Part shown: positions 1 through 64,000 of the stretch, piece after piece
How the letters are laid out: each line of letters opens with the position of its first letter
How positions within the stretch are numbered: position 1 is the stretch's first letter
Assembly: GCA_963981015.1 (NCBI GenBank)
Contig: CAXCCG010000004.1
Coordinates: forward strand, 1,720-65,719
Direction of reading: 5' to 3'
Length of the DNA stretch: 64,000 bases
DNA from: an uncultured Gammaproteobacteria bacterium
GTDB taxonomy: Bacteria; Pseudomonadota; Gammaproteobacteria; GCF-002020875
Notes under the pieces: generated by a model
What the model was told of the DNA's origin: nothing
The model's input: only the letters and a program-made list of their open reading frames with translations
Databases searched by the model: none
Position numbers and translations under genes: made by a program

Positions 1-1824
1 CTTCTGTCTGGCGCGGGTGATGCCGACATAACAGAGGCGACGCTCCTCCTCCAGACTGTCGGGATCTTCTGCCGATCGGCTATGGGGGAATAGCCCCTCC
101 TCCATGCCGCTCAGGAAGACTTGCGGAAACTCCAGCCCTTTGGCGCTGTGCAGCGTCATCAACTGTACGCAATCCTCCCACTCATCTCCTTGGGTATCAC
201 CTGCCTCCAGTGCGGCCTGGGCGAGAAATTCATCCAGTATATTGAGTGATCCATCTTCCGGGCTGTATTGGCGGGCGGCGGTAACCAACTCCTCAAGATT
301 CTCTACCCGTGCTTGTGCTTTTTCACTCTTCTGGTTTTTATAGTGGTCGAACAGGGTGCTTTTATGGATAGCAATATCGACCTGATCACTGAGTACTTTA
401 TCGGTTGCCTCTTCACTCATCCGCTCAATCAGTTGCATAAAGTTGATCAGTGCATTGCGGGCACGGGCGGCAAGTAGTGTCCCTTCGCTCTGTTCTGTGG
501 CAGCTTGCCAGAGAGAAATACCGGCACCACGGGCATGGCTGCGTACTACCTCTACGGTTCGGTCCCCGATTCCACGGGTGGGTGTGTTAACAATGCGCTC
601 AAAGGCGGAGTCATCATGACGGTGGGCCATCAAGCGCAGATAGGCAAGGGCATCCTTGATCTCGGCACGTTCGAAGAAACGCAGTCCACCATAGATGCGA
701 TAGGGGATATTGGCACTGAGCAGCGCCTCCTCCAGTACTCGCGACTGTGCATTGGAACGGTAGAGAATAGCGTTTTCATCTCTTTTACCCCCTTTATCAA
801 CCCAAAATTGGATCTGTTCGGCGATAAAACGCGCTTCGTCGAGATCATTGAAGGCGGCATAAAGCTGAATCGGCTCCCCCTCATGATCCTCGGTCCATAG
901 CTCTTTACCTAACCTGCCAGGATTATTTTCAATGAGTGCATTGGCGGCATTGAGGATATTTCCAGTGGAGCGGTAGTTCTGTTCGAGTCGAAAGGTCTTG
1001 GTGTTTTCGAAGTCTTTATCAAAATTGATAATGTTCTCAATCTTTGCATTACGCCACCCATACACTGCTTGGTCGTCGTCACCGACTATGAAAATATTAC
1101 CCTGTTCACCGCTCAAAAGTCGCAGCCAGGCGTATTGGATGGTGTTGGTATCCTGAAACTCATCGACCAATACATGGCTGAAGCGATTTCGATAGTGGGT
1201 GAGCAGATCCGGGTTGTTGAGCCACATTTCGTGGGCACGTAGCAGTAGCTCCGCAAAGTCCACCAGTCCACCCCGTTGGCAGGCCACCTCGTAGGCCATG
1301 TAGACCTGTATCATCTGCGTTAACCAGTGGTCATGACCCGGATCGATATGAGCGGCACGAACCCCTTTGTCTTTCTGTTCACTGATAAACCACTGTGCCT
1401 GTTTGGGGGGCCAACGCTCTTCATCGAGATTCATCTCCTTGATCAGGCGGCGTACCAATCGTAGTTGATCCTCGCTATCGAGAATCTGAAAATTCTGTGG
1501 CAGATTGGCCTCTTGCCAGTGGTTACGTAGCAGACGGTGGGCCAGCCCGTGAAAGGTGCCGACCCAGAGGTTACCGGAGGGCATCTGTAGCAGGGTTTCA
1601 ATGCGCCCCTTCATCTCCTTTGCCGCCTTGTTGGTAAAGGTGACGGCGAGGATTGACCAGGGTGAAACCTGTTCTGCCTCAATCAGCCAGGCGATACGGT
1701 GTACCAGCACACGGGTTTTACCACTACCGGCACCGGCCAGTATCAGGGTGTTTTTGGATTCGGTGGTGACCGCCTGACGTTGTGCCTCGTTGAGCGGTTC
1801 AATAATTTCAGTAATATCTTCCAT
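1..1824 (-). CDS. uvrD: DNA helicase II (UvrD), 3' end runs off the window
   Basis: Not in the ORF track. The minus strand from ATG 1824 reads MEDITEIIEPLNEAQRQAVTTESKNTLILAGAGSGKTRVLVHRIAWL, then VDEFQDTN, VGDDDQAVYGWR, LEQNYRS and MTLHSAKGLEFP, which are UvrD motifs. Confidence 0.95.
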   Translation of the reverse strand, partial: MEDITEIIEPLNEAQRQAVTTESKNTLILAGAGSGKTRVLVHRIAWLIEAEQVSPWSILAVTFTNKAAKEMKGRIETLLQMPSGNLWVGTFHGLAHRLLRNHWQEANLPQNFQILDSEDQLRLVRRLIKEMNLDEERWPPKQAQWFISEQKDKGVRAAHIDPGHDHWLTQMIQVYMAYEVACQRGGLVDFAELLLRAHEMWLNNPDLLTHYRNRFSHVLVDEFQDTNTIQYAWLRLLSGEQGNIFIVGDDDQAVYGWRNAKIENIINFDKDFENTKTFRLEQNYRSTGNILNAANALIENNPGRLGKELWTEDHEGEPIQLYAAFNDLDEARFIAEQIQFWVDKGGKRDENAILYRSNAQSRVLEEALLSANIPYRIYGGLRFFERAEIKDALAYLRLMAHRHDDSAFERIVNTPTRGIGDRTVEVVRSHARGAGISLWQAATEQSEGTLLAARARNALINFMQLIERMSEEATDKVLSDQVDIAIHKSTLFDHYKNQKSEKAQARVENLEELVTAARQYSPEDGSLNILDEFLAQAALEAGDTQGDEWEDCVQLMTLHSAKGLEFPQVFLSGMEEGLFPHSRSAEDPDSLEEERRLCYVGITRARQK

Positions 1825-1835
1825 GGATTGCCATT

Positions 1836-2513
1836 CTACTGGTGGGGCGGGGTGTATGCGAGTGCCCAGAGCTGAATCTTGCGGACACCGGCCTGTTTCA
1901 GGGCCTTTGTGACCGCCTCCATGGTACTACCGGTGGTGACTACGTCATCAAACAGTGCGATATGAGCCCCTTTGAGGGGTTGGGTTACAGTGAATGCATG
2001 GTTGAGATTCTCTCTTCTTGCCTGGGCGTCCAGTCCGTGTTGGTCCGGGGTAAAGCGGACTCTGCGGCAGCCGTGGCGGTTGATCGGGATGCCGAGTGTC
2101 TTGGCGGGTATGCGAATCATCTCCAGTGCCTGGTTGAAACCGCGCTGTCGTAGCCGCTTGGGGTGGAGGGGGATTGGGAGAATTTGGTCCGGCAGTTCAA
2201 AGGGTTGCTGCTGTAGCCGCTGTTGTAGTTGTTGCTGGATCAGCAGCCCAAAGAGCCGGGAGAGGTGGAGTTTATGGTTAAATTTGAGTTGATGGATCAG
2301 TGGTGCCAGTGGCTCCCGATACTGGAAAGGGACAAAAATCTCGTCCCAACGATCTCTCTGCTTTAGCTCAAGTGGGACATGAGGCTGTATCGGTAGCTTG
2401 GGTCTACAGCGGTTGCAGAGAGGTATCGGGCCATGCGTTACAGGTTTCTGGCAGATTGCGCAGGGGCCGGTGGGCAGTAGTTGTTGAAGTCGTTGGTATA
2501 CTTTTTTCAGCAC
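1836..2513 (-). CDS. comF: ComF/GntX family phosphoribosyltransferase-like protein
   Basis: Two N-terminal CxxC pairs, RGFNQA and DDVVTTGST; divergent from bioB as is usual. Confidence 0.9.
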   Translation of the reverse strand: MLKKVYQRLQQLLPTGPCAICQKPVTHGPIPLCNRCRPKLPIQPHVPLELKQRDRWDEIFVPFQYREPLAPLIHQLKFNHKLHLSRLFGLLIQQQLQQRLQQQPFELPDQILPIPLHPKRLRQRGFNQALEMIRIPAKTLGIPINRHGCRRVRFTPDQHGLDAQARRENLNHAFTVTQPLKGAHIALFDDVVTTGSTMEAVTKALKQAGVRKIQLWALAYTPPHQ

Positions 2514-2574
2514 GATTGGTTGACAGTGTTTCAGAGCAGGGTACGATCATCGACATTCTATAGGAGTAGACCGA

Positions 2575-3558
2575 TTGAAGACCCCTGAAATTCGAAATAA
2601 CTGGCAGCTGGAGGAGGTGGAGGCACTGTTTGACCTCCCTTTTAATGACTTGCTGTTTCAGGCACAGACTATCCACCGCATGACCTTTGACCCCAACAAG
2701 GTGCAGGTGAGTACCTTGATGAGTATCAAAACCGGTGGCTGTTCGGAGGATTGTAGCTACTGTTCGCAGAGCGCACGCAACAATACCGAATTGGAGCGTG
2801 AAAAGCTGGCAGAGGTGAATGAAGTGCTGGAGGCTGCGCGTGAGGCGAAGCGTTCCGGCTCTTCCCGTTTCTGTATGGGGGCAGCATGGCGTAACCCGAA
2901 AAGTAAGGATATGGAGCGTTTACTGACCATGGTCAGTGGGGTCAAGGCGTTGGGGATGGAGACCTGCATGACCCTGGGGATGTTGACGGACCATCAGGCG
3001 CAGAAGCTGAAAAAGGCGGGGCTCGATTACTATAACCATAATCTCGACACCTCCGAGGCCTACTATGGTGAGGTGATCACCACCCGTACCTATCAACAGC
3101 GTCTGGATACGCTGGAGCATGTACGTGATGCCGGACTGAATGTCTGTAGTGGCGGTATTGTCGGAATGGGAGAGTCGCGTCAGGACCGTGCCGCTCTATT
3201 GGCGACACTGGCCAATCTACCGAAGCAGCCGGATAGTGTGCCCATTAATCGACTGGTGAAGGTGGCAGGCACCCCGCTGGATGAGATGGAGAGTCTGGAG
3301 GCGTTAGAACCGTTGGAGTTTGTACGCACGATTGCTGTGGCGCGAATTTTGATGCCAGTTTCGTGGGTACGATTATCGGCAGGACGAGAATCGATGCGTG
3401 AAGAGCTGCAAGCACTCTGTTTTGCCGCGGGGGCGAACTCAATGTTTTCGGGTGAACAGTTGTTGACTACACCGAATGCGGGTGAGGAGAGTGATGCCTC
3501 TCTGTTTGCCAAGTTGGGGTTGGAAGCCTTGGCTGGAGAGGAGGTTGTGTTGGGATAG
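2575..3558 (+). CDS. bioB: Biotin synthase (radical SAM)
   Basis: [22 protein letters not shown] and VRLSAGR motifs. Confidence 0.97.
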
Positions 3559-3670
3559 TGTAATGAATGCCTACACTATAAATACCTTTTAAAACTTATG
3601 GTAAAGTTAGCACTTAGTTGTATAGCAGTGATTCCCATTAATTTTCGAAGGCAGTTCTCTTTTTATCGAT

Positions 3671-6600
3671 ATGGCCCCGTTTAATCCAATGGATACTCAG
3701 GAAAACAGACGCATTCTTGCGGTTGATGATGAAGAGGGTGTGCTCGCCCACTACCGGACAATTTTTACCCCGTCCGACCGCAAGGCTCTGCTTGCACAAG
3801 ATCAGTTGTATGGTGTGTTGGAGGATGGTTCGGAGACAGAGCCGAATCTGGGCGCTGAGCAGCCTACCTATCTGCTGGACTGTTTTTCACAAGGTATGGA
3901 TGCGGTTGCAGCAGTCGAAGCCTCATTGAAGGATCAGCAGCCGTATGCGGTAGCACTGATTGATATGCGCATGCAGCCGGGGATCGATGGGCTGGAGACG
4001 GCACAAAGAATCAGGCTTCTGGACAGCGAGGTGAATATTATTTTCATCACCGCCTACAGTGACTATACGACCGATAAAATATTCCACCAGATCAGTGGTT
4101 CGGTACTCTGGTTTCGTAAACCCTTTCATACTGGAGAGATTGTTCAGGCCGTCCGTAATAGCTGTGATCAATGGCATCAGGCGTATGAGTTAGAACAGTT
4201 ACGACAAGATCTGGCCTATCGGGTTGATCTGCAAACCGAGCGTTTGCAGTCAAAAGTAAAGTCACTTTCAATTCTGCAGAGAAACAGTCTCAAACGTGAG
4301 CTGAAAATGGGGGAGATGAAGCGGCAGATCTATAGCTTGAAGGCATTTCAGGATTTGCGACTGCTTCTTTCAAGTAATCCGCTACCGGAGCCGGACGCTT
4401 CCAATACAGAGTTCAGGCCAGTTGAGTTGTTGCTGGTTGATGATACAAGTTCAGCACACTCAACCTATCTGCCACAGTTGACCGCTATCGGGTTTCAGGT
4501 GATGGTTGCAGGCTCTTTTGATGAAGCCTTTAAGCTTGCAACGCGCTCCTCGACTGAAGTAGTTTTGATTGGTATCTGTCTATCCGGTGACTGTGGTAAG
4601 CAGCTGATCACGCAATTGCGTGATGATTCTCATACTCTGTATACATTACCCCTGTTGCTTACCAACAGATGTGATGAGATGGTGGCGGTAGAGGCTGGAG
4701 CAGCCTATTGCATCAATAAAGGGCACCCCGCTTTTCTGAATCAGATGGAGTTGGTGCGTGACTATGTTCAGAAAAACAGATCGCTTCAGTCCGCTTATAT
4801 TCCTGAGAACAACTTCTCTGAAAATCGGCGTGTGTTACTGGTGGATGATGAACCACAAGATTTGGATCTACTTCAAAATTGCCTGAGAAGTGAGGGAGAC
4901 CCCAGTGGTATGGTTCCACTTGAGGAGTTCGTTGATAAGACAAGTAGGCACCATAAGGTGGAAGAGTCGCTGCAACAGAGAGCATTTTTACCTTTTGAGA
5001 TAACAGTACTGAATCAGGGGCTGGATGCTGTTGCTGCGGTACGTGAAGCACAGTTTGTAGAGCGCCCATTCGCAGTGGCAGTAATTGATACGCAGATGTC
5101 ACCGGGGATTGATGGCTTGGAGACGGCGCGGCAAATCCGCCAAATTTCTCCACAAATTGATATTGTGATGTTGAAGGTTGATAGTGACTATTCACTCAAT
5201 CAGATTCGGCAGGTTTTGGGTGGTAATTTTTCTCTGCTAGAAAAGCCTCTTAAAAAGAATGAGATACAACAGCTGGTGGTAGAGGGGTGTGCAAAATGGG
5301 CAATCGCCCACGAGGTCAATACCTCGAATCAGGCGCTGTTGAATCTGGCTGAGGACCTGGAACAGGAGAACATTCTTCGTAGAGAGGTGGAAGAGCAACT
5401 TCTGCAGGCGAGTCATGCCAAAGATGATTTCCTCTCTAATATGAGTCATGAGCTGCGTACGCCACTGACCTCAATCATTGCCAACAGTGAATTTCTGGCA
5501 GAAGAGCTGGTTGATCCGGGTCAGGAGCAGCAGCAGATTATCAAATGCATTGAAGTGGCGGGCCGAAATCAGCTGGCTCTGGTCAATGATATTCTCGACC
5601 TCTCCAAGATTGAGTCAGGAAAATTTACCATTGATAAGACGCTGTATGATCTCTCTTCTCTATTAGAAGATCTTGAGCATATCTTTTTGATTCGTGCAAA
5701 AACGTTGGGCTCTGAACTCACCATTGAGCAGCGAAATAGTGAGCATTTTCAGTTGATTGGAGACCCACAACGGATTACACAGATCTTGATCAACCTGCTG
5801 GGCAATGCGATCAAATTTACACAGAAAGGGGTCATAAGCCTGACAACGGAGGTTCGTGATCAGTGGTTGTGTTTTATCGTTAAAGACAATGGTATCGGGA
5901 TGTCTCCTGAGGCGACGCAAAAGCTCTTCAAAAAATTTGAGCAGGCAGATGGGTCTATTTCACGCCGTTTTGGAGGCAGTGGACTTGGGCTATTCATCTC
6001 ACTAAATTTGTCTGAAATGATGGGGGGGCACATTGAGGTGGAGAGTGAAAAGGGTGTCGGTTCGACCTTTACCTTGACCTTGCCATACAGGCCCAGTGAA
6101 GAGCCTATACCGGAACACAGTACCGGATCCTCCGACCGACAACACTTCTCTGGGACAGTATTACTGGCAGAAGACACACCGGATATACAACAAGTGATTA
6201 TCAGGATGCTTGAGAAAAGAGGCGTTACTGTGACGGCGGCCAATAATGGTCAGGAAGTTTTGGACCAGGCTCTTGTCACACCATTCGACCTGATTTTGAT
6301 GGATATGCAGATGCCGGTGATGGGTGGAGTAGAGGCAACAGAGATGTTGCGAAGTCTTGGCTGTGATACGCCGGTGGTGGCCTTGACGGCTAATGTAATG
6401 AAGAGGCATCGGGACCTGTTTGAGCAGGCAGGAGCTAATGACTTCCTCAACAAACCGATTCATCAACAGGAGTTGAATCGGGTTCTGCAACACTATCTCA
6501 AGCCTGATGATCAATCAGAACAAGCGGTGGAGGATGATGAGCCACTGATCTCTGACGAGCTGCGTATCCTTTTTATTGAACGGGTTATAGAGCAGAGGAA

Positions 6601-6805
6601 GGTATTACCTATATTGTTAAGAGAGCAAAACTGGCCGGAGATCCGGTTGGTTGCCCATAACATGAAGGGAAGTTGTGATATCTATGGTTACTCAGAGATC
6701 GCTGATACAGGAAAAAACATCTCTGATGAGATTGATGCAGGCTCCTATGATGTGGTCGTACCACTGGTGAGTCAGCTTATTGAACAATTGGGTGGGGTTG
6801 AGTAA
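3671..6805 (+). CDS. Cytoplasmic hybrid histidine kinase (3 REC - HisKA - HATPase - REC - Hpt)
   Basis: H box FLSNMSHELRTPL, N box NLLGNAIKFT, DNGIG, GGSGLGL, receiver DMQMP and Hpt AHNMKGS; no obvious transmembrane segment. Confidence 0.9.
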   Translation: MAPFNPMDTQENRRILAVDDEEGVLAHYRTIFTPSDRKALLAQDQLYGVLEDGSETEPNLGAEQPTYLLDCFSQGMDAVAAVEASLKDQQPYAVALIDMRMQPGIDGLETAQRIRLLDSEVNIIFITAYSDYTTDKIFHQISGSVLWFRKPFHTGEIVQAVRNSCDQWHQAYELEQLRQDLAYRVDLQTERLQSKVKSLSILQRNSLKRELKMGEMKRQIYSLKAFQDLRLLLSSNPLPEPDASNTEFRPVELLLVDDTSSAHSTYLPQLTAIGFQVMVAGSFDEAFKLATRSSTEVVLIGICLSGDCGKQLITQLRDDSHTLYTLPLLLTNRCDEMVAVEAGAAYCINKGHPAFLNQMELVRDYVQKNRSLQSAYIPENNFSENRRVLLVDDEPQDLDLLQNCLRSEGDPSGMVPLEEFVDKTSRHHKVEESLQQRAFLPFEITVLNQGLDAVAAVREAQFVERPFAVAVIDTQMSPGIDGLETARQIRQISPQIDIVMLKVDSDYSLNQIRQVLGGNFSLLEKPLKKNEIQQLVVEGCAKWAIAHEVNTSNQALLNLAEDLEQENILRREVEEQLLQASHAKDDFLSNMSHELRTPLTSIIANSEFLAEELVDPGQEQQQIIKCIEVAGRNQLALVNDILDLSKIESGKFTIDKTLYDLSSLLEDLEHIFLIRAKTLGSELTIEQRNSEHFQLIGDPQRITQILINLLGNAIKFTQKGVISLTTEVRDQWLCFIVKDNGIGMSPEATQKLFKKFEQADGSISRRFGGSGLGLFISLNLSEMMGGHIEVESEKGVGSTFTLTLPYRPSEEPIPEHSTGSSDRQHFSGTVLLAEDTPDIQQVIIRMLEKRGVTVTAANNGQEVLDQALVTPFDLILMDMQMPVMGGVEATEMLRSLGCDTPVVALTANVMKRHRDLFEQAGANDFLNKPIHQQELNRVLQHYLKPDDQSEQAVEDDEPLISDELRILFIERVIEQRKVLPILLREQNWPEIRLVAHNMKGSCDIYGYSEIADTGKNISDEIDAGSYDVVVPLVSQLIEQLGGVE

Positions 6806-6914
6806 GGGTGACAAGGTCAGAAGCGAATGGCTGCAGCTGGGTGTGAGTCACTGTTGCGTTGGAGCAGAGTCTTGATAATACCCGCTCTCCCGGTCTGACT
6901 ATCTAAAAGAGCAC

Positions 6915-8063
6915 ATGAGTCTGGATTTTCAACTACAGCAACAGCTGGATGTGCGTAAAGTACAATCGCTCTACCGGATGCGTCGTACAGCCTCTTCACC
7001 GCAGGGGGTGGAGCTTGAGGTCGATGGTCAGCACTATCTATCCTTCAGCAGTAACGACTATCTGGGGCTTGCCAACCATCCACAAATTATCGAGGCCTTT
7101 CAGCAGGGGTTATCCCGCTGGGGAACCGGGAGTGGTGCAGCCCATCTGGTGACCGGACATAGTGCTGCGCACCATGCTCTGGAAGAAGAGCTGGCCGATT
7201 TTCTCGGCTATCCGCGTGTGTTGCTCTTCTCTTCCGGTTATCAGGCCAATCTTGGAGTTCATCAGGCGTTATTGGGGCGCAAGGATAGTACCCTTCATGA
7301 TCGTCTGAACCATGCTTCACTGCTGGATGGAGCCAAACTCTCAGGGGCAAAATTGCTGCGTTATGGTCATACCGATGTCAATGCGCTGGAGCGGCGGCTA
7401 TCTGAAGTCAGCAGTGGACGTATACTGGTGGTGACTGATGGAGTTTTCAGTATGGATGGAGATATCGCTCCGTTATCAGCAATTGCAAACGAGTGTCGTT
7501 GTGGTGGTGCGACCCTGATGGTGGATGATGCGCATGGGATGGGTGTAGAGGGTGCAGAGGGTCGGGGTACGGTCTCCGGGTTTGGGTTAAGCCCTCTGGA
7601 AGTTCCTGTTTTGATGGGGACGTTGGGGAAGGCGTTCGGGGTTTCCGGTGCCTTTGTTGCCGGCAGTGAGGCGCTGATTGAAACCTTGATTCAGCAGGCC
7701 CGAACCTATATCTATACCACGGCAACCCCACCGGCACAGGCAGAGGCAACGCGAAAGGCGCTGCAGTTGGTGAGGGAAGGTGAAGATCGGCGTCAACATC
7801 TACAGCAGTTGATTGCCCGCTTCCGTAGCGGAGCTACAGCACTGGGGCTGAATTTGATGCACTCTGTGACACCAATTCAGCCCCTGTTGGTGGGTGATTC
7901 TGCGGCAGCCCTGCAGCGCTCCAGACAGCTACAGAAGAGCGGCATTCTGGTGGCCCCGATGCGCCCGCCTACGGTACCCGAAGGGGGGGCGCGACTGCGC
8001 ATTACCCTCTCTGCCAACCATACATTTGAACAGGTGGATCGTCTGTTGGAGGCACTTCAGTGA
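6915..8063 (+). CDS. bioF: 8-amino-7-oxononanoate synthase
   Basis: SNDYLGL, DGVFSMDGD, VDDAHG and GTLGKAFG motifs. Confidence 0.96.
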   Translation: MSLDFQLQQQLDVRKVQSLYRMRRTASSPQGVELEVDGQHYLSFSSNDYLGLANHPQIIEAFQQGLSRWGTGSGAAHLVTGHSAAHHALEEELADFLGYPRVLLFSSGYQANLGVHQALLGRKDSTLHDRLNHASLLDGAKLSGAKLLRYGHTDVNALERRLSEVSSGRILVVTDGVFSMDGDIAPLSAIANECRCGGATLMVDDAHGMGVEGAEGRGTVSGFGLSPLEVPVLMGTLGKAFGVSGAFVAGSEALIETLIQQARTYIYTTATPPAQAEATRKALQLVREGEDRRQHLQQLIARFRSGATALGLNLMHSVTPIQPLLVGDSAAALQRSRQLQKSGILVAPMRPPTVPEGGARLRITLSANHTFEQVDRLLEALQ

Positions 8064-8788
8064 AGCCGAAACTTGTACTGATTCATGGCTGGGGATTCAA
8101 CGGAGCCGTCTGGAATTCACTATTGCCGCAATTAAAGCAGCTATTTGAGGTGATTGTCGTTGATCTTGCAGGATATCGCAGCCAGCCTCTGCTGGATGAA
8201 ATGACACTTGAGGCAATGGCTGTTGACGTTGCAGCCAGAGTGCCGGAGTCGGCAATCTGGCTGGGTTGGTCTCTGGGGGGGCAGGTGGCACTACAGGCGG
8301 CATTGAAACAGCTTGGCCAAATCAACAAGCTGATTCTGGTGGGGGCAACCCCCCGTTTTGTGCAGGGTGCAGGGTGGAGAGCAGCGGTTAAGCAGAAGAT
8401 ATTGGATGACTTTGGTGAGGCGCTGATCCGCTCGCGTGAGACCACCTTGGGTCATTTTCTGACCCTGCAGATGTTGGGGGTACAGGATGCAAAACCATTG
8501 TTGCAAGAACTCAAAATCTCATTGGCACAATCCCCGCAAGCTGGCACCCTGGAGGCGGGACTGGAGATTCTCAATCACAGTGATTTTCGCCAGCAGCTGA
8601 GCCAGATTGAGCAGCCAACACACTGGATTATGGGCGAGCGCGATCAACTGGTTCCATACCGTGCAGGAGAAGAGGCCGCTGGTGTTATGCCAAACGGCTC
8701 TGTCCGAGTCATTGAAGGGGCGGCACATGCCCCTTTTCTCAGCCACCCACATCAATTTTTGGATGAGGTGTTCAGCTTTGGAGGATAA
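8060..8788 (+). CDS. bioH: Pimeloyl-ACP methyl ester esterase
   Basis: HGWG, GWSLGG and AAHAPFLSH motifs; lies between bioF and bioC. Confidence 0.93.
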   Translation: MKPKLVLIHGWGFNGAVWNSLLPQLKQLFEVIVVDLAGYRSQPLLDEMTLEAMAVDVAARVPESAIWLGWSLGGQVALQAALKQLGQINKLILVGATPRFVQGAGWRAAVKQKILDDFGEALIRSRETTLGHFLTLQMLGVQDAKPLLQELKISLAQSPQAGTLEAGLEILNHSDFRQQLSQIEQPTHWIMGERDQLVPYRAGEEAAGVMPNGSVRVIEGAAHAPFLSHPHQFLDEVFSFGG

Positions 8789-9644
8789 GCGTTATCAACT
8801 GCAGCGACAGCAGGTCCGTGCCAATTTTGATCGGGCAGCGGGTAGCTACGATGCGGTGGCTCAGTTGCAGCGTGAAGTGGCAGACCGGATGTTGGAGCAG
8901 TTGCAGTATGAACGTATTAATCCGCAGCGAATTCTCGATGTAGGTACGGGTACCGGTTACTGTGCCCGTGGTCTGGAGGCTAGATTCAAAAAGAGCTCAA
9001 TTATCGCGCTTGATCTGGCAGAGAGGATGTTGCAGCAGGCGAAAAAGGAGAAGCGGTGGCGCTCCAGGCAGTGTTTTCTCTGTGCGGATACACAACAGAT
9101 CCCCTTGGCAGACCAGAGTGTTGATCTGATCTTCTCCAACTTCACGTTGCAATGGTGCAGAGATTTACAGGCTGTATTGGCAGAGTTTCGAAGGGTGCTA
9201 CGTCCGGGAGGGCTGCTGAGCTTCTCCACTTTGGGGGTCGATACCTTGGCTGAGTTGCGTGAAAGCTGGGCGACAGTGGATGATCAGGTCCACGTAAACC
9301 AGTTTGTGGATTTGCAACAGGTCGGGGATGATCTGTTACAGCAGGGGTTTGCCGAACCGGTTACCAGTGTGGACCGTTTCACCTTGACCTACCCGGATGT
9401 GATGAGCCTGATGCGAGACCTGAAAGGGTTGGGTGCAACCAATGTGAACCCTGGACGGCGTGCCGGTTTGATGGGGCGTTCTGTGCTACAGCAGTTAGAG
9501 GCAGTCTATCAGCCTCGTGATGAAGAGGGGCGTATTGCAGCCAGCTGGGAGGTGGTTTATGGACATGCCTGGATGATGGAGAGTAGTTTTGCTGAACCCC
9601 AACCATTTTCTCTACCCCTGAAAGAATTTACTATACCTGATTAA
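8778..9644 (+). CDS. bioC: Malonyl-ACP O-methyltransferase (start probably TTG 8778 or ATG 8763, not 8607)
   Basis: FDRAAGSYD, SAM-binding motif LDVGTGTG, LQWC and VNQFVD. Confidence 0.92.
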   Translation: MEDKRYQLQRQQVRANFDRAAGSYDAVAQLQREVADRMLEQLQYERINPQRILDVGTGTGYCARGLEARFKKSSIIALDLAERMLQQAKKEKRWRSRQCFLCADTQQIPLADQSVDLIFSNFTLQWCRDLQAVLAEFRRVLRPGGLLSFSTLGVDTLAELRESWATVDDQVHVNQFVDLQQVGDDLLQQGFAEPVTSVDRFTLTYPDVMSLMRDLKGLGATNVNPGRRAGLMGRSVLQQLEAVYQPRDEEGRIAASWEVVYGHAWMMESSFAEPQPFSLPLKEFTIPD

Positions 9645-9751
9645 AATAGTAGGTCTTGACAGGCCGTGCAGAGTCGTTATGATTCGCATACAAGATTTAT
9701 TGATTTTTAGCAGTACAATTTTATTTTAAGCACAAAGCAAGGAGTTAACAT

Positions 9752-10357
9752 ATGAGCGTATTAGTCGGACGCGAAGCACCAGATTTTACAGCCCCAACAG
9801 TTCTCGGAAATGGCGAGATCAAGGCAGATTACAACTTCCATGAGGCGAAAGCTGGAAAATATGCGGTCGTATTCTTCTATCCTCTCGACTTCACTTTTGT
9901 TTGTCCTTCTGAGTTGTTGGCTTTCGACCACCGTATGGCGGAGTTTGAAAAGCGCAATGTTGAGGTGGTTGGTGTGTCCATCGACTCACATTGGACACAC
10001 AATGCCTGGAGAAACACCGATGTGAAAGATGGTGGTATCGGTGCGGTGAAGTATTCAATGGTGGGTGACATGAAGCAGGAAGTCACGCAGGCATTTGGCA
10101 TCCAGGTTCCTGGTGGTGCACCTGCACTGCGCGCCTCTTTCTTGATCGACAAAGATAATATTGTTCAGCATCAAGTCGTAAATAACCTTTCGCTGGGACG
10201 TAATGTCGACGAGATGATCCGTATGGTTGATGCTTTGCAGTTTACAGAAGAGCATGGTGAGGTCTGTCCTGCGGGTTGGCAGGAGGGAGATGAGGGTATG
10301 AAAGCAACCCCAGAGGGTGTTGCCTCTTACCTCGCTTCACATGAGAATGACCTGTAG
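9752..10357 (+). CDS. ahpC: 2-Cys peroxiredoxin (AhpC/Prx1)
   Basis: FYPLDFTFVCPSE and GEVCPAGW. Confidence 0.93.
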   Translation: MSVLVGREAPDFTAPTVLGNGEIKADYNFHEAKAGKYAVVFFYPLDFTFVCPSELLAFDHRMAEFEKRNVEVVGVSIDSHWTHNAWRNTDVKDGGIGAVKYSMVGDMKQEVTQAFGIQVPGGAPALRASFLIDKDNIVQHQVVNNLSLGRNVDEMIRMVDALQFTEEHGEVCPAGWQEGDEGMKATPEGVASYLASHENDL

Positions 10358-10374
10358 TTTTTAGTCACACTCTG

Positions 10375-10410
10375 AAAAAAGGGTACAGCTGAAAGGCTGT
10401 ACCCTTTTTT
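10375..10410. terminator. Bidirectional intrinsic terminator between the convergent ahpC and pilA
   Basis: AAAAAA-GGGTACAGC-loop-GCTGTACCC-TTTTTT. Confidence 0.9.
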
Positions 10411-10422
10411 ATTGAGCCTTCT

Positions 10423-10839
10423 TTATTGTGTGTAGCCCTTGGTCACTCCACCGCCACTGGCGGCCCAGCTGAGGGGCGAAGCGGCAGTGGGTGTCAGAAT
10501 ATAAGTATCAGCAGCCACTACACCATTGGCTACATCGGGTGTAACGGTGACAATGCCATTACTGGTTGAGACTGAGTCTACAGCTCCGGTGACCGTTGTC
10601 TGGTTGGCGGGTACTCCATAACTTCCACCATCACAATCAGCCAGGTCTCGACGAATCTGATAACACTGCTCGATCCCGATTTTGAGTGGTTGGGCAGCGA
10701 GAACGACCTCAGAGTAGTAGGCGCGTGTGGTGTATTGGGTATAGGAGGGGATTGCGACTGAGGCCAGGATTGCAATAATAGCGATGGCTATAATCAGTTC
10801 AATGAGTGTGAACCCGCTCTGGTTCTGTGACTGTTCCAT
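10423..10839 (-). CDS. pilA: Type IV major pilin
   Basis: Prepilin cleavage site QSG|FTLIELIIAIAIIAILASVAIPSY; ATG 10839 preceded by a GGAG RBS. Confidence 0.88.
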   Translation of the reverse strand: MEQSQNQSGFTLIELIIAIAIIAILASVAIPSYTQYTTRAYYSEVVLAAQPLKIGIEQCYQIRRDLADCDGGSYGVPANQTTVTGAVDSVSTSNGIVTVTPDVANGVVAADTYILTPTAASPLSWAASGGGVTKGYTQ

Positions 10840-10987
10840 GTCGCTCTTCTCCTTAATATTAACTCGACTCCAAGTTTCTCCAGGACAGTACAATTTTCTT
10901 GAACTCAGAAGAAATTCGCACGGTTAGAAGTACCTTTTATGTGCAGAGATAATAGAGGTGAATTTAGGGCAAGGGAAGCAGTATTAG

Positions 10988-11003
10988 GTTACAAAATGTT
11001 ACA
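10988..11003 (-). promoter_or_regulatory. TGTAAC-N4-TGTAAC direct repeat upstream of pilA
   Basis: The + strand reads GTTACAAAATGTTACA, identical to 55223-55238. Confidence 0.55.
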
Positions 11004-11021
11004 GGATTATTCAGGGGGCTC

Positions 11022-12002
11022 TTAATGGGTCCGACTCTGTGTGAACTGGGCCAACTCAATCAGTGCATCTCGATACGGTGTATCAGGGAGCTTTATTGCA
11101 GCAGCAGAGGCCTGGTCTACCGCATGTTGTGCAGCCTTTAAGGTATATTCAATGGCTCCTGTTTTGTGGATGGTCTGCATAATGGCATCAAACTGGTCAC
11201 CCCCACCGTTTTCAATCGCATCACGAATGGTCATCCGTTCAGCATCGTCTGCTTTTTCCATCGCATAGATCAGAGGTAGTGTAGGTTTACCTTCAGCAAG
11301 GTCATCTCCGACATTTTTACCCATCTCGGCGGATGATGCGCTGTAGTCGAGAGCATCATCAACCAGCTGAAAGGCATTCCCCAAATGTTTCCCGTAGGAG
11401 ATCAGAGCCTGCTCTGTCGCGTTGTCTTTGGCGGAAACCACTGCACCCAGTTGTGCCCCCGCCTCAAATAGCTTGGCGGTTTTGCGATAAATCACCTCAT
11501 AATACTGTGCTTCCGTGGTGTCGGGTTCATTGCAGTTGAGTAGTTGCAGCACTTCGCCCTCTGCGATTACGTTGGTTGTTTCGGCGAGAATATCCATGAC
11601 GCGCATCTGTTGTACCTCTACCATCATCTGAAATGCGCGTGAATAGAGGAAGTCACCGGTCAATACAGCGGCCTGGTTACCAAACATAGAGTTTGCGGTC
11701 TCCCGACCACGTCTTAGCTCAGAGGTATCGACCACATCATCATGCAGAAGTGTGGCGGTGTGGATAAATTCAATGACCGCAGCCAGCTGAATCGCCTCAT
11801 CTCCCCGTGCTCCACAGGCTCGTGCGGAGAGTATGACAACGATTGGGCGAACCCGTTTGCCACCACCACCGATGATGTAGTGTCCGAGTTGATTGATTAA
11901 GACAACATCCGACTGGAGTCTTTTCAGGATTAGTGCATCAACAGCTTGTAGATCATCGCTGATGAGGGACTGGATAGATGAGAGGGAATCAGGATTTGAC
12001 AA
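11022..12002 (-). CDS. ispB: Octaprenyl diphosphate synthase
   Basis: GGKRVRP, LLHDDVVD, FQLVDDALD and GKPTLP. Confidence 0.94.
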   Translation of the reverse strand: MSNPDSLSSIQSLISDDLQAVDALILKRLQSDVVLINQLGHYIIGGGGKRVRPIVVILSARACGARGDEAIQLAAVIEFIHTATLLHDDVVDTSELRRGRETANSMFGNQAAVLTGDFLYSRAFQMMVEVQQMRVMDILAETTNVIAEGEVLQLLNCNEPDTTEAQYYEVIYRKTAKLFEAGAQLGAVVSAKDNATEQALISYGKHLGNAFQLVDDALDYSASSAEMGKNVGDDLAEGKPTLPLIYAMEKADDAERMTIRDAIENGGGDQFDAIMQTIHKTGAIEYTLKAAQHAVDQASAAAIKLPDTPYRDALIELAQFTQSRTH

Positions 12003-12222
12003 GAGTATAGTTTGGAATATGTGATTGTGTAGAAAACGTGCTGATCCTAGATTTTCTCAGTGGATGGGTCAAGTGTGAGTTGCTTATTAATTTTGAAAGG
12101 ACGAGCTGAAAAATGTATTGAGATGGAAAAACAAAAATATTGAGCGACGAGTAATGGCCAATTTTGATATGCTAAGATAGAACAACTACTGACCATAATA
12201 ATAAATTTAATAACGGGGGGTC

Positions 12223-12441
12223 TTGGTGGATATAACTTTAACAGACGCACTGATTGTTGCAGGTAGCGGTATGGTGGTGATTTGGCTCTTTCTTTGGTAC
12301 ATCAATACCCACCCAAAAGGGTGTTGCGGTATTCGTCGGGCAATCTTGAAAGATGAGGATCTGCCATTGAACCGGCTGATTGAAGAGGAGAAGGAGAAAT
12401 CACACGTTGTTACCCCAAATCTTTCCTCTTCACCTTCATAA
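12223..12441 (+). CDS. Small hypothetical membrane protein
   Basis: One N-terminal hydrophobic segment and a GGGGG RBS-like sequence; fills the intergenic gap. Confidence 0.4.
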   Translation: MVDITLTDALIVAGSGMVVIWLFLWYINTHPKGCCGIRRAILKDEDLPLNRLIEEEKEKSHVVTPNLSSSPS

Positions 12442-12470
12442 AACAAGAGCTTTAATATTCAATAAATCTA

Positions 12471-12499
12471 TTGACAATGATGGGGCGCATCGCTATAAT
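12471..12499 (+). promoter_or_regulatory. Consensus sigma70 promoter
   Basis: TTGACA-17 bp-TATAAT, a perfect match. Confidence 0.85.
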
Positions 12500-12505
12500 G
12501 TGCAG

Positions 12506-12592
12506 CATAGGCCTTCAGAGGGTTTCCTTCGAAAAAGAACCTCCTCCTCCTTCTTTCGTAGGTTCCCCCACCCTCTGAGGGCCTTCTTTTTT
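12506..12592 (+). ncRNA. Candidate sRNA or attenuator hairpin with a CCUCCUCCUCC loop
   Basis: Follows the consensus promoter; 14-bp outer stem AGGCCTTCAGAGGG/CCCTCTGAGGGCCT (one G-U pair on +), an inner stem, a CU-rich loop and a 3' U tract. Confidence 0.6.
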
Positions 12593-12657
12593 ATGGTCAC
12601 AGACCTTTTACACTTTCCTGCATCTCATTCTCTGGATTTAGCGTATCCTCATCTTCC

Positions 12658-15564
12658 ATGAATGAGAACAGATCCCGAACGGAGACCAAAAATACAACCT
12701 GTTACATGTGTGCCTGTCGTTGTGGTATTCGGGTCACGTTGCAGGATGGTGAGGTCCGGTTTATTCAGGGTAATCCCGACCATCCACTGAACAAAGGGGT
12801 GATCTGTGCCAAGGGTGCCTCAGGCATCATGAAACAGTACTCACCAGCACGCCTGACTAAACCACTGTTACGTAAAGAGGGTTCAGAGCGTGGGGCGGGT
12901 GAGTTTGAACCGGTCTCGTGGGAGAAGGCGTTTGAGATGATGGCGCAGCGTTTGGGCAAAATTCGCTCGACCGACCCCAAGAAGTTTGCACTTTTCACCG
13001 GACGTGATCAGATGCAGGCTCTGACAGGTCTTTTTGCCAAGCAGTATGGCACCCCCAACTATGCCGCACATGGTGGCTTTTGCTCTGTCAACATGGCAGC
13101 AGGGATGATCTACACCATTGGTGGATCATTCTGGGAGTTTGGTGGCCCCGATCTGGAGCGCTCCAAGCTCTTTATCATGATTGGCACCGCAGAGGATCAC
13201 CACTCCAATCCGATGAAGATGGCGCTCTCCAAATTCAAGCGTGACGGTGGGCGGTTTATCTCGATTAACCCAGTACGTAGCGGATACTCGGCAATCGCAG
13301 ATGAGTGGGTGCCGATTAAACCGGGTACAGATGGTGCCCTGCTGTTGGCACTCACCAATGAGATTATCAATAGAGGGCTGTTTGATCGCGACTACCTGAT
13401 CGACTACACCAATGCACCGGAGTTGGTGAATCAGGATGAAGAGAGCAATGAATTCGGTCTCTTTATCCGTGACAGGTCAAACGAAGTTGAAGAGGGTTGT
13501 TTTGATCCACAGAATAAATTCTGGTGGGATAGCAAGAGTGAGCAGATTGTTGCCAACCGTACCGAGGGGGCTGACCCTTACCTGCTGGGAACCTACACGC
13601 TTGAGGATGGAACGGCCGTAAAGACGGCCTTTCAGTTGCTGGTAGATCGGCTCAAAGAGTACACCCCGGAGTGGGCGGAGAAGATCACTGGAATTCCGGC
13701 AGAGACCATTAAACGTCTGGCACATGAGATGGGTGTTACAGCGCGAGATCAAAAGATAGAACTTCCCATCGCCTGGACTGATGTCTGGGGCAAAGAGCAT
13801 GAGACGGTAACCGGTAATCCGGTCTCGTTTCATGCGATGCGTGGTCTGGCAGCTCACTCTAATGGATTTCATGCAATACGTGCGCTGTCGATTTTGATGA
13901 CCCTGTTGGGGACCATCGACCGGCCGGGTGGTTTTCGTCACAAGGCTCCATTTCCACGCCCTGTTCCTCCTTGTGCCAAGACCCCGAAAGGGCCGGAGGG
14001 TGTGCAGCCCGATACGCCGTTAAACGGGATGGCGCTGGGTTGGCCAGCCGACCCGGAAGATCTCTTTGTGGATGAAGATAATGAGCCGGTCCGTCTTGAT
14101 AAAGGGTTCTCGTGGGAGCATCCACTCTCCGTGCATGGGTTGATGCATAATGCGATCACCAATGCCTGGCGGGGCGATCCATACAAGATTGATACTTTGT
14201 TGATCTTTATGGCAAATATGGCATGGAATTCCTCCATGAACACCGCTGAAGTGCGCAAAATGCTCAACGATAAAGAGGAGAATGGAGAGTATAAGATTCC
14301 ATTCCTGATTGTCTGTGATGCCTTCCAGTCGGAAATGACCGCCTTTGCCGATCTGGTGTTGCCAGATACCACCTATCTGGAACGGCATGATGTGATGTCA
14401 ATGCTGGATCGCCCGATCTCTGAGTTTGATGGTCCGGTGGATTCGGTGCGTATTCCAGTACTGCCTCCAACCGGTGAGTGCAAACCGTTTCAGGAGGTAC
14501 TGATCGAGTTGGGCAGTCGTTTGGGGCTACCCGCCTTTGTCAATGAGCAGGGCGAGCGTAAATATCGTGACTACCCCGATTTTGTGGTCAACTATGAGAC
14601 AGAGCCTGGCTCTGGTATCGGTTTTCTCTCTGGATGGCGAGGTAAGGGGGGGGAGAAGTTTATGCAAGGTGATCCCAACCCGAACCAGTGGGAGATGTAT
14701 GCGCAGAATAATTGTGTCTACCACCATGAGTTGCCCAAATCCTACCAATATATGCGTAATTGGAACCAGGGCTATCTGGAGTGGTCGCGGCACCATCGGT
14801 TGACGCGTTATGTAGAGCCGATCAATATCCATATCTACTCCGAGGTTTTGCAGAAATTCCGCCTTGCAGCACAAGGTAAACGTCCGGGCAAACAGCCACC
14901 ACAACGGCTGCGTAAACGGGTGGAGGAGTACTTTGATCCACTGCCGTTCTACCATGAGCCGCTAGAGGCGGCGCGTACAGATCGTCACAAATACCCGCTG
15001 AGTGCAATTACTCAGCGACCCATGGCGATGTACCATTCATGGGATTCACAAAATGCATGGTTACGACAGATCCATGCCCACAACCACCTCTATCTCCACC
15101 CCAGCGTTGGGGTAACCAACGGTTTTGAAGACGGTGACTGGATCTGGGTGGAGTCAATGCATGGCAAAGTGCGTTGCATGTGCCGCTTCAGTGAGGCGGT
15201 TGAGCCGGGTACAGTGTGGACCTGGAATGCCATTGGCAAGGCCTCCGGTAGTTGGAATCTGGATCCCAATGCCAATGAGTCCAAGAAGGGTTTCCTGTTA
15301 AACCATCTGATTGCTGAGGAGTTACCGGTAAAAGCGGGTGAGACACCACTCTCCAATTCAGACCCTGTTACCGGTCAGGCGGGTTGGTATGATGTGCGAG
15401 TACGTGTCTACAAGGCAGAAGATCAAGAGCCAGGGATCACCTCGCCGCAGTTTGATGCCGTCAAGCCAGCGCCTGGAATGGTGAAACGGGCAGGTAAATG
15501 GCTTGCCTTCAGAGGGGGCAGTGGCCTGTTTAAAAAGTTACTGCCAGAGGGAGATCATTCATGA
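12658..15564 (+). CDS. soeA: Sulfite:quinone oxidoreductase molybdopterin subunit
   Basis: N-terminal TTCYMCACRCG Fe-S motif with no Tat signal; NYAAHGGFCSVNMAAG; C-terminal SNSDPVTGQAGWYD. Confidence 0.88.
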   Translation: MNENRSRTETKNTTCYMCACRCGIRVTLQDGEVRFIQGNPDHPLNKGVICAKGASGIMKQYSPARLTKPLLRKEGSERGAGEFEPVSWEKAFEMMAQRLGKIRSTDPKKFALFTGRDQMQALTGLFAKQYGTPNYAAHGGFCSVNMAAGMIYTIGGSFWEFGGPDLERSKLFIMIGTAEDHHSNPMKMALSKFKRDGGRFISINPVRSGYSAIADEWVPIKPGTDGALLLALTNEIINRGLFDRDYLIDYTNAPELVNQDEESNEFGLFIRDRSNEVEEGCFDPQNKFWWDSKSEQIVANRTEGADPYLLGTYTLEDGTAVKTAFQLLVDRLKEYTPEWAEKITGIPAETIKRLAHEMGVTARDQKIELPIAWTDVWGKEHETVTGNPVSFHAMRGLAAHSNGFHAIRALSILMTLLGTIDRPGGFRHKAPFPRPVPPCAKTPKGPEGVQPDTPLNGMALGWPADPEDLFVDEDNEPVRLDKGFSWEHPLSVHGLMHNAITNAWRGDPYKIDTLLIFMANMAWNSSMNTAEVRKMLNDKEENGEYKIPFLIVCDAFQSEMTAFADLVLPDTTYLERHDVMSMLDRPISEFDGPVDSVRIPVLPPTGECKPFQEVLIELGSRLGLPAFVNEQGERKYRDYPDFVVNYETEPGSGIGFLSGWRGKGGEKFMQGDPNPNQWEMYAQNNCVYHHELPKSYQYMRNWNQGYLEWSRHHRLTRYVEPINIHIYSEVLQKFRLAAQGKRPGKQPPQRLRKRVEEYFDPLPFYHEPLEAARTDRHKYPLSAITQRPMAMYHSWDSQNAWLRQIHAHNHLYLHPSVGVTNGFEDGDWIWVESMHGKVRCMCRFSEAVEPGTVWTWNAIGKASGSWNLDPNANESKKGFLLNHLIAEELPVKAGETPLSNSDPVTGQAGWYDVRVRVYKAEDQEPGITSPQFDAVKPAPGMVKRAGKWLAFRGGSGLFKKLLPEGDHS

Positions 15565-16289
15565 CACAGCTAGCGCTGGTTATTGATCTCAATGTCTGTG
15601 TCGGCTGTAGTGGCTGTGTCACCAGCTGTAAGGAGTGGAATACCTCGGGTGAAGCGGGTCCGATGCCGGACCAAAACCCCTACCGGGCAGAACCCACAGG
15701 CACCTTCTTTAATCGGGTGCAGACCTATGAGATTGGCACCTTTCCCAATACCGAAACCCTGCACTTTCCCAAATCTTGTATGCACTGTGCAGAACCTCCC
15801 TGTGTACCGGTCTGCCCGACTGGAGCCAGCTATAAACGTGAAGAAGATGGTATCGTGCTGGTCGACTACGACAAGTGTATTGGCTGTAAATACTGCTCCT
15901 GGGCCTGCCCTTACGGTGCACGGGAATTTGATGAGCAGTCAAAGGTGATGAAGAAATGTACACTCTGCGTAGACCGCATTTATGACATGTCACTGCCAGA
16001 GTCAGAGCGTCAGCCTGCCTGCGTCATCTCTTGCCCTACCAGTGCTCGTCTGTTTGGAGATGTGGAAGACCCTGATTCCGAGGTCTCGGTGAAAATTCGT
16101 GAAGAGGGCGGCTATCCGTTGATGGCAGAGTGGGGTGCGCAACCCTCCAACCACTATCTGCCACGTCGCAAGGTTCATATCCGGGTGCGTGCGGATGAAC
16201 TGGTACGCGCCGATAACCCGCTGAAGAAAGAGAACTTCAGCAAGCTATCCAAAGATGAGCAATCTTTGGATGATGTAATGAGCTGGTAA
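15561..16289 (+). CDS. soeB: 4Fe-4S subunit SoeB
   Basis: Four CxxC ferredoxin clusters; overlaps the soeA stop codon. Confidence 0.87.
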   Translation: MTQLALVIDLNVCVGCSGCVTSCKEWNTSGEAGPMPDQNPYRAEPTGTFFNRVQTYEIGTFPNTETLHFPKSCMHCAEPPCVPVCPTGASYKREEDGIVLVDYDKCIGCKYCSWACPYGAREFDEQSKVMKKCTLCVDRIYDMSLPESERQPACVISCPTSARLFGDVEDPDSEVSVKIREEGGYPLMAEWGAQPSNHYLPRRKVHIRVRADELVRADNPLKKENFSKLSKDEQSLDDVMSW

Positions 16290-16316
16290 CGGTCCTACTT
16301 TTCTGGAACTACAAAT

Positions 16317-17300
16317 ATGCATCCTGCCTTTTCAGTCATCTTTCTCACTACCTTGATCGGCCTGGGTCAGGGGCTCTTTCTCGCCATCTATACCGCACAG
16401 GTCTACTCTGTAGTTGAGTTGATCCCGATGACACAGGGAGATGACCGTATTGTCTACGGGGTTGGGAGTATTATTGCATTGGCAGTATTGGGGCTGGGGT
16501 TGGTGGCCTCCTTTTTCCATCTGGGCCATCCCGAACGTGCATGGCGTTCCGTTACTCAGTGGCGTACCTCCTGGTTATCGCGCGAGGTGATTGCGCTACC
16601 ACTATTTATGGGCAGTGTGTTTCTCTACGGACTGTTCCACTTTATGGGGTGGAACCCTCTGTTGATGACCATAGGAGAGGGTTTTCCTATAGATTTAACC
16701 TTGGTGATGGGGGCGCTTGCAACCGTGATGGCCTTTATCCTCTTCCTTTGTACCGCAATGATCTATGCCTCAATTCGCTTTCTGCAGGAGTGGTCCTCAC
16801 CGCTAACGGTGTTGAATTTTATCCTCTTGGGTGGTGCCTCCGGTTTTACCCTGGCCACACTGTTTGTCTTTTATGCAGCACCGGAGTTGGTAGGGTTTAT
16901 CGGTGGCTGGGCGATTGTGTTGACGATTACAGCACTGTTGAGCCGAATGGCATCGCTGGTCCGTAACCGGCTTTTGCGCCCTAAATCGACTCCACAGAGC
17001 GCCATTGGCGTGCGCCACTCAACGATTCGTCAGATTGCACAGGGGGCAATGGGGGGCTCATTCAATACCCGTGAATACTTCCACGGACAACCGCAACGGG
17101 TGGTTAAGATGGTGAAGTGGAGCTTTCTGCTGTTTGTCTTTCCGCTGCCGATTTTACTGTTAGCACTGGGGATCATTGTTCAGGTTGAGACGCTGTTAAT
17201 TGCAGCAGTGGTTGTACAGTATTTGGGGTTGATGGCGGAGCGCTGGTATTTCTTTGCCGAGGCGAACCATCCGCAGAATATCTACTATCAGGCCGCTTAG
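16317..17300 (+). CDS. soeC: DmsC-like membrane anchor SoeC
   Basis: MHPAFSVIF, HLGHPERAWR, WLSRE and ERWYFFAEA; multiple transmembrane helices. Confidence 0.87.
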   Translation: MHPAFSVIFLTTLIGLGQGLFLAIYTAQVYSVVELIPMTQGDDRIVYGVGSIIALAVLGLGLVASFFHLGHPERAWRSVTQWRTSWLSREVIALPLFMGSVFLYGLFHFMGWNPLLMTIGEGFPIDLTLVMGALATVMAFILFLCTAMIYASIRFLQEWSSPLTVLNFILLGGASGFTLATLFVFYAAPELVGFIGGWAIVLTITALLSRMASLVRNRLLRPKSTPQSAIGVRHSTIRQIAQGAMGGSFNTREYFHGQPQRVVKMVKWSFLLFVFPLPILLLALGIIVQVETLLIAAVVVQYLGLMAERWYFFAEANHPQNIYYQAA

Positions 17301-18046
17301 AGTACAGAGTCCCGCAGTTTTTTCAGATTGGTGATCTGAATTTCGCTTCCTTTTACGCTAATCATATTCTCAGCCTTCATCTTTCCGAGAATACGTGAAA
17401 AGGTCTCGCGCTGAATGGATAAAAGAGAGGCGATGGTTGCCTTTGATGTGGGTAACTTCAGACTACAGCCTTCACCGTTTTTACACGTTTGAGTGTTTGA
17501 ATCACACTGATATTTATCGCGACACTCAATTTGAGAGAAGATGTAATGGGTTAAGCGGTAGCGGGCATCGACCAGTGTAAGGTGACCAATCTCCTCCATC
17601 TGTTGCTGGATCTTTTGACTCAGATTACGAATCAGTGGCAGGGCATACTCAGGCTGTTGTTGCAAAACCTGCAGGTATGTTTGGCAATTAAACTCAAATA
17701 GCTCACCACCTTCCAGCATCTCTCCATTACAGCAATGTTCAGCCTGTTGCAGAAATACCTGAATTTCGGCCAGCGCAGAGCCGGGCCGAATAACATTGAG
17801 AGTCTTCTCATGCCCATCCGGTGAGGTGAGGAACTGCTTGGCACAACCGCTACGGACAACATAGAAGTGAGTGGCAGGATCACCTTTATTAAAGAGTGGA
17901 CTACATGATTTTTTGTAGATAATTTTCGATTTCAGGAAAATTTGGTCGAGCACCGTCTCATTAAACGTTGAAAACAGTTTCGAACGTCGAACCTCATTCT
18001 TGTAGATAGGTGACAGTGTCATACGATGGCTAATTGATTCATCCAA
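17297..18046 (-). CDS. Crp/Fnr family regulator (Dnr-like) with a Cys-rich insert; start may be 18022
   Basis: cNMP-binding fold (LFNKGDPATHFYVVRSG) and HTH IASLLSIQRETFSRIL. Confidence 0.85.
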   Translation of the reverse strand: MDESISHRMTLSPIYKNEVRRSKLFSTFNETVLDQIFLKSKIIYKKSCSPLFNKGDPATHFYVVRSGCAKQFLTSPDGHEKTLNVIRPGSALAEIQVFLQQAEHCCNGEMLEGGELFEFNCQTYLQVLQQQPEYALPLIRNLSQKIQQQMEEIGHLTLVDARYRLTHYIFSQIECRDKYQCDSNTQTCKNGEGCSLKLPTSKATIASLLSIQRETFSRILGKMKAENMISVKGSEIQITNLKKLRDSVL

Positions 18047-18243
18047 ATAGGCGGTACATTATCAGAGGGATTGCCCGCCTGTGCAATACATTGCCAAGTT
18101 TATAAATTGATATTTATCTGTTTTTGGCCAAGAGAGCTACTGTAACAGTTTGTGCTCTGGGTATCTAACCATCTTCTTGGAGTGGCAGTAATTGTACAGA
18201 AGCCTGTTGTTGACTGTCATCAGCTGCGGTACATTGAGCAGTT

Positions 18244-19125
18244 ATGGAACCAATCTCTAAATCCCACCTTGAGGAGCAGTTGCTGATGCTATTGAAGCAG
18301 GGGCAGCAGTTTTTGCGCTTCTTCAGCCACAAGCTGGTCAAGGATCGTATTCCATTAAATGCAGGGTCACTCTCTTACATCACTCTGCTCTCACTGGTAC
18401 CCCTGTTGGGAGTGATGGTTGCTGTCTTCTCAGCCTTTCCAGCCTTTGAACAGGTTTCAGGTCAACTGGAAGCTTTTGTTTTCCGTAATTTTGTCCCCGC
18501 TGCCGGAGAGCAGATTCAGCAGTCCCTACAAGCATTTGTTGCCAACACCAAGCAGATGACGGCATTTGGGATTCTGTTTCTGGTGGTTGTGGCGATGTTG
18601 TTGATGTCAGCGGTTGATCGAACCATTGACGAAATTTGGGAAAACCCTCACCGTCGCAGATGGACCACCGCCTTTATGCTCTACTGGTCAGTTTTGACCC
18701 TGGGGCCTCTGTTGATTGGTGGCGGGTTGGCAGTCTCCTCTTTTTTGCTGAGCGCTGCGGAGGGGGGAGTGATGGCCGGGTGGGGGCTGAAAGGGGCACT
18801 GCTCAAAGTGCTCCCCTATCTGACCTCAATATTGGCCTTTATGATGATTTATACACTGGTGCCTGGAAAACCGGTCCGTTTTATCCATGCACTGACCGGG
18901 GCGTTGGTAGCTTCCGTTCTGTTTGAGCTGAGTAAACAGGTTTTTGCTATTTACATCACCCACTTCTCCGCGTATGAAGCCCTCTATGGCGCATTGGCAG
19001 CAGTGCCAATCCTTTTTATCTGGGTCTATCTCTCCTGGGTTGTGGTGCTGCTGGGGGCAGAGTTTACCTACTGTCTGGGACACTTTCAGCCTGAAAAATC
19101 GGTGGATTTAAAAGTATCTGGATGA
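18244..19125 (+). CDS. yihY: YihY/BrkB family inner membrane protein
   Basis: AGSLSYITLLSLVP, YWSVLTLGP and YGALAAVPILFIWVY. Confidence 0.88.
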   Translation: MEPISKSHLEEQLLMLLKQGQQFLRFFSHKLVKDRIPLNAGSLSYITLLSLVPLLGVMVAVFSAFPAFEQVSGQLEAFVFRNFVPAAGEQIQQSLQAFVANTKQMTAFGILFLVVVAMLLMSAVDRTIDEIWENPHRRRWTTAFMLYWSVLTLGPLLIGGGLAVSSFLLSAAEGGVMAGWGLKGALLKVLPYLTSILAFMMIYTLVPGKPVRFIHALTGALVASVLFELSKQVFAIYITHFSAYEALYGALAAVPILFIWVYLSWVVVLLGAEFTYCLGHFQPEKSVDLKVSG

Positions 19126-19221
19126 GTTCGTTATAAAATACGTATTTGTGCGTATTTAACTAATCTTGGAAGCGGCTACTATTGGTAATAAGAATTATTT
19201 CCAATCGTGATGGAGTTCAAG

Positions 19222-19392
19222 ATGATTCAATCAGTACCTCAGCAACAGGGTGTAAGCGAGCAGTCTTCAGCGTTAAAACAGCTACAAGCAGACCTTTACG
19301 GTGCAGCCATTCCTGTGATCGGAGCGCTCTCTTTGTCAGCGCTCTTTTGTTGGATTGTCGCTTCGATGGTTGAGTTTATGGTCTCTGTCTGA
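19222..19392 (+). CDS. Small hypothetical membrane protein
   Basis: GGAG before ATG 19222 and a C-terminal hydrophobic helix. Confidence 0.35.
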   Translation: MIQSVPQQQGVSEQSSALKQLQADLYGAAIPVIGALSLSALFCWIVASMVEFMVSV

Positions 19393-19425
19393 GCCTCTTA
19401 CAGCGCACTCTATCTATCGGATAAG

Positions 19426-20250
19426 CTATTGACTCACACTCATGCTGGGTGGAAGTGCAGGGGCCGGATCCTCTTGAGTGTTCTCGCTTCCTATGCCGCT
19501 ATAGTTCAGGTCATAAACCCGCTGTGAGTCGGCGGCCAGATCCTCCATTCCCATCTTGTTATAGACCTCAACCAACAACAACAGAGCCTCTTGTACTGCA
19601 GGTGTTTTCTGGAAATTTTTGATCACATAATTTGCCCTTTTTGAGGCGGCAACATAGGCATCACGCCCTAGGTAGAAGCGGGCCACATGAATCTCATGTT
19701 CTGCAAGTTTATTACGGGTGAAGAGCATCCGTTTGCGGGCATCCTGACTATATTTACTCTCCGGGAACCGTTCTACCAGTTTGGAGAAATAGTGGAACGC
19801 CTCACGCAGAGATTTGGGGTCGCGCATGCCGGGGTCCGTTGGAACATATTTGTCCAACATGGATTGACCACTATTATAGTTGACCAGTCCACGCATGTAG
19901 TAGACGTAATCTACATTGGGATGACGAGGGTGTTGTTTGATAAAGCGGTCCGCAGCAGCGATGGCAGACTCTGGCTCATCCCACTTATAGTAGGTATAGA
20001 TAATCTCAATTTGGGCCTGTAGTGCATGTTTATCGTAGGGGAAACGTGACTGTAGTTTTTCGAAATGGTCGATTGCTTTTTCATAGTCTCCGCTCTGCAT
20101 CGCCTCATGACCCTCAAAGTAGAAGCGATTTGCTGACCAATCCTTGGTGACATCAATTTGGTCAGGGAGTAGTGAGCAACCCGATAAAGTGGAGGCGATG
20201 ATGGAAACCAGAAGGAGGATAGTGGAGAATGGGCGTTGTATGTGGGTCAT
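19426..20250 (-). CDS. bamD: Outer membrane assembly lipoprotein BamD/ComL
   Basis: Lipobox LSGC, TPR-like repeats and HPNVDYVYY; divergent from rluD. Confidence 0.93.
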   Translation of the reverse strand: MTHIQRPFSTILLLVSIIASTLSGCSLLPDQIDVTKDWSANRFYFEGHEAMQSGDYEKAIDHFEKLQSRFPYDKHALQAQIEIIYTYYKWDEPESAIAAADRFIKQHPRHPNVDYVYYMRGLVNYNSGQSMLDKYVPTDPGMRDPKSLREAFHYFSKLVERFPESKYSQDARKRMLFTRNKLAEHEIHVARFYLGRDAYVAASKRANYVIKNFQKTPAVQEALLLLVEVYNKMGMEDLAADSQRVYDLNYSGIGSENTQEDPAPALPPSMSVSQ

Positions 20251-20358
20251 TGTATTACCGCAGAGTTAAAGGCAGGTTTGTTCAGTATTGTATGGTGCTG
20301 CTCAGTGACATCACAAATCTTGTAGTGGATTAGAGAATAGAAGGGTAGCGAAAAGAGT

Positions 20359-21342
20359 ATGGTACTGCAACTGGCTGAAAATGGTGAAAAAGAGCGTAGT
20401 GAAATACAAATTCCGCAAGAGTTGTCTGGAAAACGCTTTGACGTTGCGCTAGCGACACTCTATCCGGAGTATTCCAGAAGCAGGCTTCAGTCCTGGATCA
20501 AGTCCGGGGATGCACTTATTGAAGGTGAAAAGCGTCGCCCCCGAGACCCTGTTACAACCGGAGAGCACGTCACACTGCAGGCTGCGCAGCAGGAGGTGGT
20601 GCAGTGGGGCGCAGAAAATATTCCGCTTGAGATCCTTTATGAAGATGAATCCATCCTCTTTATCAATAAACCTGCCGGAATGGTAGTCCACCCTGCAGTG
20701 GGTAACTGGAGCGGTACCTTGGTCAATGGCTTGCTGCATCATGCCCCCCACCTTGCAGAGGTACCCAGAGCAGGGATTGTGCATCGGCTGGATAAAGATA
20801 CCAGTGGGGTGCTTGTGGTTGCTAAGACACTGGAGGCGCACGCACATCTGGTGAGGCAGCTTCAGGACCGTGCAATGAAGCGGGAGTATCAGGCTATCTG
20901 TAAGGGGGTGATGACGGCTGGAGGCACCGTAGATGCTGCGATTGGTCGCCACCGGGTTGATCGTAAAAAGATGGCCGTCACGGAGAGTGGCAAGCCGGCG
21001 GTCACCCACTATCGGGTGATTGAGAAATTCCGGGCGCACACCTGGGTTCGTCTCACCCTGGAGACGGGAAGAACTCACCAGATCCGCGTCCATATGGAGC
21101 ATGTCCGTTTTGCCCTGCTCGGCGACCCCGTCTATGGGCATCGTCTGCAGATTCCGGCAAAGAGTTCTCCAGAGTTAATTGATGCCTTGCGCAATTTTAA
21201 ACGACAGGCACTGCATGCAGCGCGACTGGGGTTAGAGCATCCCAAAACAGGTGAATGGGTAGAGTTTGAGGCTGAAATTCCACAAGATATGGTTGAGATG
21301 GTTGAGTTATTACGGTTAGATCGTGAGGCTCAACTCAGGTGA
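20359..21342 (+). CDS. rluD: 23S rRNA pseudouridine synthase D
   Basis: S4 domain, GIVHRLDKDTSG and LETGRTHQIRVH. Confidence 0.95.
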   Translation: MVLQLAENGEKERSEIQIPQELSGKRFDVALATLYPEYSRSRLQSWIKSGDALIEGEKRRPRDPVTTGEHVTLQAAQQEVVQWGAENIPLEILYEDESILFINKPAGMVVHPAVGNWSGTLVNGLLHHAPHLAEVPRAGIVHRLDKDTSGVLVVAKTLEAHAHLVRQLQDRAMKREYQAICKGVMTAGGTVDAAIGRHRVDRKKMAVTESGKPAVTHYRVIEKFRAHTWVRLTLETGRTHQIRVHMEHVRFALLGDPVYGHRLQIPAKSSPELIDALRNFKRQALHAARLGLEHPKTGEWVEFEAEIPQDMVEMVELLRLDREAQLR

Positions 21343-22097
21343 TTTCCGGTTTTACTCCGGAGTGGCCCGTGCCCGGTCATGTAAAAAGCTGGGTCACCAC
21401 ACGGTCAGGTGGTGTGAGTCAGCCACCCTATGATCAACTCAATCTGGCAACTCATGTTGGTGACGTGGTTGAGAGGGTGGACAAAAATAGAGCGCAACTC
21501 GAGCAGCAGCTCTCGCTTCCACAACAGCCACAGTGGCTTGAGCAGGTACACAGCTGTGAAGTTGCAACGCTCCCGGCCCCGGCTACCCACCAGACCATAC
21601 CTATAGCCGATGGCAGCTGGACTGACCAAAGTGGTGTGGTGTGTGGAGTATTAACTGCAGATTGCCTGCCGGTCCTGTTGAGTAATCAACAAGGAAGTGC
21701 AGTTGCGGCACTCCATGCCGGATGGCGTGGTCTGGCAGACGGTATACTTCAGCGGGGGGTTGCGCGTTTTATGGAGCCAGCCGATCAGTTATTGGCCTGG
21801 ATCGGGCCGGGCATTGGACAATCTTCTTACGAGGTGGGAGGCGAGGTGCGGGAGACCTTCTGCAGTCGCTACCCTGGAGCAGAGAGAAACTTTATCCCAT
21901 CACAGTCAGGGCGTTGGCTCGCCTCGATGGAGGGTTTAGCGAGAGACCAACTGCAGCAACTTAAACTGAATGGTGTGCATGGTGGTGGAAGAGACACCTA
22001 TGCAGAGGAAGATTTTTTTTCCTATCGAAGGTCGGGGGTAACAGGAAGATTTGCTACACTGATCTGGATTGAAGCAGAGCAGAAAGGTACTCAATGA
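21339..22097 (+). CDS. pgeF: PgeF/YfiH purine nucleoside phosphorylase-like protein
   Basis: EQVHS, LTADCLPV, HAGWRG and FFSYRR. Confidence 0.92.
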   Translation: MISGFTPEWPVPGHVKSWVTTRSGGVSQPPYDQLNLATHVGDVVERVDKNRAQLEQQLSLPQQPQWLEQVHSCEVATLPAPATHQTIPIADGSWTDQSGVVCGVLTADCLPVLLSNQQGSAVAALHAGWRGLADGILQRGVARFMEPADQLLAWIGPGIGQSSYEVGGEVRETFCSRYPGAERNFIPSQSGRWLASMEGLARDQLQQLKLNGVHGGGRDTYAEEDFFSYRRSGVTGRFATLIWIEAEQKGTQ

Positions 22098-22107
22098 GGA
22101 GTAAAAA

Positions 22108-22626
22108 ATGAAAAAGTGGTACATGATGTCACTGGTTGGAAAGGACCAGTCAGGAATTGTGGCACAGGTGAGTGCGGCACTGTTTGAGGCGGGTGGTGCA
22201 TTGGGGGAGACCTCAATGATGCGCTTGGGATGTAACTTTACCATTATGATGATGGTTGAGATGGAGGGGAGTGCCGACCAACTCGGAGTCGTGGTTGGGC
22301 CGGTGGCAGAGAAGCTCGGTCTCCACCTGCATATTGATGAGATTGATCCAGGTCTGCATCAACACCAGATTCCTGATCTGCGTGTTGTGGTTCATGGTGC
22401 AGATCGCCCTGGAATTGTGGCACAGGTCAGCGGTGCGCTGGCAGATTCGGGTTTTGATGTGACTGATCTGGATTCACAAGTGGGAGGCTCTGAGGCGGCA
22501 CCGATCTATATCCTGTTGATTGAAGGGGTCGCCAATAGTGGTATTGAGACCATTCATCAGGCACTGGAACCCCTCTCTACAACAGTGGATTTCCGTGTTG
22601 AAGAGATTGAAACACTCATTGGATAG
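22108..22626 (+). CDS. Tandem ACT-domain protein (GcvR-like)
   Basis: Two ACT repeats, GKDQSGIVAQVS and GADRPGIVAQVS. Confidence 0.8.
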   Translation: MKKWYMMSLVGKDQSGIVAQVSAALFEAGGALGETSMMRLGCNFTIMMMVEMEGSADQLGVVVGPVAEKLGLHLHIDEIDPGLHQHQIPDLRVVVHGADRPGIVAQVSGALADSGFDVTDLDSQVGGSEAAPIYILLIEGVANSGIETIHQALEPLSTTVDFRVEEIETLIG

Positions 22627-22641
22627 GATTGTTCACAGTCT

Positions 22642-23148
22642 ATGAAGATATTGACCTATCCTGACGCAGGCCTGAAACAGGACTGTGCGACAGTGACGAA
22701 ATTTGATGAGCCGTTGCGACAGTTTGTGACCGAACTGGAGACCTTTATGCGCTCTCAGCCGGGTGGGATAGGCATAGCTGCTCCACAGGTAGGAGAGGCG
22801 ATACGACTCTGTATTGTTGATTTAACGGGTATGACCCGGGGTAAAAAGAGACAGTCGGTACCGAATCAGGGAAGGATGGTGCTGATCAACCCGGAGATTA
22901 CCGAGTGGGAAGGGTTTGAGCTGGGACGTGAAGGGTGCATGTCGGTACCTGACTATACCGGAAATGTGATCCGGGCTACCCGTATCACCTTTACTGCGGA
23001 GGATGAGTGGGGGGAGCGGCACGAATACGAGAGTGAAGGGTTCGAGGCAAGGGCAATCCAGCATGAAGTGGACCATTTGGATGGGCTGCTCTTTCTCGAT
23101 CGGCTGGTCAGCCGTCGTAGCGACCTGTTTCAACGCAAAAAAAGATGA
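22642..23148 (+). CDS. def: Peptide deformylase
   Basis: GIGIAAPQVG, EGCMSVP and QHEVDHLDG. Confidence 0.93.
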   Translation: MKILTYPDAGLKQDCATVTKFDEPLRQFVTELETFMRSQPGGIGIAAPQVGEAIRLCIVDLTGMTRGKKRQSVPNQGRMVLINPEITEWEGFELGREGCMSVPDYTGNVIRATRITFTAEDEWGERHEYESEGFEARAIQHEVDHLDGLLFLDRLVSRRSDLFQRKKR

Positions 23149-23224
23149 GTTTTTCTTCCTCAATTTGACAGATTTTCAGGATGGCAACAAAGGGTGGTCC
23201 GCTGTGCTCAACGGGGTGGAGATT

Positions 23225-23295
23225 AAGAAAGCGCCCGGTTGGCCTTCACGAGGAGGAGGGAGGAAGACCAACCGGACTACACCCCTAAGGATGTG
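23225..23295 (-). ncRNA. Candidate sRNA with a CCUCCCUCCUCCU loop
   Basis: Minus-strand 13-bp stem CCGGTTGGTCTTC/GAAGGCCAACCGG (the G-U pair forms only on minus), a CU-rich loop and a TTTCTT tail, downstream of its own promoter. Confidence 0.6.
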
Positions 23296-23301
23296 TTCAA
23301 C

Positions 23302-23330
23302 ATTATAATTGAATGATGATTAATATGCAA
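23302..23330 (-). promoter_or_regulatory. sigma70 promoter for the candidate sRNA
   Basis: Minus strand TTGCAT-17 bp-TATAAT. Confidence 0.65.
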
Positions 23331-23462
23331 CAAAAAATTGACTAATATCATATATTGGCCGATTGTTTGCGCGTATTTTTGGCTCCTGAGAGATCTATTT
23401 TAGAGAACTATTTTTTGATCCAAGACATATTGGTTTTCATCGTTACTCGGTAGAATTTCCAC

Positions 23463-23888
23463 ATGAGTAATCAAAACATAGTTTTACGTACCATTGAGTG
23501 GAGTGAGAAGTTCTCAGTAGGTCATCCTGTTATGGATGAGCATCACAAAACTTTGCTGGAGTACATCAATCAACTGATTGAAATCGTGCAGAGCGATATT
23601 CATGAAGAACAGGTACGCTGGCTGATACATTTACCAAAATTTCAGATCTACGCAGATCGTCATTTTACAGTGGAAGAGAGACTGCTTTCAAAGGTAAATT
23701 TCCCAAATTTGGATGAACAGATTCAACAGCATGGCAACTTCTCTGACCGGATTTCAAGATTGATTGCTCAAGGGGGGCTGGCTGGAGACCCCTGCCACTT
23801 TGCGGAGAGTATGATGCATTGGTGGACGGACCATGTTCTGGTTCACGATATGGCATACAAACAATATATGGTTCAACTCCAAGAGTAG
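23463..23888 (+). CDS. Bacteriohemerythrin
   Basis: WSEKFSVG, DEHHKTL, HFTVEE, QH and HVLVHD. Confidence 0.85.
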   Translation: MSNQNIVLRTIEWSEKFSVGHPVMDEHHKTLLEYINQLIEIVQSDIHEEQVRWLIHLPKFQIYADRHFTVEERLLSKVNFPNLDEQIQQHGNFSDRISRLIAQGGLAGDPCHFAESMMHWWTDHVLVHDMAYKQYMVQLQE

Positions 23889-23919
23889 CAGACGGCTACC
23901 CCAAACTAAAAACTGTTAA

Positions 23920-24182
23920 GGAACCTCTGAACAAGTCTGGGTAATTTGAATTACGTCCATAGTGTTCAAGATCAAGGCGCACCCCAGGGTGTCTCTCTCG
24001 ACGTAATACGTCTCACCTTGAAAGATCGCAGCCAATACCCCAGGGCACCTTCTCTTGCGCAAGCGCAATTCACCTTGTAGCGGGCTATTAGCAAGGTTTT
24101 CAACCGAGGAACGAGGTCGAGCAACGAAGATATTGAGCGCTATGGGCGTTAGGCATTTACACATGACTTATTCAGGGGTTCC
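23920..24182 (+). mobile_element. MITE copy 1 (IS5-like ends, 263 bp)
   Basis: TIRs GGAACCTCTGAACAAGTC / GACTTATTCAGGGGTTCC, flanked by a TTAA duplication. Confidence 0.85.
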
Positions 24183-24256
24183 TTAACACTCAGGCCTGCT
24201 CATTGTGTTAACAGTGTGTGTTCAAATCGTGTAAGAGGGGCAGTGGTGCAGGGCGT

Positions 24257-24853
24257 TTATCCCATCCAGCGTTTGCGAATCCAGTAATCTACACTGACCA
24301 GGCGACCAGCACCGAGAGCAAACAGTGCCAGCAGCATGATCAGATAAGTGGCGGCCCACTCAGCGCCATTGTTGGAGATTACGAAGTTACCACTGGCGGT
24401 GAGCCACTCATAATTGCCATGCTCTTGCAGGATTGAGCGTGCAGCCTCCAGGCGCTCGCCAGCTTCTGTAATATCTGCAGGAGGGAAAGGGCTCATTTTA
24501 TCGGCAACAGCCTGCCAGCCATGTTCCAGATGGACAGAGAGGATGGCAACTGCCATGGTGGCCATCAGTGGTATGGAGATCCAGCGTACACCAAAGCCAA
24601 ACAGCAACATCACGGCTCCAACAACCTCGGAGGCTGTGGCCAGAAAGGCCATTAACCAGGGAAAGGGTAGTCCCAGTCCCCATTCGCTATTACCGAACCA
24701 CTGCACAATATCTTCAAATCCATTGAGTTTATTGGTGCCGGCGATCCAGAATACCGGTGCCAGGTAGAGCCTGAGTGCAAGTGGTGCGAGAAAGTCGAGG
24801 TTGCTGCGACTTCGGTCGAGCAGGTTTTGTAGTGAGGTGAGTAATTGTGTCAT
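24257..24853 (-). CDS. DoxX family membrane protein (HvfX-like)
   Basis: LALRLYLAPVFWIAG, WFGNSEWGLG and NNGAEWA; last gene of the DUF692 cluster. Confidence 0.85.
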   Translation of the reverse strand: MTQLLTSLQNLLDRSRSNLDFLAPLALRLYLAPVFWIAGTNKLNGFEDIVQWFGNSEWGLGLPFPWLMAFLATASEVVGAVMLLFGFGVRWISIPLMATMAVAILSVHLEHGWQAVADKMSPFPPADITEAGERLEAARSILQEHGNYEWLTASGNFVISNNGAEWAATYLIMLLALFALGAGRLVSVDYWIRKRWMG

Positions 24854-24870
24854 GAGGTGACTCTTGATCT

Positions 24871-25635
24871 CTATTGTGTAGTCTTATAGCCGAGTAATAT
24901 GCCCCGGCTCAGTAAATTATTGAGCATCTGTGCGCCCTGTTGTAGCAGGGTTTCATTCAGCTCCAGGCCAGATTCCTGGGCAATGGTGTCCATGGCCTGT
25001 TGTCCGCTGATGTTCGTTTCTGTATGAATCAGTTCCAGTAGTCGTGATACAAATGGAGAGGACTCCATAAAGTGGATTTCACCATCACGGTCGCGGTAGA
25101 CCACTAGGAAATGGGGCTGTGGAGAGGGGGCAAGCGGGATTTGATCCACTGCAATGGTGTGTACGGGGAAGCTGTACTGTAGTGACCGTACCAGTGGAGA
25201 GAGAACAGGGACCCCTTGTAGAGGGTCTAAACGTCTGTTTCCATACTCCCAGTCAGGCTCATCAGTAGAGATACTAAGCTCCAGTTCGACCCACTCATAG
25301 TGAGCAAGCTCCAACAGAAAAACAGGATCTTCAGGGTTTGAATGGCTACGATTCTGTAGAAACTCTAGGAACTCCATAGGAATTTCAGCGAAGTAGGGGG
25401 TGGTGCAGCGGTAGTCACGGATAAATTCAGCAACCAGACTGTTCCAGGCCGAGTCACTGTAGAGAGTACGGAGGACAGGAAACCCTGTGGAGAGGAAATC
25501 CTCGATGTTATTGTAAAAAAGCTCTTGATAGACACCCATTCTGCGACGTTCAACACCTTGTGGTAGCTCTGCTCCGTTCAGTCCACGAATATTGGCAGCA
25601 AACTGCTGCTGTAATTTTTGTGTCGGATTCAACAT
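24871..25635 (-). CDS. DUF2063 RiPP-recognition partner (HvfC/BufC-like); start 25635 or 25656
   Basis: RRMGVYQELFYNNI, TPYFAEIP and ELAHYEWVEL. Confidence 0.85.
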   Translation of the reverse strand: MLNPTQKLQQQFAANIRGLNGAELPQGVERRRMGVYQELFYNNIEDFLSTGFPVLRTLYSDSAWNSLVAEFIRDYRCTTPYFAEIPMEFLEFLQNRSHSNPEDPVFLLELAHYEWVELELSISTDEPDWEYGNRRLDPLQGVPVLSPLVRSLQYSFPVHTIAVDQIPLAPSPQPHFLVVYRDRDGEIHFMESSPFVSRLLELIHTETNISGQQAMDTIAQESGLELNETLLQQGAQMLNNLLSRGILLGYKTTQ

Positions 25636-25645
25636 CGGGTTCTCT

Positions 25646-26509
25646 TCAGGCTGCATGGTGCTCCTTTGCTGAGTTGTTAACAGCAGCCAAATCTTGATAG
25701 TGGTGAATTTGATTGATCTCCTCCAAAAGGGTCTCCATTGGGGGAATATTGAAGTCACGCTCCAGTAATGTGGGGACCTTGCCGTAGAGCTGGTAGGCTT
25801 GCTGTAACAGCTGCCAGACTGGGTCCCCGATGTCTGCACCATGGGTATCAATAATGAGGTCAGGGGCCTCATGGTAGTGACCGGCTACATGGAGATAGCG
25901 GATGCGGTCTCCTGCTATCGCATTCAGGTACTCGGTAGCATCATATTGATGGTTGACACTGTTGACGTAGATATTGTTAATATCCAGTAATAGCTCACAA
26001 CCAGACTCTTCCAGTACAGCATTGACGAATTCGATTTCACTCATTTCACTGCCAGCGGCAGCATAGTAGGAGATATTTTCTGCAACAAATGGACGTTGTA
26101 AGATATCTTCAATCTGTTGGATGCGGTTGACCACATGGTGGACCGCCTCTTCAGTGAAAGGGATTGGCATCAAGTCATAGAGATGCCCATCATCACCACA
26201 GTAGCTGAGATGTTCGCTGTAGATCTCTACTTCGTAGCGATCAAGGAAAATGCGCAACTGTTTGAGAAAGTCGGTATCCAGCGGGGTGTAGCCACCCAGG
26301 TTGAGTGAGAGCCCATGACAGATCAGAGGGACCTCGGCCACGGCCTGTTCAAGTGTTTTGATCAGCTTGCCGCCGATACCCATCCAGTTCTCTGGTGCAA
26401 CCTCCATAAAGTTGATTGCATCGGGCACACCCTGACTCAGGGCTCCTGCCATGGAGCGCCTGAGTCCGAGTCCGACACCAGAAATGGTGCGGTTTTCTGG
26501 TATCAACAT
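25646..26509 (-). CDS. DUF692 multinuclear non-heme iron oxidase (HvfB/BufB-like)
   Basis: GLGLRR, EVAPENW, HGLSL, SEHLS, ENISYY, LLDINNIYVN, HVAGH, DTHG and LLERD. Confidence 0.93.
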   Translation of the reverse strand: MLIPENRTISGVGLGLRRSMAGALSQGVPDAINFMEVAPENWMGIGGKLIKTLEQAVAEVPLICHGLSLNLGGYTPLDTDFLKQLRIFLDRYEVEIYSEHLSYCGDDGHLYDLMPIPFTEEAVHHVVNRIQQIEDILQRPFVAENISYYAAAGSEMSEIEFVNAVLEESGCELLLDINNIYVNSVNHQYDATEYLNAIAGDRIRYLHVAGHYHEAPDLIIDTHGADIGDPVWQLLQQAYQLYGKVPTLLERDFNIPPMETLLEEINQIHHYQDLAAVNNSAKEHHAA

Positions 26510-26512
26510 GGG

Positions 26513-26866
26513 TTAGGCCTTACCACCACACTTCCCTTCACCACACTTCCCTTCTTTACTCTTGGGAGCAGGCTTGGAACCACCGCATTTACCTTCACCA
26601 CATTTTGCCTCTTTGGTTTTGGCTCCACCGCAGCTGCCTTCACTGTTCTTGGAACCACCACAGCTACCCTCTTTGCTCTTGGAGCCACCACATTTGCCTT
26701 CACCACTTTTAGAGCCACCGCACTTACCTTCCATGCCGGCAATCTGATAACCGCCAGGCAGTTCAGTCAGGCCGAACGGGTTGGTGGCGGCCTCAACAGT
26801 GATGGCTGAAGAGAGGCTCAGTGCAATACCGGTTGCAATAGCAATGGAAGTTTTTCTGTTTTTCAT
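26513..26866 (-). CDS. Secreted Cys-repeat RiPP precursor (HvfA/oxazolin, bufferin-like)
   Basis: Sec signal peptide, NPF motif and eight E[GA][KS]CG repeats, directly upstream of DUF692. Confidence 0.88.
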   Translation of the reverse strand: MKNRKTSIAIATGIALSLSSAITVEAATNPFGLTELPGGYQIAGMEGKCGGSKSGEGKCGGSKSKEGSCGGSKNSEGSCGGAKTKEAKCGEGKCGGSKPAPKSKEGKCGEGKCGGKA

Positions 26867-27014
26867 CTTTCTTTGACTCCGTAATTTCGTTATTCATAGT
26901 GTTTTGATAGAAATCTTTGAGTAGATCACACGCTATCTTTGATCTCTCAGGAGACAATACGGGGTCAGGAGTTAGATAGATTCAATTTTTTGACAAAAGT
27001 TATTTTTCTGCGCA

Positions 27015-27857
27015 TTAATGGCCTTTAACCGTAAGTCGCATTGAGAGGTCAATGGCATGGATATGTTTGGTCAGCGCACCAATTGAGATGAAATCGACAC
27101 CGGTATTGGCAATAGGATCAATCTGTTGTTGAGAAACGTTACCAGAGACCTCCAGTTTGGCACGCTGCTGGTTGAGTGCAACAGCCTGCTCCATTTCTGA
27201 AATGGAGAAGTTATCCAGCATAATGATATCGCTGCCCGCATTGATTGCCTGCTGCAGTTCATCAAGAGACTCTACCTCAATCTCCACCGTTTTACCGCTA
27301 GTCTGTTTCCTTGCCGCGTTGATTGCAGCTTCAATCGATCCACAAGCAGCAATATGGTTCTCCTTGATCAAAAATGCATCATAGAGGCCCAGCCGGTGAT
27401 TTTGTCCTCCACCACAGCGTACCGCATATTTTTGGGCCTCACGCAGCCCAGGAACAGTCTTGCGTGTATCAAGGATACGGGTGGTGCTCCCCTCAAGCTG
27501 CCTGATGTAGTGGCGGGTAGTGGTGGCAGTAGCAGAGAGGGTTTGTAGAAAATTCATTGCCGTGCGTTCCGCAGTAAGCAGTGTACGGGTATCTCCCTCA
27601 AGGGTCACCAGGGTCTCATTAGCCGCAGCCTCATCACCATCATTTAACTTCCAGTTTAAGATGATCTCAGGGTTGAGTTGGTGAAAGCAGGCGTTGAACC
27701 ATGCCTGACCACACAGCACCATCGGTTCCCGAGTGATGAGGGTAGCGGCTGAATGCTGTGATGCCGGAATCAGCTGTGCGGTGATATCACCTTCGCCAAT
27801 ATCCTCTTGCAAAGCCAGGGCAACACTGTGTTCTAATGAAGCGTTACTCAGGTTCAT
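27015..27857 (-). CDS. nadC: Quinolinate phosphoribosyltransferase
   Basis: ILDTRKTVPGLR, NHRLGLYD, IKENHI and IMLDNF. Confidence 0.95.
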   Translation of the reverse strand: MNLSNASLEHSVALALQEDIGEGDITAQLIPASQHSAATLITREPMVLCGQAWFNACFHQLNPEIILNWKLNDGDEAAANETLVTLEGDTRTLLTAERTAMNFLQTLSATATTTRHYIRQLEGSTTRILDTRKTVPGLREAQKYAVRCGGGQNHRLGLYDAFLIKENHIAACGSIEAAINAARKQTSGKTVEIEVESLDELQQAINAGSDIIMLDNFSISEMEQAVALNQQRAKLEVSGNVSQQQIDPIANTGVDFISIGALTKHIHAIDLSMRLTVKGH

Positions 27858-29337
27858 CAATTTTTAACTCCTGTTGAGTGGTGGCCTGTTGTTCAAGCAG
27901 TGCTGCACCATACTGAGTCATTGGTACCATTCCCTCAGTGACCGCTAACTGACGTACCTCCTCCGCAGTGATGCCATCATGCACATGAGACATCATTTCG
28001 GAAGAGACCTGCATCAGCTCATAGAGCGGGATACGGCCATGATAGCCACTCTGGTTGCAATGGTTACAGTGTGAGACAAGCTCGCTGGCACCATGACACT
28101 GTGTACAACTCTTACGGATTAGTCGTTGGGAGAGTACACCGAGCAGCGTATCCTTCAGGGTATAGGGTTCGACCCCCATATCCAATAATCGTGGAATGGC
28201 ACTGGGAGCATCGCCAGTATGAAGTGTGCTCAAGACTAAATGACCGGTATAGGCGCTTTGCAGTGCAATTCTTGCGGTTTCATGGTCACGGATCTCCCCA
28301 ATCAGAATAACATCAGGGTCGTGGCGCAGTACATGGCGAAGGTTGTTGGCAAAGGTGCTGCCAGCGGCTTCATTGATCTCAATCTGGCGAATACGATCCA
28401 GTTGATATTCAACAGGGTCCTCCAGGCTGATGATGTTGACATCGCGCTGTCTTAATTCGCGCATGGCAGCATAGAGGGTGGTTGATTTGCCTGATCCGGT
28501 AGGGCCGGTGACCAGAATCAGCCCGCTTTTCTGCTGCAGCATCTCACGAAAACAGGCTTCATCCCGGCTAAGAAAGCCGATGTCAGAGAGGGCACGTAGC
28601 CCACTTTGAGGATCAAGAATTCGAATCACAATACTCTCACCCTCCAGCACAGGCATAGAAGAGATACGTAAATCCACCTTTCGCCCCTGGTATGAGAAGT
28701 GGTGGGCCCCCCCTTGTGGGTGTCGCTGTTCAGCAATATCCATATTGCCGAGTATCTTGATACGGCTGACAATGGCAGGGTAGTGGTGTAGAGAGAGCTT
28801 TTTATTGGGTTCCAACACTCCATCGATGCGGTAACGGACCTCAACATACTGTTGCATCGGGCGCATATGAATATCTGATGCACGAGCAGTGATCGCTTCA
28901 TCGATCAGGTCAACCACTTGCTGGGAGGCTTCTAGCTGTTCATTGTTTGGCTCAATGTCAGGATTGTCAGTGGAGAGTATCAGTTGATGAGCGCTTTCAC
29001 GAGGCAGGCAGAGATGGAGTGGGGGCTTCTCTGCGGTAATATTGTAGAGGTGGTCACCGGTCTCATCGGTCTGGTGGTGCTGGGCCTCTGCCTGGAGCGT
29101 GGTACCGTTGGAGAAGATGATCCTGAAGGGAAAATTGCGGCCAGCGGGATAGGGCTTGTAGTAGTAGAAATGGCTCATCTCATCCATGGGTATGGTGTGT
29201 TGAGTATTACTGGAAGAGGGCATGAATTGCACTTGCCTCTTCTGTGAATCGATCTCCAATAGTTGACCGTAGAGAATCTCTCCACTGTTCAGGTGGCAGG
29301 CAAGAGGTCTGTTATTCATGCTCAAGCCAGCTCTCAA
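27844..29337 (-). CDS. GspE/PilB family assembly ATPase
   Basis: ASDIH, GPTGSGKST, EDPVEY, RHDPDVILIGEIRD, GHLVLSTLH and CxxC pairs. Confidence 0.9.
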   Translation of the reverse strand: MRAGLSMNNRPLACHLNSGEILYGQLLEIDSQKRQVQFMPSSSNTQHTIPMDEMSHFYYYKPYPAGRNFPFRIIFSNGTTLQAEAQHHQTDETGDHLYNITAEKPPLHLCLPRESAHQLILSTDNPDIEPNNEQLEASQQVVDLIDEAITARASDIHMRPMQQYVEVRYRIDGVLEPNKKLSLHHYPAIVSRIKILGNMDIAEQRHPQGGAHHFSYQGRKVDLRISSMPVLEGESIVIRILDPQSGLRALSDIGFLSRDEACFREMLQQKSGLILVTGPTGSGKSTTLYAAMRELRQRDVNIISLEDPVEYQLDRIRQIEINEAAGSTFANNLRHVLRHDPDVILIGEIRDHETARIALQSAYTGHLVLSTLHTGDAPSAIPRLLDMGVEPYTLKDTLLGVLSQRLIRKSCTQCHGASELVSHCNHCNQSGYHGRIPLYELMQVSSEMMSHVHDGITAEEVRQLAVTEGMVPMTQYGAALLEQQATTQQELKIDEPE

Positions 29338-29764
29338 TGGTTGGAGAGGTTCCGGGGGGGCCAGAGAGCAGCGCAGTGATGGTGCGACGCGACCCGGAGT
29401 TGGGGTGGCTGCCGAAGCTCTCTACCGTATAGAGAGCGGCGGTTTGTGTGACTGTAGCGCTGTACTCCCCCTCCCCGATGTTACCAGTCAGTGCAGGGGT
29501 AATTTGCCCATCGGTATGGTTGTTAATCGCCAGCTGTAGACCGGCCTCCGCTGCATAGAACGCCTGAGTTGAAAAGCGGAAATTAGAGGCCATCTTCTCC
29601 TCAATAGTGGCGCCTTCCATGGCCTGTAAACCGAGTGCGCTCATAAGGACCAACAGCAGCAGGCTCAGTACCAAGGTACTGCCGCGCTGGTGTTGAGTGA
29701 AGAGGAGAGGAGAGGAGTACAGGTTGAACAATGTTGGACTATGATCTGCGAACAAGTGGCACAT
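29312..29764 (-). CDS. PilX-like minor pilin (start uncertain)
   Basis: QRG|STLVLSLLLLVLMSALG, EEKMASN and AFYAAEAGL. Confidence 0.75.
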   Translation of the reverse strand: MCHLFADHSPTLFNLYSSPLLFTQHQRGSTLVLSLLLLVLMSALGLQAMEGATIEEKMASNFRFSTQAFYAAEAGLQLAINNHTDGQITPALTGNIGEGEYSATVTQTAALYTVESFGSHPNSGSRRTITALLSGPPGTSPTIESWLEHE

Positions 29765-29937
29765 TCTACTCTAAAGAGCCTCATGGAGAGAATGGATTCC
29801 TGATCGTAAAGAGTCTCTGCGGTGAATGCAGGCAGTACTGGAGATCTGGAGGGGCAATGGTCAGGGAAATGGGTACAGCACTGTAGAGACATCTTAACAG
29901 GTGAAATTAATGGCCTACCATTATACGATACCCCACC

Positions 29938-30855
29938 ATGATTGAGACCGCATTGATTGTAACTACAGTACTGCTGCTGGACCGTTGGTTGGGGCAGTTC
30001 AGAAGGCACCAGACACTGGTTGGCTTTGGGCTTTTGGGCGCACGGGTGGAGCGTATCCTGTTTCGTGGCACAGACCGCTCTACCCGAATGTGTGGGGTTG
30101 TGGGTTGGATTGCGATGGTACTCCCTGTATTGGTGGTTGCGCTGTTACTGATGCATTTGCAGGGTTTCTTATTTCTTCTGGCACAAGTGTTTACACTCTA
30201 CTTGGTGCTCAACAGCCGAACTCTCTCGGTGCAGGCGTTTGGTGTTCAGCAGGCACTGTTGCAAAAAAACCTTGCTCTGGCCCGTGAACGCCTAGGGTGG
30301 ATCGTACAGCAGGATTGTGAGCAGTTGGATGAGGAGCAGATTGCTTCGGTAACGATTGAGTCACTGCTGGAGCGTGCCAATGAGTCACTGTTTGCACCGA
30401 TCTTCTGGTTTGTGGTGGCAGGAATTCCCGGTGTACTGCTGTTTCGTGCAGTGTCGATATTGAGCTCCATGTGGAGTTACAAAAATGACCGTTACTATCA
30501 ATTTGGTTGGTTTTCAGGGCGTGCCCACCACTGGTTGTGCTGGATACCGGTACGCTTAATGGCGCTCAACTATCTGCTATTAGGAAAAAGTTCAGCGGTG
30601 GTCAATGGATGGCGCTATCAGGCGAACCTCTGTAGCAGCCAAAACAGAGGGGTCATGATGGCAACCGGTGCAAATGCCCTTCAGATTAAATTGGGAGGTG
30701 TTGCCTGGCACCATGACAAATTAATTGCCCACCCGATTCTGGGGTGTTGTCGCAGACCGTTTCCAAATGATATTGAGCGGATAATGGTACTGATTGAACA
30801 CGGGCTACTGGTCTGGATTGCTCTGCTTTGGCTGGTCGGGTTCTATTATGGTTAA
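29938..30855 (+). CDS. CobD/CbiB family membrane protein (divergent)
   Basis: ARERLGWIV, ESLFAPIFW, YKNDRYYQFGW and ALQIKLGG; some canonical residues are substituted. Confidence 0.75.
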   Translation: MIETALIVTTVLLLDRWLGQFRRHQTLVGFGLLGARVERILFRGTDRSTRMCGVVGWIAMVLPVLVVALLLMHLQGFLFLLAQVFTLYLVLNSRTLSVQAFGVQQALLQKNLALARERLGWIVQQDCEQLDEEQIASVTIESLLERANESLFAPIFWFVVAGIPGVLLFRAVSILSSMWSYKNDRYYQFGWFSGRAHHWLCWIPVRLMALNYLLLGKSSAVVNGWRYQANLCSSQNRGVMMATGANALQIKLGGVAWHHDKLIAHPILGCCRRPFPNDIERIMVLIEHGLLVWIALLWLVGFYYG

Positions 30856-31786
30856 GTTGAACTGCAGAGTTGGGATAGACTTGGGAGGCACCAAGATTGA
30901 GGCTGTGGTATTGGACCGTTCAGGTGCTGAGTTGGCGCGCCGCCGTGTACCAACCCCTAAGAGGAGCTACGCAGACACTTTAAGCACAATCACTGAATTG
31001 GTTGCTGTGGTTGAGGCAGAGAGTGGTTGCACAGGATCAATCGGGATTGGTATCCCTGGTGCCCTTTCTCCACAGAGCGGTTTGGTGAAAAATGCCAACT
31101 CAACTGCACTGATTGGCCATCCACTGGATAAAGATCTGCAGCAGCTGCTACAGCGACCCGTGCGTATAGCCAATGATGCCAACTGTTTTGCGCTCTCTGA
31201 GGCGGTAGATGGTGCAGCAATGGGTGCTTCTACTGTGTTTGGGGCTATTTTAGGGACGGGTACCGGATCTGGAATTGTGATTAACGGGCAGGTGTTGAGA
31301 GGGCGCAATGCAATTGCTGGTGAGTGGGGGCATAATCCACTACCGTGGCCCAATGAGGATGAGCTGCCGGGTCCCGCCTGTTACTGCGGTAAAAGTGGCT
31401 GTAATGAGACATTTCTCTCTGGACCTGGTCTGCAGATGAGTTATTATCGAATGACAGGCACGGAGATATCGGCTGTTGAGATTGCAGCACGTGCACAACA
31501 AGGAGAGCAACATGCAAACAGAGTTCTGGAGCAGTATGAAGATCGGTTGGCACGAGGGCTTGCATCTGTGATTAATCTACTCGATCCTGATGTTATCGTT
31601 CTGGGCGGTGGTGTCTCCAATATTGACCGCCTCTATCCTCATGTGAAAAACCTCTGGGGAGAGTATGTCTTCTCTGATGTGGTGAGAACTGAACTGATCA
31701 AGGCAGAGTATGGAGACTCCAGTGGCGTTCGTGGAGCTGCATGGCTCTGGTCTGACCAAGAGATCTGGGGAGATCAGGAGTCTTGA
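30848..31786 (+). CDS. mak: ROK family sugar kinase (fructokinase Mak)
   Basis: GIDLGGTKIE, ANDANCFA, GEWGHNPL and CYCGKSGC. Confidence 0.85.
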   Translation: MVKLNCRVGIDLGGTKIEAVVLDRSGAELARRRVPTPKRSYADTLSTITELVAVVEAESGCTGSIGIGIPGALSPQSGLVKNANSTALIGHPLDKDLQQLLQRPVRIANDANCFALSEAVDGAAMGASTVFGAILGTGTGSGIVINGQVLRGRNAIAGEWGHNPLPWPNEDELPGPACYCGKSGCNETFLSGPGLQMSYYRMTGTEISAVEIAARAQQGEQHANRVLEQYEDRLARGLASVINLLDPDVIVLGGGVSNIDRLYPHVKNLWGEYVFSDVVRTELIKAEYGDSSGVRGAAWLWSDQEIWGDQES

Positions 31787-32121
31787 GTGATGAAGGCACA
31801 CTGAATAGCCTAGAGGCGCTGAATACCCTTCTCAATCAACATGAGGGGTTGCTACTCTACTTTTCAACACCACAATGCAATGTCTGCAAGGTGCTGCGTC
31901 CCAAGTTGATGGCGCTGTTTGAAGAGCACTATCCTGAGATTGCACACTACTATGTTGACACCACCGAAACTCCAGAAATTTCGGGCCAATATGGCGTCTT
32001 TGCCGTCCCAACCATTCTTCTCTTTTTAGATGGTCGGGAGTACATCCGCAAGTCGAGAAATTTCAGTCCTGCAGAATTGATTGAAGAGGTGCGACGCCCC
32101 TGGGCCTTAATGCATAGTTAG
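31783..32121 (+). CDS. Thioredoxin-like protein
   Basis: CNVC active site and VFAVPT. Confidence 0.8.
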   Translation: MSDEGTLNSLEALNTLLNQHEGLLLYFSTPQCNVCKVLRPKLMALFEEHYPEIAHYYVDTTETPEISGQYGVFAVPTILLFLDGREYIRKSRNFSPAELIEEVRRPWALMHS

Positions 32122-32348
32122 GAAGCTCTACAATAATAAGCTTCTAATAAGTTTCTAGAGAGTATTGCTATAGGGAGGTATAGACAACTCTACATGTTTC
32201 AAATGGTGTTCTATCAGTATGCCGGGGATGAGTTTCCTGTGCTAAATCGACAGTCTCATTGTACTGGGCTGGTTAAAATGGCGGTGCGTCTGGCACAGCG
32301 TCTTCAAAATAGCTTGGGTATGGACTCTCTTGTCCCGGAAGTAGTGAA

Positions 32349-35038
32349 GTGAATATACGCAATAGCGTGATCACCCTCTCGGTATTGATAGGATTGATAC
32401 TGCTCTTTGCAGGCGGGCATGTGCTTTCGTTACTGCAGCAGGTGGCTTCGATCAATCAGGAAAAGAGGGTGGTTGAGGCGGTCTACCACGCTTTTGAGAA
32501 GACACATCAAGGGGTGGAGGAGATCCTGCTATTGCAGAGTGATGCATCGATGGTGAGACAGTCTGAACTCAATGTTCAGACAATGGAGCAACTCCTCAAT
32601 CAAGCAATTCAAACCCGAACACACTCCTATCATCAAAACTTGGGTGAAATTCAATCTCACTGGAGAAGGTACAGTGGGCTGTTGAAAGAGCTATTATCAC
32701 TGGATCATGTGGTCCCGGATAACGATCAAGCACTCTTGGTTTTTATTGAATTGGTTGAACTGAAAGGGTTGGTTGAGAGTCAGTTTCACCAACTATTGAG
32801 CGCAGTTTCTGAGGATGAAGTGACACAGGTTGATACCATCCGGCAGCACCTGTTCTGGGGAATACTGCTCATAATAGTGATCGTAGTGCTGGTACTGCTC
32901 TATCTCTATTTCCGTATTGTTCCAGCGTTATCCAGACTCTCAACTACCTTGATGGAACTTTCCGGGAGTGGTGATTTGTCACAGGCACTGGAGCTGAAAG
33001 GCAATTCCAGAAAGGATGAGATCTACTTTCTCACCTACAGTTTTAACCATCTGATTGGTTCACTGCAGCAGAGTGAAAAGCTGTTGAAGAAGAGTAATTT
33101 CGCACAGGAGAAAAGTCTGCTGGAGATTCGCTCCATTCTTGAGGCGATTGATGAAGGGTTGGTTGTGTTGGATCAGGATGGAAACATTCTACAGGTTAAC
33201 CCCAAGTTGGCCCGGTTGACAGGAAAAGAGCCCCAGCAACTGCAGGGACAATCCTTCCATGTGCTGCTAAAGGGTGCGGATCAGATTGATCTCAGTGGGC
33301 TATTGACCACCTTTAAGAGCCGTATTCAGCGCATCCATGATGAGGATCATGAAAAATTTCACCAGACACTACAACAGGCCCCGGTTCCATTGATTGTGGT
33401 GGACCTGGATTCAATCAATGGAGAGTATACGGTTTTCCTTACAAGTCATGGCTTTGAGCAGCAATTTGGTTACTCTCAACAGGCACTACAGGGGCAGCCG
33501 CTGCGAAAGCTGATGCTTTCAGAGGAGTATGAGGCGATTCGGCAGAGGTTATTATTTGCAGGCACGGTGATGGGATCGCTGGATCAACATCGCTACTATT
33601 GGCGGCGTGCAAATGGTGGCGAATTGGTATCAGAGGTTAAATTTCTGAGGATAGAGTGTGGTGGTAACAGCCATGTGTTGATACAGCTTGAATCGACAGA
33701 GAACATTGATCAGGAACTGCTTAGAATCACACCCTATGGACGCTTGATGGTTGATCAGGGGCTTGCTACGGGCAGTGATATGGGTTGGGAGCTGATGCAT
33801 CAGGATGGAACGTTAATTCCTGTCCATATGTCGGGCTCTCCACTCTATCGGCAGCAGAATGAGGAGCGCCAATTGTCAGGTGCAGTCTTCGTAATCAGTG
33901 ATATGCGGGATATTCTCAGTGCAGAGCAGGCTCGCCGTTCCAATAAGGCAAAGGATGACTTTCTGGCCTCAATGAGCCATGAATTGAGAACCCCTTTAAG
34001 CTCAATAATTGGTAATAGTGAGATTTTGAGTGAGAGTCATATGTCTCCGGATCAACGCAAGATGTTGCATTCGATTGAGATCTCAGGCCGGGCACTGTTG
34101 TCCTTGATCAACGATATACTCGACTTCTCCAAGATTACTGCCGGTAATTTTAAAGTTGAGCAAAGTAGTTTTGCTATCCATAGTTTGATTGAGGAGATAC
34201 AACATATCTTCACCTCTCGGTTTGTCGATGCAGGGCTCCGTTTTGATCTGGATATTCGTGAACCCTTAGGGGAAATTGTGGTGGGTGATGGCCGGCGTAT
34301 TGGACAGATTTTAATCAATATTCTGAGCAAGGGAGGGTACAGCTCAATATCTGGGTGGAGAGAGAGGAGGGGACACTCCATTTTGCGGTGATTGATGAGG
34401 GAATCGGGATGTCTCCAAAGGTTTTGGAACGGCTCTTCTTACCTTTTGAGCAGGCGGAAAACACCATATCCCGCCGTTTTGGTGGGACAGGGTTGGGGCT
34501 TCACATCTCAAAAATATTGGCCGAATTGATGGGTGGCACCCTTGAGGTATCCAGTGTAGAGAGGCGCGGATCACGTTTTGAGCTTATTCTTCCCTATGTG
34601 GAAGGCGTTAAAGAGGCGCTGGCTTCTCAATCAAGGGAGGCGTTGCCGCTACAACTGAAAGGACATGTTCTGATTGCTGAAGATACACCGGAGCTGCAAC
34701 TGCTTGAACGTCGTATTCTCGAGTCGATTGGATTGACCGTAGAGATTGCAGTAAACGGACGGGAAGCGATCGAAAAATGGAGTGGTAACACCTTTGATCT
34801 GATTTTGATGGATATGCAGATGCCGGAGATGGATGGTATTGAAGCGACCTCTAAATTGCGTGAAATGGGGTGTAAGATTCCAATTGTTGCGCTGACCGCA
34901 AACGTAATGGAAAAGCATCGCAAGCAGTTCGGGGAGGCCGGTGGAAGTGGGTTTCTGGAAAAACCGATTGATCGTCAGGTGTTAATTGAGCGACTACAAC
35001 AGGAGCTTGGACAGGCATCTAAGATTATCCGGGGATGA
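32349..35038 (+). pseudogene. Membrane hybrid histidine kinase (HAMP-PAS-HisKA-HATPase-REC) split by a frameshift near 34330
   Basis: ORF 32349-34391 ends just after QILINILS. HATPase (DEGIG, GGTGLGL) and REC continue in another frame to 35038, and the N box NAIKFT is missing. Confidence 0.8.
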
Positions 35039-35160
35039 TAAAGAACTGAGCAGCAATGAGCGAGGTCGCGGTTTCGGGCAGCATCTATGACTTCAGTGAA
35101 GGACAGAGCTTGGGTACAACAGCAACGCTGATGCTACCCGAAACAGTCGATGAGAGGCCG

Positions 35161-36672
35161 TTACCGGGTGAGCAGAACCGTTGCTGCCGCACGTTCATCT
35201 CCGTAGAGTTGGCTGAGAATGGGCTCGATTGCTTCAGCACTGAGTGGGCCTTCAATCAACTGCTGTTGTCCCAGCTGTTCAATGATCAGGAAGGGGTTGG
35301 CGCTGCGTTCCAGAAGTCGCTCAAGCTGTTTCACCGATAAGGGCTGAGAGAGGTAGTGATGCTGTAATCTGTTTTTACCACTCAGTGCAGAGATCGCCTT
35401 ATAGCGATTCTCTCCAAACAGCTCCTGAATAAGATCAATCAGGTGATCTCCATCCATTTTCTGTAGCGACCCTATATCAGCCATCTGTTGAATCAGCTCA
35501 TCCTGGTAGGCACTACCCTCCAGTAGGGTTGACGCAGCCGTTGCGTCAATTGAGTTTTGCAGGTAACTCTGCTGCAGCTCATTATTGCCGAGTAGTGCGC
35601 TGAGTGCATCATAACGGTCGGCACGGGTGAGTGACCCCAGTAGTTGCAAAGCCTCATCCGGGTTGAGTGGTGACTGGAGTGCCTGATGATCGGTAAACAG
35701 CCCGATCATCTCATCTTGATAGGCCATTCCATCCAGTAGAGTACGAGCCTCGGAGAGCCCCAGCGGAAGTTGCAGATAACCTTGTTGTTGGCGATTCTCG
35801 CCGAGCAGGGATTTGACAACATTGAAGCGGTCGGTGTGTTGAATATCCTGCAGTAGTTGTTGGCTTTCAGTGGCGGTCAGTGGTGCTGCAAAGAGGCCAC
35901 GGTTGGTAAAGTGTCGAATAATCTCTTCGGGGAGGGCACTTCCCCGGACGAGCTGTAAAGCATCCGCATGGGAGAGCGGAAGCGCAAGATAATCTTGCTG
36001 TTGCTGGTTCATCCCCAATAGCGCCTTAACGGCATCGTGACGCCCCATCGGACCCTGTTGACCGATAATCTGTTCCGCCTCTTTGACGGTGAGAGCTGTC
36101 GTGAAGAGTGTTCGGTCTGCCATATAACGGATCATTCCTGACCGATCATGGCTCTGATTGAGTAGTTGGTTGGCCTCTTTTACCCCAAAAGCAGAGAGTC
36201 CGTAGTTTTGCGCAAGGCGATTACTGCCGAGTAATGCACGTAGCGGCTGATCATATCGGCGACTCCCGGCAGCCCCCATGAGTGTCTGTATTTGATCCGC
36301 ATTCATGTTGGGGCTTGGAACCCCATAGTCTGCAAGATATTGAATAATCTCCTCACGTTGTGGACCGACCCCGGATAACAGAGTGTTAATCTGCTCTGTA
36401 GAGAGAGGCTCAGAGATCAGCTTGTGATGAGAGCGATTATTTCCAAACATTGATTTAATCGCGTAGTAACGGTCACTGTTGGAGAGGCCTTGCAGCATGT
36501 TAAGCCCTTGATCAAATGAAAAGGTTTGGTTTTCCCAGATAGAATCAGCAAATTCAGAGATAGAGGCCCTGCGCTCATAACCTGTTTTGCCTTCCAGTAG
36601 ATCAACTTCTGCACCATTTACAGTGTGTGCTGTGGCGATCATCAACAGTAGCGGGGAGAGTAGTTTGTTCAT
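35161..36672 (-). CDS. Secreted helical-repeat hypothetical protein
   Basis: Signal peptide and about six imperfect ~70-aa repeats of the type RYDALSALLGNN..QSYL. Confidence 0.75.
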   Translation of the reverse strand: MNKLLSPLLLMIATAHTVNGAEVDLLEGKTGYERRASISEFADSIWENQTFSFDQGLNMLQGLSNSDRYYAIKSMFGNNRSHHKLISEPLSTEQINTLLSGVGPQREEIIQYLADYGVPSPNMNADQIQTLMGAAGSRRYDQPLRALLGSNRLAQNYGLSAFGVKEANQLLNQSHDRSGMIRYMADRTLFTTALTVKEAEQIIGQQGPMGRHDAVKALLGMNQQQQDYLALPLSHADALQLVRGSALPEEIIRHFTNRGLFAAPLTATESQQLLQDIQHTDRFNVVKSLLGENRQQQGYLQLPLGLSEARTLLDGMAYQDEMIGLFTDHQALQSPLNPDEALQLLGSLTRADRYDALSALLGNNELQQSYLQNSIDATAASTLLEGSAYQDELIQQMADIGSLQKMDGDHLIDLIQELFGENRYKAISALSGKNRLQHHYLSQPLSVKQLERLLERSANPFLIIEQLGQQQLIEGPLSAEAIEPILSQLYGDERAAATVLLTR

Positions 36673-36760
36673 CAGAGGCTCCTTCTCGAAGGGAAAAATT
36701 AAAATCAGCTGAATGGTAGCAATTTATTGCCTGCAGTGAGAAAGGTTTATGGCGATCATT

Positions 36761-36901
36761 TTAGTTTGGAGATACCCACACCATCTCTTCGCGAAGATTA
36801 ATAGTTCGTGTGTAGCGCGTGTGCTCCCCTTCTATGGCGCGACTCCTGTCAGAGTGTTCATCGGGCCTTACAGTCAGGTACAGATGGTTGGTCATCAGAC
36901 A
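36761..36901 (-). pseudogene. REP-associated tyrosine transposase (RAYT/Y1) remnant
   Basis: Reads CLMTNHLYLTVRPDEHSDRSRAIEGEHTRYTRTINLRE, compared with the RAYT pattern CLMTNHVHL..RAIGEAHRRYTRRINFRE; HUH is altered to HLY and the fragment is truncated at the MITE. Confidence 0.7.
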
Positions 36902-36906
36902 CCTAA

Positions 36907-37085
36907 GGAACCTCTGAACAAGTCTGGGTAATTTGAATTACGTCCATAGCGTCCAAGATCAAGGCGAAGATCGCAGCCAATAGCAGGCTATTAGCAAGAT
37001 TTTCAACCGAGGAACGAGGTCGAGCAACGAAGATATTGGGCGCTATGGGCGTTAGACATTTACACATGACTTATTCAGGGGTTCC
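36907..37085 (+). mobile_element. MITE copy 2 (179 bp)
   Basis: Same TIRs as copy 1, with a CTAA duplication. Confidence 0.85.
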
Positions 37086-37147
37086 CTAAGCCTCTACCCC
37101 TTCTACACGACTCCAATTCAATGGGAGCCAAAGTGGGCCGAATAGTT

Positions 37148-37187
37148 GAAATGTAACGAAATGTAACGAAATGTAACAAAATGTAAC
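37148..37187 (+). repeat. Four tandem 10-bp repeats (GAAATGTAAC x3, then AAAATGTAAC)
   Basis: Read directly from the sequence; lies ~30 bp upstream of the putative DGR promoter. Confidence 0.9.
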
Positions 37188-37219
37188 AGCAATTGGGCGG
37201 AATATCGGGAAACAACCGC

Positions 37220-37249
37220 TTGCAAAAGCCATCCTCCTGACACTAGAAT
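37220..37249 (+). promoter_or_regulatory. Putative sigma70 promoter of the DGR operon
   Basis: TTGCAA-18 bp-TAGAAT. Confidence 0.45.
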
Positions 37250-37332
37250 CCCCGCCAACGACAACCAGAGGAATAATGCACTATTTAAAATAACCCATTT
37301 AATCTTGCAGCCTCACGGATGAGGGAACCATT

Positions 37333-38994
37333 ATGACCAACCAACCAACCAACCAACCAACCAACCAACCAACCAACCAACCAACCAACCGAAATAATTC
37401 TCGTTTAGCAGAGCTAAACCAACGATTCAGGCAGTTCTCTCTTCCGCTCCTCCTTGCTGCAACCCTCACCGCTTGTGGCGGTAGTGATGAAGCCGTCGTT
37501 ATCCCCCCCGCCTCCAGCAGCGGTCAGGTACAGAAAGGGCCATACCAGATCGGCTCCACCGTCACCGCCTACCGACTCGATGGTTCCGGTAACCGCACCG
37601 GCGAGAGTGTCACCACCCAGACCACCGACAACCTCGGTAGCTACAGCCTCAACACCGACTGGAGCGGGGCCACCGAAATCGAGGCGAGTGGCAACTTCCT
37701 GGATGAGAGCAGCGGCAATGTCACCACCACCCCGCTCACCCTCAGTGCCGTGGTCGATCTGCAGATGGGGGATACCACCAACATCAACCTCTTCACCCAC
37801 CTCCACGGTACGCGAACCAAAAACCGCATGGCCCTGTTCGGAATCACCACCGCCAGCAGCCTCGCCGCAACCGACCTCAAAAACAGTTACGGGCTACAGC
37901 TGAGCAATAGCACCCAACCCCACCAGCTCGACCTCACCGATGGCAGTGATTCCACCTCCAAATCAGACAACGCCCTGTTGCTGCTCTACTCCGGCGCACT
38001 GGTCACCGGCAATCAGGATGGCTCAGGCACCCTGCAGCAGAGCGTACTCAACAACCTCGCCACCGACTTTGGAGATAACGGTGCCATCGACGGGGTAGGC
38101 AACAGCGCCCATCTCAGTACCCGCACGGCTGCCCGTACCACCAGCATCGACACCCTGCGTACCAACCTGCACAACAACAGTGCCGGTGCCATCACCGATG
38201 CCCCGGCAGAGGCGGACCTGACCGTGCGCCCCTACGCCCTCAAGGCAGGCTTCCTCAACGATACCGGCATCACCCTCTGCGGGGACTACGCCTACGGGGT
38301 CACCGGCAGTGGCAACCACCACAACAACGTCGACTGCACACTCGCCACCGATGTCGATGGTGACCCGGTACCTGATGGGCAGGATGCCGATTATGGACGG
38401 GACAAAACGGCCAACGACAACAGCGATGGTCACGCCGGATTCAGCTTCACCAAACTCGACAGCAACGGTGACCCACTAACGGACCAGAGTGTCGCCTACA
38501 ACGTCACCCCCTGGTCCTGCGTACGCGACAACGTCAGCGGACTGATCTGGGAGGTCAAAACCGACACCGCAGGGCGCCACAACAAGGATGACACATTCAA
38601 CTGGTACAACAGCGACACCACCACCAATGGCGGTAATGCCGGTAGCGCCGATGACGATGGCAATATCTGCTTCGGCTACGATGTCACCGAGGCAGCCAGC
38701 TACTGCAACAGCCAGGCCTACACCGCACGGGTCAACAGCGCCACACTCTGTGGGGCCAGTGACTGGCGCATGCCCACCAGAGAGGAGTTACGCTCCATTG
38801 TCGCCTATGACCGCACTATTCCGGCCATCGACACCGACTACTTCCCCAACACGGTAGCCAACTGGTTCTGGTCGGCCTCGCCGAATGCCGGTATTAGTGA
38901 CAGCGCCTGGATCGTCAACTTCTACTATGGCAACGTCAACAGTGCCAATAAGTCCAATGGATTTCGGTTGCGGTTGGTGCGCGCCGGACAGTGA
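37333..38994 (+). CDS. DGR target 1: lipoprotein with a C-terminal DUF1566/Lcl (C-type-lectin-like) domain
   Basis: GAGGGA RBS, lipobox LTAC, VRDNVSGLIWEVK and DWRMPTREEL; the C-terminus is encoded by VR1. Confidence 0.92.
   Translation: MTNQPTNQPTNQPTNQPTNRNNSRLAELNQRFRQFSLPLLLAATLTACGGSDEAVVIPPASSSGQVQKGPYQIGSTVTAYRLDGSGNRTGESVTTQTTDNLGSYSLNTDWSGATEIEASGNFLDESSGNVTTTPLTLSAVVDLQMGDTTNINLFTHLHGTRTKNRMALFGITTASSLAATDLKNSYGLQLSNSTQPHQLDLTDGSDSTSKSDNALLLLYSGALVTGNQDGSGTLQQSVLNNLATDFGDNGAIDGVGNSAHLSTRTAARTTSIDTLRTNLHNNSAGAITDAPAEADLTVRPYALKAGFLNDTGITLCGDYAYGVTGSGNHHNNVDCTLATDVDGDPVPDGQDADYGRDKTANDNSDGHAGFSFTKLDSNGDPLTDQSVAYNVTPWSCVRDNVSGLIWEVKTDTAGRHNKDDTFNWYNSDTTTNGGNAGSADDDGNICFGYDVTEAASYCNSQAYTARVNSATLCGASDWRMPTREELRSIVAYDRTIPAIDTDYFPNTVANWFWSASPNAGISDSAWIVNFYYGNVNSANKSNGFRLRLVRAGQ
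37336..37390 (+). repeat. Tetranucleotide SSR (CCAA)13, 55-nt tract, in frame (ON state)
   Basis: Perfect repeat starting immediately after the ATG and encoding TNQP repeats. Confidence 0.95.
38865..38994 (+). repeat. DGR variable repeat VR1
   Basis: 130 nt colinear with TR; 12 mismatches at TR adenines plus one G->C in the last sense codon. Confidence 0.96.
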
Positions 38995-39016
38995 TTGGAT
39001 TTTTGAGTAGACGATC

Positions 39017-39409
39017 ATGAGACACCTGCAACGCTACCCCATCTGGCGCGATGCCAACCGCCTGCTGGTTGAGATCGAGCGTGCCGTGCGCGGCTTTCCC
39101 CGTTACCACAAATACACCCTGGGCAGTGAGCTGCGCCGACAGGCGATGACCATCTGTCGGCTGATATCCCGTGCGATCAGTGACAAGCAGCGACAGTATC
39201 ACCACCTGGAACGGCTGAAGCTTGCGGTCGATGACCTCAAGACCCAGATTCAGCTTGCCAAAGAGCTGCAGGTCTTTTCCAGTTTTACCCAATTTCAGAC
39301 GCTATCGGAACTTGCCGTAGCCGTCGGCAGACAGAGCGGGGGGTGGGCCAAACGGTTGATCAGCAACAACCCGAAGTCCCCTTCTGTAACCGAAGGGGGC
39401 GTGTGTTGA
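39017..39409 (+). CDS. avd: DGR accessory variability determinant (Avd, four-helix bundle)
   Basis: FPRYHKYTLGSELR and VGRQSGGW; basic 130-aa protein between VR1 and TR. Confidence 0.88.
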   Translation: MRHLQRYPIWRDANRLLVEIERAVRGFPRYHKYTLGSELRRQAMTICRLISRAISDKQRQYHHLERLKLAVDDLKTQIQLAKELQVFSSFTQFQTLSELAVAVGRQSGGWAKRLISNNPKSPSVTEGGVC

Positions 39410-39546
39410 ACTCACTGTGCGCCCGTACCCCCCTTGTACGACGAGGGGATGGTGATACAGACCTTGCTACCAGCAGGATGGAAGGTCGGTGGGGAAGAGG
39501 GAATTCATCCCCTCTTTCTGTGAAGTGTATGGGTTATTCCTGTCCT

Positions 39547-39676
39547 GTTCTGGTCGGCCTCGCCGAATGCCAATAATAGTGACAACGCCTGGATCGTCAA
39601 CTTCAACAATGGCAACGACAACAATGACAATAAGTCCAATGAAAATCGGTTGCGGTTGGTGCGCGCCGGAGAGTGA
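39547..39676 (+). ncRNA. DGR template repeat (TR)
   Basis: AAT/AAC-rich template copy of both VRs, with 35 adenines in the variable part, between avd and RT. Confidence 0.96.
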
Positions 39677-41159
39677 GCTGGCGACGCTCTTCAATTTTCC
39701 CGCACTCTGGCAGGCCTATATCACCTGTCGCAAGGGAAAACGGGGGAGTCGCAATACCCAGCACTACGAGATCAGCCTGCTGGATCGACTGATTGATACG
39801 CTGGATGCGCTGAAAACAGCCCGATGGACCCCCTCCCGCTCTGTACTCTTTGTCGTTACCCGCCCCAAGATGCGCGAGATCCACGCAGCAGACTTTTCAG
39901 ACCGGGTGGTTCACCATCTGCTGGTGCCCCGGCTGGAACGGCTCTATGAGCCAACCTTTATTCACGACAGCTACTCCAACCGAAAAGGCAAAGGGACCCA
40001 TGCAGCCGTAGAGCGACTGCAGCACTTTATGCGCAAGGTGACCCGTAATCAGACCCGGCCAGCCCACTACCTTCAGTTGGACATCGCTAACTTCTTCAAT
40101 ACGATTGATCGCCCTACGCTCTGGAAACAGCTACAACATCGACTGCGCAAGGCGCAACAGAGGGGGGCAGAGGATAGAGGAGTGACACCACAAGAGCAGC
40201 AGGAACTGCTCTGGCTCACCCACCGTATCCTCAGGCAGAATCCCACAGAGCATGCCCTATTGCGAGGTTCCCCCGATGAATTTGCCCGGATCCCTCAGCA
40301 CAAAAGGCTCTCGGCAGCACCAGCTGACAAAGGGCTTCCCATCGGCAACCTGACCAGCCAGTTCTTCGCCAACGTCTATCTTAACGAACTGGACCAGTTC
40401 ATCAAGCACACCCTCAAGGCGGACTACTATCTTCGCTATGTGGATGATTTCATTCTACTGCACCAGAACCCGGAGCAGCTGGAGCAGTGGAGAAAAGAGA
40501 TTGCCGATTTTCTTCAGCAGAGACTACAGCTGAAGCTGCGCCCTCAACAAATCCTCAAACCGGTTACCGATGGGGCCGACTTCCTCGGCTACATTGTGCG
40601 ACCCGACTACCGTCTGGTACGCCGAAGAGTGGTCGGGCACCTGAGAGAGCGGTTACAGCACCTTCAGCAACAGCTGATAGAGAGAACAAAAAAAGGGACC
40701 ACCCTGCGCTTAAAGCAGGCACACCGACAACAGCTACATGCCATGCTGGCAAGTTATCTCGCCCATATCCGTCATGCCAGTAGCCACAACCTGCTACAGA
40801 CACTATGGAGAGAGTTTTCGTGGCTGGATCATGTTTTTCAGCGGCCAGAGAGTGCGACAGCAACACTCCTTCCCCGTTGGAAACCAGAGCGTGTCAGCTC
40901 CTTCGCCAGTCAGCAACGCTGGTTTAAACAGAGACTGCCCGGCTACCACCTGCTGATCCAGCGTGGTAGTGCATTTCTGGTCGCGAATCATGCAGAAGAG
41001 GAGGGCAGAGAGATCCCACTTAACAGCCTTAAATCGATACGAACCAACCTGCGTAACCGACAGATCCCACACGCCTTTATTGCCGAAGAGGGGTACCTGA
41101 AAGGGGGGCTCAAACAGCGGGTTCTGCGACTGCTCTGGCAACCCACACCAATGATCTGA
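39639..41159 (+). CDS. DGR reverse transcriptase with a C-terminal MutS-I-like extension (start uncertain; frame open from 39489)
   Basis: CRKGKR, REIHAADFSDRVVHH, QLDIANFF, the DGR signature GLPIGNLTSQ, YLRYVDDF and DFLGY. Confidence 0.95.
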   Translation: MKIGCGWCAPESELATLFNFPALWQAYITCRKGKRGSRNTQHYEISLLDRLIDTLDALKTARWTPSRSVLFVVTRPKMREIHAADFSDRVVHHLLVPRLERLYEPTFIHDSYSNRKGKGTHAAVERLQHFMRKVTRNQTRPAHYLQLDIANFFNTIDRPTLWKQLQHRLRKAQQRGAEDRGVTPQEQQELLWLTHRILRQNPTEHALLRGSPDEFARIPQHKRLSAAPADKGLPIGNLTSQFFANVYLNELDQFIKHTLKADYYLRYVDDFILLHQNPEQLEQWRKEIADFLQQRLQLKLRPQQILKPVTDGADFLGYIVRPDYRLVRRRVVGHLRERLQHLQQQLIERTKKGTTLRLKQAHRQQLHAMLASYLAHIRHASSHNLLQTLWREFSWLDHVFQRPESATATLLPRWKPERVSSFASQQRWFKQRLPGYHLLIQRGSAFLVANHAEEEGREIPLNSLKSIRTNLRNRQIPHAFIAEEGYLKGGLKQRVLRLLWQPTPMI

Positions 41160-41182
41160 AATAACCAAGGAGTTGATCCACC

Positions 41183-41707
41183 ATGTACATACTGAAAACA
41201 ACCTTCACCCTGCTGTTCTGTGCACTGCCGTTCCTCACTCATGCCGCACAGAGCTGCAACAGCGCCATCCCGCGCAGTGCCCCCGACAGCCGCTATATCG
41301 ACCATGGTGACCGTACCGTGACCGACAGCGAAACCGGGCTGATGTGGAAGCAGTGTAGTGAAGGGTTGAGTGATAGTGGTTGCGTCAGCGGGGCCATTGA
41401 AACCTTTAACTGGCAAGAGGCGATGGCACGGGCAGAGAGCATCAACAGCGGTGCCGGGTTTGCCGGATATACCGACTGGCGGGTCCCCGATATCAAGGAG
41501 TTGGCCTCGCTGGTCGAGATCGCCTGCTACTCACCGGCAATCAATGAGACCCTGTTTCCTGCGACCCCCGCCAGTGGGTTCTGGTCGGCCTCGCCGCATG
41601 CCCTTAGTAGTGACTACGCCTGGGTCGTCCTCTTCAGCAATGGCGGCGACAACGATGACGCTAAGTCCGATGCCTATCGGTTGCGGTTGGTGCGCGCCGG
41701 ACAGTGA
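41183..41707 (+). CDS. DGR target 2: secreted DUF1566/Lcl protein
   Basis: Signal peptide, TVTDSETGLMWKQCSEG and DWRVPDIKEL; the C-terminus is encoded by VR2. Confidence 0.92.
   Translation: MYILKTTFTLLFCALPFLTHAAQSCNSAIPRSAPDSRYIDHGDRTVTDSETGLMWKQCSEGLSDSGCVSGAIETFNWQEAMARAESINSGAGFAGYTDWRVPDIKELASLVEIACYSPAINETLFPATPASGFWSASPHALSSDYAWVVLFSNGGDNDDAKSDAYRLRLVRAGQ
41578..41707 (+). repeat. DGR variable repeat VR2
   Basis: 130 nt colinear with TR; 18 mismatches at TR adenines plus the same G->C as VR1. Confidence 0.96.
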
Positions 41708-41734
41708 GTTGGTTTTTTGAATTTGAAATAGTGA

Positions 41735-43687
41735 ATGGAAGCACAGTTTATGAATAGAGTAGATAAGCTTAGAAGATCAGTTTTTTGGGCTCTGTTGTTG
41801 GTCACGGTGTTACTGCAGACCGGCTGTGTCCAGAATACGGCCTTCAGGACAGAAGCAGATGAGATATTGATCAAGGGTGCAGAATTAGAAATACCGTACG
41901 ACATCGCCTTTATCGAATTCGATGATCAGGGGCAGTACCAGAATCCGTCTCAGAGAGATTTGGTGCTGGAGCAACTGGCTGAGATCTCTGATTCGAGCGA
42001 TACAATTGTGGTGACCTATGTGCATGGGTGGACTCATAACGCCAAACAGGGGGACTGTGATGTGGCAGAATTTCTGGGACTGCTCCAACAGCTGGGGGAT
42101 ATAGAGCAGTTCAAAGAGAATGGCAGAAAGGTTCTGGGAATCTATATTGGCTGGCGGGGTAGCGCCATCGACTCGGATCTGCTGGAATGGACCACGTTTC
42201 TGGATCGAAAAAATGCCGCACTGAGAGCCGCGACCAGTGATGTGGTGGAACTCTTTTCTGCCCTGCACCACTGGCGTGACCGCAAATGGAAGGAGTATAG
42301 CTGGATCAAGAAGAACCCGAGCCGTCTGATTATGGTGGGGCACAGTTTGGGGGCGAGTCTGGTCTATAGCGCAATCTATCAGGTGATGATCGATAATTTC
42401 AGAGAGGCACAGACCCTGTCCGGGAGTGGAATCGTAGACCAGAACCATATTGTTCAGGGTTTTGGTGATCTGGTGGTGTTGGTCAATCCGGCCCTGGAAG
42501 CGGCCAGTGTTCAAACCCTCTGGAGGATGCAGCATGAGGTGATTCGTGCAGCGGATCAGAACCGGAAAAAGGGGGTAGTCGGGTTTTCAATACGGCAACA
42601 GCCGGAGCTGGTGGTGCTGGGGTCTGAATCGGACTATGCGACTAAAATTGCATTTGCCGTGAGCCAGTCGGTTGGTAGCGTATTTGAGACTTATCGCTAC
42701 AACCATGAACGTAATGATCTTGATGGAGCAGTCAATTTTCCCCCCGAAGAGCAGTTTCAGGCCGATACCACGGCGATTGGTCACTATCGTCCCTATCGAA
42801 CGCACCGCTTGATGAAAAATGAGACTGCTAGGGATGAACGTATTGATATGGCTGACGAAGGGAAGGGTGAGGCAGATGAAATCAGGAGGTGCGAACAGGG
42901 AATCAGGAAACCCGGCGCACTGACCTCTCTGGTCCGACAGGTACACAACCGGGAAGAAGACCCTGTCTGCTTTCCCTACTGGTTTGTTGCCGTCGACAAA
43001 GCGTTGATGGATGGGCACAGTGCCAATCTGGGTAGTAATGATGAAATCAAAGATTTCATCGAAAAGGTGGTGCTGAGTAAACTGGATAACAAGTTTCTGA
43101 ATGAGAAATACAGGAACCGGGTAACCCGTACGGTGTATGGGGTACCGAAAACCGGGCAGGAGCACTGCTACGATACTACAGGACAACTAGCCTCCTGTGC
43201 AGATACCGGGCAGGATGGGGAGTTCAAGAGTGGCATCAGCCACCCTGTGCCACGGTTTGAAGCGATGGAGAGCGGTGTCATCAAGGATAACCTGACCGGG
43301 CTGGTGTGGCTCAAAGAGGTGGACTGTGAGGTACTCAACCCCGATGAAGCCGGTAGCGCCTGGCCGGTAAAGGTAGAAGAGATCCAGCAGTTGGAGAGCG
43401 GTCAGTGTGGTCTCAACGATCTCTCGCGTGCCGGGGACTGGAGACTGCCCAATCGCAATGAACTCAATTCACTCTTCTATCTGGGGGAGAAACATCCGAT
43501 ACTCTCCTTAACAGGAGAAGAGGTCATGGCAAAACGGATTTGGTCCTCCACCAGCGAGCAAAAGAGTGAAGGCAAAAAGGCATGGATGGCGGATCTGGAA
43601 CAGGGGGTAATGGCGGCTGTGGACAAGATAGGACAGAAGGGGTATCTCTGGGCGGTCAGGGGTGCGGTACCTTCACGGGGAGAGTGA
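41735..43687 (+). CDS. Lipoprotein: alpha/beta-hydrolase-like domain fused to a DUF1566 domain
   Basis: Lipobox-like QTGC, YVHGW and GHSLG, then VPKTGQ, DNLTGLVW, DWRLPNRNEL, WSST and WAVR. Confidence 0.75.
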   Translation: MEAQFMNRVDKLRRSVFWALLLVTVLLQTGCVQNTAFRTEADEILIKGAELEIPYDIAFIEFDDQGQYQNPSQRDLVLEQLAEISDSSDTIVVTYVHGWTHNAKQGDCDVAEFLGLLQQLGDIEQFKENGRKVLGIYIGWRGSAIDSDLLEWTTFLDRKNAALRAATSDVVELFSALHHWRDRKWKEYSWIKKNPSRLIMVGHSLGASLVYSAIYQVMIDNFREAQTLSGSGIVDQNHIVQGFGDLVVLVNPALEAASVQTLWRMQHEVIRAADQNRKKGVVGFSIRQQPELVVLGSESDYATKIAFAVSQSVGSVFETYRYNHERNDLDGAVNFPPEEQFQADTTAIGHYRPYRTHRLMKNETARDERIDMADEGKGEADEIRRCEQGIRKPGALTSLVRQVHNREEDPVCFPYWFVAVDKALMDGHSANLGSNDEIKDFIEKVVLSKLDNKFLNEKYRNRVTRTVYGVPKTGQEHCYDTTGQLASCADTGQDGEFKSGISHPVPRFEAMESGVIKDNLTGLVWLKEVDCEVLNPDEAGSAWPVKVEEIQQLESGQCGLNDLSRAGDWRLPNRNELNSLFYLGEKHPILSLTGEEVMAKRIWSSTSEQKSEGKKAWMADLEQGVMAAVDKIGQKGYLWAVRGAVPSRGE

Positions 43688-43694
43688 GTAAAGA

Positions 43695-43707
43695 ATTCAG
43701 GGGTTCC
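43695..43707 (+). mobile_element. Orphan MITE terminal repeat
   Basis: ATTCAGGGGTTCC followed by TTAA, identical to the end of copy 1. Confidence 0.65.
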
Positions 43708-43709
43708 TT

Positions 43710-43804
43710 AATCTTCTCAAAGGGTGGTGAGGATATCTATGGCAAGGGCGTTTCTCTTCCTCTCTTATGGATGAGTCATGGTTATTAAAGGCATTGCCTA
43801 TGTA
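43710..43804 (+). pseudogene. Second RAYT remnant
   Basis: Reads NLLKGW*GYLWQGRFSSSLMDESWLLK, then IAYV after a frameshift, compared with the RAYT pattern GWRGHLWQGRF.S..MDE..LL...YV. Confidence 0.7.
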
Positions 43805-43854
43805 GTGCCTGACCGAAAAGCAGTTTTCACTTGAAAACTCAATGGAATAAGGCT

Positions 43855-44139
43855 CTAAGATCTCTCAACCAAATCACCATGAGCAAATTGATGAATGATT
43901 GATGAGACCAGTGTTTGGTATGGAACTCCTTTCTGATACGCAATTGATTTGATTTTTTGGATGTCTTGCTCCTGTACTCGTACTGTAATTGGCCTCTTCT
44001 TGACCGTTGCGATGGCAGCGGCCTGAAGCGTCTCAATATGTGCAGAGAGATTCTTTTCTGCTATATATTCATCATTCTCTACAGCATCAACTATAGCTGT
44101 CTCTTCAGAGTCCAACACATCGTATTTTTTGTTGATCAT
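43855..44139 (-). CDS. Antitoxin (BrnA/CopG-like ribbon-helix-helix)
   Basis: KRPITVRV and GVPYQTLVSSII; overlaps the toxin stop codon. Confidence 0.8.
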   Translation of the reverse strand: MINKKYDVLDSEETAIVDAVENDEYIAEKNLSAHIETLQAAAIATVKKRPITVRVQEQDIQKIKSIAYQKGVPYQTLVSSIIHQFAHGDLVERS

Positions 44140-44396
44140 AAATATTTCCTTTGCATTTTCCGGTCTCTGAACATTGTTTTAAGAAACACTTTCTCCCCAT
44201 CAATAACGTAAGGAACAGTGACGGCATAATTATTAACTTCTATGATCATTAAGCGCTGGTGCGATCGCTCTGGGTCTGGATGCTTAAGATCCGCTAAGAT
44301 ACGGCCATCCATGATAGCTTCAAGAGCATCTTCAAAAGAGAGAGCACGTAGCTTTTGCAGAAGTTGATTCTTATCATCATCCCATTCAATGATCAT
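44136..44396 (-). CDS. BrnT-like (DUF497) type II toxin
   Basis: IEWDDDKN, SFED and VFLKTMF. Confidence 0.8.
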   Translation of the reverse strand: MIIEWDDDKNQLLQKLRALSFEDALEAIMDGRILADLKHPDPERSHQRLMIIEVNNYAVTVPYVIDGEKVFLKTMFRDRKMQRKYL

Positions 44397-44524
44397 TTTA
44401 CATATAGTATCTGATGTACATTCAATGTCAATATATGCTCCAGTGATAGCATGAGGCTACTCTGTACCAGGAGCCCAACCGTTTCAGTATATAATGGTGA
44501 CCTAACCATTGGCATGAGGCGACT

Positions 44525-45730
44525 ATGAGAGTTGTATCCGGGATGATTCGGCTAAGAACGCCGCTTGATATCGATATCTACAGTGCTGAAGGAAAGCTCT
44601 TGCTTACCAAAGGTGTCATTATTCGTGACCTCTACAAGCTTGAGCAAATTTTCAATAGCAAGTGTTACACGACCCCTTTTGGTGAAAATCAGCCTCGTTT
44701 CGACGATAGCAGCCTTGAGCAACGCTTTGCCACTCAATATATTGAAAACCTGATCGTTCGCCTTGAGATTGCCTACTCAAATCTGGTCAAGGATGGTTAC
44801 AATTTGGTACGTGATATTGCCGATTTGGCCGATGAAATAATTCATGAGCTGGATGCAGATCCCGATATGTTCATTGGTCTGGTTCACCTACGTGCAGATC
44901 TCAACCATGCCATTATGCGCACCATCCAGAATACTATATTTGCAATATTGACCGCCAGACGGCTGGAGTGGGGGACAACACGGGTCAAGTCACTGGCTTG
45001 TGCCGGCCTGACACAGAATTTGGGTCTCTATCCTTTGCAGATTGATTTGGTGAAATTACAAAATCATGAGTTGAGCAGTTTTCACCGCCAACAGATCAGA
45101 CTCCATACCAAGCAGAGTTCCAAAATGTTGATCTCTATGGGAGTTCGGGACCGTTGCTGGATTAATGCGGTCACTTTCCACCATGAACGTTTGGACGGTT
45201 CGGGTTATCCTATGGCAATGACCGCCAAGGATATTCCGTCAGAGGCACGACTCATGGCGATTGTGGACCGTTATGGTTCGATGATTACACCACGAACCTA
45301 CCGGGATGCAGGCAACCCCACAGAGGTTATGCGCAAACTTCTGGTCTCCAAGGGCAAGCAGTATGATAAGCAGTTGAGCCAGGCACTGATTGCGGAACTG
45401 GGCATCTACCCGCCAGGCACAACAGTTGAATTAGCATCCGGTGAAATTGCAATTGTTACAAAGCGCAGTAATGATCGGTTAAAGCCAGTCGTTGCGGCGA
45501 TTTGGGATAAAAATGATGAGTGCCATGTGCACCCTGTAGAGCGAGATACTTCTGATCCTGCTTATAAAATACTCTCTATTAAGCGTCATAAAAGGACGCA
45601 AAAATTGAATGCAGATCTGTTCTGGGGGGATAGTGCCAATGATCTGGAGAATCAGCCTCTGTTCCGTATTGATGAAAGGCCTCAAATTTCAATGGAGGAT
45701 GAGCATGACTCTGAGGTGACGCTCTTTTAG
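44525..45730 (+). CDS. HD-GYP domain protein with a degenerate HD site
   Basis: HHERLDGSGYP and GIYPPGT; the expected HD appears as TQN. Confidence 0.8.
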   Translation: MRVVSGMIRLRTPLDIDIYSAEGKLLLTKGVIIRDLYKLEQIFNSKCYTTPFGENQPRFDDSSLEQRFATQYIENLIVRLEIAYSNLVKDGYNLVRDIADLADEIIHELDADPDMFIGLVHLRADLNHAIMRTIQNTIFAILTARRLEWGTTRVKSLACAGLTQNLGLYPLQIDLVKLQNHELSSFHRQQIRLHTKQSSKMLISMGVRDRCWINAVTFHHERLDGSGYPMAMTAKDIPSEARLMAIVDRYGSMITPRTYRDAGNPTEVMRKLLVSKGKQYDKQLSQALIAELGIYPPGTTVELASGEIAIVTKRSNDRLKPVVAAIWDKNDECHVHPVERDTSDPAYKILSIKRHKRTQKLNADLFWGDSANDLENQPLFRIDERPQISMEDEHDSEVTLF

Positions 45731-45864
45731 CTTCTTTTCATTGATATGGGACAAGCTCTTGGTACTCGAACACCGTTGTTGTTGAGAGGGTCCTTAATAA
45801 TGACTTGTAGAATGCGTTGGTTAGATCAATAATGGAATTACATATTTATTAAAGGGGAAAAGTC

Positions 45865-46698
45865 ATGTTGAAACAGCACGGGGCTATTGTTCTTATATTC
45901 TTGCTGAGCGCTATAACTCCTGCACAGGCGGAAGAGTCAATTCTGACCTTTGGCGTTGTACCGCAACAGGCAGCGAAGAAATTGGCCAAGAAGTGGGGGC
46001 CAATTCTGCAGTACGTCAACGCGAAGACAGGGCTGAATATCCGTTTTCGTACAGCGCCCAATATTCCTGAGTTTGAGAAGCGGCTTAGTCAGGGGGAGTA
46101 TGATCTGGCCTATATGAACCCGTATCACTATACAGTGTTCGGTGAGCATCCAGGCTATCAGGCATTTTCCAAGCAGAAGAATAAACGCATTAAGGGGATT
46201 ATGGTTGCACGGAAAGATACTGAAGCGAAGTCACTCAAAGATTTTTCAGGCAATGCATTGGCTTTTCCAGCACCGGCAGCCTTCGCGGCCAGTATTTTGA
46301 CCCGTTCTCATCTTAAGGAGAGTGAGATTGAGTTTACGCCGAAGTATGTAAAATCACATGACTCGGTCTATCGTTCTGTTGCCAAGGGGATTTTTCCGTC
46401 AGGTGGTGGTGTGGTACGTACCTTTAATAATACCGATCCGGCAATACGTGAGCAGTTGAAAATATTCTGGACCTCAAAGACCTATACACCTCACGCCTTT
46501 GCAGCGCACCCATCCATGAACAGATCCACAGTAGCCAAGGTTCAGCAGGCGCTGGTTGGGATGAATCAGGACCCAGAAGCCGCGGCTCTGTTGAAGTCGA
46601 TTAACTTCAAAGGTTTTGAGAAAGCAACCCATCAGGATTGGGATGATGTTCGTGCACTGAAAATTGATCTGTTGGAAGATCTTAAAACCGCACAGTAA
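45865..46698 (+). CDS. PhnD-like periplasmic substrate-binding protein
   Basis: Signal peptide, LTFGVVPQQ, YMNPYHY and SHDSVY. Confidence 0.82.
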   Translation: MLKQHGAIVLIFLLSAITPAQAEESILTFGVVPQQAAKKLAKKWGPILQYVNAKTGLNIRFRTAPNIPEFEKRLSQGEYDLAYMNPYHYTVFGEHPGYQAFSKQKNKRIKGIMVARKDTEAKSLKDFSGNALAFPAPAAFAASILTRSHLKESEIEFTPKYVKSHDSVYRSVAKGIFPSGGGVVRTFNNTDPAIREQLKIFWTSKTYTPHAFAAHPSMNRSTVAKVQQALVGMNQDPEAAALLKSINFKGFEKATHQDWDDVRALKIDLLEDLKTAQ

Positions 46699-46784
46699 TC
46701 CGTGTTTGATTCATGGTGCTTGTGTACCGGGATGATGGCGGTGTACTGTAGCGCTTGGGTCAATCAAGTTAGTTGGAGCATTAG

Positions 46785-48674
46785 TTGTCTTTCCGCCTGA
46801 AAACCATTCTGGGTGTAGCTCTCATTGAGATCACCCTGTTGCTCTTCCTGGTCTGGAGCAGTATGGATCAGATGCGCCGTTCGAGTGAGCTACAGCTGAT
46901 ACAGCAGGCAGAAACGACCTCGTCACTGTTCTCTTCCATGGTCAAGGATTCGGTGCTCTCCTATGATTTAGCCACAGTAGAGACCTTTGTCTCTGAATTG
47001 ATGAGCAACCCCGGATTGGTCTATGTTCGGGTCTATGACCAGCAGCAGCTACTTGCGGTGGGGGGACGTGATGTAGCCTCAACACAACCTTTTCATCCAG
47101 ACCAGAGTCTGGAGACGGTTACTGATACGGTATTTGATATCAGTGCGCCAATTCGAGAGTCAGGTATTCTCTACGGTCGAGTTGAGTTGGGGATCTCTAC
47201 TCAACAGGTAGAGGAGCGTCTGGATAATGCAACCTGGCGCTCGTCACTGCTGGCATCGACAGAGATTCTGATTTCTGCACTCTTCTCATTTATTCTGGGG
47301 AGCTGGCTGGTTAAACAGTTAGAGGTATTGCGGCGTGCCTCCAGTGAAATCTCTTCAGGTAAGCTGGGACACCAGATTCCTGTTAAAGGAAATGACGAGA
47401 TTGCCGAAACCATCCGTTATTTTAATCAGATGTCGGTTGACCTGGAGGAGTCTATACTGCACCTGAATCTGTTGAACACTTCTCTGGAAGAGCAGGTTGC
47501 TGAGCGTACCCTGACCCTCTCTCAGACTAACCAGCAGCTCTCTTCTATTATGGAGAATATGGCGGATACGCTATTTGTTTTAAATCAAGAGCAGCAGATT
47601 ATTATCCATAACCCTGCTGCAGAGAGACTCTTCTCCTGTGGGAATGACCACTTTCATCAGCTTCAATTCAAAGAGCTGTTTCCTGAGCATCGTTACCCTA
47701 AAATTGAAGAGATGATGATGTGTGAGGAGGTCTGTACAGAAAATTTTGTGCTCTCCAGTGATGAAGAGAGCCAGATATTATCAGTGACCCTTTCACCACT
47801 TCCGGCAGATATGGGGATGGGTCAGAAGTTGGTGCTAATTCGGGATATTACGGAACAGCAAAAACTGGAAGAGAAGGAGCAGATGATCGCCTTTCAGTCT
47901 GGTGTTACGGATATGTCATCCAGCATCATGCACAATATTGGCAATATCATCACTGGCTTGCAAGGCCACCTGTTGAAAGTTCAGATGGGTAGCAAGCACT
48001 TGAATAAAGCAGGAGAGGTGATTAAGCATCGTCTGGATCAGTCTGATGATGTGGAGACATTGAAGGGGCTTGTACGTCTGATTGATGAGTTGATTGCACA
48101 TACCAACAGTAAATTTTTTACCCAGTCAACCGAGGGGTTGAGCAATGGTTTGCGTGATATCGGTGCAGTGATCCATCTGCAAAACAGCCACTCCAAACCT
48201 AATTTTCGGCAGACTGAATTTCATCCAAGCTTCTTTTTTGATGATGTCATTGCGATGCTGGACAAGAAGATCAAACAGTATGGGATAGAGGTTTTTGTAG
48301 AGATTGAGCCGGGGGTTGAGTCATTAAAACTGCCTAGGAATCAGCTCTTTCAGGTGATCCTCCGGGTGATGAATAATGGCATTGCGGCGATTGAAAAAAG
48401 CGGCAATGAGATGGGTGAAATAGAGGTTCGCTTAATGCGAGAGAGTCGTAACGGCAAATCCGGCGTACGGATTACCGTGTTGGATAACGGGATTGGTATA
48501 GAGCGAGAACGTTTGACCAAAATTTTTGCATTTGCTCACACTTCTCAAGGGGGGGGTGGGGGCTTTGGGTTGCATGAGAGCAGTAACTTTATCAAGGCAT
48601 TTGGTGGGACGATTGAGTTACATAGCGAAGGGGTTGGTACGGGTGCAATGGTTGAGATCTGGATGCCTTCGTAG
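46785..48674 (+). CDS. Sensor histidine kinase (2 TM, HAMP, PAS)
   Basis: GNDEIAE HAMP, H box IMHNIGN, DNGIG and GFGLH. Confidence 0.85.
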   Translation: MSFRLKTILGVALIEITLLLFLVWSSMDQMRRSSELQLIQQAETTSSLFSSMVKDSVLSYDLATVETFVSELMSNPGLVYVRVYDQQQLLAVGGRDVASTQPFHPDQSLETVTDTVFDISAPIRESGILYGRVELGISTQQVEERLDNATWRSSLLASTEILISALFSFILGSWLVKQLEVLRRASSEISSGKLGHQIPVKGNDEIAETIRYFNQMSVDLEESILHLNLLNTSLEEQVAERTLTLSQTNQQLSSIMENMADTLFVLNQEQQIIIHNPAAERLFSCGNDHFHQLQFKELFPEHRYPKIEEMMMCEEVCTENFVLSSDEESQILSVTLSPLPADMGMGQKLVLIRDITEQQKLEEKEQMIAFQSGVTDMSSSIMHNIGNIITGLQGHLLKVQMGSKHLNKAGEVIKHRLDQSDDVETLKGLVRLIDELIAHTNSKFFTQSTEGLSNGLRDIGAVIHLQNSHSKPNFRQTEFHPSFFFDDVIAMLDKKIKQYGIEVFVEIEPGVESLKLPRNQLFQVILRVMNNGIAAIEKSGNEMGEIEVRLMRESRNGKSGVRITVLDNGIGIERERLTKIFAFAHTSQGGGGGFGLHESSNFIKAFGGTIELHSEGVGTGAMVEIWMPS

Positions 48675-48710
48675 TGGGAGGTGCGTAAGAGTTTCCCTAA
48701 GGAGCTCATT

Positions 48711-48747
48711 AAAAAGGCCGCTGCGTATCTGATACGCAGCGGCCTTT
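48711..48747. terminator. Intrinsic terminator between the convergent kinase gene and adk
   Basis: AAAAAGGCCGCTGCGTATC-T-GATACGCAGCGGCCTTT inverted repeat. Confidence 0.85.
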
Positions 48748-48768
48748 CCAGAGTGCAACGGTTTTACA

Positions 48769-49452
<684 letters not shown>

Positions 49453-49600
49453 TCAGTGGCTGTTGAGAGCACAAGATGAAACGGTTCAATGTACAAAACA
49501 GGTTCTCACATTTTTTCTGCAAGAAGTAGGGGCATTATTGATTTGAAAGAGGAGTGATACCAGTTCAGGTTTTCAATGGGCTGATAAGGTGGAGTGACGG

Positions 49601-50482
49601 TTAGCCTAGCAGATGGTCGATCATCTGTTCTGCCTGGCGCCCATAGCTGCCACCAAACAGGTTGAAGTGGTTGAGGGTATGGTAGAGATTATAGAGCTTT
49701 TTGCGTTGTGCATAGCCCTCTTGCAAGGGGTAAGATTCGTTGTAGGCGGCATAGAAGCGTTGAGAGAATCCACCAAATAGTTCGGTCATCGCCAGATCGG
49801 TCTCCCGATCACCATAATAGAGCGCAGGATCATAGAGCAGTGGTTCACCCTGTTGAGTGGTAGACCAATTGCCGCCCCACAGGTCTCCGTGCAGTAATGC
49901 GGCTGCAGGCGTGTGTCCTTCTAATCGTTGTGGAAGTTGATCGAGTAGTTTTTCCCCCTTTTGGCAGAGTGATTTCGGGGCACCACGTTCAGCGGCCCAA
50001 TGGAGTTGAGGGGCTATGCGATGTCGTTGCCAGAACAGGTGCCAGTGGTTTTCCAGAGCGTTGAGCTGTGGTGTGGAGCCGATGGTATTGTCGCGGTGCC
50101 AGCCAAACTGTTGTTGAGTGGTGCGGTGCATAGCAGCCAACTGGTGTCCCAATAAAGCTTCTGATGCGGTATTTGCATTCTTTAGTTCGATATATTCCAA
50201 TACCAGAAAGGCGCTCTTGTCAGCGCTTCCACTGAGTATTGGGTGGGGTACACGAATGGACTTGGAGTGTTCCATCTCATACAGTGCAGCGGCCTCTGCC
50301 TCAAACATCGAGAGCCGCTGTGCCTGGTTGATTTTGATAAAAAAGCGCCCATTACCTGTCGTGTTCAGCAAAAAGCTCTGGTTTATGTCGCCGCCATAAA
50401 GTGGCTGGTGACTCTGGTATTCGGTTTTTGAGTGTGCCTGTTGCGCCAGCTGTCGAGTAATGGCCTGTAGCGTGGCACGCAT
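49601..50482 (-). CDS. Fructosamine kinase family protein
   Basis: GGDIN, LLHGDLWGGN, DPA and ETDLAMTELFGGF. Confidence 0.9.
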   Translation of the reverse strand: MRATLQAITRQLAQQAHSKTEYQSHQPLYGGDINQSFLLNTTGNGRFFIKINQAQRLSMFEAEAAALYEMEHSKSIRVPHPILSGSADKSAFLVLEYIELKNANTASEALLGHQLAAMHRTTQQQFGWHRDNTIGSTPQLNALENHWHLFWQRHRIAPQLHWAAERGAPKSLCQKGEKLLDQLPQRLEGHTPAAALLHGDLWGGNWSTTQQGEPLLYDPALYYGDRETDLAMTELFGGFSQRFYAAYNESYPLQEGYAQRKKLYNLYHTLNHFNLFGGSYGRQAEQMIDHLLG

Positions 50483-50484
50483 GG

Positions 50485-51636
50485 TTATACGGTGGGTACG
50501 GGAGGGCTGAAGAGTTTTTGATGTTCAGAGAGTGCGTAGCGATCTGTCATCCCGGCAATATAGTCAGTGATTACTCTTGCCTGATCTGTAGTTGGCAGTT
50601 TTAGTGTCAATTCGTACTGTTCATCCGGGAGCAGTCGTGGCTCCCCTAAAAAGGCCTCAAACAGCTCGCTGAGGATGCGCTCAGCCTTGAGAGTCATGCG
50701 CATTACCCGATAGTGACGGTAGAGTTTCTCTCTCAAAAAATGTTTCAGCTCATGGTTAAGTCGAGCCTGTTCTTCACTGAAGCAAATCAGTGGGCCGTTG
50801 TGTTGGCGTACCGTTTCGATATTTTCTGGCATGGCCTCAGCCAGATTTTTTTCACTGGTTTCGACAATATCGATCACCAGACGATTGATCATGCGGCGCA
50901 CCACTTCATGGATGGTACGGCGTTGATTCAGTTTGGGATAGCTGCTGACAACCGTCTCATACTGTTCACGGAACAGATAGATTTCGCACAGCTGCTCTAT
51001 GGTGATTAGGCCTGCACGGAGTCCATCATCCACATCGTGATTGTTGTAGGCGATCTGGTCTGCAAGATTGACCAGTTGCGCTTCAAGACTGGGCTGGGTC
51101 ATGTTGAGAAAGCGCTCTCCAACCATTCCAACCTGTCGGGCATTGCTTTTGCTGCAGTGTTTCAGAATGCCTTCACGAGATTCAAAGGTGAGGTTGAGGC
51201 CTGCAAACTGTGCATACTTCTCTTCCAGATGGTCAACCACGCGCAGAGACTGGAAATTATGTTCGAAGCCACCATAGGGGGTCATGCAGCGGTTGAGTGC
51301 ATCCTGACCGGCATGTCCAAACGGGGTGTGTCCCAGGTCATGAGCCAGAGCAATCGCTTCAGTCAAGTCTTCATTCAGTCGCAAGGTACGGGCAATGGAG
51401 CGCCCAATCTGTGCCACCTCAACGCTGTGGGTGAGGCGGGTGCGGTAGAGATCACCTTCATGGTTTACGAAGACTTGTGTCTTATATTCAAGTCTGCGGA
51501 AGGCAGTGGAGTGGACGATGCGGTCGCGGTCGCGCTGGAAAGCACTCCGGTAGCGCGGTGAACTCTCCGGGTGGATGCGCCCACGGGTCGAGCTGTCGTG
51601 GGCGGCATAGGGGGCGAGATTGCAGGGATCAGCCAT
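50485..51636 (-). CDS. dgt: dGTP triphosphohydrolase-like protein
   Basis: [27 protein letters not shown] and DYIAGMTD. Confidence 0.93.
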
Positions 51637-51669
51637 AAGCGACCTGTTTTCTGGCGATGGCGGTGCTGG

Positions 51670-52752
51670 TTAGCGGCACCGCTGTAGTGTTTCCTGTAGT
51701 TTTTCAGCAGAGAACTGATCGGTGATGATGGCCCTGCCGATTGCCTGTTGCAATACCAGACGAATCTGTCCCGCCTCAGCCTTTTTGTCTACGGCCATGA
51801 TATTGAGATAGCGTTCAGGCGTAAGATCAGCGGGACCCACAGTGGGTAGTTTGGCCTGTTTCAGGAGTTGCTGAAGCCGATGGATCTCCTCTTCTCCAAT
51901 CCATCCCTGGCGCATCGACAGGTCGGCTGCCATCACCATCCCGGCTGCTACCGCCTCTCCGTGTAGCCATGCACCATATCCCATCCCCGCCTCAATCGCA
52001 TGACCAAATGTATGGCCTGAGTTGAGTAGTGCCCGTTGTCCAGTTTCCAGTTCATCTGCAGCGACCACCTCCGCCTTGTTCTCACAAGAGCGAAGTACTG
52101 CGTAGGCGAGAGCCTTTGGATCACGCGACATGAGCATGACCATATTTTCTTCTAACCACTGGAAGAATTCACTATCACGAATCACCCCGTATTTGACCAC
52201 CTCGGCAATTCCGGCACTCAATTGGCGATCATCTAGGGTGTTGAGGGTGTTGGTATCGGCAATCACACATCGGGGCTGATGAAAGGCACCAATCATGTTT
52301 TTCCCCAGAGGGTGGTTCACGCCGGTTTTACCCCCGACGGAGGAGTCGACCTGTGCCAACAGGGTGGTGGGGATCTGGATAAAGTTGACCCCTCTCTGGT
52401 AACTCGCTGCGGCATAACCGGTAATATCGCCTACGACACCACCGCCGAGTGCAACCAGCGTACACTTGCGGTCAAAGCGGGCTTTGAGCAGGGCATCAAA
52501 TATTGTATTCCAGACCTCAAGATTTTTGTACTCCTCTCCATCCGGCAGGATTACATGTTCAACCTGATAGTTGGCAAAGGCCTTTTCGGCCTGCTCAAGA
52601 TAGAGCGGGGCTACCGTCTCATTAGAGACTATCATCACTTGGCTGCCATGAATGTGCGGGGTAATCCACTCAGGGTTGCCGAGTAGATCAGAGCCTATAT
52701 GGATGGGGTAACTACGGTCCCCCAATTCAACGCGGAGTGTCTGCATATTCAA
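51670..52752 (-). CDS. aroB: 3-dehydroquinate synthase
   Basis: [18 protein letters not shown] and GHTFGHA. Confidence 0.96.
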
Positions 52753-53274
52753 TTAAAGCTGTTCAATTTTGTGAATAAGTTCAGGGATTGCCTGTTGTAC
52801 GGAGCGCTCATCAGTGCCCGTTACCAGATCAGCAACCTCTCGATAGAGTACATCACGCTCATCAAACAGTGACTGCAGGCGTGCCCTAGGGTCATCAGTC
52901 TGCAGCAATGGACGGTTCCGATCCATACGGGTGCGCCGATGGAGTTGATCTACTGAGGCATTGAGGTAGATGACAAGTCCACGGGCAGAGAGGAAGCTAC
53001 GGTTTTCAGGTCGGAGAATAGCACCCCCACCGGTGGCTAGAACAATGCCACGTTGTTGGGTTAGCTCATCGATGACAGCCGTTTCACGGGTACGAAACCC
53101 CTCCTCCCCCTCAATATCAAAAATAGTGGGAATCGAAACACCGGTACGGCGCTCGATTTCATGGTCACTATCGATGAATTTTTTTCCCATTGATTCGGCA
53201 AGTCGTTTGCCAATCGTCGATTTCCCGGCTCCCATAAGCCCGACAAGGAAGATATTTTGTGCGGATGCAACCAT
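52753..53274 (-). CDS. aroK: Shikimate kinase
   Basis: GLMGAGKST, ATGGG and RPLL. Confidence 0.95.
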   Translation of the reverse strand: MVASAQNIFLVGLMGAGKSTIGKRLAESMGKKFIDSDHEIERRTGVSIPTIFDIEGEEGFRTRETAVIDELTQQRGIVLATGGGAILRPENRSFLSARGLVIYLNASVDQLHRRTRMDRNRPLLQTDDPRARLQSLFDERDVLYREVADLVTGTDERSVQQAIPELIHKIEQL

Positions 53275-53345
53275 CGTTACCCTGCTCCTCTCTCTCTGTT
53301 GTTACTGTTTCGATGATTCAATATTTTGGTCTCTGTAATAGTCTA

Positions 53346-55064
53346 TTATGTGGGCTCTTTCAGAATGGAGGGGGTGATAAAAATCAATAACTCACCTTTA
53401 CCATCAGTCTCACGCTGACTCTGAAAGAGCTGCCCGATAATCGGGAGATCGGCAAGCAGAGGAACCCGATTGACCGCATCGGTTTTTCTCTCCTCATAGA
53501 TCCCTCCAATTACCAAGGTCTCCCCGTCTCCTATCATAACCCGTGTTTTCACTTCACGGGTATCTACGCTAGGTTCGCAATTGTCACAGAAGATGGTGCC
53601 GACGGCATCCTTTTTTACCTGTAACGTCAGGATGATATGGTGATCCGGTGTGATTTGAGGGGTAACCCGTAACTCCATCACCGCATCTTTGAAGCTTACA
53701 TCCGTGCCACCACTGAGTGTATCTGAACGATAGGGGATCTGCACACCCTGTTGAATCGTCGCTTCATAGCCATTAGAGGTGATAATGCGAGGGTTGGCTA
53801 CGATTTCAGTCTTGCCTTCGAGTTGTGCTGCCGAGAGTTCAAGATCAATCAGGTTGCCACTGGATAATTTTGCCAGTGTTAATCCAATACTTCCTGCGGC
53901 AGAGGTGATCGGTAGATTGACCGCAAGACGGCTATTTTCGCCACCAATTCCTGGACTCTGGCCAGATAGAGCGCTATTGGTTGCGTTGTTGCTTCCTGAT
54001 AGAGAGAAACCCCATTGCTGTTGAGCTGGTGACATGGCAGTAATGCCCAGTCGAGCGCCCAGTTCACTGCTGAAGTCATTGGCGGCAATGACAATACGTG
54101 ATTCGATCAGTACCTGTTTTGTGGGCCGGTCTAATGCGGAAATCAGTTGTTGGATCTGTTCCAGCTTCTCTTGCTGCTCACGAATAATAAGTGTATTGGT
54201 GCGTTCATCAATGCCAAGGGCGCCTTGTGGGGAGAGTAGACCGCTATTATCGGAACTCTCCAGGCTTTTCTTCAGATCGGCGGCGTGTGCATAGTGTAGC
54301 GGTATCATCACGGTCTCTAGGGTGACTGCTTGTGGGGGCTGCTCGATGGAGGGGGCGGTGATTGGAATTTCCTCTTTTGAGGGTGGTGAGACAATTAGAA
54401 TACCGTTCTGTTCTGAGAGTTGTAGTTGATTCTGTTCAATGATCAGGTCAAAGGCGACCCGCCAGTCAACCTGCTGAAGTTGCATCGAGGTGGTCCCGCT
54501 TGGTTCACCATTGAGCAACAGATTTTGACCTGCGGCGTGTACAATTTTTTTCAGGGCTGAGGCGATAGGTTCCTGGTCCAGGGAGAGGTCAATGGTTGTC
54601 GATTTAGCAGTTTGCACTGAGGTAGGGTCAGAAAATGAGAGCAGCAGTTTTTTCTCCCGTTGCTGGAGCTGGTGAGGCATGGGGTGCTGGAGTGAGAACA
54701 GCAGTCGTGTTTTGTCCGCACTGGAGGCGATTTGTATCGCCTCAACAGGGGGCGATACCGGGGGAAGGGGGGATGAAAGCTTGGCAACGGTGGCGTTGAT
54801 ATCCATCACCAACTGCTTACCCTCTGCGAGAAGATAAAGTTGGGGTTGTGGGGCGGGTTGGTTAAAGTGAAGTGTGAATGTGTTTTGTAGTCCACCAGCA
54901 TCGGCGGTGCCCTGAAACTGAACTTGGGTCAATTGATTCAATGGCACTTTATCGGAAAGAGCAACAGTGGGTAAAAACAGGGAGAGCAGTAAAATGAAGA
55001 GCAGATTAAGATACACCACAGAGTCTCCAGTGATCGATCGGTAATTGGCAACTCTAAGGTTCAA
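53346..55064 (-). CDS. pilQ: Type IV pilus secretin (start uncertain)
   Basis: DERTNTLII, QVLIESRIV, LRVTPQIT, VPLLADLP and ELLIFITP; immediately upstream of aroK. Confidence 0.88.
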   Translation of the reverse strand: MNLRVANYRSITGDSVVYLNLLFILLLSLFLPTVALSDKVPLNQLTQVQFQGTADAGGLQNTFTLHFNQPAPQPQLYLLAEGKQLVMDINATVAKLSSPLPPVSPPVEAIQIASSADKTRLLFSLQHPMPHQLQQREKKLLLSFSDPTSVQTAKSTTIDLSLDQEPIASALKKIVHAAGQNLLLNGEPSGTTSMQLQQVDWRVAFDLIIEQNQLQLSEQNGILIVSPPSKEEIPITAPSIEQPPQAVTLETVMIPLHYAHAADLKKSLESSDNSGLLSPQGALGIDERTNTLIIREQQEKLEQIQQLISALDRPTKQVLIESRIVIAANDFSSELGARLGITAMSPAQQQWGFSLSGSNNATNSALSGQSPGIGGENSRLAVNLPITSAAGSIGLTLAKLSSGNLIDLELSAAQLEGKTEIVANPRIITSNGYEATIQQGVQIPYRSDTLSGGTDVSFKDAVMELRVTPQITPDHHIILTLQVKKDAVGTIFCDNCEPSVDTREVKTRVMIGDGETLVIGGIYEERKTDAVNRVPLLADLPIIGQLFQSQRETDGKGELLIFITPSILKEPT

Positions 55065-55222
55065 TCACTCAGTTGTCGTATCACTCGAAAGCAGTGCTAT
55101 GCTTCTGTACACTGCAGACTCTCGAGTCTGTCCCTCGGACAACTGTAGAATAATCTTTTAAGAATGTGCCTTACTATAAGATGGCACTGATATTACCCGA
55201 TATTTTTTAGAAAAAACTGCTT

Positions 55223-55238
55223 GTTACAAAATGTTACA
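55223..55238 (-). promoter_or_regulatory. TGTAAC-N4-TGTAAC direct repeat between pilQ and tsaC
   Basis: Identical 16-mer to the one upstream of pilA. Confidence 0.55.
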
Positions 55239-55277
55239 TATACGGGTGGCGTGCTATATGGAATTGGAGTCTATTTG

Positions 55278-55850
55278 ATGCATAGTGGTCCCTATACACC
55301 ATGGAAAATGAGGCAGTTTACCTCCCTGTTTAGAGCGGGAGCAGTTTTTGCCTATCCGACAGAGTCCATTTTTGGTTTGGGATGTGATCCATGGAATCTC
55401 GCAGCGGTGGAGAGAGTCTGGTCTATCAAGCAGCGTGCGCCTGAAAAAGGTTTGATACTGGTAGCCTCAAATCCTCAGCAGTTACGTCCCTGGATTGCAC
55501 TCAGGCATGCTGCGGATTGGCAGCGGTTGTCAGCGTCATCGAGACGCCCAACGACCTGGTTGGTCCCGGCTGCTGCAGGCGCACCCTGGTGGATCAAAGG
55601 GGCTCACCCTAAAATCGCAGTGAGATTGACCACTTTCTCTCCGATGGTGCAGTTATGTGAGACGGTGTCATCGGCAATTGTCTCAACCAGTGCGAATTTT
55701 GCGGGATTTTCTCCGCTGAGAAATACGGTGTCTGTTTATAAAGTAATGAGTAATCAATTAGATATGATTATCTCAGGAGAGACAGGTAGTGAGACGATTC
55801 CCAGTGAGATTCGGGACTTCTACTCTGGAGAAGTGTTGCGATCTAATTGA
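55278..55850 (+). CDS. tsaC: Threonylcarbamoyl-AMP synthase (YrdC/Sua5)
   Basis: AYPTESIFGLGCDP, KQRAPEKGLIL and STSAN. Confidence 0.88.
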   Translation: MHSGPYTPWKMRQFTSLFRAGAVFAYPTESIFGLGCDPWNLAAVERVWSIKQRAPEKGLILVASNPQQLRPWIALRHAADWQRLSASSRRPTTWLVPAAAGAPWWIKGAHPKIAVRLTTFSPMVQLCETVSSAIVSTSANFAGFSPLRNTVSVYKVMSNQLDMIISGETGSETIPSEIRDFYSGEVLRSN

Positions 55851-55960
55851 AAAAATTCACTTTTCAGGCAGACAAAAGGTGTCTCATGGTGTATCATCTC
55901 TGTTAGATGTTCTACTGTAACCAACCTCTGTAATCAACCTGAGAATTTGTGAGTAGATAG

Positions 55961-56641
55961 ATGCTACACAGTATCAAAGAAGTTTGTGAGTTGACCGATA
56001 GAAGTCGTTCCAGTATCTATCGGATGTTCGGGCGTGGAGATCTTGCTTATATGGTGGGCAAAGATGGTAAACGTCGAGTGGAGACCTCGGAGCTATTGCG
56101 TGTCTTCGACGAGATAAACTTTCAGGACCCTTCATCTCTTTCTGAGCAGTCCCCCGCTGTGGCTCAACAGCCACCCTCTCCTCCTGTCCCTCCGCCTACC
56201 GCAAGAGAACCTTCAATGACGGCTAGAGAGTTGAATGATCTGCGAGGGATGATTCATGACATGAAGTCAGAGCTGGATGATATTCGTGAGGATAATCGCA
56301 GGTTACTTCGTCTGTTGGAGCATCAGACTGTACAGCCGACTCAGCAGCCCCCAGTACCTCCTGTGGCAGAGCCTGTTACAAAAGCAGATCCGATCTCTGT
56401 AGAAAATGAGCTGTCAGGGGGGGGTGAAACGGCGGGTGACGAAGAGACAATACCGGTGACTGAAGTGGCTGAGCAGGGGTGGAAGGCTTATCGCAAGCAG
56501 CGTGCTGTTCAGGAAAAACAGCGGCGGCAGCAACGCTCTAGCCAGAATGTTTCCAGATCATCGGAGGAATCCCATCTCATGGGTGAACTGACCGTTTGGT
56601 TGAAAAACTTCTTCTTCGGAGAGTGGCAGAAGCGGACTTGA
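55961..56641 (+). CDS. Excisionase/Exc1-like HTH protein with a coiled coil
   Basis: SIKEVCELTDRSRSSIYR..G..RRVETSELLRVF, followed by a Pro-rich linker and a coiled coil. Confidence 0.65.
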   Translation: MLHSIKEVCELTDRSRSSIYRMFGRGDLAYMVGKDGKRRVETSELLRVFDEINFQDPSSLSEQSPAVAQQPPSPPVPPPTAREPSMTARELNDLRGMIHDMKSELDDIREDNRRLLRLLEHQTVQPTQQPPVPPVAEPVTKADPISVENELSGGGETAGDEETIPVTEVAEQGWKAYRKQRAVQEKQRRQQRSSQNVSRSSEESHLMGELTVWLKNFFFGEWQKRT

Positions 56642-56659
56642 TCGCTGTCTTTTGATTAG

Positions 56660-56817
56660 GGAACCTCTGAACAAGTCTGGGTAATTTGAATTACGTCCAT
56701 AGTGTCCAAGGTCAAGGCGAAGATCGCAGCCAATAGCAGGCTATTAGCAAGGTTTTCAACGAAGATATTGGGCGCTATGGGCGTTAGGCATTTACACATG
56801 ACTTATTCAGAGGTTCC
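56660..56817 (+). mobile_element. MITE copy 3 (158 bp), with an extra orphan end at 56831-56848
   Basis: Same TIRs with a TTAG duplication; a second GACTTATTCAGAGGTTCC-TTAG follows. Confidence 0.85.
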
Positions 56818-56860
56818 TTAGAGAATCCCGGACTTATTCAGAGGTTCCTTAGGTATCGTG

Positions 56861-57223
56861 TCAGTGTGACGCTTTTAGGCGCTTTTCCAGGTGGTTGAGG
56901 TGGGTCTGCTGCTGATTTGTAGCACAGAAGAGCTCTTGAATATTGTTGATGATTGGGAGGAGGTCTGCAGTTACCACAGAGCAGTAGACTCGATTATGGA
57001 TACGTCTGGAGCGAAGGATTCCGGATTTGCGCAATACTTCGATATGTTGAGAGATATTGCTCTGTGTGCTACCGGCATGCTCGAGAATCTCATTGACAAT
57101 CTTTTCGTGGTCTCCCAGAAAACAGAGTATTTTAAGTCGGGTAGGATGGCTGATGGCATGCATTGCTGCGGCGATCTGCTGAATCTCCTCCATTTTAGAG
57201 GGTAAATTAAGGTCCTGTATCAT
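56861..57223 (-). CDS. ArsR family regulator, SqrR/BigR-type persulfide-sensor-like
   Basis: SHPTRLKILC and C-terminal ELFCA give the two-Cys pattern; SQSNISQH-like HTH. Confidence 0.75.
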   Translation of the reverse strand: MIQDLNLPSKMEEIQQIAAAMHAISHPTRLKILCFLGDHEKIVNEILEHAGSTQSNISQHIEVLRKSGILRSRRIHNRVYCSVVTADLLPIINNIQELFCATNQQQTHLNHLEKRLKASH

Positions 57224-57260
57224 TGTGCCTCCAGTTATACACTTGGTCGTTAGTGGTTTC

Positions 57261-57596
57261 TTAGATATCAATGCAGCACTCAACCCCATATTTCTCTTCG
57301 ATGTAGCGTGACAGCACCCGTTGCTGCTCCTTAGAGAGTTGTACGCAGAGGAGAATCAGTTGTGCAAGCTCATCCTCCTCGGCAAAGAAAAACGCGGTAG
57401 GTACCTGTAGTGTATCAGAGAGTTTTGCAATCGTCTGTTCACCAGGTCGATGACGGTTATTCTCATACTGATTGATGCGAGGGCTGGCTGTGGCAGGGTC
57501 AATGCCGATCTCTAGCCCCAGCTGCTTTTGTGAAAGGCCACATTGCTGACGGGCTTGTCTCAGGCGTGTGCCGAAAACTACGTGTGGATCACACAT
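57261..57596 (-). CDS. XRE family HTH regulator
   Basis: RLRQAR..GLSQKQLG..ASPRINQYE. Confidence 0.85.
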   Translation of the reverse strand: MCDPHVVFGTRLRQARQQCGLSQKQLGLEIGIDPATASPRINQYENNRHRPGEQTIAKLSDTLQVPTAFFFAEEDELAQLILLCVQLSKEQQRVLSRYIEEKYGVECCIDI

Positions 57597-57813
57597 AACA
57601 TTCTATTTGACATCTAATTTCCCTCCCTCTATTTAGAATGTAGTCACTTTATTTTGGATCACAAGCTAAAACAATTAAGTAAAACTTAATGTCATAATGA
57701 TTTAGGCATTGAATCACTCTGGTTATGGGTGCCGATCACGATCCACAGAACTACGCTGTGATAGAATTACGTGCTGTTTTAACCGTGTTAAATAATGAAA
57801 TGAGAGGACTTCG

Positions 57814-59067
57814 ATGTTTTCAAAGAGAGAGACAGTTGCGGGTTTTGATGATGAGCTTTGGAGTGCAATGCAGAGTGAAGAGCGTAGGCAGGAGGAGCAT
57901 ATTGAGCTGATTGCCTCTGAGAACTATGCCAGTCCCCGGGTGATGGAGGCTCAAGGATCTCAGCTAACCAATAAATATGCAGAGGGGTATCCAGGCAAGC
58001 GCTACTATGGTGGCTGTGAATTTGTGGATGTTGCGGAGCAGTTGGCGATTGACCGGGCCAAACAGCTGTTTGGTGCCGATTATGCCAATGTACAGCCACA
58101 TTCAGGTTCTCAGGCCAATGCTGCGGTCTATCAGGCTCTCTGTCTTCCTGGAGACACCATTTTAGGGATGAGCCTTGATGCTGGAGGCCACTTAACACAT
58201 GGGGCCAAGCCCAACTTCTCTGGAAAAATCTATAATGCTGTGCAGTACGGCCTCAACAATGAGACCGGATTACTCGATTACCAAGAGATGGAGTCTCTGG
58301 CTCGTGAACATAAACCCAAGATGATTGTTGCCGGTTTTTCGGCCTATTCGCGTGAGGTGGATTGGCAACGTTTCCGCAAAATTGCGGATGAGGTAGGGGC
58401 CTATCTATTTGTTGATATGGCCCATGTTGCCGGATTAATTGCTGTGGGTGAGTACCCCAGCCCGGTACAGATCGCTGACGTGACCACGACAACCACTCAC
58501 AAGACGTTACGTGGTCCACGTGGAGGCATTATTCTGGCAAAATCAAATCCTGAGATTGAGAAGAAGCTCAACTCTCTGGTCTTTCCCGGGACACAAGGTG
58601 GCCCATTGATGCATGTGATTGCAGCAAAAGCGGTCGCTTTTAAAGAGGCGCTTGATCCCTCCTTCAAGACCTATCAGCATCAGGTCAAGCTGAATGCACA
58701 GGCAATGGCACAGATATTTTTGGATCGCGGTTATAACGTGGTTTCTGGTGGTACCGATAACCATCTCTTTCTGGTCGACCTGATCCAAAAAGGGATTACT
58801 GGTAAAGCGGCAGATGCTGCGTTGGGTGCAGCCAATATCACCGTGAACAAAAATGCAGTGCCAAATGATCCACAGTCTCCTTTTGTCACCAGCGGTATCC
58901 GCGTGGGTACCCCTGCAATTACCACACGTGGTTTTGGTGAGTCAGAGGCAACGGAGCTGGCGGGTTGGATGTGTGATGTGATGGATGATGTGAATAATAG
59001 TGAAATCATTGAGTCAACCAAGGCTAAAGTGGTTGAGTTGTGTGCCCGTTTTCCGGTCTATGGTTGA
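57814..59067 (+). CDS. glyA: Serine hydroxymethyltransferase
   Basis: [21 protein letters not shown] and [14 protein letters not shown]. Confidence 0.98.
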
Positions 59068-59093
59068 CCCTGAGAGTCTTGGAGGAGTAGAGG

Positions 59094-59645
59094 TTGCGTT
59101 GTCCATTTTGTAGAGCAGAGGATACCCGCGTGGTTGACTCGCGCCTGGTTGGTGAGGGTGACCAGGTGCGCAGGCGACGGGAGTGTCAGGCGTGTAGTGA
59201 ACGCTTTACAACCTTTGAGACGGTAGATCTCGCGACCCCCAGAATCATAAAGAACGATGGTAATCGACAACCTTTTGATGAGGACCGGTTACGTCGAGGC
59301 TTCTTGAGAGCGCTAGAAAAACGACCAGTAGAGACTGCACATATTGACGCAGCAGTTGAGCGCATTCGACATCGATTGATTACCAAAGGTGAACGTGAGG
59401 TTGCATCACGTGAACTGGGTGAATGGGTCATGGATGAGCTGCGGAATCTTGATGAGGTTGCCTATATTCGTTTTGCCTCGGTCTATCGAAGCTTTCAGGA
59501 TGTGAATGCCTTTCGTGAGATGGTTGAACGGATGGAGCGTGATACTCTGTTGGGAAGAAACGATCACCAGCTACAGCTATTGACCGGTGAGAACATTGAC
59601 CCCTTTCAGCAGGATGACCTCCACCCAAAAAACAGGAAGCGTTAA
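59094..59645 (+). CDS. nrdR: Transcriptional repressor NrdR
   Basis: MRCPFC, VVDSR, RRRREC..C, RFTTFE and AYIRFASVY. Confidence 0.96.
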
Positions 59646-59659
59646 ACTGCTGACTTATT

Positions 59660-60769
59660 GTGAATCCAAAGGATCTATTTACGGGCAGTGACTATCGCTG
59701 GATGGCGAGAGCGCATCAGCTTGCAGCATTAGGACTCAATACCACCAATCCCAATCCACGGGTAGGATGCCTGCTGGTACAGGAGGATCGAGTGGTGGGT
59801 GAAGGGTTTCATAAATGGGCAGGTGGGCCTCATGCAGAAATTAATGCTCTTAATGCTGCCGGGGGCGATGCAAAAGGGGCAACGGCTTATGTAACACTTG
59901 AGCCTTGTAGCCATTTTGGCAAGACTCCCCCTTGCTGTGAAGCATTGATTGATGCAGCGGTTAAGCGTGTTGTCGTTGCACTGGAAGATCCCAATCCAGC
60001 CGTTTCCGGTCGAGGAATTCAGCGCTTGCGTGATGCCGGGATTGAAGTGCAGAGCGGTCTATTGGCAGAGGATACAGAACGACTGAATCCAGGCTTTTTG
60101 ATGCGAATGAGGGAGAAGCGACCCTATATACGTATCAAGATGGCGAGTAGTCTGGATGGAAGGACGGCGATGGCTTCTGGTGAGAGTCAGTGGATTACAG
60201 GGCCGACAGCACGGCAGGATGTACAGCAGTTGAGAGCACGCAGCTCAGCGCTACTCACGGGGGCAGGGACTGTGACAGCCGATAATCCATCATTGAATGT
60301 GCGAGGGATTGGTGAGGTGAAACAGCCGATTCGCATCGTATTAGATCCAGATGGGCGGGTAGAGGCCTCCGCTAAACTCTTTTCAATTGAAGGAAGGATC
60401 ATAATGATTGTCGCCGAAGGCGTTTCCCCGCAGTATAAAATGGTTCACCCTGAGGTGGAGGTCATTGAGTTAGAGAAAAATGGAGTACATTTGAACCTTT
60501 CTCGATTGATGGAGAAGCTGGCAGAAATAGAAGTAAATGAGCTTCATGTAGAAGCGGGAGCTACGTTGACGGGTGCCCTGGTTGAGCAGCAGCTGGTTGA
60601 TGAGTGGGTACTCTATATGGCTCCTGCTTTAATGGGAAGTGAGGCTCGGCCACTCTTCAATTTGCCACTGCAAGAGATGGAAGAGAAGCTTCAGCTCAAT
60701 ATTGTAGACCTTCGAAAGGTGGGGCACGATATCCGAATTACCGCTTTGCCTCATTGGAAAAGTGAATGA
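59660..60769 (+). CDS. ribD: Riboflavin biosynthesis deaminase/reductase
   Basis: NPRVG, HAE, TLEPCSH..TPPC and SLDGRTA. Confidence 0.96.
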   Translation: MNPKDLFTGSDYRWMARAHQLAALGLNTTNPNPRVGCLLVQEDRVVGEGFHKWAGGPHAEINALNAAGGDAKGATAYVTLEPCSHFGKTPPCCEALIDAAVKRVVVALEDPNPAVSGRGIQRLRDAGIEVQSGLLAEDTERLNPGFLMRMREKRPYIRIKMASSLDGRTAMASGESQWITGPTARQDVQQLRARSSALLTGAGTVTADNPSLNVRGIGEVKQPIRIVLDPDGRVEASAKLFSIEGRIIMIVAEGVSPQYKMVHPEVEVIELEKNGVHLNLSRLMEKLAEIEVNELHVEAGATLTGALVEQQLVDEWVLYMAPALMGSEARPLFNLPLQEMEEKLQLNIVDLRKVGHDIRITALPHWKSE

Positions 60770-60836
60770 GGTTGGACAGTGGTGATTGGTTATGGATAAT
60801 GACCCTTAGTAAAAAAATTTTCGGGCAAGTACCTAA

Positions 60837-60951
60837 GGAACCTCTGAATAAGTCATGAACAATTGCCTCGCGCCCATAGCACCCAATATCTTCGCCTTGA
60901 TCTTGTGCGCTATGAACACGATTCATTTTGCCCGGACTTATTCAGAGGCCC
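60837..60951 (-). mobile_element. MITE copy 4 (115 bp, inverted, most divergent)
   Basis: GGAACCTCTGAATAAGTC ... GACTTATTCAGAGGCCC, with a CTAA duplication. Confidence 0.8.
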
Positions 60952-60971
60952 CTAAGTATCAGGAGAACACG

Positions 60972-61517
60972 ATGAAAGGAATTGTTTTCTCAGAGTTTAT
61001 TGAGATGGTAGAGGATAAATTCTCTCCGGAAATTGCAGATCAGATTATTCAGTCAGCTTCAGGGCGTTTAAAAACAGGGGGTAGCTATACCTCTGTCGGT
61101 GTCTATGACCATATTGAGCTGGTAGAGTTGGTCAAAGAGCTTTCAGCAGTGAGCAATATCCCGGTAGATGATCTGGTCACAACCTTTGGAGTACATTTGG
61201 CTGGCCGCTTCTCAGTACTCTATCCAACTTTTTTTGAAGGTGTGACAAGCACGCTCGATTTTCTTGAGAGTGTGGATAACCATATTCATATAGAGGTTAA
61301 GAAGCTCTACCCAGGAGCAGAGTTGCCTGAATTTAAAACAGAGCGTAATGGAAGTCAGTTGATTATGGAGTATAGCTCCACGCGCCCTTTCTCTTCGCTG
61401 GCCAAGGGGCTGATAGAGGGAAGTGGACTCTATTACGGTGAGACGCTTGAAGTTGAGGCGGAGGATCTATCAAAAGGGTTGGGTAATCACATGCGTTTTA
61501 CCATTACAAGAGTGTAG
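60972..61517 (+). CDS. H-NOX/HNOB heme-NO-binding protein
   Basis: AGGAG RBS, MKGIVFSEF, HIHIEVKKLYP, LPEF and YSSTR (YxSxR). Confidence 0.85.
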   Translation: MKGIVFSEFIEMVEDKFSPEIADQIIQSASGRLKTGGSYTSVGVYDHIELVELVKELSAVSNIPVDDLVTTFGVHLAGRFSVLYPTFFEGVTSTLDFLESVDNHIHIEVKKLYPGAELPEFKTERNGSQLIMEYSSTRPFSSLAKGLIEGSGLYYGETLEVEAEDLSKGLGNHMRFTITRV

Positions 61518-62852
61518 ATGAGAAACACTTTGGAAGAGCTCGAGAAACAGATTTCATTATTGGAACGGCGATTCAGCCGTGAACGTGATGCGCGAAAAGA
61601 GGCTGAGAAACTTTTAGAGCAGAAAAGTCTAGAACTCTATGAGACCAACCAACTGCTAAGGATGGAGAATTTACGAATCATGAAATTGATTCAGTCCCTT
61701 CCTGTAGCCATGGTTCTTTATGATCAAAAGACGGTTATCGCCGTCAATCCCAGCTTTGAATCCTTGTTTGGAGAGTCTCCAGAGGGGCGTTCTGTTGCAG
61801 AGACAGAGGCCCGTTTGGGGCTGGAGATGCGCGACCATCCTGAATATCGTGTTCAGCATGAGATTCATAAACAAGGAGAAACACATGAAGAGGTTACGAC
61901 TGTTCTGGTTCAATATGTCCCGCTGATTGAACATCACACGGCAGATGCAGTTCATGAGACCTTAATGGTGGCGATGGATATCAGTGACCGGATTAAAAAT
62001 GATGAGGTACAACAGTATGCCGCTTTTCAGGCGGGAATTGCTGAAATGAGTGCCTCAATTCTCCATAATATTGGCAATATTGTGACTGGAATGCATGGTT
62101 CATTGATGCATCTGGGCAGAATACCACCGCAAATTAAACGCTTGGAGAAAGGGGTCAGTAAGGCACTTGAGCAGAGTCAGCAAGCGGAAGATACTGACTT
62201 GGTGGCAACCAACCAGCGTAATGAGCAGGTGATGCAGGCTACAGTCAAGATTCTCTCTGGACTACGTGGTGAGGAGAAGATGGTCCAGTATATCGATAAG
62301 CTGGAGCTGGGCATTCACCATATTGGCGAAATAATCCAGCTGCAGCAGAAGGCGGCGCGCCCTGATACACATATCACTTCATTCAACTTTCCTTCGATGC
62401 TGAATGATACCTTGAGCCTCATTCAGGACCGTATTGAAAAATACAATATTGAGGTGGTGCGTGACCTGGATCCTAAATTGCAGAAAGTTGAATTACCAAG
62501 GAATCCGATGATCCAGATGGTCATGAACTTCATAAAGAATAGTATGGAGGCGGTTGGTGAGCGACTTTTGGAAGAGTATAGCCATCAGGGCAAGATAGAG
62601 ATTATAACTGCTGTGGTTGGGGAGAACAGCTTCAAGCTTACAGTTAGAGATAATGGTTGTGGCATCTATCCAGATCGTCTGGAGAAGATTTTCGTATTTG
62701 GAGAGACCAATAAAGAGCAGGGGAGTGGTTATGGTCTCCACTCGGCAGCCAATTTTGTCCGTAGCCTGAATGGAAAGCTGTATGCGGAGAGTGATGGCGA
62801 AAATAGTGGAGCTGCAATGATAGTACAGTTGCCTATCCGAGTTGATCGTTAA
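61518..62852 (+). CDS. Cytoplasmic PAS histidine kinase
   Basis: H box ILHNIGN, NFIKNS, DNGCG and GYGLH. Confidence 0.85.
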   Translation: MRNTLEELEKQISLLERRFSRERDARKEAEKLLEQKSLELYETNQLLRMENLRIMKLIQSLPVAMVLYDQKTVIAVNPSFESLFGESPEGRSVAETEARLGLEMRDHPEYRVQHEIHKQGETHEEVTTVLVQYVPLIEHHTADAVHETLMVAMDISDRIKNDEVQQYAAFQAGIAEMSASILHNIGNIVTGMHGSLMHLGRIPPQIKRLEKGVSKALEQSQQAEDTDLVATNQRNEQVMQATVKILSGLRGEEKMVQYIDKLELGIHHIGEIIQLQQKAARPDTHITSFNFPSMLNDTLSLIQDRIEKYNIEVVRDLDPKLQKVELPRNPMIQMVMNFIKNSMEAVGERLLEEYSHQGKIEIITAVVGENSFKLTVRDNGCGIYPDRLEKIFVFGETNKEQGSGYGLHSAANFVRSLNGKLYAESDGENSGAAMIVQLPIRVDR

Positions 62853-63372
62853 TCCAGTGGAAGTTTTAAACCAGCACCGTCTGGCGCGGCTGTTAATAGT
62901 TGATGATGACCCGCGTATTCATGACTTTTACCGTGAGGCACTGAGCCTGTCTCATAACAGTGATGAGGCAGAACTAGAGGTTGATATTGATGAGATGTTT
63001 GCGATTTTAGAGGAGGACAACCCTCTGCAAGAGGAGGCAGCCTACTGTGATGCGACTTTGGCCAACCAGGGGCTGGAGGCATTGAGAATCTCGAATGAGA
63101 TGGTTGAGAAGGGGGCTCCATTTGACTTGGCGCTACTGGATATGAGGATTCCACCAGGGATTGACGGGCTCGAGACGGCAAAAGGGCTACGTAAGCAACT
63201 TCCTCAACTGCTCATTATTTTTGTGACCGCCTACTCTGACTATCGTGATGAACAGTTGATGGAGCAGTTGGAGCAAAACTATTCAATGCTCCATAAGCCA
63301 ATTGGTCAGCAACAGTTACGTGATGAGATTTCAAAGGCGCTACCCTCAGAGCTTCAATTTGGCAATGCGTGA
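62842..63372 (+). CDS. Single-domain response regulator with an acidic insert
   Basis: LIVDDD, LLDMRIPPGIDG, VTAY and HKP. Confidence 0.82.
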   Translation: MIVNPVEVLNQHRLARLLIVDDDPRIHDFYREALSLSHNSDEAELEVDIDEMFAILEEDNPLQEEAAYCDATLANQGLEALRISNEMVEKGAPFDLALLDMRIPPGIDGLETAKGLRKQLPQLLIIFVTAYSDYRDEQLMEQLEQNYSMLHKPIGQQQLRDEISKALPSELQFGNA

Positions 63373-63530
63373 AACTTGGTAAGTTTCTGAGTAGCTCCAC
63401 GGCGAATTGGTCCTGAGCACCAACAGAAGCTAAAACGATGAGATAACCTATAGGTCTGATAATTTGATCTCCCTTGAGGTATAAAATACTCTCCAAACCA
63501 ACCGAGAGAGAGTAATTGGAGTGCCCCAAG

Positions 63531-63635
63531 CTACAGGTGCGCATCATACATCTGCAGGAAGAGAAACAGTTTTAGTTTCTGATGGAGCAGCACGACTACT
63601 TGGGTGCGCTACCCAAGATCATTGGTACCCTATGT
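63531..63635 (+). pseudogene. DUF4338-type IS-associated protein remnant
   Basis: Reads LQVRIIHLQEEKQF*FLMEQHDYLGALPKIIGTL, compared with the pattern EE.RF..LM..HHYLGALPKIGETL; contains an internal stop. Confidence 0.55.
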
Positions 63636-63677
63636 TCTCGGACAGCCATAGGGGGTAGAGGTCAAAAAGGAGAAAAA

Positions 63678-63754
63678 TGGCGCGCCTGAGACGATTCGAA
63701 CGTCCGGCCTTCGCCTCCGGAGGGCGACGCTCTATCCAGCTGAGCTACAGGCGC
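63678..63754 (-). tRNA. tRNA-Arg(CCG)
   Basis: GCGCCTGTAGCTCAGCTGGATAGAGCGTCGCCCTCCGGAGGCGAAGGCCGGACGTTCGAATCGTCTCAGGCGCGCCA; cloverleaf with encoded CCA. Confidence 0.96.
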
Positions 63755-63879
63755 AGTTTGAAGCAACGGCGCGGATTGTACCACTTTGTTGGAACGGGAG
63801 AGAGCATTAGATGGTTATTGATGTGAGTATCGGAATCGAATACGATCCTCTATATATTAACCATAGATAGTATCAGAAA

Positions 63880-64000
63880 ATGAAACATAAAAAGATTGAG
63901 TGGGAAGACAATTACAGTGTGGGTAATGTGGAATTAGATCGCCAACACCAGCACATCTTACAGCTGATCAATGAGATTGTTGAGCTGCTGAACCAAACAG
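63880..64000 (+). CDS. Bacteriohemerythrin, partial (runs off the window)
   Basis: MKHKKIEWEDNYSVGNVELDRQHQHILQLIN. Confidence 0.8.
   Translation, partial: MKHKKIEWEDNYSVGNVELDRQHQHILQLINEIVELLNQT

Follow-up and report, generated by a model that had tools for sequence, protein, structure and literature searches.

A TGTAAC direct repeat of 10-bp period upstream of pilA, pilQ and a DGR target gene: a probable operator of an OmpR-family two-component system

A TGTAAC direct repeat with a period of 10 bp is shared by the upstream regions of pilA, pilQ and the target gene of a DGR in the window, that is, the whole stretch of 64,000 nt that was analysed (C4:1720-65719 of the host genome). The repeat is rare and periodic, lies between genes, is conserved at three promoters and co-occurs with one particular regulator gene. 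We infer that it is an operator of the form TGT(A/T)ACA-N3-TGT(A/T)ACA with a 10-bp period, which is probably read by an OmpR-family two-component system encoded on contig C87.

Results

The repeat at three promoters of the window

The sites in the window and the genes next to them are as follows.

10423..10839, minus strand: pilA, a type IV (PpdD-like) prepilin of 138 aa (Pfam N_methyl, Pilin)
10949..10954, minus strand: putative -10 hexamer TATTAT of pilA, 32 nt downstream of the site
10987..11003, minus strand: pilA site, TGTAACATTTTGTAACC, 148 nt upstream of the pilA ATG (10839)
37148..37187, no strand assigned: four-unit array of 10-nt units, GAAATGTAAC, 4.0 copies by Tandem Repeats Finder
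53346..55064, minus strand: pilQ secretin (Pfam Secretin, Secretin_N, AMIN), followed by aroK and aroB
55190..55195, minus strand: putative -10 hexamer TAATAT of pilQ, 26 nt downstream of the site
55222..55238, minus strand: pilQ/tsaC intergenic site, TGTAACATTTTGTAACA, 158 nt upstream of the TTG of the pilQ ORF (55064)
55278..55850, plus strand: tsaC (Sua5/YciO/YrdC family), transcribed divergently from pilQ and starting 40 nt from the site

The array contains four TGTAAC hexamers on the plus strand, starting at 37152, 37162, 37172 and 37182. The last of them ends at 37187, which leaves 145 nt to the ATG of the DGR target at 37333. The 16-mer GTTACAAAATGTTACA is found at 10988-11003 and again at 55223-55238. 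The repeat positions, the copies of the 16-mer and the distances of 145, 148 and 158 nt, all described in an earlier note on this DNA, were reproduced from the window sequence. Five matches to TGTAAC-N4-TGTAAC occur in the window, compared with 0.00 in 100 shuffles. The best NCBIfam match of pilA is the prepilin peptidase-dependent pilin, and pilQ scores 381.9 with TIGR02515 PilQ (above the cut-off) and 277.8 with HofQ. The true start of pilQ is probably a later GTG near 55019, because the signal peptide begins about 45 nt inside the ORF.

Rarity, spacing and placement in the host genome

The host genome (G000; 2.48 Mb in 130 contigs, 98% complete) contains 1080 copies of TGTAAC on both strands together. 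Ten TGTAAC-N4-TGTAAC pairs are present at 8 loci, against a chance expectation of about 0.24 as estimated from the 1080 hexamers. When same-strand pairs are counted by distance, 10 are found at distance 10 and at most 3 at every other distance up to 60. The longer form TGTAACA-N3-TGTAACA gives 7 exact and 6 one-mismatch matches, as against 0-1 and 0-3 respectively for nine other spacers. The enrichment is confined to the 10-bp period, and pairs of mixed orientation are rare (1 one-mismatch locus, on C24).

A weight matrix was built from 23 training sites taken from relatives only, with the host genome left out. It gives 15 matches scoring at least 20 in the host genome, and five column-shuffled matrices give 0-3 matches at 18 or more. 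The 15 matches represent 11 loci, 10 of which lie outside any ORF of at least 80 aa, in a genome of which 88% is taken up by ORFs of at least 120 aa. Chance is excluded as the source of the motif. The earlier note had asked for a genome scan that might find the motif frequent and randomly placed; it is rare and its placement is non-random.

The direct repeats to which OmpR/PhoB winged-helix regulators bind lie upstream of the -35 element or overlap it. The half-sites found here are direct, one helical turn apart and enriched at period 10 only. Together with the candidate cognate regulator described below, this one-turn periodicity bears out the OmpR/PhoB-family operator reading put forward earlier, and the motif is very probably a transcription-factor operator, as judged from sequence. 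It would be highly improbable for the repeats to be non-regulatory, either as part of a mobile repeat family or as a chance microsatellite. A MITE is indeed found near the DGR array (at 56-60 nt) and near the site on C87 (at about 130 nt), which would suit a mobile origin, but the flanks of the motif sites are unrelated to one another and the sites are kept at orthologous promoters despite diverged surrounding sequence. The MITE was rejected as the carrier of the motif, which falls beyond the end of the MITE copies at about 37090.

Conservation among relatives

The comparison covered 41 genomes, namely the host genome, 14 genomes of the same genus and 26 from outside the genus. The exact 17-mer is present in 6 of the 14 same-genus genomes, all of which bear the regulator, and in 1 of the 26 others; a reversed control pattern gives 0 in all 41. 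Sites at pilA and pilQ of the relatives were accepted with up to 3 mismatches in the orientation of the gene. By this measure a pilQ site is found in the host genome and in 8 of the 14 relatives (G003, G005, G006, G007, G008, G009, G012 and G013). G001, G014, G002, G010 and G011 lack it, and in G004 the contig starts only 154 nt upstream. A pilA site is found in the host genome and in half of the 12 relatives with a pilA match (G001, G003, G006, G008, G009 and G012), and is absent in G002, G004, G010, G011, G013 and G014.

Every genome with a site at pilA or pilQ also has the C87 regulator, and G002, G010 and G011, which are well assembled and have no regulator, are without such sites. In G014, which has the regulator, no site could be recognised at the regulator gene, at pilA or at pilQ. 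These genome counts are not independent trials, because the genomes are close relatives. The sharing of the motif by pilA and pilQ, as claimed from the window alone, holds across the genus, in gene orientation and only in genomes that bear the regulator.

A candidate regulator with a site in its own promoter

An exact motif site (C87:4389) precedes a gene whose product has Response_reg and Trans_reg_C domains and which is followed by a HisKA/HATPase kinase gene. The pair encodes a response regulator of 236 aa and a histidine kinase of 514 aa, whose first 307 residues gave no Pfam family match. The regulator starts with the ATG at L011:2955. A perfect TATAAT is located 7 nt upstream of this ATG, and 21 nt separate it from the end of the motif. 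The protein thus combines a receiver, a winged-helix Trans_reg_C domain and a site in its own promoter, as would be expected of a cognate regulator. It is one of 5 OmpR-family regulators in the host genome, and the other four are PhoB/PhoR-, OmpR/EnvZ-, BaeR/BaeS- and sortase-system-like. Its best NCBIfam match is OmpR (202.4 bits), and it falls below every equivalog cut-off (OmpR 202.4 vs 331, RpaB 188.8 vs 330, RstA 136.2 vs 330). When wider genome contigs were searched with it, only generic OmpR-family paralogues were obtained, with at most 43% identity and mostly from Firmicutes.

Orthologues of the regulator (51-64% identity) are present in 10 of the 14 same-genus genomes. Only paralogue-level matches of 42-44% identity were found in G002, G004 (84% complete), G010 and G011. 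The order motif, 21 nt, TATAAT, 6 to 8 nt, ATG is seen in the host genome and in 9 of the 10 orthologue-bearing relatives, G014 being the exception. No -35 element is conserved at this promoter in the host genome or the relatives. Such a layout may be that of an activator-dependent promoter with a leaderless mRNA. Regulator promoters with 3-4 units in a row are found in G001, G005 and G007 as well, so that four copies are not peculiar to the DGR.

A different protein might bind the motif, for example the OmpR/EnvZ-like regulator on C33, in which case the site on C87 would reflect a cascade and not autoregulation. The half-site is like those of several OmpR-family proteins (OmpR, WalR, RpaB and RstA), and the recognition helices of the C33 and C87 regulators are similar. 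Against this, proteins at the paralogue level (42-44%; the C33 regulator of the host genome is at 42%) are matched in G002, G010 and G011, all of which lack the motif at pilA and pilQ, and the motif-21 nt-TATAAT layout tracks the C87 orthologues specifically (9 of 10 relatives). We consider it quite unlikely that another protein is responsible, and the C87 pair is kept as the candidate in what follows.

pilQ, pilA and the divergent tsaC

At pilQ, a TAnnAT hexamer follows the motif after 25-27 nt in 9 of 9 promoters, and at pilA a TAnnAT follows after 32-33 nt in 6 of 7. A scan with the sigma-70 consensus found no full promoter at either gene, which fits activator dependence of both as a tentative reading. 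The spacings from the motif to the -10-like hexamers, 21, 26 and 32-33 nt, are not all in helical phase.

The earlier note had itself pointed out that the site at 55222-55238 might turn out to control tsaC. In that case it would act mainly on the divergent gene, by repression or occlusion, and not on pilQ. The gene tsaC is divergent from pilQ in the host genome and at the pilQ loci of 12 of 14 relatives, including genomes without regulator or motif, and in every site-bearing genome the start codon of tsaC is 0-40 nt away from the site, where a repressor would typically sit. However, the site is always in the orientation of pilQ, at 25-27 nt from the pilQ-side hexamer in all nine genomes, and it scores 24.5 toward pilQ vs 16.8 toward tsaC. 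Moreover, pilA has the same site without a divergent partner, and tsaC, a housekeeping tRNA-modification gene, keeps its position where motif and regulator are both missing. It therefore seems unlikely that tsaC is the main target. We favour pilQ as the gene that would be regulated, because of the orientation of the site, its fixed spacing to the pilQ-side -10-like hexamer and the parallel with pilA; the tsaC promoter might be occluded at the same time.

The array at the DGR locus

The features of the DGR locus that bear on the array are these.

35161..36672, minus strand: divergent ORF of 503 aa with no family assigned, a rival target of the array, with 9 orthologues in the genus
37220..37249, plus strand: candidate sigma-70 promoter TTGCAA-18-TAGAAT of the DGR target, a consensus match only (1 found, 1.1 expected in shuffles)
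37333..38994, plus strand: DGR target, a predicted lipoprotein with an Lcl_C domain, lipobox LTAC and VR at 38865-38994
39017..41159, plus strand: DGR core with avd (39017-39409), template repeat (39547-39676) and reverse transcriptase (39489-41159) (Pfam bAvd, RVT_1)

The VR at 38865-38994 and the TR at 39547-39676 form a repeat of 130 nt that is 90% identical, and their differences are adenine-specific, with a non-A in the VR opposite an A in the TR. Three Lcl_C proteins are encoded at the locus, and the Lcl_C domain of the target is C-type-lectin-like. The locus is a true DGR, as it combines Avd and a reverse transcriptase with a TR/VR pair that differs at adenines and a target of C-type-lectin fold. 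A DGR reverse transcriptase occurs in 3 of the 15 genomes of the genus and is accessory; for this reason the link between DGR and motif is not ancestral. Sequencing-run data were used as assembled contigs, which break at the 10-nt array and at an ACCA tract. Of the sampled words, 77% are present in six metatranscriptome runs, and the contigs from RNA libraries cover only 37401-38911 and have no bearing on the control of the DGR target. A 40-nt assembled contig of the array with one differing letter was seen in two DNA runs, and no reading is drawn from it.

The repeats had been described as having the same orientation relative to the gene at all three promoters. It is so for the hexamer only and not for the repeat unit, as the DGR array scores higher on the opposite strand. 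The unit is TGTAAC-(G/A)AAA at the DGR and TGTAAC-ATTT at pilA and pilQ. The array gives matrix scores of 23.6, 23.4 and 20.4 on the minus strand and 13.4, 13.3 and 10.8 on the plus strand, a difference of about 10 bits in favour of the strand that points away from the target. The hexamer by itself has no polarity, because TGTAACA becomes TGTTACA when read on the other strand. The conserved sites in gene orientation read TGTAACA-TTT-TGTAACA, and the regulator site of the host genome reads TGTTACA-TTT-TGTTACA, with position and TTT spacer kept. The polarity of the half-site is ambiguous because of this flipped central base. It suggests that the central base may be free (A or T, cf. TGTWAH of WalR) and that polarity may be carried by the spacer. 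On this criterion the DGR array would face the divergent 503-aa ORF.

The independent evidence for a link with DGRs comes from G006. The DGR there is a different cassette, with a reverse transcriptase 47% identical and a target of 1419 aa with Calx-beta and Lcl_C domains. The promoter of this target has TGTAACAAATTGAAATA on the target strand, with 2 mismatches, 23 nt before a TATGAT that is next to start codons. Chance would give about 0.001 such sites in a 150-nt one-strand window, as estimated from the spacer counts. A second DGR of the host genome (on C77) has no site.

With the motif real at pilA, pilQ and the regulator gene, the array might still control the divergent 503-aa ORF, or be no more than an inert or newly expanded repeat at the border of the cassette. 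The strand on which the array scores better, the lack of a site at the C77 DGR, and the distance of 55 nt between the array and the -10 of the sole candidate promoter, itself a match at chance level, all speak for this. If that promoter were used, the array would be at about -104 to -68. On the other side, in the upstream DNA examined, no site reaches a score of 10 at any of the 9 orthologues of the 503-aa ORF, and the ORF was rejected as a conserved target on this ground; the array is 475 nt from it with the MITE in between. In the independent G006 cassette the motif is promoter-proximal and in target orientation. In addition, the strand of a site does not predict regulation in the WalR/VicR system, according to the available part of PMC4168254. 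An array that serves the 503-aa ORF or nothing at all is thus a real possibility, though a rather doubtful one. Regulation of the DGR target by the four-repeat array is slightly favoured on sequence grounds, and it is plausible that this gene is a species-specific recruit to the regulon.

As to the proposal that the diversified proteins are co-regulated with the pili, the G006 promoter speaks for it, but the C77 DGR without a site, the reversed polarity and the larger distance from the promoter do not, so that the proposal holds in part. The further suggestion of a pilus-associated adhesin found no support. The DGR target has the lipobox LTAC and no N_methyl motif, it has neither a prepilin leader nor a position in a pilus operon, the 5 N_methyl matches of the host genome are all away from it, and the regulon includes genes that are clearly not pilus genes.

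Other candidate members of the regulon and the type of pilus

Further sites in the host genome are located as follows.

C20: strong site upstream of radC and two prepilin-like genes, divergent from coaBC
C2: strong site upstream of rfaH
C41: strong site upstream of a sodium:alanine symporter gene, divergent from a hybrid kinase gene
C82: strong site upstream of hsdM
C23: strong site upstream of a PIN-toxin module, inside the 3' end of hsdR
C16: strong site upstream of infA
C19: strong site upstream of a response-regulator diguanylate cyclase gene
C22 and C24: strong sites at two contig ends

Exact sites in relatives adjoin genes for flagellin, an outer-membrane beta-barrel protein, rfaH, sugar-nucleotide enzymes and small XRE-type regulators. 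The theme of the regulon is envelope and cell surface, beyond pili alone.

The pilus set is a reduced one, comprising one T2SSE-family ATPase next to nadC, one pilC, the PpdD-like pilin and a secretin that also scores with HofQ. In the matrix scan of the host genome no site was found at the other pilus genes, namely the ATPase gene, pilC and the PilV/W-like minor pilin genes on C9, and searches for PilM and TfoX gave no match in this genome. Both comEC and dprA are present, and neither is among the matrix matches scoring at least 12.5. One could imagine that the RstA-like system governs, as a master switch, a pseudopilus of reduced, competence type, together with radC and the minor pilins, restriction-modification, toxin-antitoxin, rfaH and DGR lipoproteins recruited independently in at least two species. 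If this were true, one environmental signal would turn on DNA uptake or adhesion along with a hypervariable surface receptor, in place of Sxy/CRP-S control. The idea of a competence regulon stays a minority reading because comEC and dprA are not among the matrix matches, and we give it little credence.

Discussion

The C87 two-component system could act on its targets in the following manner. By analogy with RstA and PhoB, a dimer of the phosphorylated regulator would bind two repeats head-to-tail. The box in front of the regulator gene itself would occupy a class-II-like position and lead to positive autoregulation of a leaderless mRNA; this is suggested because the box ends 21 nt before TATAAT, no -35 element is present and the ATG follows after 6-8 nt. 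The box of pilA, 32-33 nt before a -10-like hexamer, and that of pilQ, 25-27 nt before one, neither with a full sigma-70 consensus, may likewise serve activation. In the accessory DGR cassette, four repeats upstream of the first target gene would probably put the diversified lipoprotein under the same signal.

The mechanism as such, an OmpR-family dimer on tandem repeats, is textbook, and the coupling to DGR targets is its sole unusual aspect. To our knowledge, little is established on the regulation of chromosomal DGR target genes. At the level of the titles listed, the literature yielded nothing on DGRs together with response regulators and pili, and nothing pertinent on direct-repeat control of the type IV pilin gene pilA by an OmpR-family protein. 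The present results would provide a concrete link to DGR regulation, with a defined operator, a candidate regulator and its kinase, and two independent DGR cassettes that have the operator. They also give a likely function, control of the pilin and secretin genes, to a two-component system conserved across the genus.

Comparison with known systems

PilS/PilR controls pilin genes through an NtrC-family regulator and sigma-54. It is similar to the present case in that a two-component system would act on pilA, and different in the class of regulator and the type of promoter; the host genome has 5 sigma-54 activators. The pho boxes have an 11-bp period, and a separate PhoB-like pair is present in the host genome besides the C87 pair. 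With OmpR/EnvZ, the difference is that the C87 regulator (202.4) is below the cut-off of 331 and that the C33 pair matches better (OmpR 277.9, EnvZ 252). The operator of WalR/VicR is TGTWAH-N5-TGTWAH with a period of 11 bp, as given in the part of PMC4168254 at hand. Its half-site TGTWAH(A) fits TGTAACA and TGTTACA exactly, but period 11 in the host genome gives 0 exact and 0 one-mismatch sites.

The HLR1 element bound by RpaB in cyanobacteria is (G/T)TTACA(T/A)(T/A)-N2-repeat, and it is described, in the accessible portion of PMC6525291, as activating when centred near -50 and repressing when near the transcription start. Unit and 10-bp period agree with GTTACAAA-AT-GTTACA of the other strand here, and the 16-mers at 10988-11003 and 55223-55238 fit the HLR1 consensus. 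In contrast, the C87 regulator has 188.8 bits against the RpaB equivalog cut-off of 330, and the regulon is unrelated.

The RstA box of E. coli and Klebsiella, TACATNTNGTTACA, is bound head-to-tail by two domains, as stated in the available text of PMC4117788 and PMC13276309. The operator described here is likewise a tandem head-to-tail repeat of 10-bp period, and the box has 7 exact matches at 5 loci of the host genome vs 1 for a control pattern. These loci are the DGR array (3 overlapping matches, minus strand), C20, C22, C41 and C87. Neither the pilA site nor the pilQ site fits the RstA box, so that within the window it is found in the DGR array only; these two and most of the sites in relatives have TGTAACA (AACA, not TACA). 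Among solved structures, the DNA-binding domain of the C87 regulator is closest to RstA (2mlk, 4nhj and 2naz, E 7e-15 to 2e-14). The Arg/Val/Arg residues of helix alpha-3 of RstA are named as base-contacting in the part of the RstA-DNA structure paper that was available (PMC4117788), and the corresponding Arg199, Val203 and Arg207 are conserved in the C87 regulator in the alignment R..DV..SR. RstAB is also reported, in what was accessible of PMC13276309, to control type 1 fimbriae, a surface fibre. The differences are that the regulator (136.2 vs the cut-off of 330) and the kinase (119.6 vs the RstB cut-off of 478) do not reach the RstA/RstB level, and that, where RstA acts on asr or csgD, the present system would act on a type IV pilin, a secretin and DGR targets. 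Taken together, the proteins are below the cut-offs of all the systems named, and the element resembles the operator of RstA or RpaB, which suggests that an operator of the RstA-box/HLR1 type has been reused for a quite different regulon.

Probable leaderless layout at the regulator gene

A perfect TATAAT lies 6-8 nt 5' of the ATG of the OmpR-family response regulator gene on contig C87 (locus L011, 2955-2968), the candidate reader of the motif TGT(A/T)ACA-N3-TGT(A/T)ACA, and the same was found in nine of the ten orthologues examined (loci L038-L047). So short a distance between TATAAT and ATG would imply that the regulator mRNA is leaderless. The layout recurs at the sodium:alanine symporter gene (contig C41) and at the DGR target of the relative G006.

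In two relatives of the same genus, the exact motif stands about 15-20 nt 5' of the start codon of small XRE-type HTH genes:

L022 353-786 (G013): small XRE-type HTH gene, followed by a sigma-70-family factor gene
L029 1082-1517 (G008): small XRE-type HTH gene

The counterpart in the genome under study is a weak homologue only (33% identity; window 57378-57593), and no motif site was found there.

Repeats around the DGR target

Two repetitive features lie near the DGR target:

Window 36903-37090: MITE-like element, about 186 bp long, whose ends are inverted (CTAGGGAACC...GGTTCCCTAG)
Window 37336-37390: perfect (ACCA) x 13.8 tetranucleotide tract, immediately 3' of the DGR-target ATG

The ACCA tract codes for (TNQP)n, N-terminal to the lipoprotein signal peptide of the target. 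Adding or removing a single unit would change the frame, so on/off switching of the target by slipped-strand events is possible. Contigs from the sequencing runs end at this tract in all four runs compared. Dozens of copies of the MITE-like element, full or partial, were found genome-wide, many of them at contig ends, and one copy lies about 130 nt from the regulator site on C87.

Within the variable region, a contig from one DNA run (X7) has one further A>G change and one inserted nucleotide at window 38956-38961, consistent with a natural population that is diverse in this region. The same genome encodes a second DGR reverse transcriptase (G000:C77:5246-6595), 58% identical to that of the window; when the whole of its 10.8-kb contig was scored, no motif site of 12.5 or above was found.

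Other loci of the window

A hybrid histidine kinase apparently occupies two overlapping ORFs (window 32349-35038), a split that may stem from a frameshift or from an error in sequencing:

Window 32349-34391: ORF 1, PAS and HisKA domains
Window 34355-35038: ORF 2, remainder of HATPase_c and receiver

An HvfA/HvfB/HvfC/HvfX-type cluster was also observed (window 24257-26866, minus strand), whose product is an oxazolone/thioamide-modified peptide (RiPP) metallophore.

Pilus machinery

The pilus machinery of the genome is reduced, with a single GspE/PilB-like ATPase adjoining nadC and one pilC (window 27015-29337). The gene radC and two prepilin-like genes form an apparent operon (G000:C20:20507-24746), and no match was found for either PilM or TfoX. 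We take this set to be closer to the enterobacterial Ppd/Hof competence pseudopilus than to a motility pilus.

Follow-up and report, generated by a model that had tools for sequence, protein, structure and literature searches.

A perfect tetranucleotide tract directly behind the start codon of a surface lipoprotein gene, the first target gene of an active diversity-generating retroelement (DGR), probably acts as a slipped-strand contingency switch on that gene. The gene belongs to an uncultured Gammaproteobacteria bacterium (GCF-002020875; assembly GCA_963981015.1) and was studied in a 64,000-nt window of contig CAXCCG010000004.1, the window being the whole stretch of DNA that was analysed. 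Coordinates refer to this window, and the features of the tract gene and of the DGR described below are all on the + strand. Of the ways in which bacteria direct mutation to chosen genes, the two known best are DGRs and phase variation at repeat tracts, and these have so far been regarded as separate strategies. A sequence-only reading of this DNA had proposed that one gene combines an ON/OFF switch with DGR diversification. The anatomy of the sequence fits a switch and the gene is the target of an active DGR, so that this part of the proposal stands; the switching itself would follow by analogy with other tracts. The tract gene would combine two known kinds, an SSR contingency locus and a DGR, and is not a new kind.

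The tract and the leader of the target gene

The tract was found by TRF at positions 37336-37390 (period 4, 13.8 copies, 100% matches, no indels). It is 55 nt long, lies directly 3' of ATG 37333 and is translated as (TNQP)4TN. TRF and direct reading of the sequence agreed with the earlier description of a perfect 55-nt ACCA/CCAA tract behind this ATG. The earlier count of (CCAA)13 was right as to a perfect tetranucleotide tract and is better given as 13.75 units, that is (ACCA)13 followed by ACC. It was the sole tract with a 4-nt unit among the listed SSRs of 18 nt or more in the assembly (2.48 Mb, 130 contigs). This threshold takes in every tetranucleotide tract of at least 5 units, and a chance origin is therefore excluded. 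The 13 units did not show a single synonymous difference, and this points to a process acting on the DNA. Apart from this tract, only one long non-triplet tract was found close to a gene start in this genome, namely (ATTGT) with at least 11 units at the end of contig C9, about 120 nt upstream of a hexapeptide-repeat transferase gene; its rotated form (GTATT) opens contig C8. With so few other long repeat tracts in its genome, the organism is not a typical contingency-locus-rich species.

No canonical start codon other than ATG 37333-37335 leads into the tract. Upstream of it the same frame is stopped at TAA 37300. The other two frames are stopped at TGA 37334 and TGA 37320, and neither has a start codon from there to the tract. 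The ribosome binding site read earlier ahead of this ATG was confirmed as a Shine-Dalgarno-like GAGGGA at 37321-37326 with a 6-nt spacer. About 84 nt upstream of the start codon a consensus scan gave a promoter-like TTGCAA-18-TAGAAT at 37220-37249 (9 of 12 matches), which is a consensus match only, as the two promoter-like sites of the region are no excess over shuffled sequences (mean 1.5).

The assembled number of units is in frame and gives a 553-aa ORF (37333-38994), and the two shifted frames stop almost at once, at TAA 37395 and TAG 37406 (37395-37408), both as had been read from the letters. The same reading had found no in-frame start between the tract and the lipobox; we can extend this to near-cognate codons, since ATG, GTG, TTG, CTG, ATT, ATC and ATA were all absent from the ORF frame from the end of the tract up to 37474, where the Cys codon of the lipobox lies. 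Past this point the frame has its first near-cognate start at residue 57 (ATC) and its first canonical one at residue 140 (GTG). When the number of units was varied in silico from 8 to 18, a full-length product was predicted only at 10, 13 and 16 units, and peptides of 14-31 residues at all other numbers. Unit number would in this way decide expression, with one ON frame in three and no rescue start.

The first 48 codons (37333-37476) translate into a predicted lipoprotein leader made up of the tract, the basic stretch RNNSRLAELNQRFRQFS, the hydrophobic LPLLLAATLTA and Cys48. Behind the tract the residues read RNNSRLAELNQRFRQFS and then LPLLLAATLTAC, which together give a basic stretch, a hydrophobic core and a lipobox. 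The lipobox LTAC with Cys48, preceded by LPLLLAAT and a basic n-region, marks the product as a predicted lipoprotein in the translation and in the alignment with homologues. The tract is thus placed upstream of Cys48, in the predicted cleaved part of the precursor, and would therefore have no structural role in the mature protein.

Homologues of the target gene

The C-terminal part of the 553-aa product (target gene 1, 37333-38994) is an Lcl_C/DUF1566-type domain (Pfam PF07603, E 3.3e-32, residues 396-550). Besides P0001, a partial product of this gene (residues 82-553), a homologue search returned only three distantly related lipoproteins (P0002, P0003 and P0004), which are homologous to the N-terminal domain at 30-42% identity. 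P0003 aligned in register over the lipobox (LAAT..LTACGG) and P0004 over LLLAAT, with its Cys two positions later, and P0002 has its own lipobox near the N-terminus and was not placed in register. Only 8 residues precede the hydrophobic core in P0003 and P0004 as compared to 36 in the tract gene, so that the tract and the basic stretch are an N-terminal addition. P0003 and P0004 have ordinary leaders without a tract.

A second full copy of the 5' end of the gene was not found in JGI metagenome contigs, viral contigs or a collection of 15 billion proteins. The protein collection had no match to the exact 553-aa protein, the exact flank-tract-flank pattern had 0 matches in the JGI contigs, a protein-guided scan of the same contigs gave 46 pattern matches with 0 confirmed, and the right flank of the tract had 0 matches in the viral contigs. 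Among 40 relatives there was no orthologue with the tract and none of the N-terminal half, the best relatives matching only in the C-terminal half at no more than 48% identity. The other Lcl_C genes examined in these relatives had no 5' repeat tracts like that of target gene 1.

A complete and active DGR

The 3' end of target gene 1 carries a variable repeat (VR1, 38857-39004, repeat family D1). It is followed by avd (accessory variability determinant, 39017-39409; Pfam bAvd PF22296, E 2.5e-12, 47.6 bits vs a cut-off of 40), which starts 22 nt past the target stop (39017 vs 38994), in agreement with the sequence-only reading. The template repeat (TR, 39539-39686, 39 adenines in 148 nt) lies between avd and the reverse transcriptase (RT) domain. 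The RT ORF as listed extends over 39489-41159 (Pfam RVT_1, E 9.4e-20, residues 127-369), and its true start is probably after the TR. A second target gene (41183-41707) encodes a small secreted protein of 174 aa with a signal peptide and an Lcl_C domain (Pfam PF07603, E 1.4e-37), and comparison within the repeat family placed VR2 at its 3' end (41570-41717). No SSR was present at the 5' end of this second gene.

VR1, TR and VR2 are three copies of the same 148-nt repeat. In the core of the repeat all mismatches fell at TR adenines (13 of 13 in VR1 and 19 of 19 in VR2), and mismatches to the TR at other bases were confined to its outer 8 and 16 nt. The type of the RT was read from RVT_1 and its context; relatives of the RT at 31-60% identity sit in other DGR-like loci. 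In public sequencing runs X4 (DNA) and X15 (RNA, same study) VR1 differed from the window at 18 sites, every one of them a TR adenine (18/18), and no further difference was listed elsewhere in target gene 1. In run X2 the contigs broke at VR1 and VR2 and depth was lower on the VR pieces, as expected for mixed variants. The DGR is complete (RT, Avd, TR and two VRs) and active in nature: it has an adenine-specific TR/VR pair, a VR in an Lcl_C target and ongoing diversification. It is of the Legionella LdtA type, 'category d' in the excerpts of PMC5758913.

Relatives of the RT were found in 17 of 400 sampled genomes of the class. We compared 15 DGR loci of the same class, 14 of them from 13 of these 17 genomes and one being the genome's own second DGR on contig C77. 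No comparable tract was present in these loci (124.7 kb), many of whose contigs are short and may lack the 5' end of the target. The second DGR on C77 was likewise without a tract.

The tract in public sequencing runs and transcription of the locus

For the 2 kb around the tract, 69% or more of the sampled words were present in each of twenty marine runs, which belong to 16 studies. Four of these runs, three of DNA and one of RNA, were examined in detail as Logan contigs (k=31); they come from at least 3 studies. In all four the contigs joined about 30 nt of tract to the correct left or right flank and then ended inside the tract, and at these tract ends 36-40 record letters lay beyond the aligned part. 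In samples taken in 2012, 2016 and 2019 the tract had a length of no less than about 31 nt; k=31 contigs cannot span a longer period-4 tract and stop within it, so that they give its minimum length and not its length or allele mix. An assembly artefact had been named by the sequence-only reading as a finding that would overturn it, and with the tract on its correct flanks in four of four public runs, the tract is not an assembly artefact.

In run X15 one RNA contig (2477 nt, depth 37.9) started within the tract, covered the target, avd and TR and reached 39837; it is an assembled contig and as such no proof of a single transcript or of a 5' end. The depth in this run was 0-7.5 over the RT region and 2.2 in the intergenic bin 36684-36867, and this unevenness argues for RNA rather than carried-over DNA. 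Between the target and avd no promoter-like site was found on the + strand, the only one being that at 37220-37249 upstream of the target, and a scan of the 22-nt gap between the two genes found no terminator-like site. The genome encodes Rho. Past the tract the target mRNA contains 34.9% C vs 24.9% G, with windows reaching 42% vs 17%. These circumstantial observations make polarity of an OFF allele on avd, TR and RT plausible, although we regard it as rather unlikely.

Repeat tracts in avd of Patescibacteria DGRs

We scanned one genome per species for (CCAA)8 and obtained at least 120 blocks from very diverse phyla. A DGR-type RT lay beside two of the 120 blocks listed, both in Patescibacteria MAGs (G041 and G042). 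Of 36 (CCAA)8 blocks in viral contigs, 0 had an RT or avd relative as a neighbour. In G041 (locus L150) the target, TR and RT are on one strand and avd is on the other. The avd ORF begins with ATG-GTG-GTA-(CCAA)10, which is in frame and read as TNQP, and homology to bAvd begins just past the tract (E 3.4e-9; 37.6 bits, slightly below the cut-off of 40). In silico, this avd would be ON at 7, 10 and 13 units, and at other counts translation would stop at once. The tract is also 11 nt upstream of the RT start on the opposite strand. By its sequence, the G041 avd is an independent case of the design seen in the marine gene, which speaks for the switch.

Relatives of the G041 RT were present in 96 of 401 Patescibacteria genomes. 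Both RT and avd matches were found in 28 of the best 30 loci, and 24 of these 28 had a tract in the 5' region of avd, in a sample that was seeded from G041, itself found through its tract. The tracts of these best loci were poly-C of 8-17, (CT/GA)8-18, (CA/TG)10-14 and (CCAA)10, and they separate the avd core from a conserved N-terminal peptide (M-x-x-F/L-N/S-x-H...). In the four tract-free loci avd was continuous and had the same N-terminal motif, which indicates that the ATG before the tract is the real start of avd. Elsewhere in the 113 kb of the best loci only 3 further tracts occurred. Among 20 lower-ranked loci (RT 44-51% identical) 14 had such a tract, one of them (ACAG)9, and with both sets pooled an avd 5' tract was present in 38 of 48 loci.

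The two parts of avd were in frame in 7 of the 38 loci and out of frame in 31, as read from MAG consensus sequences in which homopolymer lengths may be wrong. The 31 were split 16 vs 15 between the two shifted frames, and this even split speaks against one programmed frameshift and for free-running change of length. Since 38 of the 48 Patescibacteria loci have an avd tract, it seems that DGR components carry repeat tracts recurrently. To our knowledge, the avd tracts of Patescibacteria have not been described. We tentatively propose, while holding it to be somewhat less than an even chance, that repeat-tract phase variation is a recurrent and undescribed layer of DGR control, which would switch the lipoprotein in the marine bacterium and gate avd in a large Patescibacteria DGR clade, keeping hypermutation OFF in most cells.

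Proposed mechanism and alternative explanations

The predicted architecture of the marine gene is that of a textbook translational slipped-strand switch. By the sequence, ATG 37333 is the sole place where translation can begin, and the ribosome has to pass the tract before it comes to the lipoprotein leader. A tract of 13 units (or 10, 16 and so on) would give the 553-aa surface lipoprotein. After gain or loss of one or two 4-nt units the ribosome would meet TAA 37395 or TAG 37406 and release a peptide of 14-31 aa. Replication slippage is expected to add and remove units frequently and reversibly, as it does in comparably long perfect tetranucleotide tracts, and at any time some cells of the population would then have the lipoprotein and others not. 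Separately, the DGR would rewrite the C-terminal ligand-binding tip of the lipoprotein at TR adenines. OFF cells might in addition have about 1.6 kb of C-rich untranslated mRNA before avd, TR and RT, and Rho-dependent polarity could conceivably lower the mutagenesis machinery in these cells too.

The main rival to the switch is a tract that slips and is not used. It would be an incidental microsatellite expansion in a tolerant leader, slipping mechanically, with OFF variants being lost, no selected switching and no link to the DGR. The 13 identical and uninterrupted units argue for recent, ongoing slippage and against decay. A switch would be expected to lie as this tract does, right after the ATG and with both other frames stopped within 16 nt, and in 38 of the 48 Patescibacteria loci a DGR gene again has a tract at its 5' coding end. 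Nevertheless, an incidental expansion would agree with a genome poor in other contingency-like tracts, with the lack of a tract-bearing orthologue in the 40 relatives, with 0 of 15 other same-class DGR loci having a comparable tract and with an assembled state that is ON. On balance we consider it unlikely, with a probability that still deserves to be taken seriously.

Two further explanations are much less probable. The tract could be an untranslated 5' leader RNA, with the protein starting downstream or at a non-standard codon, which we considered because gene callers gave only the partial P0001 from residue 82; no support for it was found. The first codon of P0001 is CTC, as it would be if the end of a contig had truncated the gene. 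There is no canonical or near-cognate start from the tract to Cys48, GAGGGA stands 6 nt upstream of ATG 37333, and a start at residue 140 would lose the leader common to two homologues, all of which makes this explanation improbable. It is still harder to believe in an assembly artefact or chimera. The genome is a draft of 130 contigs and repeat tracts end several of them; however, the 55-nt tract is shorter than the usual read, and about 30 nt of it stand next to the correct left or right flank in four public runs, which come from at least 3 studies. The switch on the first DGR target gene is thus the explanation that we prefer.

Comparison with known systems

We know of no repeat tract reported for ldtA, the gene of the best comparison for the DGR itself. 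LdtA of Legionella pneumophila is a surface lipoprotein DGR target of DUF1566 type, as given for 'category d' by Wu et al. in the excerpts of PMC5758913. Likened by description, the two elements share a lipoprotein target, a C-terminal DUF1566/Lcl_C variable region, and avd, TR and RT downstream. The element of the window differs in having a second small target after the RT.

For the tract, the closest likeness is to the hgp haemoglobin and haemoglobin-haptoglobin receptors of Haemophilus influenzae. They share with the marine gene the CCAA unit, its position in frame near the 5' end and a surface protein as product, with the number of units setting the frame. In contrast to this host-adapted pathogen, the host of the tract gene is a free-living marine bacterium. 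The tract gene is also a DGR target that is hypermutated at its other end, and its tract is located in the predicted cleaved leader of a lipoprotein. Tract lengths in hgp genes are known to be variable, whereas the marine tract is known from k=31 contigs as at least about 31 nt. In the excerpts of PMC2651432 hgp genes have 4-39 CCAA units among 16 strains, a span that includes the 13.75 perfect units found here, and H. influenzae tetranucleotide tracts undergo about 1e-4 unit changes per generation. A slippage rate for the marine tract would be carried over from Haemophilus.

The DGR-associated tracts of Patescibacteria resemble the marine tract in being hypermutable sequences a few codons past the ATG of a DGR gene, and G041 has the same CCAA unit, read as TNQP. 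They differ in that they are located in the accessory avd, head to head with the RT, and not in the target. Most of them are poly-C or dinucleotide tracts and out of frame (31 of 38), whereas the marine tract is tetranucleotide and in frame. In the opa genes of Neisseria, CTCTT repeats lie in the region coding for the leader peptide. Here too a non-triplet repeat in the coding part of the signal peptide sets the frame of an outer-surface protein. The opa genes differ by the pentamer unit, by forming a multigene family and by antigenic change through recombination rather than a retroelement.

Full-text literature searches listed no paper that couples repeat-tract switching to a DGR, in agreement with the sequence-only reading, which knew of no description of this coupling; supplements and work on CPR DGRs, with Paul et al. 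2017 (Nat Microbiol) as the main paper, may hold an earlier mention. In the excerpts of PMC10053308 and PMC8987985 DGR and phase variation are named in unrelated contexts. From the text of a large DGR survey (PMC5758913) the terms 'phase', 'tetranucleotide', 'simple repeat' and 'promoter' were absent, and from the main text of another (PMC8144416) 'phase vari', 'homopolymer', 'simple sequence', 'frameshift' and 'tandem repeat'.

If the switch operates as proposed, a single gene with both systems would let a population hedge on the display of a surface protein and on the binding tip that is shown. The tract makes it testable whether and how cells restrain a DGR mutator that is costly when always on. 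Ordinary metagenomic reads can give the ratio of ON to OFF alleles, which can then be set against VR diversity and the RNA levels of avd and RT. The pattern in Patescibacteria suggests that such gating may be common where DGRs are most abundant. The interest of the marine gene is in the combination of the two systems, in its free-living marine host and in the sign of recurrence from Patescibacteria.

Additional observations

In G042, the second Patescibacteria MAG of the (CCAA)8 scan, the tract lies 56 nt past the RT stop and is only doubtfully linked to the DGR. In G004, one of the relatives examined for Lcl_C genes, a paralogue family has G8-G10 runs some 210-250 nt downstream of the gene start; in one member the gene is split at G10. 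Within the window, a tRNA or other RNA gene was suspected at 36903-37091 from the very high depth in all runs and was rejected, as ARAGORN gave 0 genes and Rfam 0 matches. This stretch belongs to a repeat of about 187 nt that is present many times over the contigs of the genome (119 blastn matches).

Repeat tracts at or near DGR genes in Patescibacteria

In the Patescibacteria MAG G041, which was retrieved in a scan for (CCAA)8, the avd ORF (L150:7849-8268, plus strand) was found to start with ATG-GTG-GTA-(CCAA)10. The (CCAA)10 tract (L150:7859-7898) is translated as TNQP, like the tract of target gene 1 in the window, and the avd gene is ON with 7, 10 and 13 CCAA units. The RT of this locus starts at L150:7847 on the minus strand, divergent from avd, and the tract also lies 11 nt upstream of the RT start.

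The head-to-head arrangement of avd and RT was also found at the RT/avd junctions of a Patescibacteria DGR clade (L192-L221 and L261-L280), which was collected with the tract-bearing G041 RT as the search seed and is represented by MAG consensus sequences. A repeat tract was located a few codons 3' of the avd ATG in 38 of the 48 loci counted, and the tract types comprised poly-C of 8-17 nt, CT/GA, CA/TG, CCAA and ACAG. Of these 38 loci, only 7 have the two avd parts flanking the tract in a common reading frame. The tract-free loci have one continuous avd ORF, with an N-terminal motif identical to that of the tract-bearing loci.

Further tracts were detected in the Paceibacterota MAG G042. A (GGTT)11 tract (L151:11444-11487) is positioned 56 nt 3' of the RT stop and 75 nt 5' of a putative tryptophanyl-tRNA synthetase-like ORF, named from its sequence. 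In the second DGR of the same MAG (L152), a C11 run is found 10 nt upstream of the RT.

Region upstream of target gene 1

Immediately upstream of the promoter region of target gene 1 in the window lies a MITE-like repeat of about 187 nt (36903-37091), the end segments of which match in reverse orientation as well. The repeat gave 119 blastn matches spread over many contigs of the window genome, and its depth was in the thousands in all four public sequencing runs. A tRNA identity was ruled out for this repeat, and no Rfam family matched it. Between the repeat and the promoter-like site there is a (GAAATGTAAC)4 array with one variant unit (37148-37187). No second array of this kind is present in the genome, and the 10-mer GAAATGTAAC on its own has a total of 6 occurrences there. 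The array could be a binding site array for a regulator. Further downstream, the stop of a five-codon upstream ORF (37319-37336; ATG 37319, TGA 37334) overlaps the start of target gene 1 as ATGA, which may be due to chance or may represent a coupling device.

Lcl_C genes and other repeat loci

Directly after target 2, the window encodes a third Lcl_C protein of 650 aa (41735-43687), with weak matches to alpha/beta-hydrolases or lipases. No copy of the TR repeat was found in this gene, and it is therefore apparently not diversified. In G004, a relative of the same genus, a family of secreted Lcl_C paralogues (L017, L019, L020) carries G8-G10 runs about 210-250 nt past the start. The paralogue with G9 is intact (1009 aa), and the one with G10 is broken into frames of 85 aa and 837 aa.

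A second DGR-like locus is present in the genome of the window (G000:C77, about 4395-7815, minus strand; L170). No repeat tract was found at this locus, the RT of which is 60% identical to the window RT. It also encodes large Lcl_C proteins, with open reading frames 1130 aa and 1223 aa long. In the same genome, contig C9 ends in an (ATTGT) tract with 11 or more units (42536-42590; L259), and contig C8 starts with a rotated form of it (1-55; L258). An ORF for a hexapeptide-repeat transferase (Hexapep, E 2.9e-14) follows about 120 nt downstream of the tract. The genome may therefore have a second contingency-like locus at this site, in this case within a promoter region.

What the first reader, a model, noticed from the sequence alone, without database searches (positions are those of the whole stretch)
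37333..41707. Complete two-target diversity-generating retroelement: one TR drives adenine-specific variation in two flanking DUF1566 proteins
Seen in sequence: the order is target 1 (VR1 38865-38994), avd, TR (39547-39676), RT, target 2 (VR2 41578-41707). Gap-free hand alignment gives 12 differences for VR1 and 18 for VR2 at TR adenines. The only other difference is a shared G->C in the last sense codon (GAG vs CAG), which looks like IMH* vs IMH. In target frame, TR reads FWSASPNANNSDNAWIVNFNNGNDNNDNKSNENRLRLVRAGE, VR1 reads FWSASPNAGISDSAWIVNFYYGNVNSANKSNGFRLRLVRAGQ and VR2 reads FWSASPHALSSDYAWVVLFSNGGDNDDAKSDAYRLRLVRAGQ. The 35 variable adenines allow up to 4^35 DNA variants per target. 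Established: this is mutagenic retrohoming as in Bordetella phage BPP-1 and the Legionella and Treponema DGRs, acting on CLec-fold ligand-binding tips. Inference: a lipoprotein and a small secreted protein are diversified independently and may work together as a combinatorial surface receptor. No phage genes are nearby, so this looks like a cellular DGR.
Basis: partly seen in the sequence, partly recalled or inferred. Interest (0 to 1): 0.92.

Follow-up and report, generated by a model that had tools for sequence, protein, structure and literature searches.

The report
Active two-target diversity-generating retroelement
This is a genuine chromosomal diversity-generating retroelement in an uncultured marine gammaproteobacterium that rewrites the binding tips of two neighbouring surface or secreted lectin-fold proteins, a well-known kind of system that here can be seen varying in natural populations.

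Summary
TR 39547-39676 matches VR1 38865-38994 with 13 differences (12 at TR adenines) and VR2 41578-41707 with 19 (18 at adenines). Both share one extra G>C.

The parts are target 1 (Lcl_C/DUF1566 lipoprotein), Avd, TR, a DGR-type RT and target 2 (small secreted Lcl_C protein). Flanks for at least 14 kb are housekeeping genes.

New here:
- Public marine metagenome contigs fork exactly at VR1 and VR2. All 35 of 35 listed allele differences sit on TR adenines and the flanks are identical.
- Protein clusters agree: 159 of 161 VR residue differences lie at A-containing TR codons. The element has therefore been active recently.
- The genome holds a second, paralogous DGR with the same gene order on another contig. 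A same-genus species has a third.
- A complex predictor supports pairing of the two target domains (0.87 against 0.01 for the best control). The chains are paralogues, so this is only a hypothesis.
- Target 1 starts with an ACCA tetranucleotide repeat that could switch it on and off. This is untested.

Two targets and DUF1566 targets are both documented for DGRs (PMC5758913). This is a new member of a known kind, of moderate interest.

The parts
37148..37187 (+). 10-nt tandem repeat GAAATGTAAC x4 in the upstream region of target 1. Role unknown.
   Evidence: Tandem Repeats Finder; the repeat finder D3.
37333..38994 (+). Target 1: 553-aa predicted lipoprotein (lipobox L-T-A-C, Cys48 at 37474-37476) with a C-terminal Lcl_C/DUF1566 domain.
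   Evidence: ORF. Pfam Lcl_C E 3.3e-32, residues 396-550. The lipobox was read by eye. The N-terminal ~370 residues have no family and a low-confidence model.
37336..37390 (+). Tetranucleotide repeat (ACCA) x13.8 directly after the only usable ATG of target 1. Candidate translational on/off switch.
   Evidence: Both other frames stop 1-5 codons after the repeat and no other start reads into it. Length variation in nature is not established (the assembler-k caveat applies).
38865..38994 (+). VR1, the last 42 codons plus the stop of target 1.
   Evidence: 12 A-site differences plus 1 G>C against TR. A second allele coexists in runs X12 and X13. At least 3 alleles plus one frameshift form occur in protein clusters.
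39017..39409 (+). avd accessory gene (130 aa).
   Evidence: Pfam bAvd 47.6 bits, cut-off 40. PHROG 3206 'Avd protein of DGR' E 7.5e-21. NCBIfam DivGenRetAVD 49.3 bits, below its cut-off of 80.
39331..39350 (+). Upstream arm, inside the avd 3' part, of a 20-nt complementarity. Candidate long-range duplex of the DGR RNA.
   Evidence: the repeat finder I5, 85% complementary. It is the best local pairing between the 250 nt before and the 250 nt after TR; 2 of 100 shuffles reach it. The homologous pair in DGR2 is reached by 0 of 100 shuffles. G006 is not significant, 38 of 100. The role is inferred.
39547..39676 (+). TR, template repeat: 38 A, of which 35 are in the mutable part, and 13 AAY codons in the target frame.
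   Evidence: No differences in any laid contig (pieces 38965-41596 with 0 other letters).
39639..41159 (+). DGR reverse transcriptase. The start is probably the ATG at 39639 inside TR (inferred). The open frame runs from 39489.
   Evidence: Pfam RVT_1 E 9.4e-20. PDB best hit 8ub7_A E 9.2e-36, with IGNLTSQ and YVDD aligned. PHROG 1423 E 2e-101. Below the cut-offs of the group II, retron and Drt models.
39825..39844 (+). Downstream arm of the candidate long-range duplex, 149 nt after the TR end, inside the RT gene.
41183..41707 (+). Target 2: 174-aa secreted protein (Sec-type signal peptide read by eye) that is essentially one Lcl_C/DUF1566 domain.
   Evidence: Pfam Lcl_C E 1.4e-37. AF2 model pLDDT 91.8. 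Fold matches: Lcl-CTD Z 12.5, TvpA Z 9.4, Mtd Z 8.4-8.8.
41578..41707 (+). VR2, the last 42 codons plus the stop of target 2.
   Evidence: 18 A-site differences plus 1 G>C against TR. A second allele occurs in X12 and X13. The window allele is on 98 contigs and the second allele on 41.
41735..43687 (+). Adjacent, undiversified paralogue: 650-aa predicted lipoprotein with a weak alpha/beta-hydrolase-like N-terminal part and a C-terminal Lcl_C domain. It has no match to TR.
   Evidence: Pfam Lcl_C E 4.1e-17; DUF900 and Lipase_3 below cut-off. No TR hit there. It is the only Lcl_C gene of the genome that is not a DGR target.

Best explanation
This is a complete, recently active, chromosomal diversity-generating retroelement of an uncultured marine gammaproteobacterium.

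How it works: an RNA containing TR (39547-39676) is copied by the RT (about 39639-41159) together with Avd (39017-39409) into cDNA, with random bases placed opposite template adenines. The cDNA replaces VR1 at the 3' end of the lipoprotein gene 37333-38994, or VR2 at the 3' end of the small secreted-protein gene 41183-41707. Direction is set by the invariant GC-rich 31-nt 3' end. There the VRs carry C and the TR carries G at the position written as index 124 (IMH versus IMH*).

Effect: 20 codons on the C-type-lectin-fold face of each Lcl_C/DUF1566 domain are re-drawn, giving about 1e20 protein variants per target. The scaffold and TR stay constant.

Shown: anatomy, family membership of the parts, fold, A-restricted allelic variation in nature, and cellular context.

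Inferred: the cDNA and retrohoming steps themselves (by homology with the Bordetella phage BPP-1 system), the RT start, the lipoprotein and secreted locations, and the ligand-binding role.
For: - TR/VR counts: 12 of 13 and 18 of 19 differences are at TR adenines, and the remaining difference is shared.
- Parts: Avd passes Pfam bAvd, and both targets pass Lcl_C. PHROG gives 'Avd protein of DGR' at 7.5e-21 and RT phrog_1423 at 2e-101.
- RT: the best solved relative is 8ub7_A at E 9.2e-36, with the IGxLTSQ and YxDD letters aligned. The next best are group II RTs at 4e-10. The preprint 10.1101/2023.10.23.563531 (passages read) names bRT I181, Q187, D215 and D216. By my count these fall on exactly those aligned letters.
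- Activity in metagenome contigs: in runs X12 and X13 the contigs fork into two unitigs only at 38854-38992 and 41567-41706. Depths are 13.8 vs 14.4 and 19.7 vs 11.8 in X12, and 8.28 vs 6.3 and 13.3 vs 7.8 in X13. The long flanking pieces have 0 other letters. All 35 of 35 listed differing positions are TR adenines.
- Activity in protein clusters: 92 of 94 (target 2, 14 members compared) and 67 of 67 (target 1, 9 members compared) VR residue differences lie at A-containing TR codons. Only 7 and 1 residue differences lie outside the VRs.
- IMH: all 6 VRs of DGR1, DGR2 and the G006 element end GGACAG. The 3 TRs read GGAGAG, GGAGCG and GGAAAG.
- Fold: model pLDDT 91.8. Lcl-CTD 8q4e Z 12.5, TvpA 2y3c Z 9.4, Mtd 1yu0-1yu4 Z 8.4-8.8.
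- Context: 20 flanking ORFs are housekeeping or signalling genes, with no phage family among them.
- Codon design: 13 AAY codons. Only one mutable codon (AAG) can become a stop, and it is kept in every allele seen.
Against: - Only two dominant alleles per VR are seen. VR2 has 98 and 41 contigs. VR1 has the window allele in 5 listed members with 37 contigs, against the second allele in 4 members with 31 contigs. The alternative alleles are identical in X12 and X13. Turnover may therefore be slow or episodic, and contigs hide rare variants.
- Run X14 shows only the window alleles.
- No significant hairpin follows either VR (z 0.79 and 1.00), unlike the cruciform described for BPP-1 (recalled).
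- Avd is below NCBIfam's curated cut-off (49.3 against 80 bits).
- No cDNA, no RNA ends and no raw reads were seen. All laid runs were Logan contigs.
- Transcription is not shown. RNA-library contigs cover most of the cassette, but DNA carry-over cannot be excluded.
- One VR2 residue difference (A146S in P0132, 1 contig) is not at an A codon.
Confidence: 0.92

Rival explanations
1. The two targets are not independent receptors. They pair through their Lcl_C domains, so that the anchorless target 2 is held on lipoprotein target 1. The two independently diversified VR faces then lie side by side in one composite binding surface.
For: complex prediction on target 1 residues 300-553 plus target 2 residues 23-174 gave a median score of 0.87 against a best control of 0.01. 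That mark was reached by 58 of 80 solved complexes and 2 of 110 mismatched pairs. The runs agree in at least 91% of contacts and the partner pLDDT is at least 93. My own alignments were used, so the calibration counts hold only roughly. The listed interface includes 8 of 20 (target 1) and 12 of 20 (target 2) variable positions (my mapping). One long-type and one short-type Lcl_C target in the same order are kept in DGR1, DGR2 and the G006 element, although their RTs are only 47-60% identical. Related DGRs carry 2-3 small Lcl_C targets. The solved relative Lcl-CTD is an oligomer, a homotrimer (PMC11162425, passages read).
Against: The two chains are paralogues, 47% identical over 107 residues. 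The predicted contacts are pseudo-two-fold (my reading). The pass may therefore only reflect a homodimer tendency of the domain or docking of sticky binding faces. The tool notes that close cousins of a true partner also pass. An interface made of hypervariable residues is hard to keep through 1e20 variants. In DGR2 the short-type domain is the N-terminus of a 1124-aa protein.
Confidence: 0.25
2. The element is a fossil. The VR differences arose long ago, and today's alleles are simply strain markers inherited vertically.
For: Two alleles per VR dominate across many contigs and sources. The alternative alleles in X12 and X13 are the same. X14 has a single allele.
Against: RT, Avd and TR are intact, and TR is invariant in all laid contigs. 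The 4.8-kb surroundings show 0 differences while each VR allele pair differs at 18 positions. Such a contrast is not expected from ordinary strain divergence. Additional minor alleles exist (P0132, P0268) as well as mixed forms. All of this variation is at A codons.
Confidence: 0.08
3. The cassette belongs to a prophage or other mobile element, and the targets are phage receptor-binding proteins.
For: The nearest RT relatives outside the genus (43-50% identity) lie on IMG/VR viral contigs of up to 81 kb and in Xanthomonadales loci next to ParB-like and HNH genes. A MITE-like repeat lies 240 nt upstream, and a fragment of its end lies just after the third Lcl_C gene. The DGR is patchy in the genus: 2 of 14 other species have an RT match.
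Against: Twenty flanking ORFs within about 14 kb are nadC, pilus, cobalamin, two-component, adk, aroB/aroK and secretin genes, with no phage family. PHROG hits of the targets are weak families of unknown function. Target 1 has a lipoprotein signal and target 2 a Sec signal (read by eye). No integrase or tRNA lies beside the cassette; the only tRNA is at 63678.
Confidence: 0.03

Closest known systems
Legionella pneumophila DGR with the lipoprotein target LdtA. This is the 'category d' / CLec2 class of Wu et al. 2018 (PMC5758913, passages read).
   Same: Both are chromosomal DGRs. The target is a surface lipoprotein whose diversified C-terminus lies in a DUF1566-type C-type-lectin domain. About half of this class are short proteins made of the DUF1566 domain alone, like target 2.
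   Different: Here one TR serves two targets that flank avd-TR-RT. Target 1's signal shows no twin-arginine motif (read by eye; that LdtA uses Tat is recalled). No sequence comparison with LdtA itself was run.
Bordetella phage BPP-1 DGR (mtd-avd-TR-brt).
   Same: The order target-avd-TR-RT is the same. Avd and an RT with the IGxxxSQ and YxDD motifs are present. The VR is at the C-terminal end of a CLec-fold protein (Mtd Z 8.4-8.8). There is an IMH-like invariant GC-rich 3' end.
   Different: This element is cellular, not phage. A second target lies downstream of the RT. There is no non-coding spacer after TR: the RT frame starts inside TR, so any priming region must overlap the RT gene. No hairpin follows the VRs. 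The RT is about 165 aa longer than the 328-aa chain.
Multi-target DGRs, such as those of Treponema denticola and Stenotrophomonas (Wu et al. 2018).
   Same: One TR serves several VRs. The survey found 50 of 372 DGRs (13%) with two targets and also describes internal VRs.
   Different: The flanking layout with one long-type and one short-type Lcl_C target is kept in three elements of this genus. The nearest outside relatives place 2-3 targets in tandem upstream.
Xanthomonadales and IMG/VR DGRs with 2-3 small Lcl_C targets (loci L009-L018, L053-L064).
   Same: These are the nearest RT clade, at 43-50% identity. They have avd-TR-RT, several Lcl_C targets and A-biased TR/VR mismatches.
   Different: Their targets all lie upstream, and they sit in a mobile or viral context. 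They lack the long-type domain with the LNDTG motif (a crude test).
Simple-sequence contingency loci of host-adapted bacteria, for example tetranucleotide repeats in Haemophilus surface-protein genes (recalled, no call).
   Same: A unit of 4 bases is repeated about 14 times directly after the start codon of a surface-protein gene. Any change of plus or minus one unit gives a stop within 5 codons.
   Different: Repeat-length polymorphism is not established here. The organism is a free-living marine bacterium. A combination with a DGR was not found in print: 0 papers hold 'diversity-generating retroelement' plus 'tetranucleotide repeat', and the 2 papers with the slipped-strand and phase-variation terms were seen in the listing only.

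Membership tests
Diversity-generating retroelement | TR/VR repeat pair whose differences are restricted to TR adenines. | tested here: met
   12 of 13 and 18 of 19 differences are at A, and the remaining one is shared at the 3' end.
Diversity-generating retroelement | RT of the DGR type (IGxxxSQ motif in the palm, YxDD), closer to DGR RTs than to group II intron or retron RTs. | tested here: met
   Best PDB hit 8ub7_A at E 9.2e-36 with both motifs aligned; group II RTs reach 4e-10 or worse. Below the cut-offs of the group II, retron, Drt and AbiA models. PHROG 1423 E 2e-101. That 8ub7 is the BPP-1 RT is my inference from the residue numbering. No formal tree was built.
Diversity-generating retroelement | Accessory gene (Avd or HRDC) next to TR and RT. 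| tested here: met
   Pfam bAvd 47.6 bits, over the cut-off of 40. PHROG 3206 E 7.5e-21. NCBIfam equivalog 49.3 bits, under its cut-off of 80.
Diversity-generating retroelement | IMH at the VR 3' end that differs from IMH* in the TR, and a 3' boundary of mutagenesis just upstream of it. | tested here: met
   The last changed A is at index 98. The following 31 nt are invariant except for C (VR) against G (TR). The pattern repeats in 6 of 6 VRs and 3 of 3 TRs of three related elements. Function is inferred.
Diversity-generating retroelement | VR varies in populations while TR and scaffold stay constant (activity). | tested here: met
   Contig forks occur only at the VRs, and 35 of 35 listed differences are at TR adenines. 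159 of 161 VR residue differences are at A codons, against 8 residue differences outside the VRs. Contigs only; rate unknown.
Diversity-generating retroelement | Hairpin or cruciform downstream of the VR. This is an enhancer in BPP-1, not a defining feature of the family (recalled). | tested here: inconclusive
   DNA folds of 81 nt around both VR ends: z 0.79 and 1.00, no stable stem.
C-type-lectin-fold DGR target, DUF1566/Lcl_C class | Pfam Lcl_C domain with the VR at its C-terminal strands, and a CLec fold. | tested here: met
   Lcl_C E 3.3e-32 and 1.4e-37. Model pLDDT 91.8. Foldseek top hit 8q4e at E 1.5e-5. VIA Z 12.5 for Lcl-CTD, 9.4 for TvpA, 8.4-8.8 for Mtd. Only target 2 was modelled with confidence. 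The C-terminal third of the target 1 model is confident and the rest is not.
Phase-variable simple-sequence contingency locus | A repeat whose unit is not a multiple of 3, inside the reading frame, such that slippage switches translation off. | tested here: met
   (ACCA) x13.8 at 37336-37390. Single start at 37333; the other frames stop after 1 and 5 codons.
Phase-variable simple-sequence contingency locus | Repeat number varies within or between populations. | tested here: inconclusive
   Other assemblies give 2 instead of 4 TNQP units (P0263, P0269, P0271; 10 contigs). Members listed with 68 contigs have gene calls that begin at internal Met145 or Met166. However, the assembled repeat lengths of 55 and 31 nt equal common assembler k values. 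Logan contigs break in the repeat and the tool masks it.

The most novel reading that the evidence does not exclude
The long-type lipoprotein target and the short-type secreted target form a heteromer in which two independently diversified VR faces adjoin. That would be a two-chain variable receptor with antibody-like combinatorial logic (about 1e20 x 1e20 combinations). Display of the anchored chain would additionally be gated by slippage of the ACCA repeat. The same pairing is kept in both DGRs of this genome and in a congener.
Probability: 0.15. Interest if true: 0.8.

Novelty: new member of a known kind. Interest (0 to 1): 0.4.

Why it matters
This is a clean natural example of a cellular DGR in an abundant, uncultured marine gammaproteobacterium. 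Its diversification can be read directly in public metagenomes. The stretch is held by 20 listed runs of 16 studies, of which 5 runs may be the source.

It offers a tractable system with two paralogous DGRs and four VRs in a 2.5-Mb genome. In that genome every Lcl_C gene but one is a DGR target. Three questions become testable:
- How fast cellular DGRs turn over in situ.
- Whether VRs fed by one TR change independently.
- Whether multi-target DGRs encode subunits of one receptor.

None of the confirmed features is new in kind.

Tried and rejected
- Remote VRs: the fourth genome hit of TR (C77) was at first a candidate third VR. It differs from TR at 35 positions, only 4 of them A, and proved to be the TR of a second DGR. 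No other VR was found.
- JGI metagenome contigs held no near-identical locus (best 56% over a short piece). Neither repeat length nor VR alleles could be read there.
- Read laying: the ACCA repeat is masked and contigs break there, so it gives no information on repeat number. In the RNA run X15, contigs leave 38871-38964 and everything after 41597 uncovered.
- The differences at 40349-40367 come from 82-nt pieces of other contigs with 11 other letters. These are other organisms' RT motif regions, not variation of this element.
- Rfam: no match in 36000-44500 at E up to 1.
- Hairpins after the VRs: none above shuffles.
- RNA duplexfold over long arms was uninformative and was replaced by a local scan.
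- My regex classing of the relatives' targets picked wrong frames in GC-rich loci. Only the Pfam check of L011 is relied on.
- PDB sequence searches: no hit for target 2. Avd hit only 2gsc at 4e-5.
- Target 1 residues 1-370: no Pfam family apart from a PT-repeat hit on the TNQP repeat, a low-confidence model and only unnamed Atlas clusters.
- Phasing VR1 with VR2 alleles from shared contig lengths or neighbouring records was considered and dropped. Assemblers pick alleles at bubbles arbitrarily, and mixed forms such as P0001, P0125, P0130 and P0264 look like such chimeras.
- P0134 is target 2 with a TR-identical VR, including the TR's final Glu, on a 699-nt contig. It is most simply a misassembly.

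Full report
**Observation.** The three 130-nt segments align without gaps: VR1 38865-38994, TR 39547-39676 and VR2 41578-41707. VR1 differs from TR at 13 positions, 12 of them TR adenines. VR2 differs at 19 positions, 18 of them TR adenines. The one remaining difference is the same in both: G in TR and C in the VRs, five bases before the stop. TR has 38 A, of which 35 precede an invariant 31-nt GC-rich 3' end. Thirty of thirty mismatches falling on A, when A is 35 of the first 99 bases, has a chance of order 1e-14 (my arithmetic). The repeat finder recovers the same three-copy family (D1).

**Components.**
- Target 1 (37333-38994, 553 aa) has a C-terminal Lcl_C/DUF1566 domain (E 3.3e-32).
- ORF 39017-39409 passes Pfam bAvd.
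- The long frame 39489-41159 carries RVT_1.
- Target 2 (41183-41707, 174 aa) is one Lcl_C domain (E 1.4e-37).
- PHROGs calls the small ORF 'Avd protein of DGR' (7.5e-21) and matches the RT to phrog_1423 at 2e-101. NCBIfam's Avd equivalog scores 49.3 bits, under its cut-off of 80.
- The RT stays far under the cut-offs of the group II intron, retron, Drt and AbiA models.
- Among solved structures the RT's best relative is the 328-aa chain 8ub7_A (E 9.2e-36), with LPIGNLTSQFFANVY and RYVDD aligned to PIGSLTSQLFANVY and RYMDD. Group II intron RTs follow at 4e-10.
- The preprint 10.1101/2023.10.23.563531 (passages read) names bRT residues I181 and Q187 at the incoming base and D215/D216 as catalytic. 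By my count on the alignment these are exactly those letters. I therefore take 8ub7 to be the Bordetella phage RT; the depositors' name is only 'Reverse transcriptase'.
- The RT homology begins about 10 nt after TR, and no start codon lies there. The in-frame ATG at 39639 inside TR is the likely start. DGR2 has an ATG at the equivalent place, while the G006 element starts just after its TR. This is inference.

**Direction signal.** The two VRs here, the two VRs of a second DGR in the same genome and the two VRs of a DGR in a congeneric species all end GGACAG before the stop or onward frame. The three TRs read GGAGAG, GGAGCG and GGAAAG. No adenine after index 98 is ever changed in any allele. 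No hairpin above shuffled controls follows either VR.

**Activity in nature.** The 4.8-kb stretch is held nearly whole (0.95-0.98 of sampled words) by 14 DNA runs labelled marine or seawater metagenome, and in part (0.60-0.79) by 6 RNA-library runs. Together these come from 16 studies, and 5 runs are flagged as a possible source. I laid three DNA runs and one RNA run; all are Logan contigs, not raw reads.
- In X12 and X13 the contigs break into two alternative unitigs only at 38854-38992 and 41567-41706. One unitig is identical to the window. The other has 18 other letters. Their depths are similar: 13.8 vs 14.4 and 19.7 vs 11.8 in X12, and 8.28 vs 6.3 and 13.3 vs 7.8 in X13.
- The long pieces between the forks (37401-38883 and 38965-41596) have 0 other letters.
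- X14 has single contigs through both VRs with the window alleles.
- All 35 of 35 listed differing positions (17 in VR1, 18 in VR2; the table withheld 4 rows) are TR adenines. The paired one-base insertion and deletion in VR2 resolves into A-site substitutions when read without gaps.

Protein clusters give an independent view.
- The window's target 2 sequence occurs on 98 contigs and a second allele (P0122) on 41. There are also single-contig variants and apparent chimeras.
- Target 1's cluster holds the window allele, a second allele (P0259 and others), a variant (P0268) and a form with a frameshift inside VR1 (P0261, P0263, P0270; 10 contigs).
- Over 14 and 9 members compared, 92 of 94 and 67 of 67 VR residue differences lie at A-containing TR codons. 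Seven and one residue differences lie in the rest of the proteins. I left out P0128 (75 aa), P0136 (17-aa duplication), the three truncated members of cluster 2 and the six target 1 members with a different N-terminus, a frameshift or a truncation. Three of the 18 target 1 cluster members were never listed.

The element has thus rewritten both VRs more than once in a population whose flanks are identical. Only two alleles per VR dominate, and they recur across runs, so the rate may be low. Contigs also hide rare variants.

**The genome holds more.**
- Searching the 2.48-Mb assembly (130 contigs, 98% complete) with TR gave the TR, the two VRs and a fourth hit on contig C77. That hit is not a remote VR. 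It is the TR of a second DGR with the same order: a 1190-aa Lipase_3 plus Lcl_C target, avd, TR2, RT (60% identical), then a 1124-aa protein whose Lcl_C domain and VR are N-terminal and internal.
- Within the aligned repeat, its VRs differ from TR2 at 26 and 21 adenines, plus a GC>CA change at the 3' end (28 mismatches with 26 at the A strand base).
- A family search finds only five Lcl_C genes in the genome. Four are DGR targets. The fifth is the undiversified lipoprotein gene 41735-43687 next to DGR1.
- Among 40 relatives, an RT match was found in 2 of 14 other species of the genus and 1 of 26 further genomes. One of them (G006, RT 47% identical) again has long target-avd-TR-RT-short target, with 15 and 19 A-only differences.

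**Context.** Twenty ORFs within about 14 kb on either side are housekeeping or signalling genes: nadC, a type IV pilus ATPase, cobD, a ROK kinase, two-component proteins, adk, aroB, aroK and a secretin. No phage family is among them.

The nearest RT relatives outside the genus (43-50% identity) are in Xanthomonadales genomes and on IMG/VR viral contigs. Of 35 such loci from the genome and metagenome scans, 18 show two or three VRs, 8 show one and 9 show none; these last are mostly short contigs. All VRs lie upstream of TR. In Dyella locus L011 the three targets are small Lcl_C proteins beside ParB-like and HNH genes. Multi-target Lcl_C DGRs are therefore typical of this RT lineage.

**Targets.**
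- With an 81-row alignment, target 2 folds at pLDDT 91.8.
- Foldseek's top hit is the Legionella Lcl C-terminal domain (8q4e, E 1.5e-5), followed by C-type-lectin-like proteins.
- The second-look aligner gives Z 12.5 for 8q4e, 9.4 for Treponema TvpA (2y3c) and 8.4-8.8 for the Mtd variants. The CLec-fold claim is met.
- TR holds 13 AAY codons. Twenty codons can change, giving about 1.3e20 protein variants (4^35 DNA variants). Only the AAG codon can turn into a stop, and it is Lys in every allele seen.
- The lipobox (Cys48) of target 1 and the Sec-type signal of target 2 were read by eye.
- Target 1's first ~370 residues have no assignable family or confident model.

Target 1 residues 300-553 with target 2 residues 23-174, each with its own alignment, scored 0.87 (three runs: 0.87-0.88) against 0.01 for the best of three controls. 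That mark was reached by 58 of 80 solved complexes and 2 of 110 mismatched pairs. The runs agree in at least 91% of contacts and the partner pLDDT is at least 93. Because my own alignments were used, those counts hold only roughly. The model supports binding; it does not show it.

The contacts are pseudo-two-fold (for example 1:490 with 2:105 and 1:484 with 2:108), and the two chains are 47% identical paralogues. The solved relative Lcl-CTD is a homotrimer (PMC11162425, passages). The pass may therefore reflect a general self-association of the domain. The listed interface contains 8 and 12 of the 20 variable positions. That fits either adjoining variable faces or a docking artefact. I rate real pairing at about 0.25.

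**A second switch?** Target 1 begins ATG followed by (ACCA) x13.8. It is the only tetranucleotide repeat of five or more units in the genome. No other start reads into it, and a change of one unit leads to a stop after 1 or 5 codons. Other assemblies show two instead of four TNQP units. Members listed with 68 contigs have gene calls that begin at internal methionines. But repeat lengths of 55 and 31 nt equal common assembler k values, so this is not evidence of slippage. Long reads are needed. I found no paper that joins DGRs with tetranucleotide repeats (0 papers). One search gave 2 papers, seen in the listing only.

**RNA features.** The best local complementarity between the 250 nt before and the 250 nt after TR joins 39331-39350 (avd 3' part) with 39825-39844, 149 nt after TR; 2 of 100 shuffles reach it. 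The homologous pair in DGR2 lies 150 nt after TR2 and is reached by 0 of 100 shuffles. In G006 nothing significant is found (38 of 100). It may correspond to the upstream/downstream duplex described for DGR RNAs in the preprint. Both arms encode conserved peptides, so the link is only a lead.

**Comparison and verdict.** Wu et al. 2018 (PMC5758913, passages read) report the following:
- 50 of 372 DGRs have two targets.
- A DUF1566 class makes up 14% of DGRs and is exemplified by the Legionella lipoprotein LdtA.
- About half of that class are short, domain-only proteins.
- Internal VRs occur.

Everything confirmed here fits that picture. This is a new member of a known kind, made more useful by direct evidence of diversification in nature, a paralogous second element and a testable pairing hypothesis. 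Source names of near-identical proteins read 'Gammaproteobacteria bacterium' MAGs.

Noticed in passing
window 36903-37092; partial end copy at 43695-43717: A MITE-like element of about 190 nt with terminal inverted repeats lies 240 nt upstream of target 1. Dozens of copies at 75-98% identity lie across the genome, many at contig ends. In the laid runs its word depth is 2000-3900 per bin (up to about 7900 at single positions), against 12-50 for the flanks, in the RNA library too. It has no Rfam match.
   Followed up: partly
G000 contig C77 (L052), about 1524-10701, minus strand: A second, paralogous DGR: a 1190-aa Lipase_3 plus Lcl_C target, avd, TR2, RT, then a 1124-aa protein with an N-terminal Lcl_C domain and an internal VR (C77 4398-4531). 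The frame continues for about 950 residues past that VR.
   Followed up: partly
window 37148-37187 and the junction near 37172: A 10-nt tandem repeat x4 lies upstream of target 1. In runs X12 and X13 one contig each joins at 37172 to a different upstream sequence. This suggests a structural variant of the promoter region, such as presence or absence of the MITE.
   Followed up: no
VR1, proteins P0261, P0263, P0270 (10 contigs): A VR1 form with a one-base frame change in the A-run part of the repeat. It replaces the last 14 residues with a 23-residue tail. It could be a DGR-made indel allele or an assembly error.
   Followed up: no
target 2 variants P0134 and P0136: P0134 (699-nt contig) carries a VR identical to TR, including the TR's final Glu codon. 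This is probably a misjoin of target 2 with TR. P0136 has a 17-residue tandem duplication before the VR.
   Followed up: no
window 41735-43687: A lipoprotein with a weak alpha/beta-hydrolase signature and a C-terminal Lcl_C domain that no TR matches. DGR2's first target has the same lipase plus Lcl_C layout but is diversified, so this may be a former target.
   Followed up: partly
window 39331-39350 with 39825-39844: A 20-nt complementarity (17 Watson-Crick pairs plus 1 G-U) between the avd 3' part and the RT 5' part. It is conserved in place in DGR2. It is a candidate long-range helix of the DGR RNA.
   Followed up: partly
RT, residues about 377-493 of the translation of 39678-41159: A C-terminal extension of about 120 residues beyond the end of the 328-aa solved RT. 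It is shared by the G006 RT (match to residue 487). No family is assigned.
   Followed up: no
G000 C9:42536-42590, C8:1-55 and other contig ends: Other long simple repeats (ATTGT x11, GTATT x11, hexamers and octamers at contig ends). The genome may hold several slippage-prone loci.
   Followed up: no
window 43855-44139, minus strand: A small ORF with a CopG-antitoxin-like match (E 1.8e-5, under the Pfam cut-off) just beyond the DGR island.
   Followed up: no
window 35161-36672, minus strand: A 503-aa secreted-looking protein made of repeated units of about 45 residues, with no Pfam family over cut-off. It is the upstream neighbour of the cassette.
   Followed up: no
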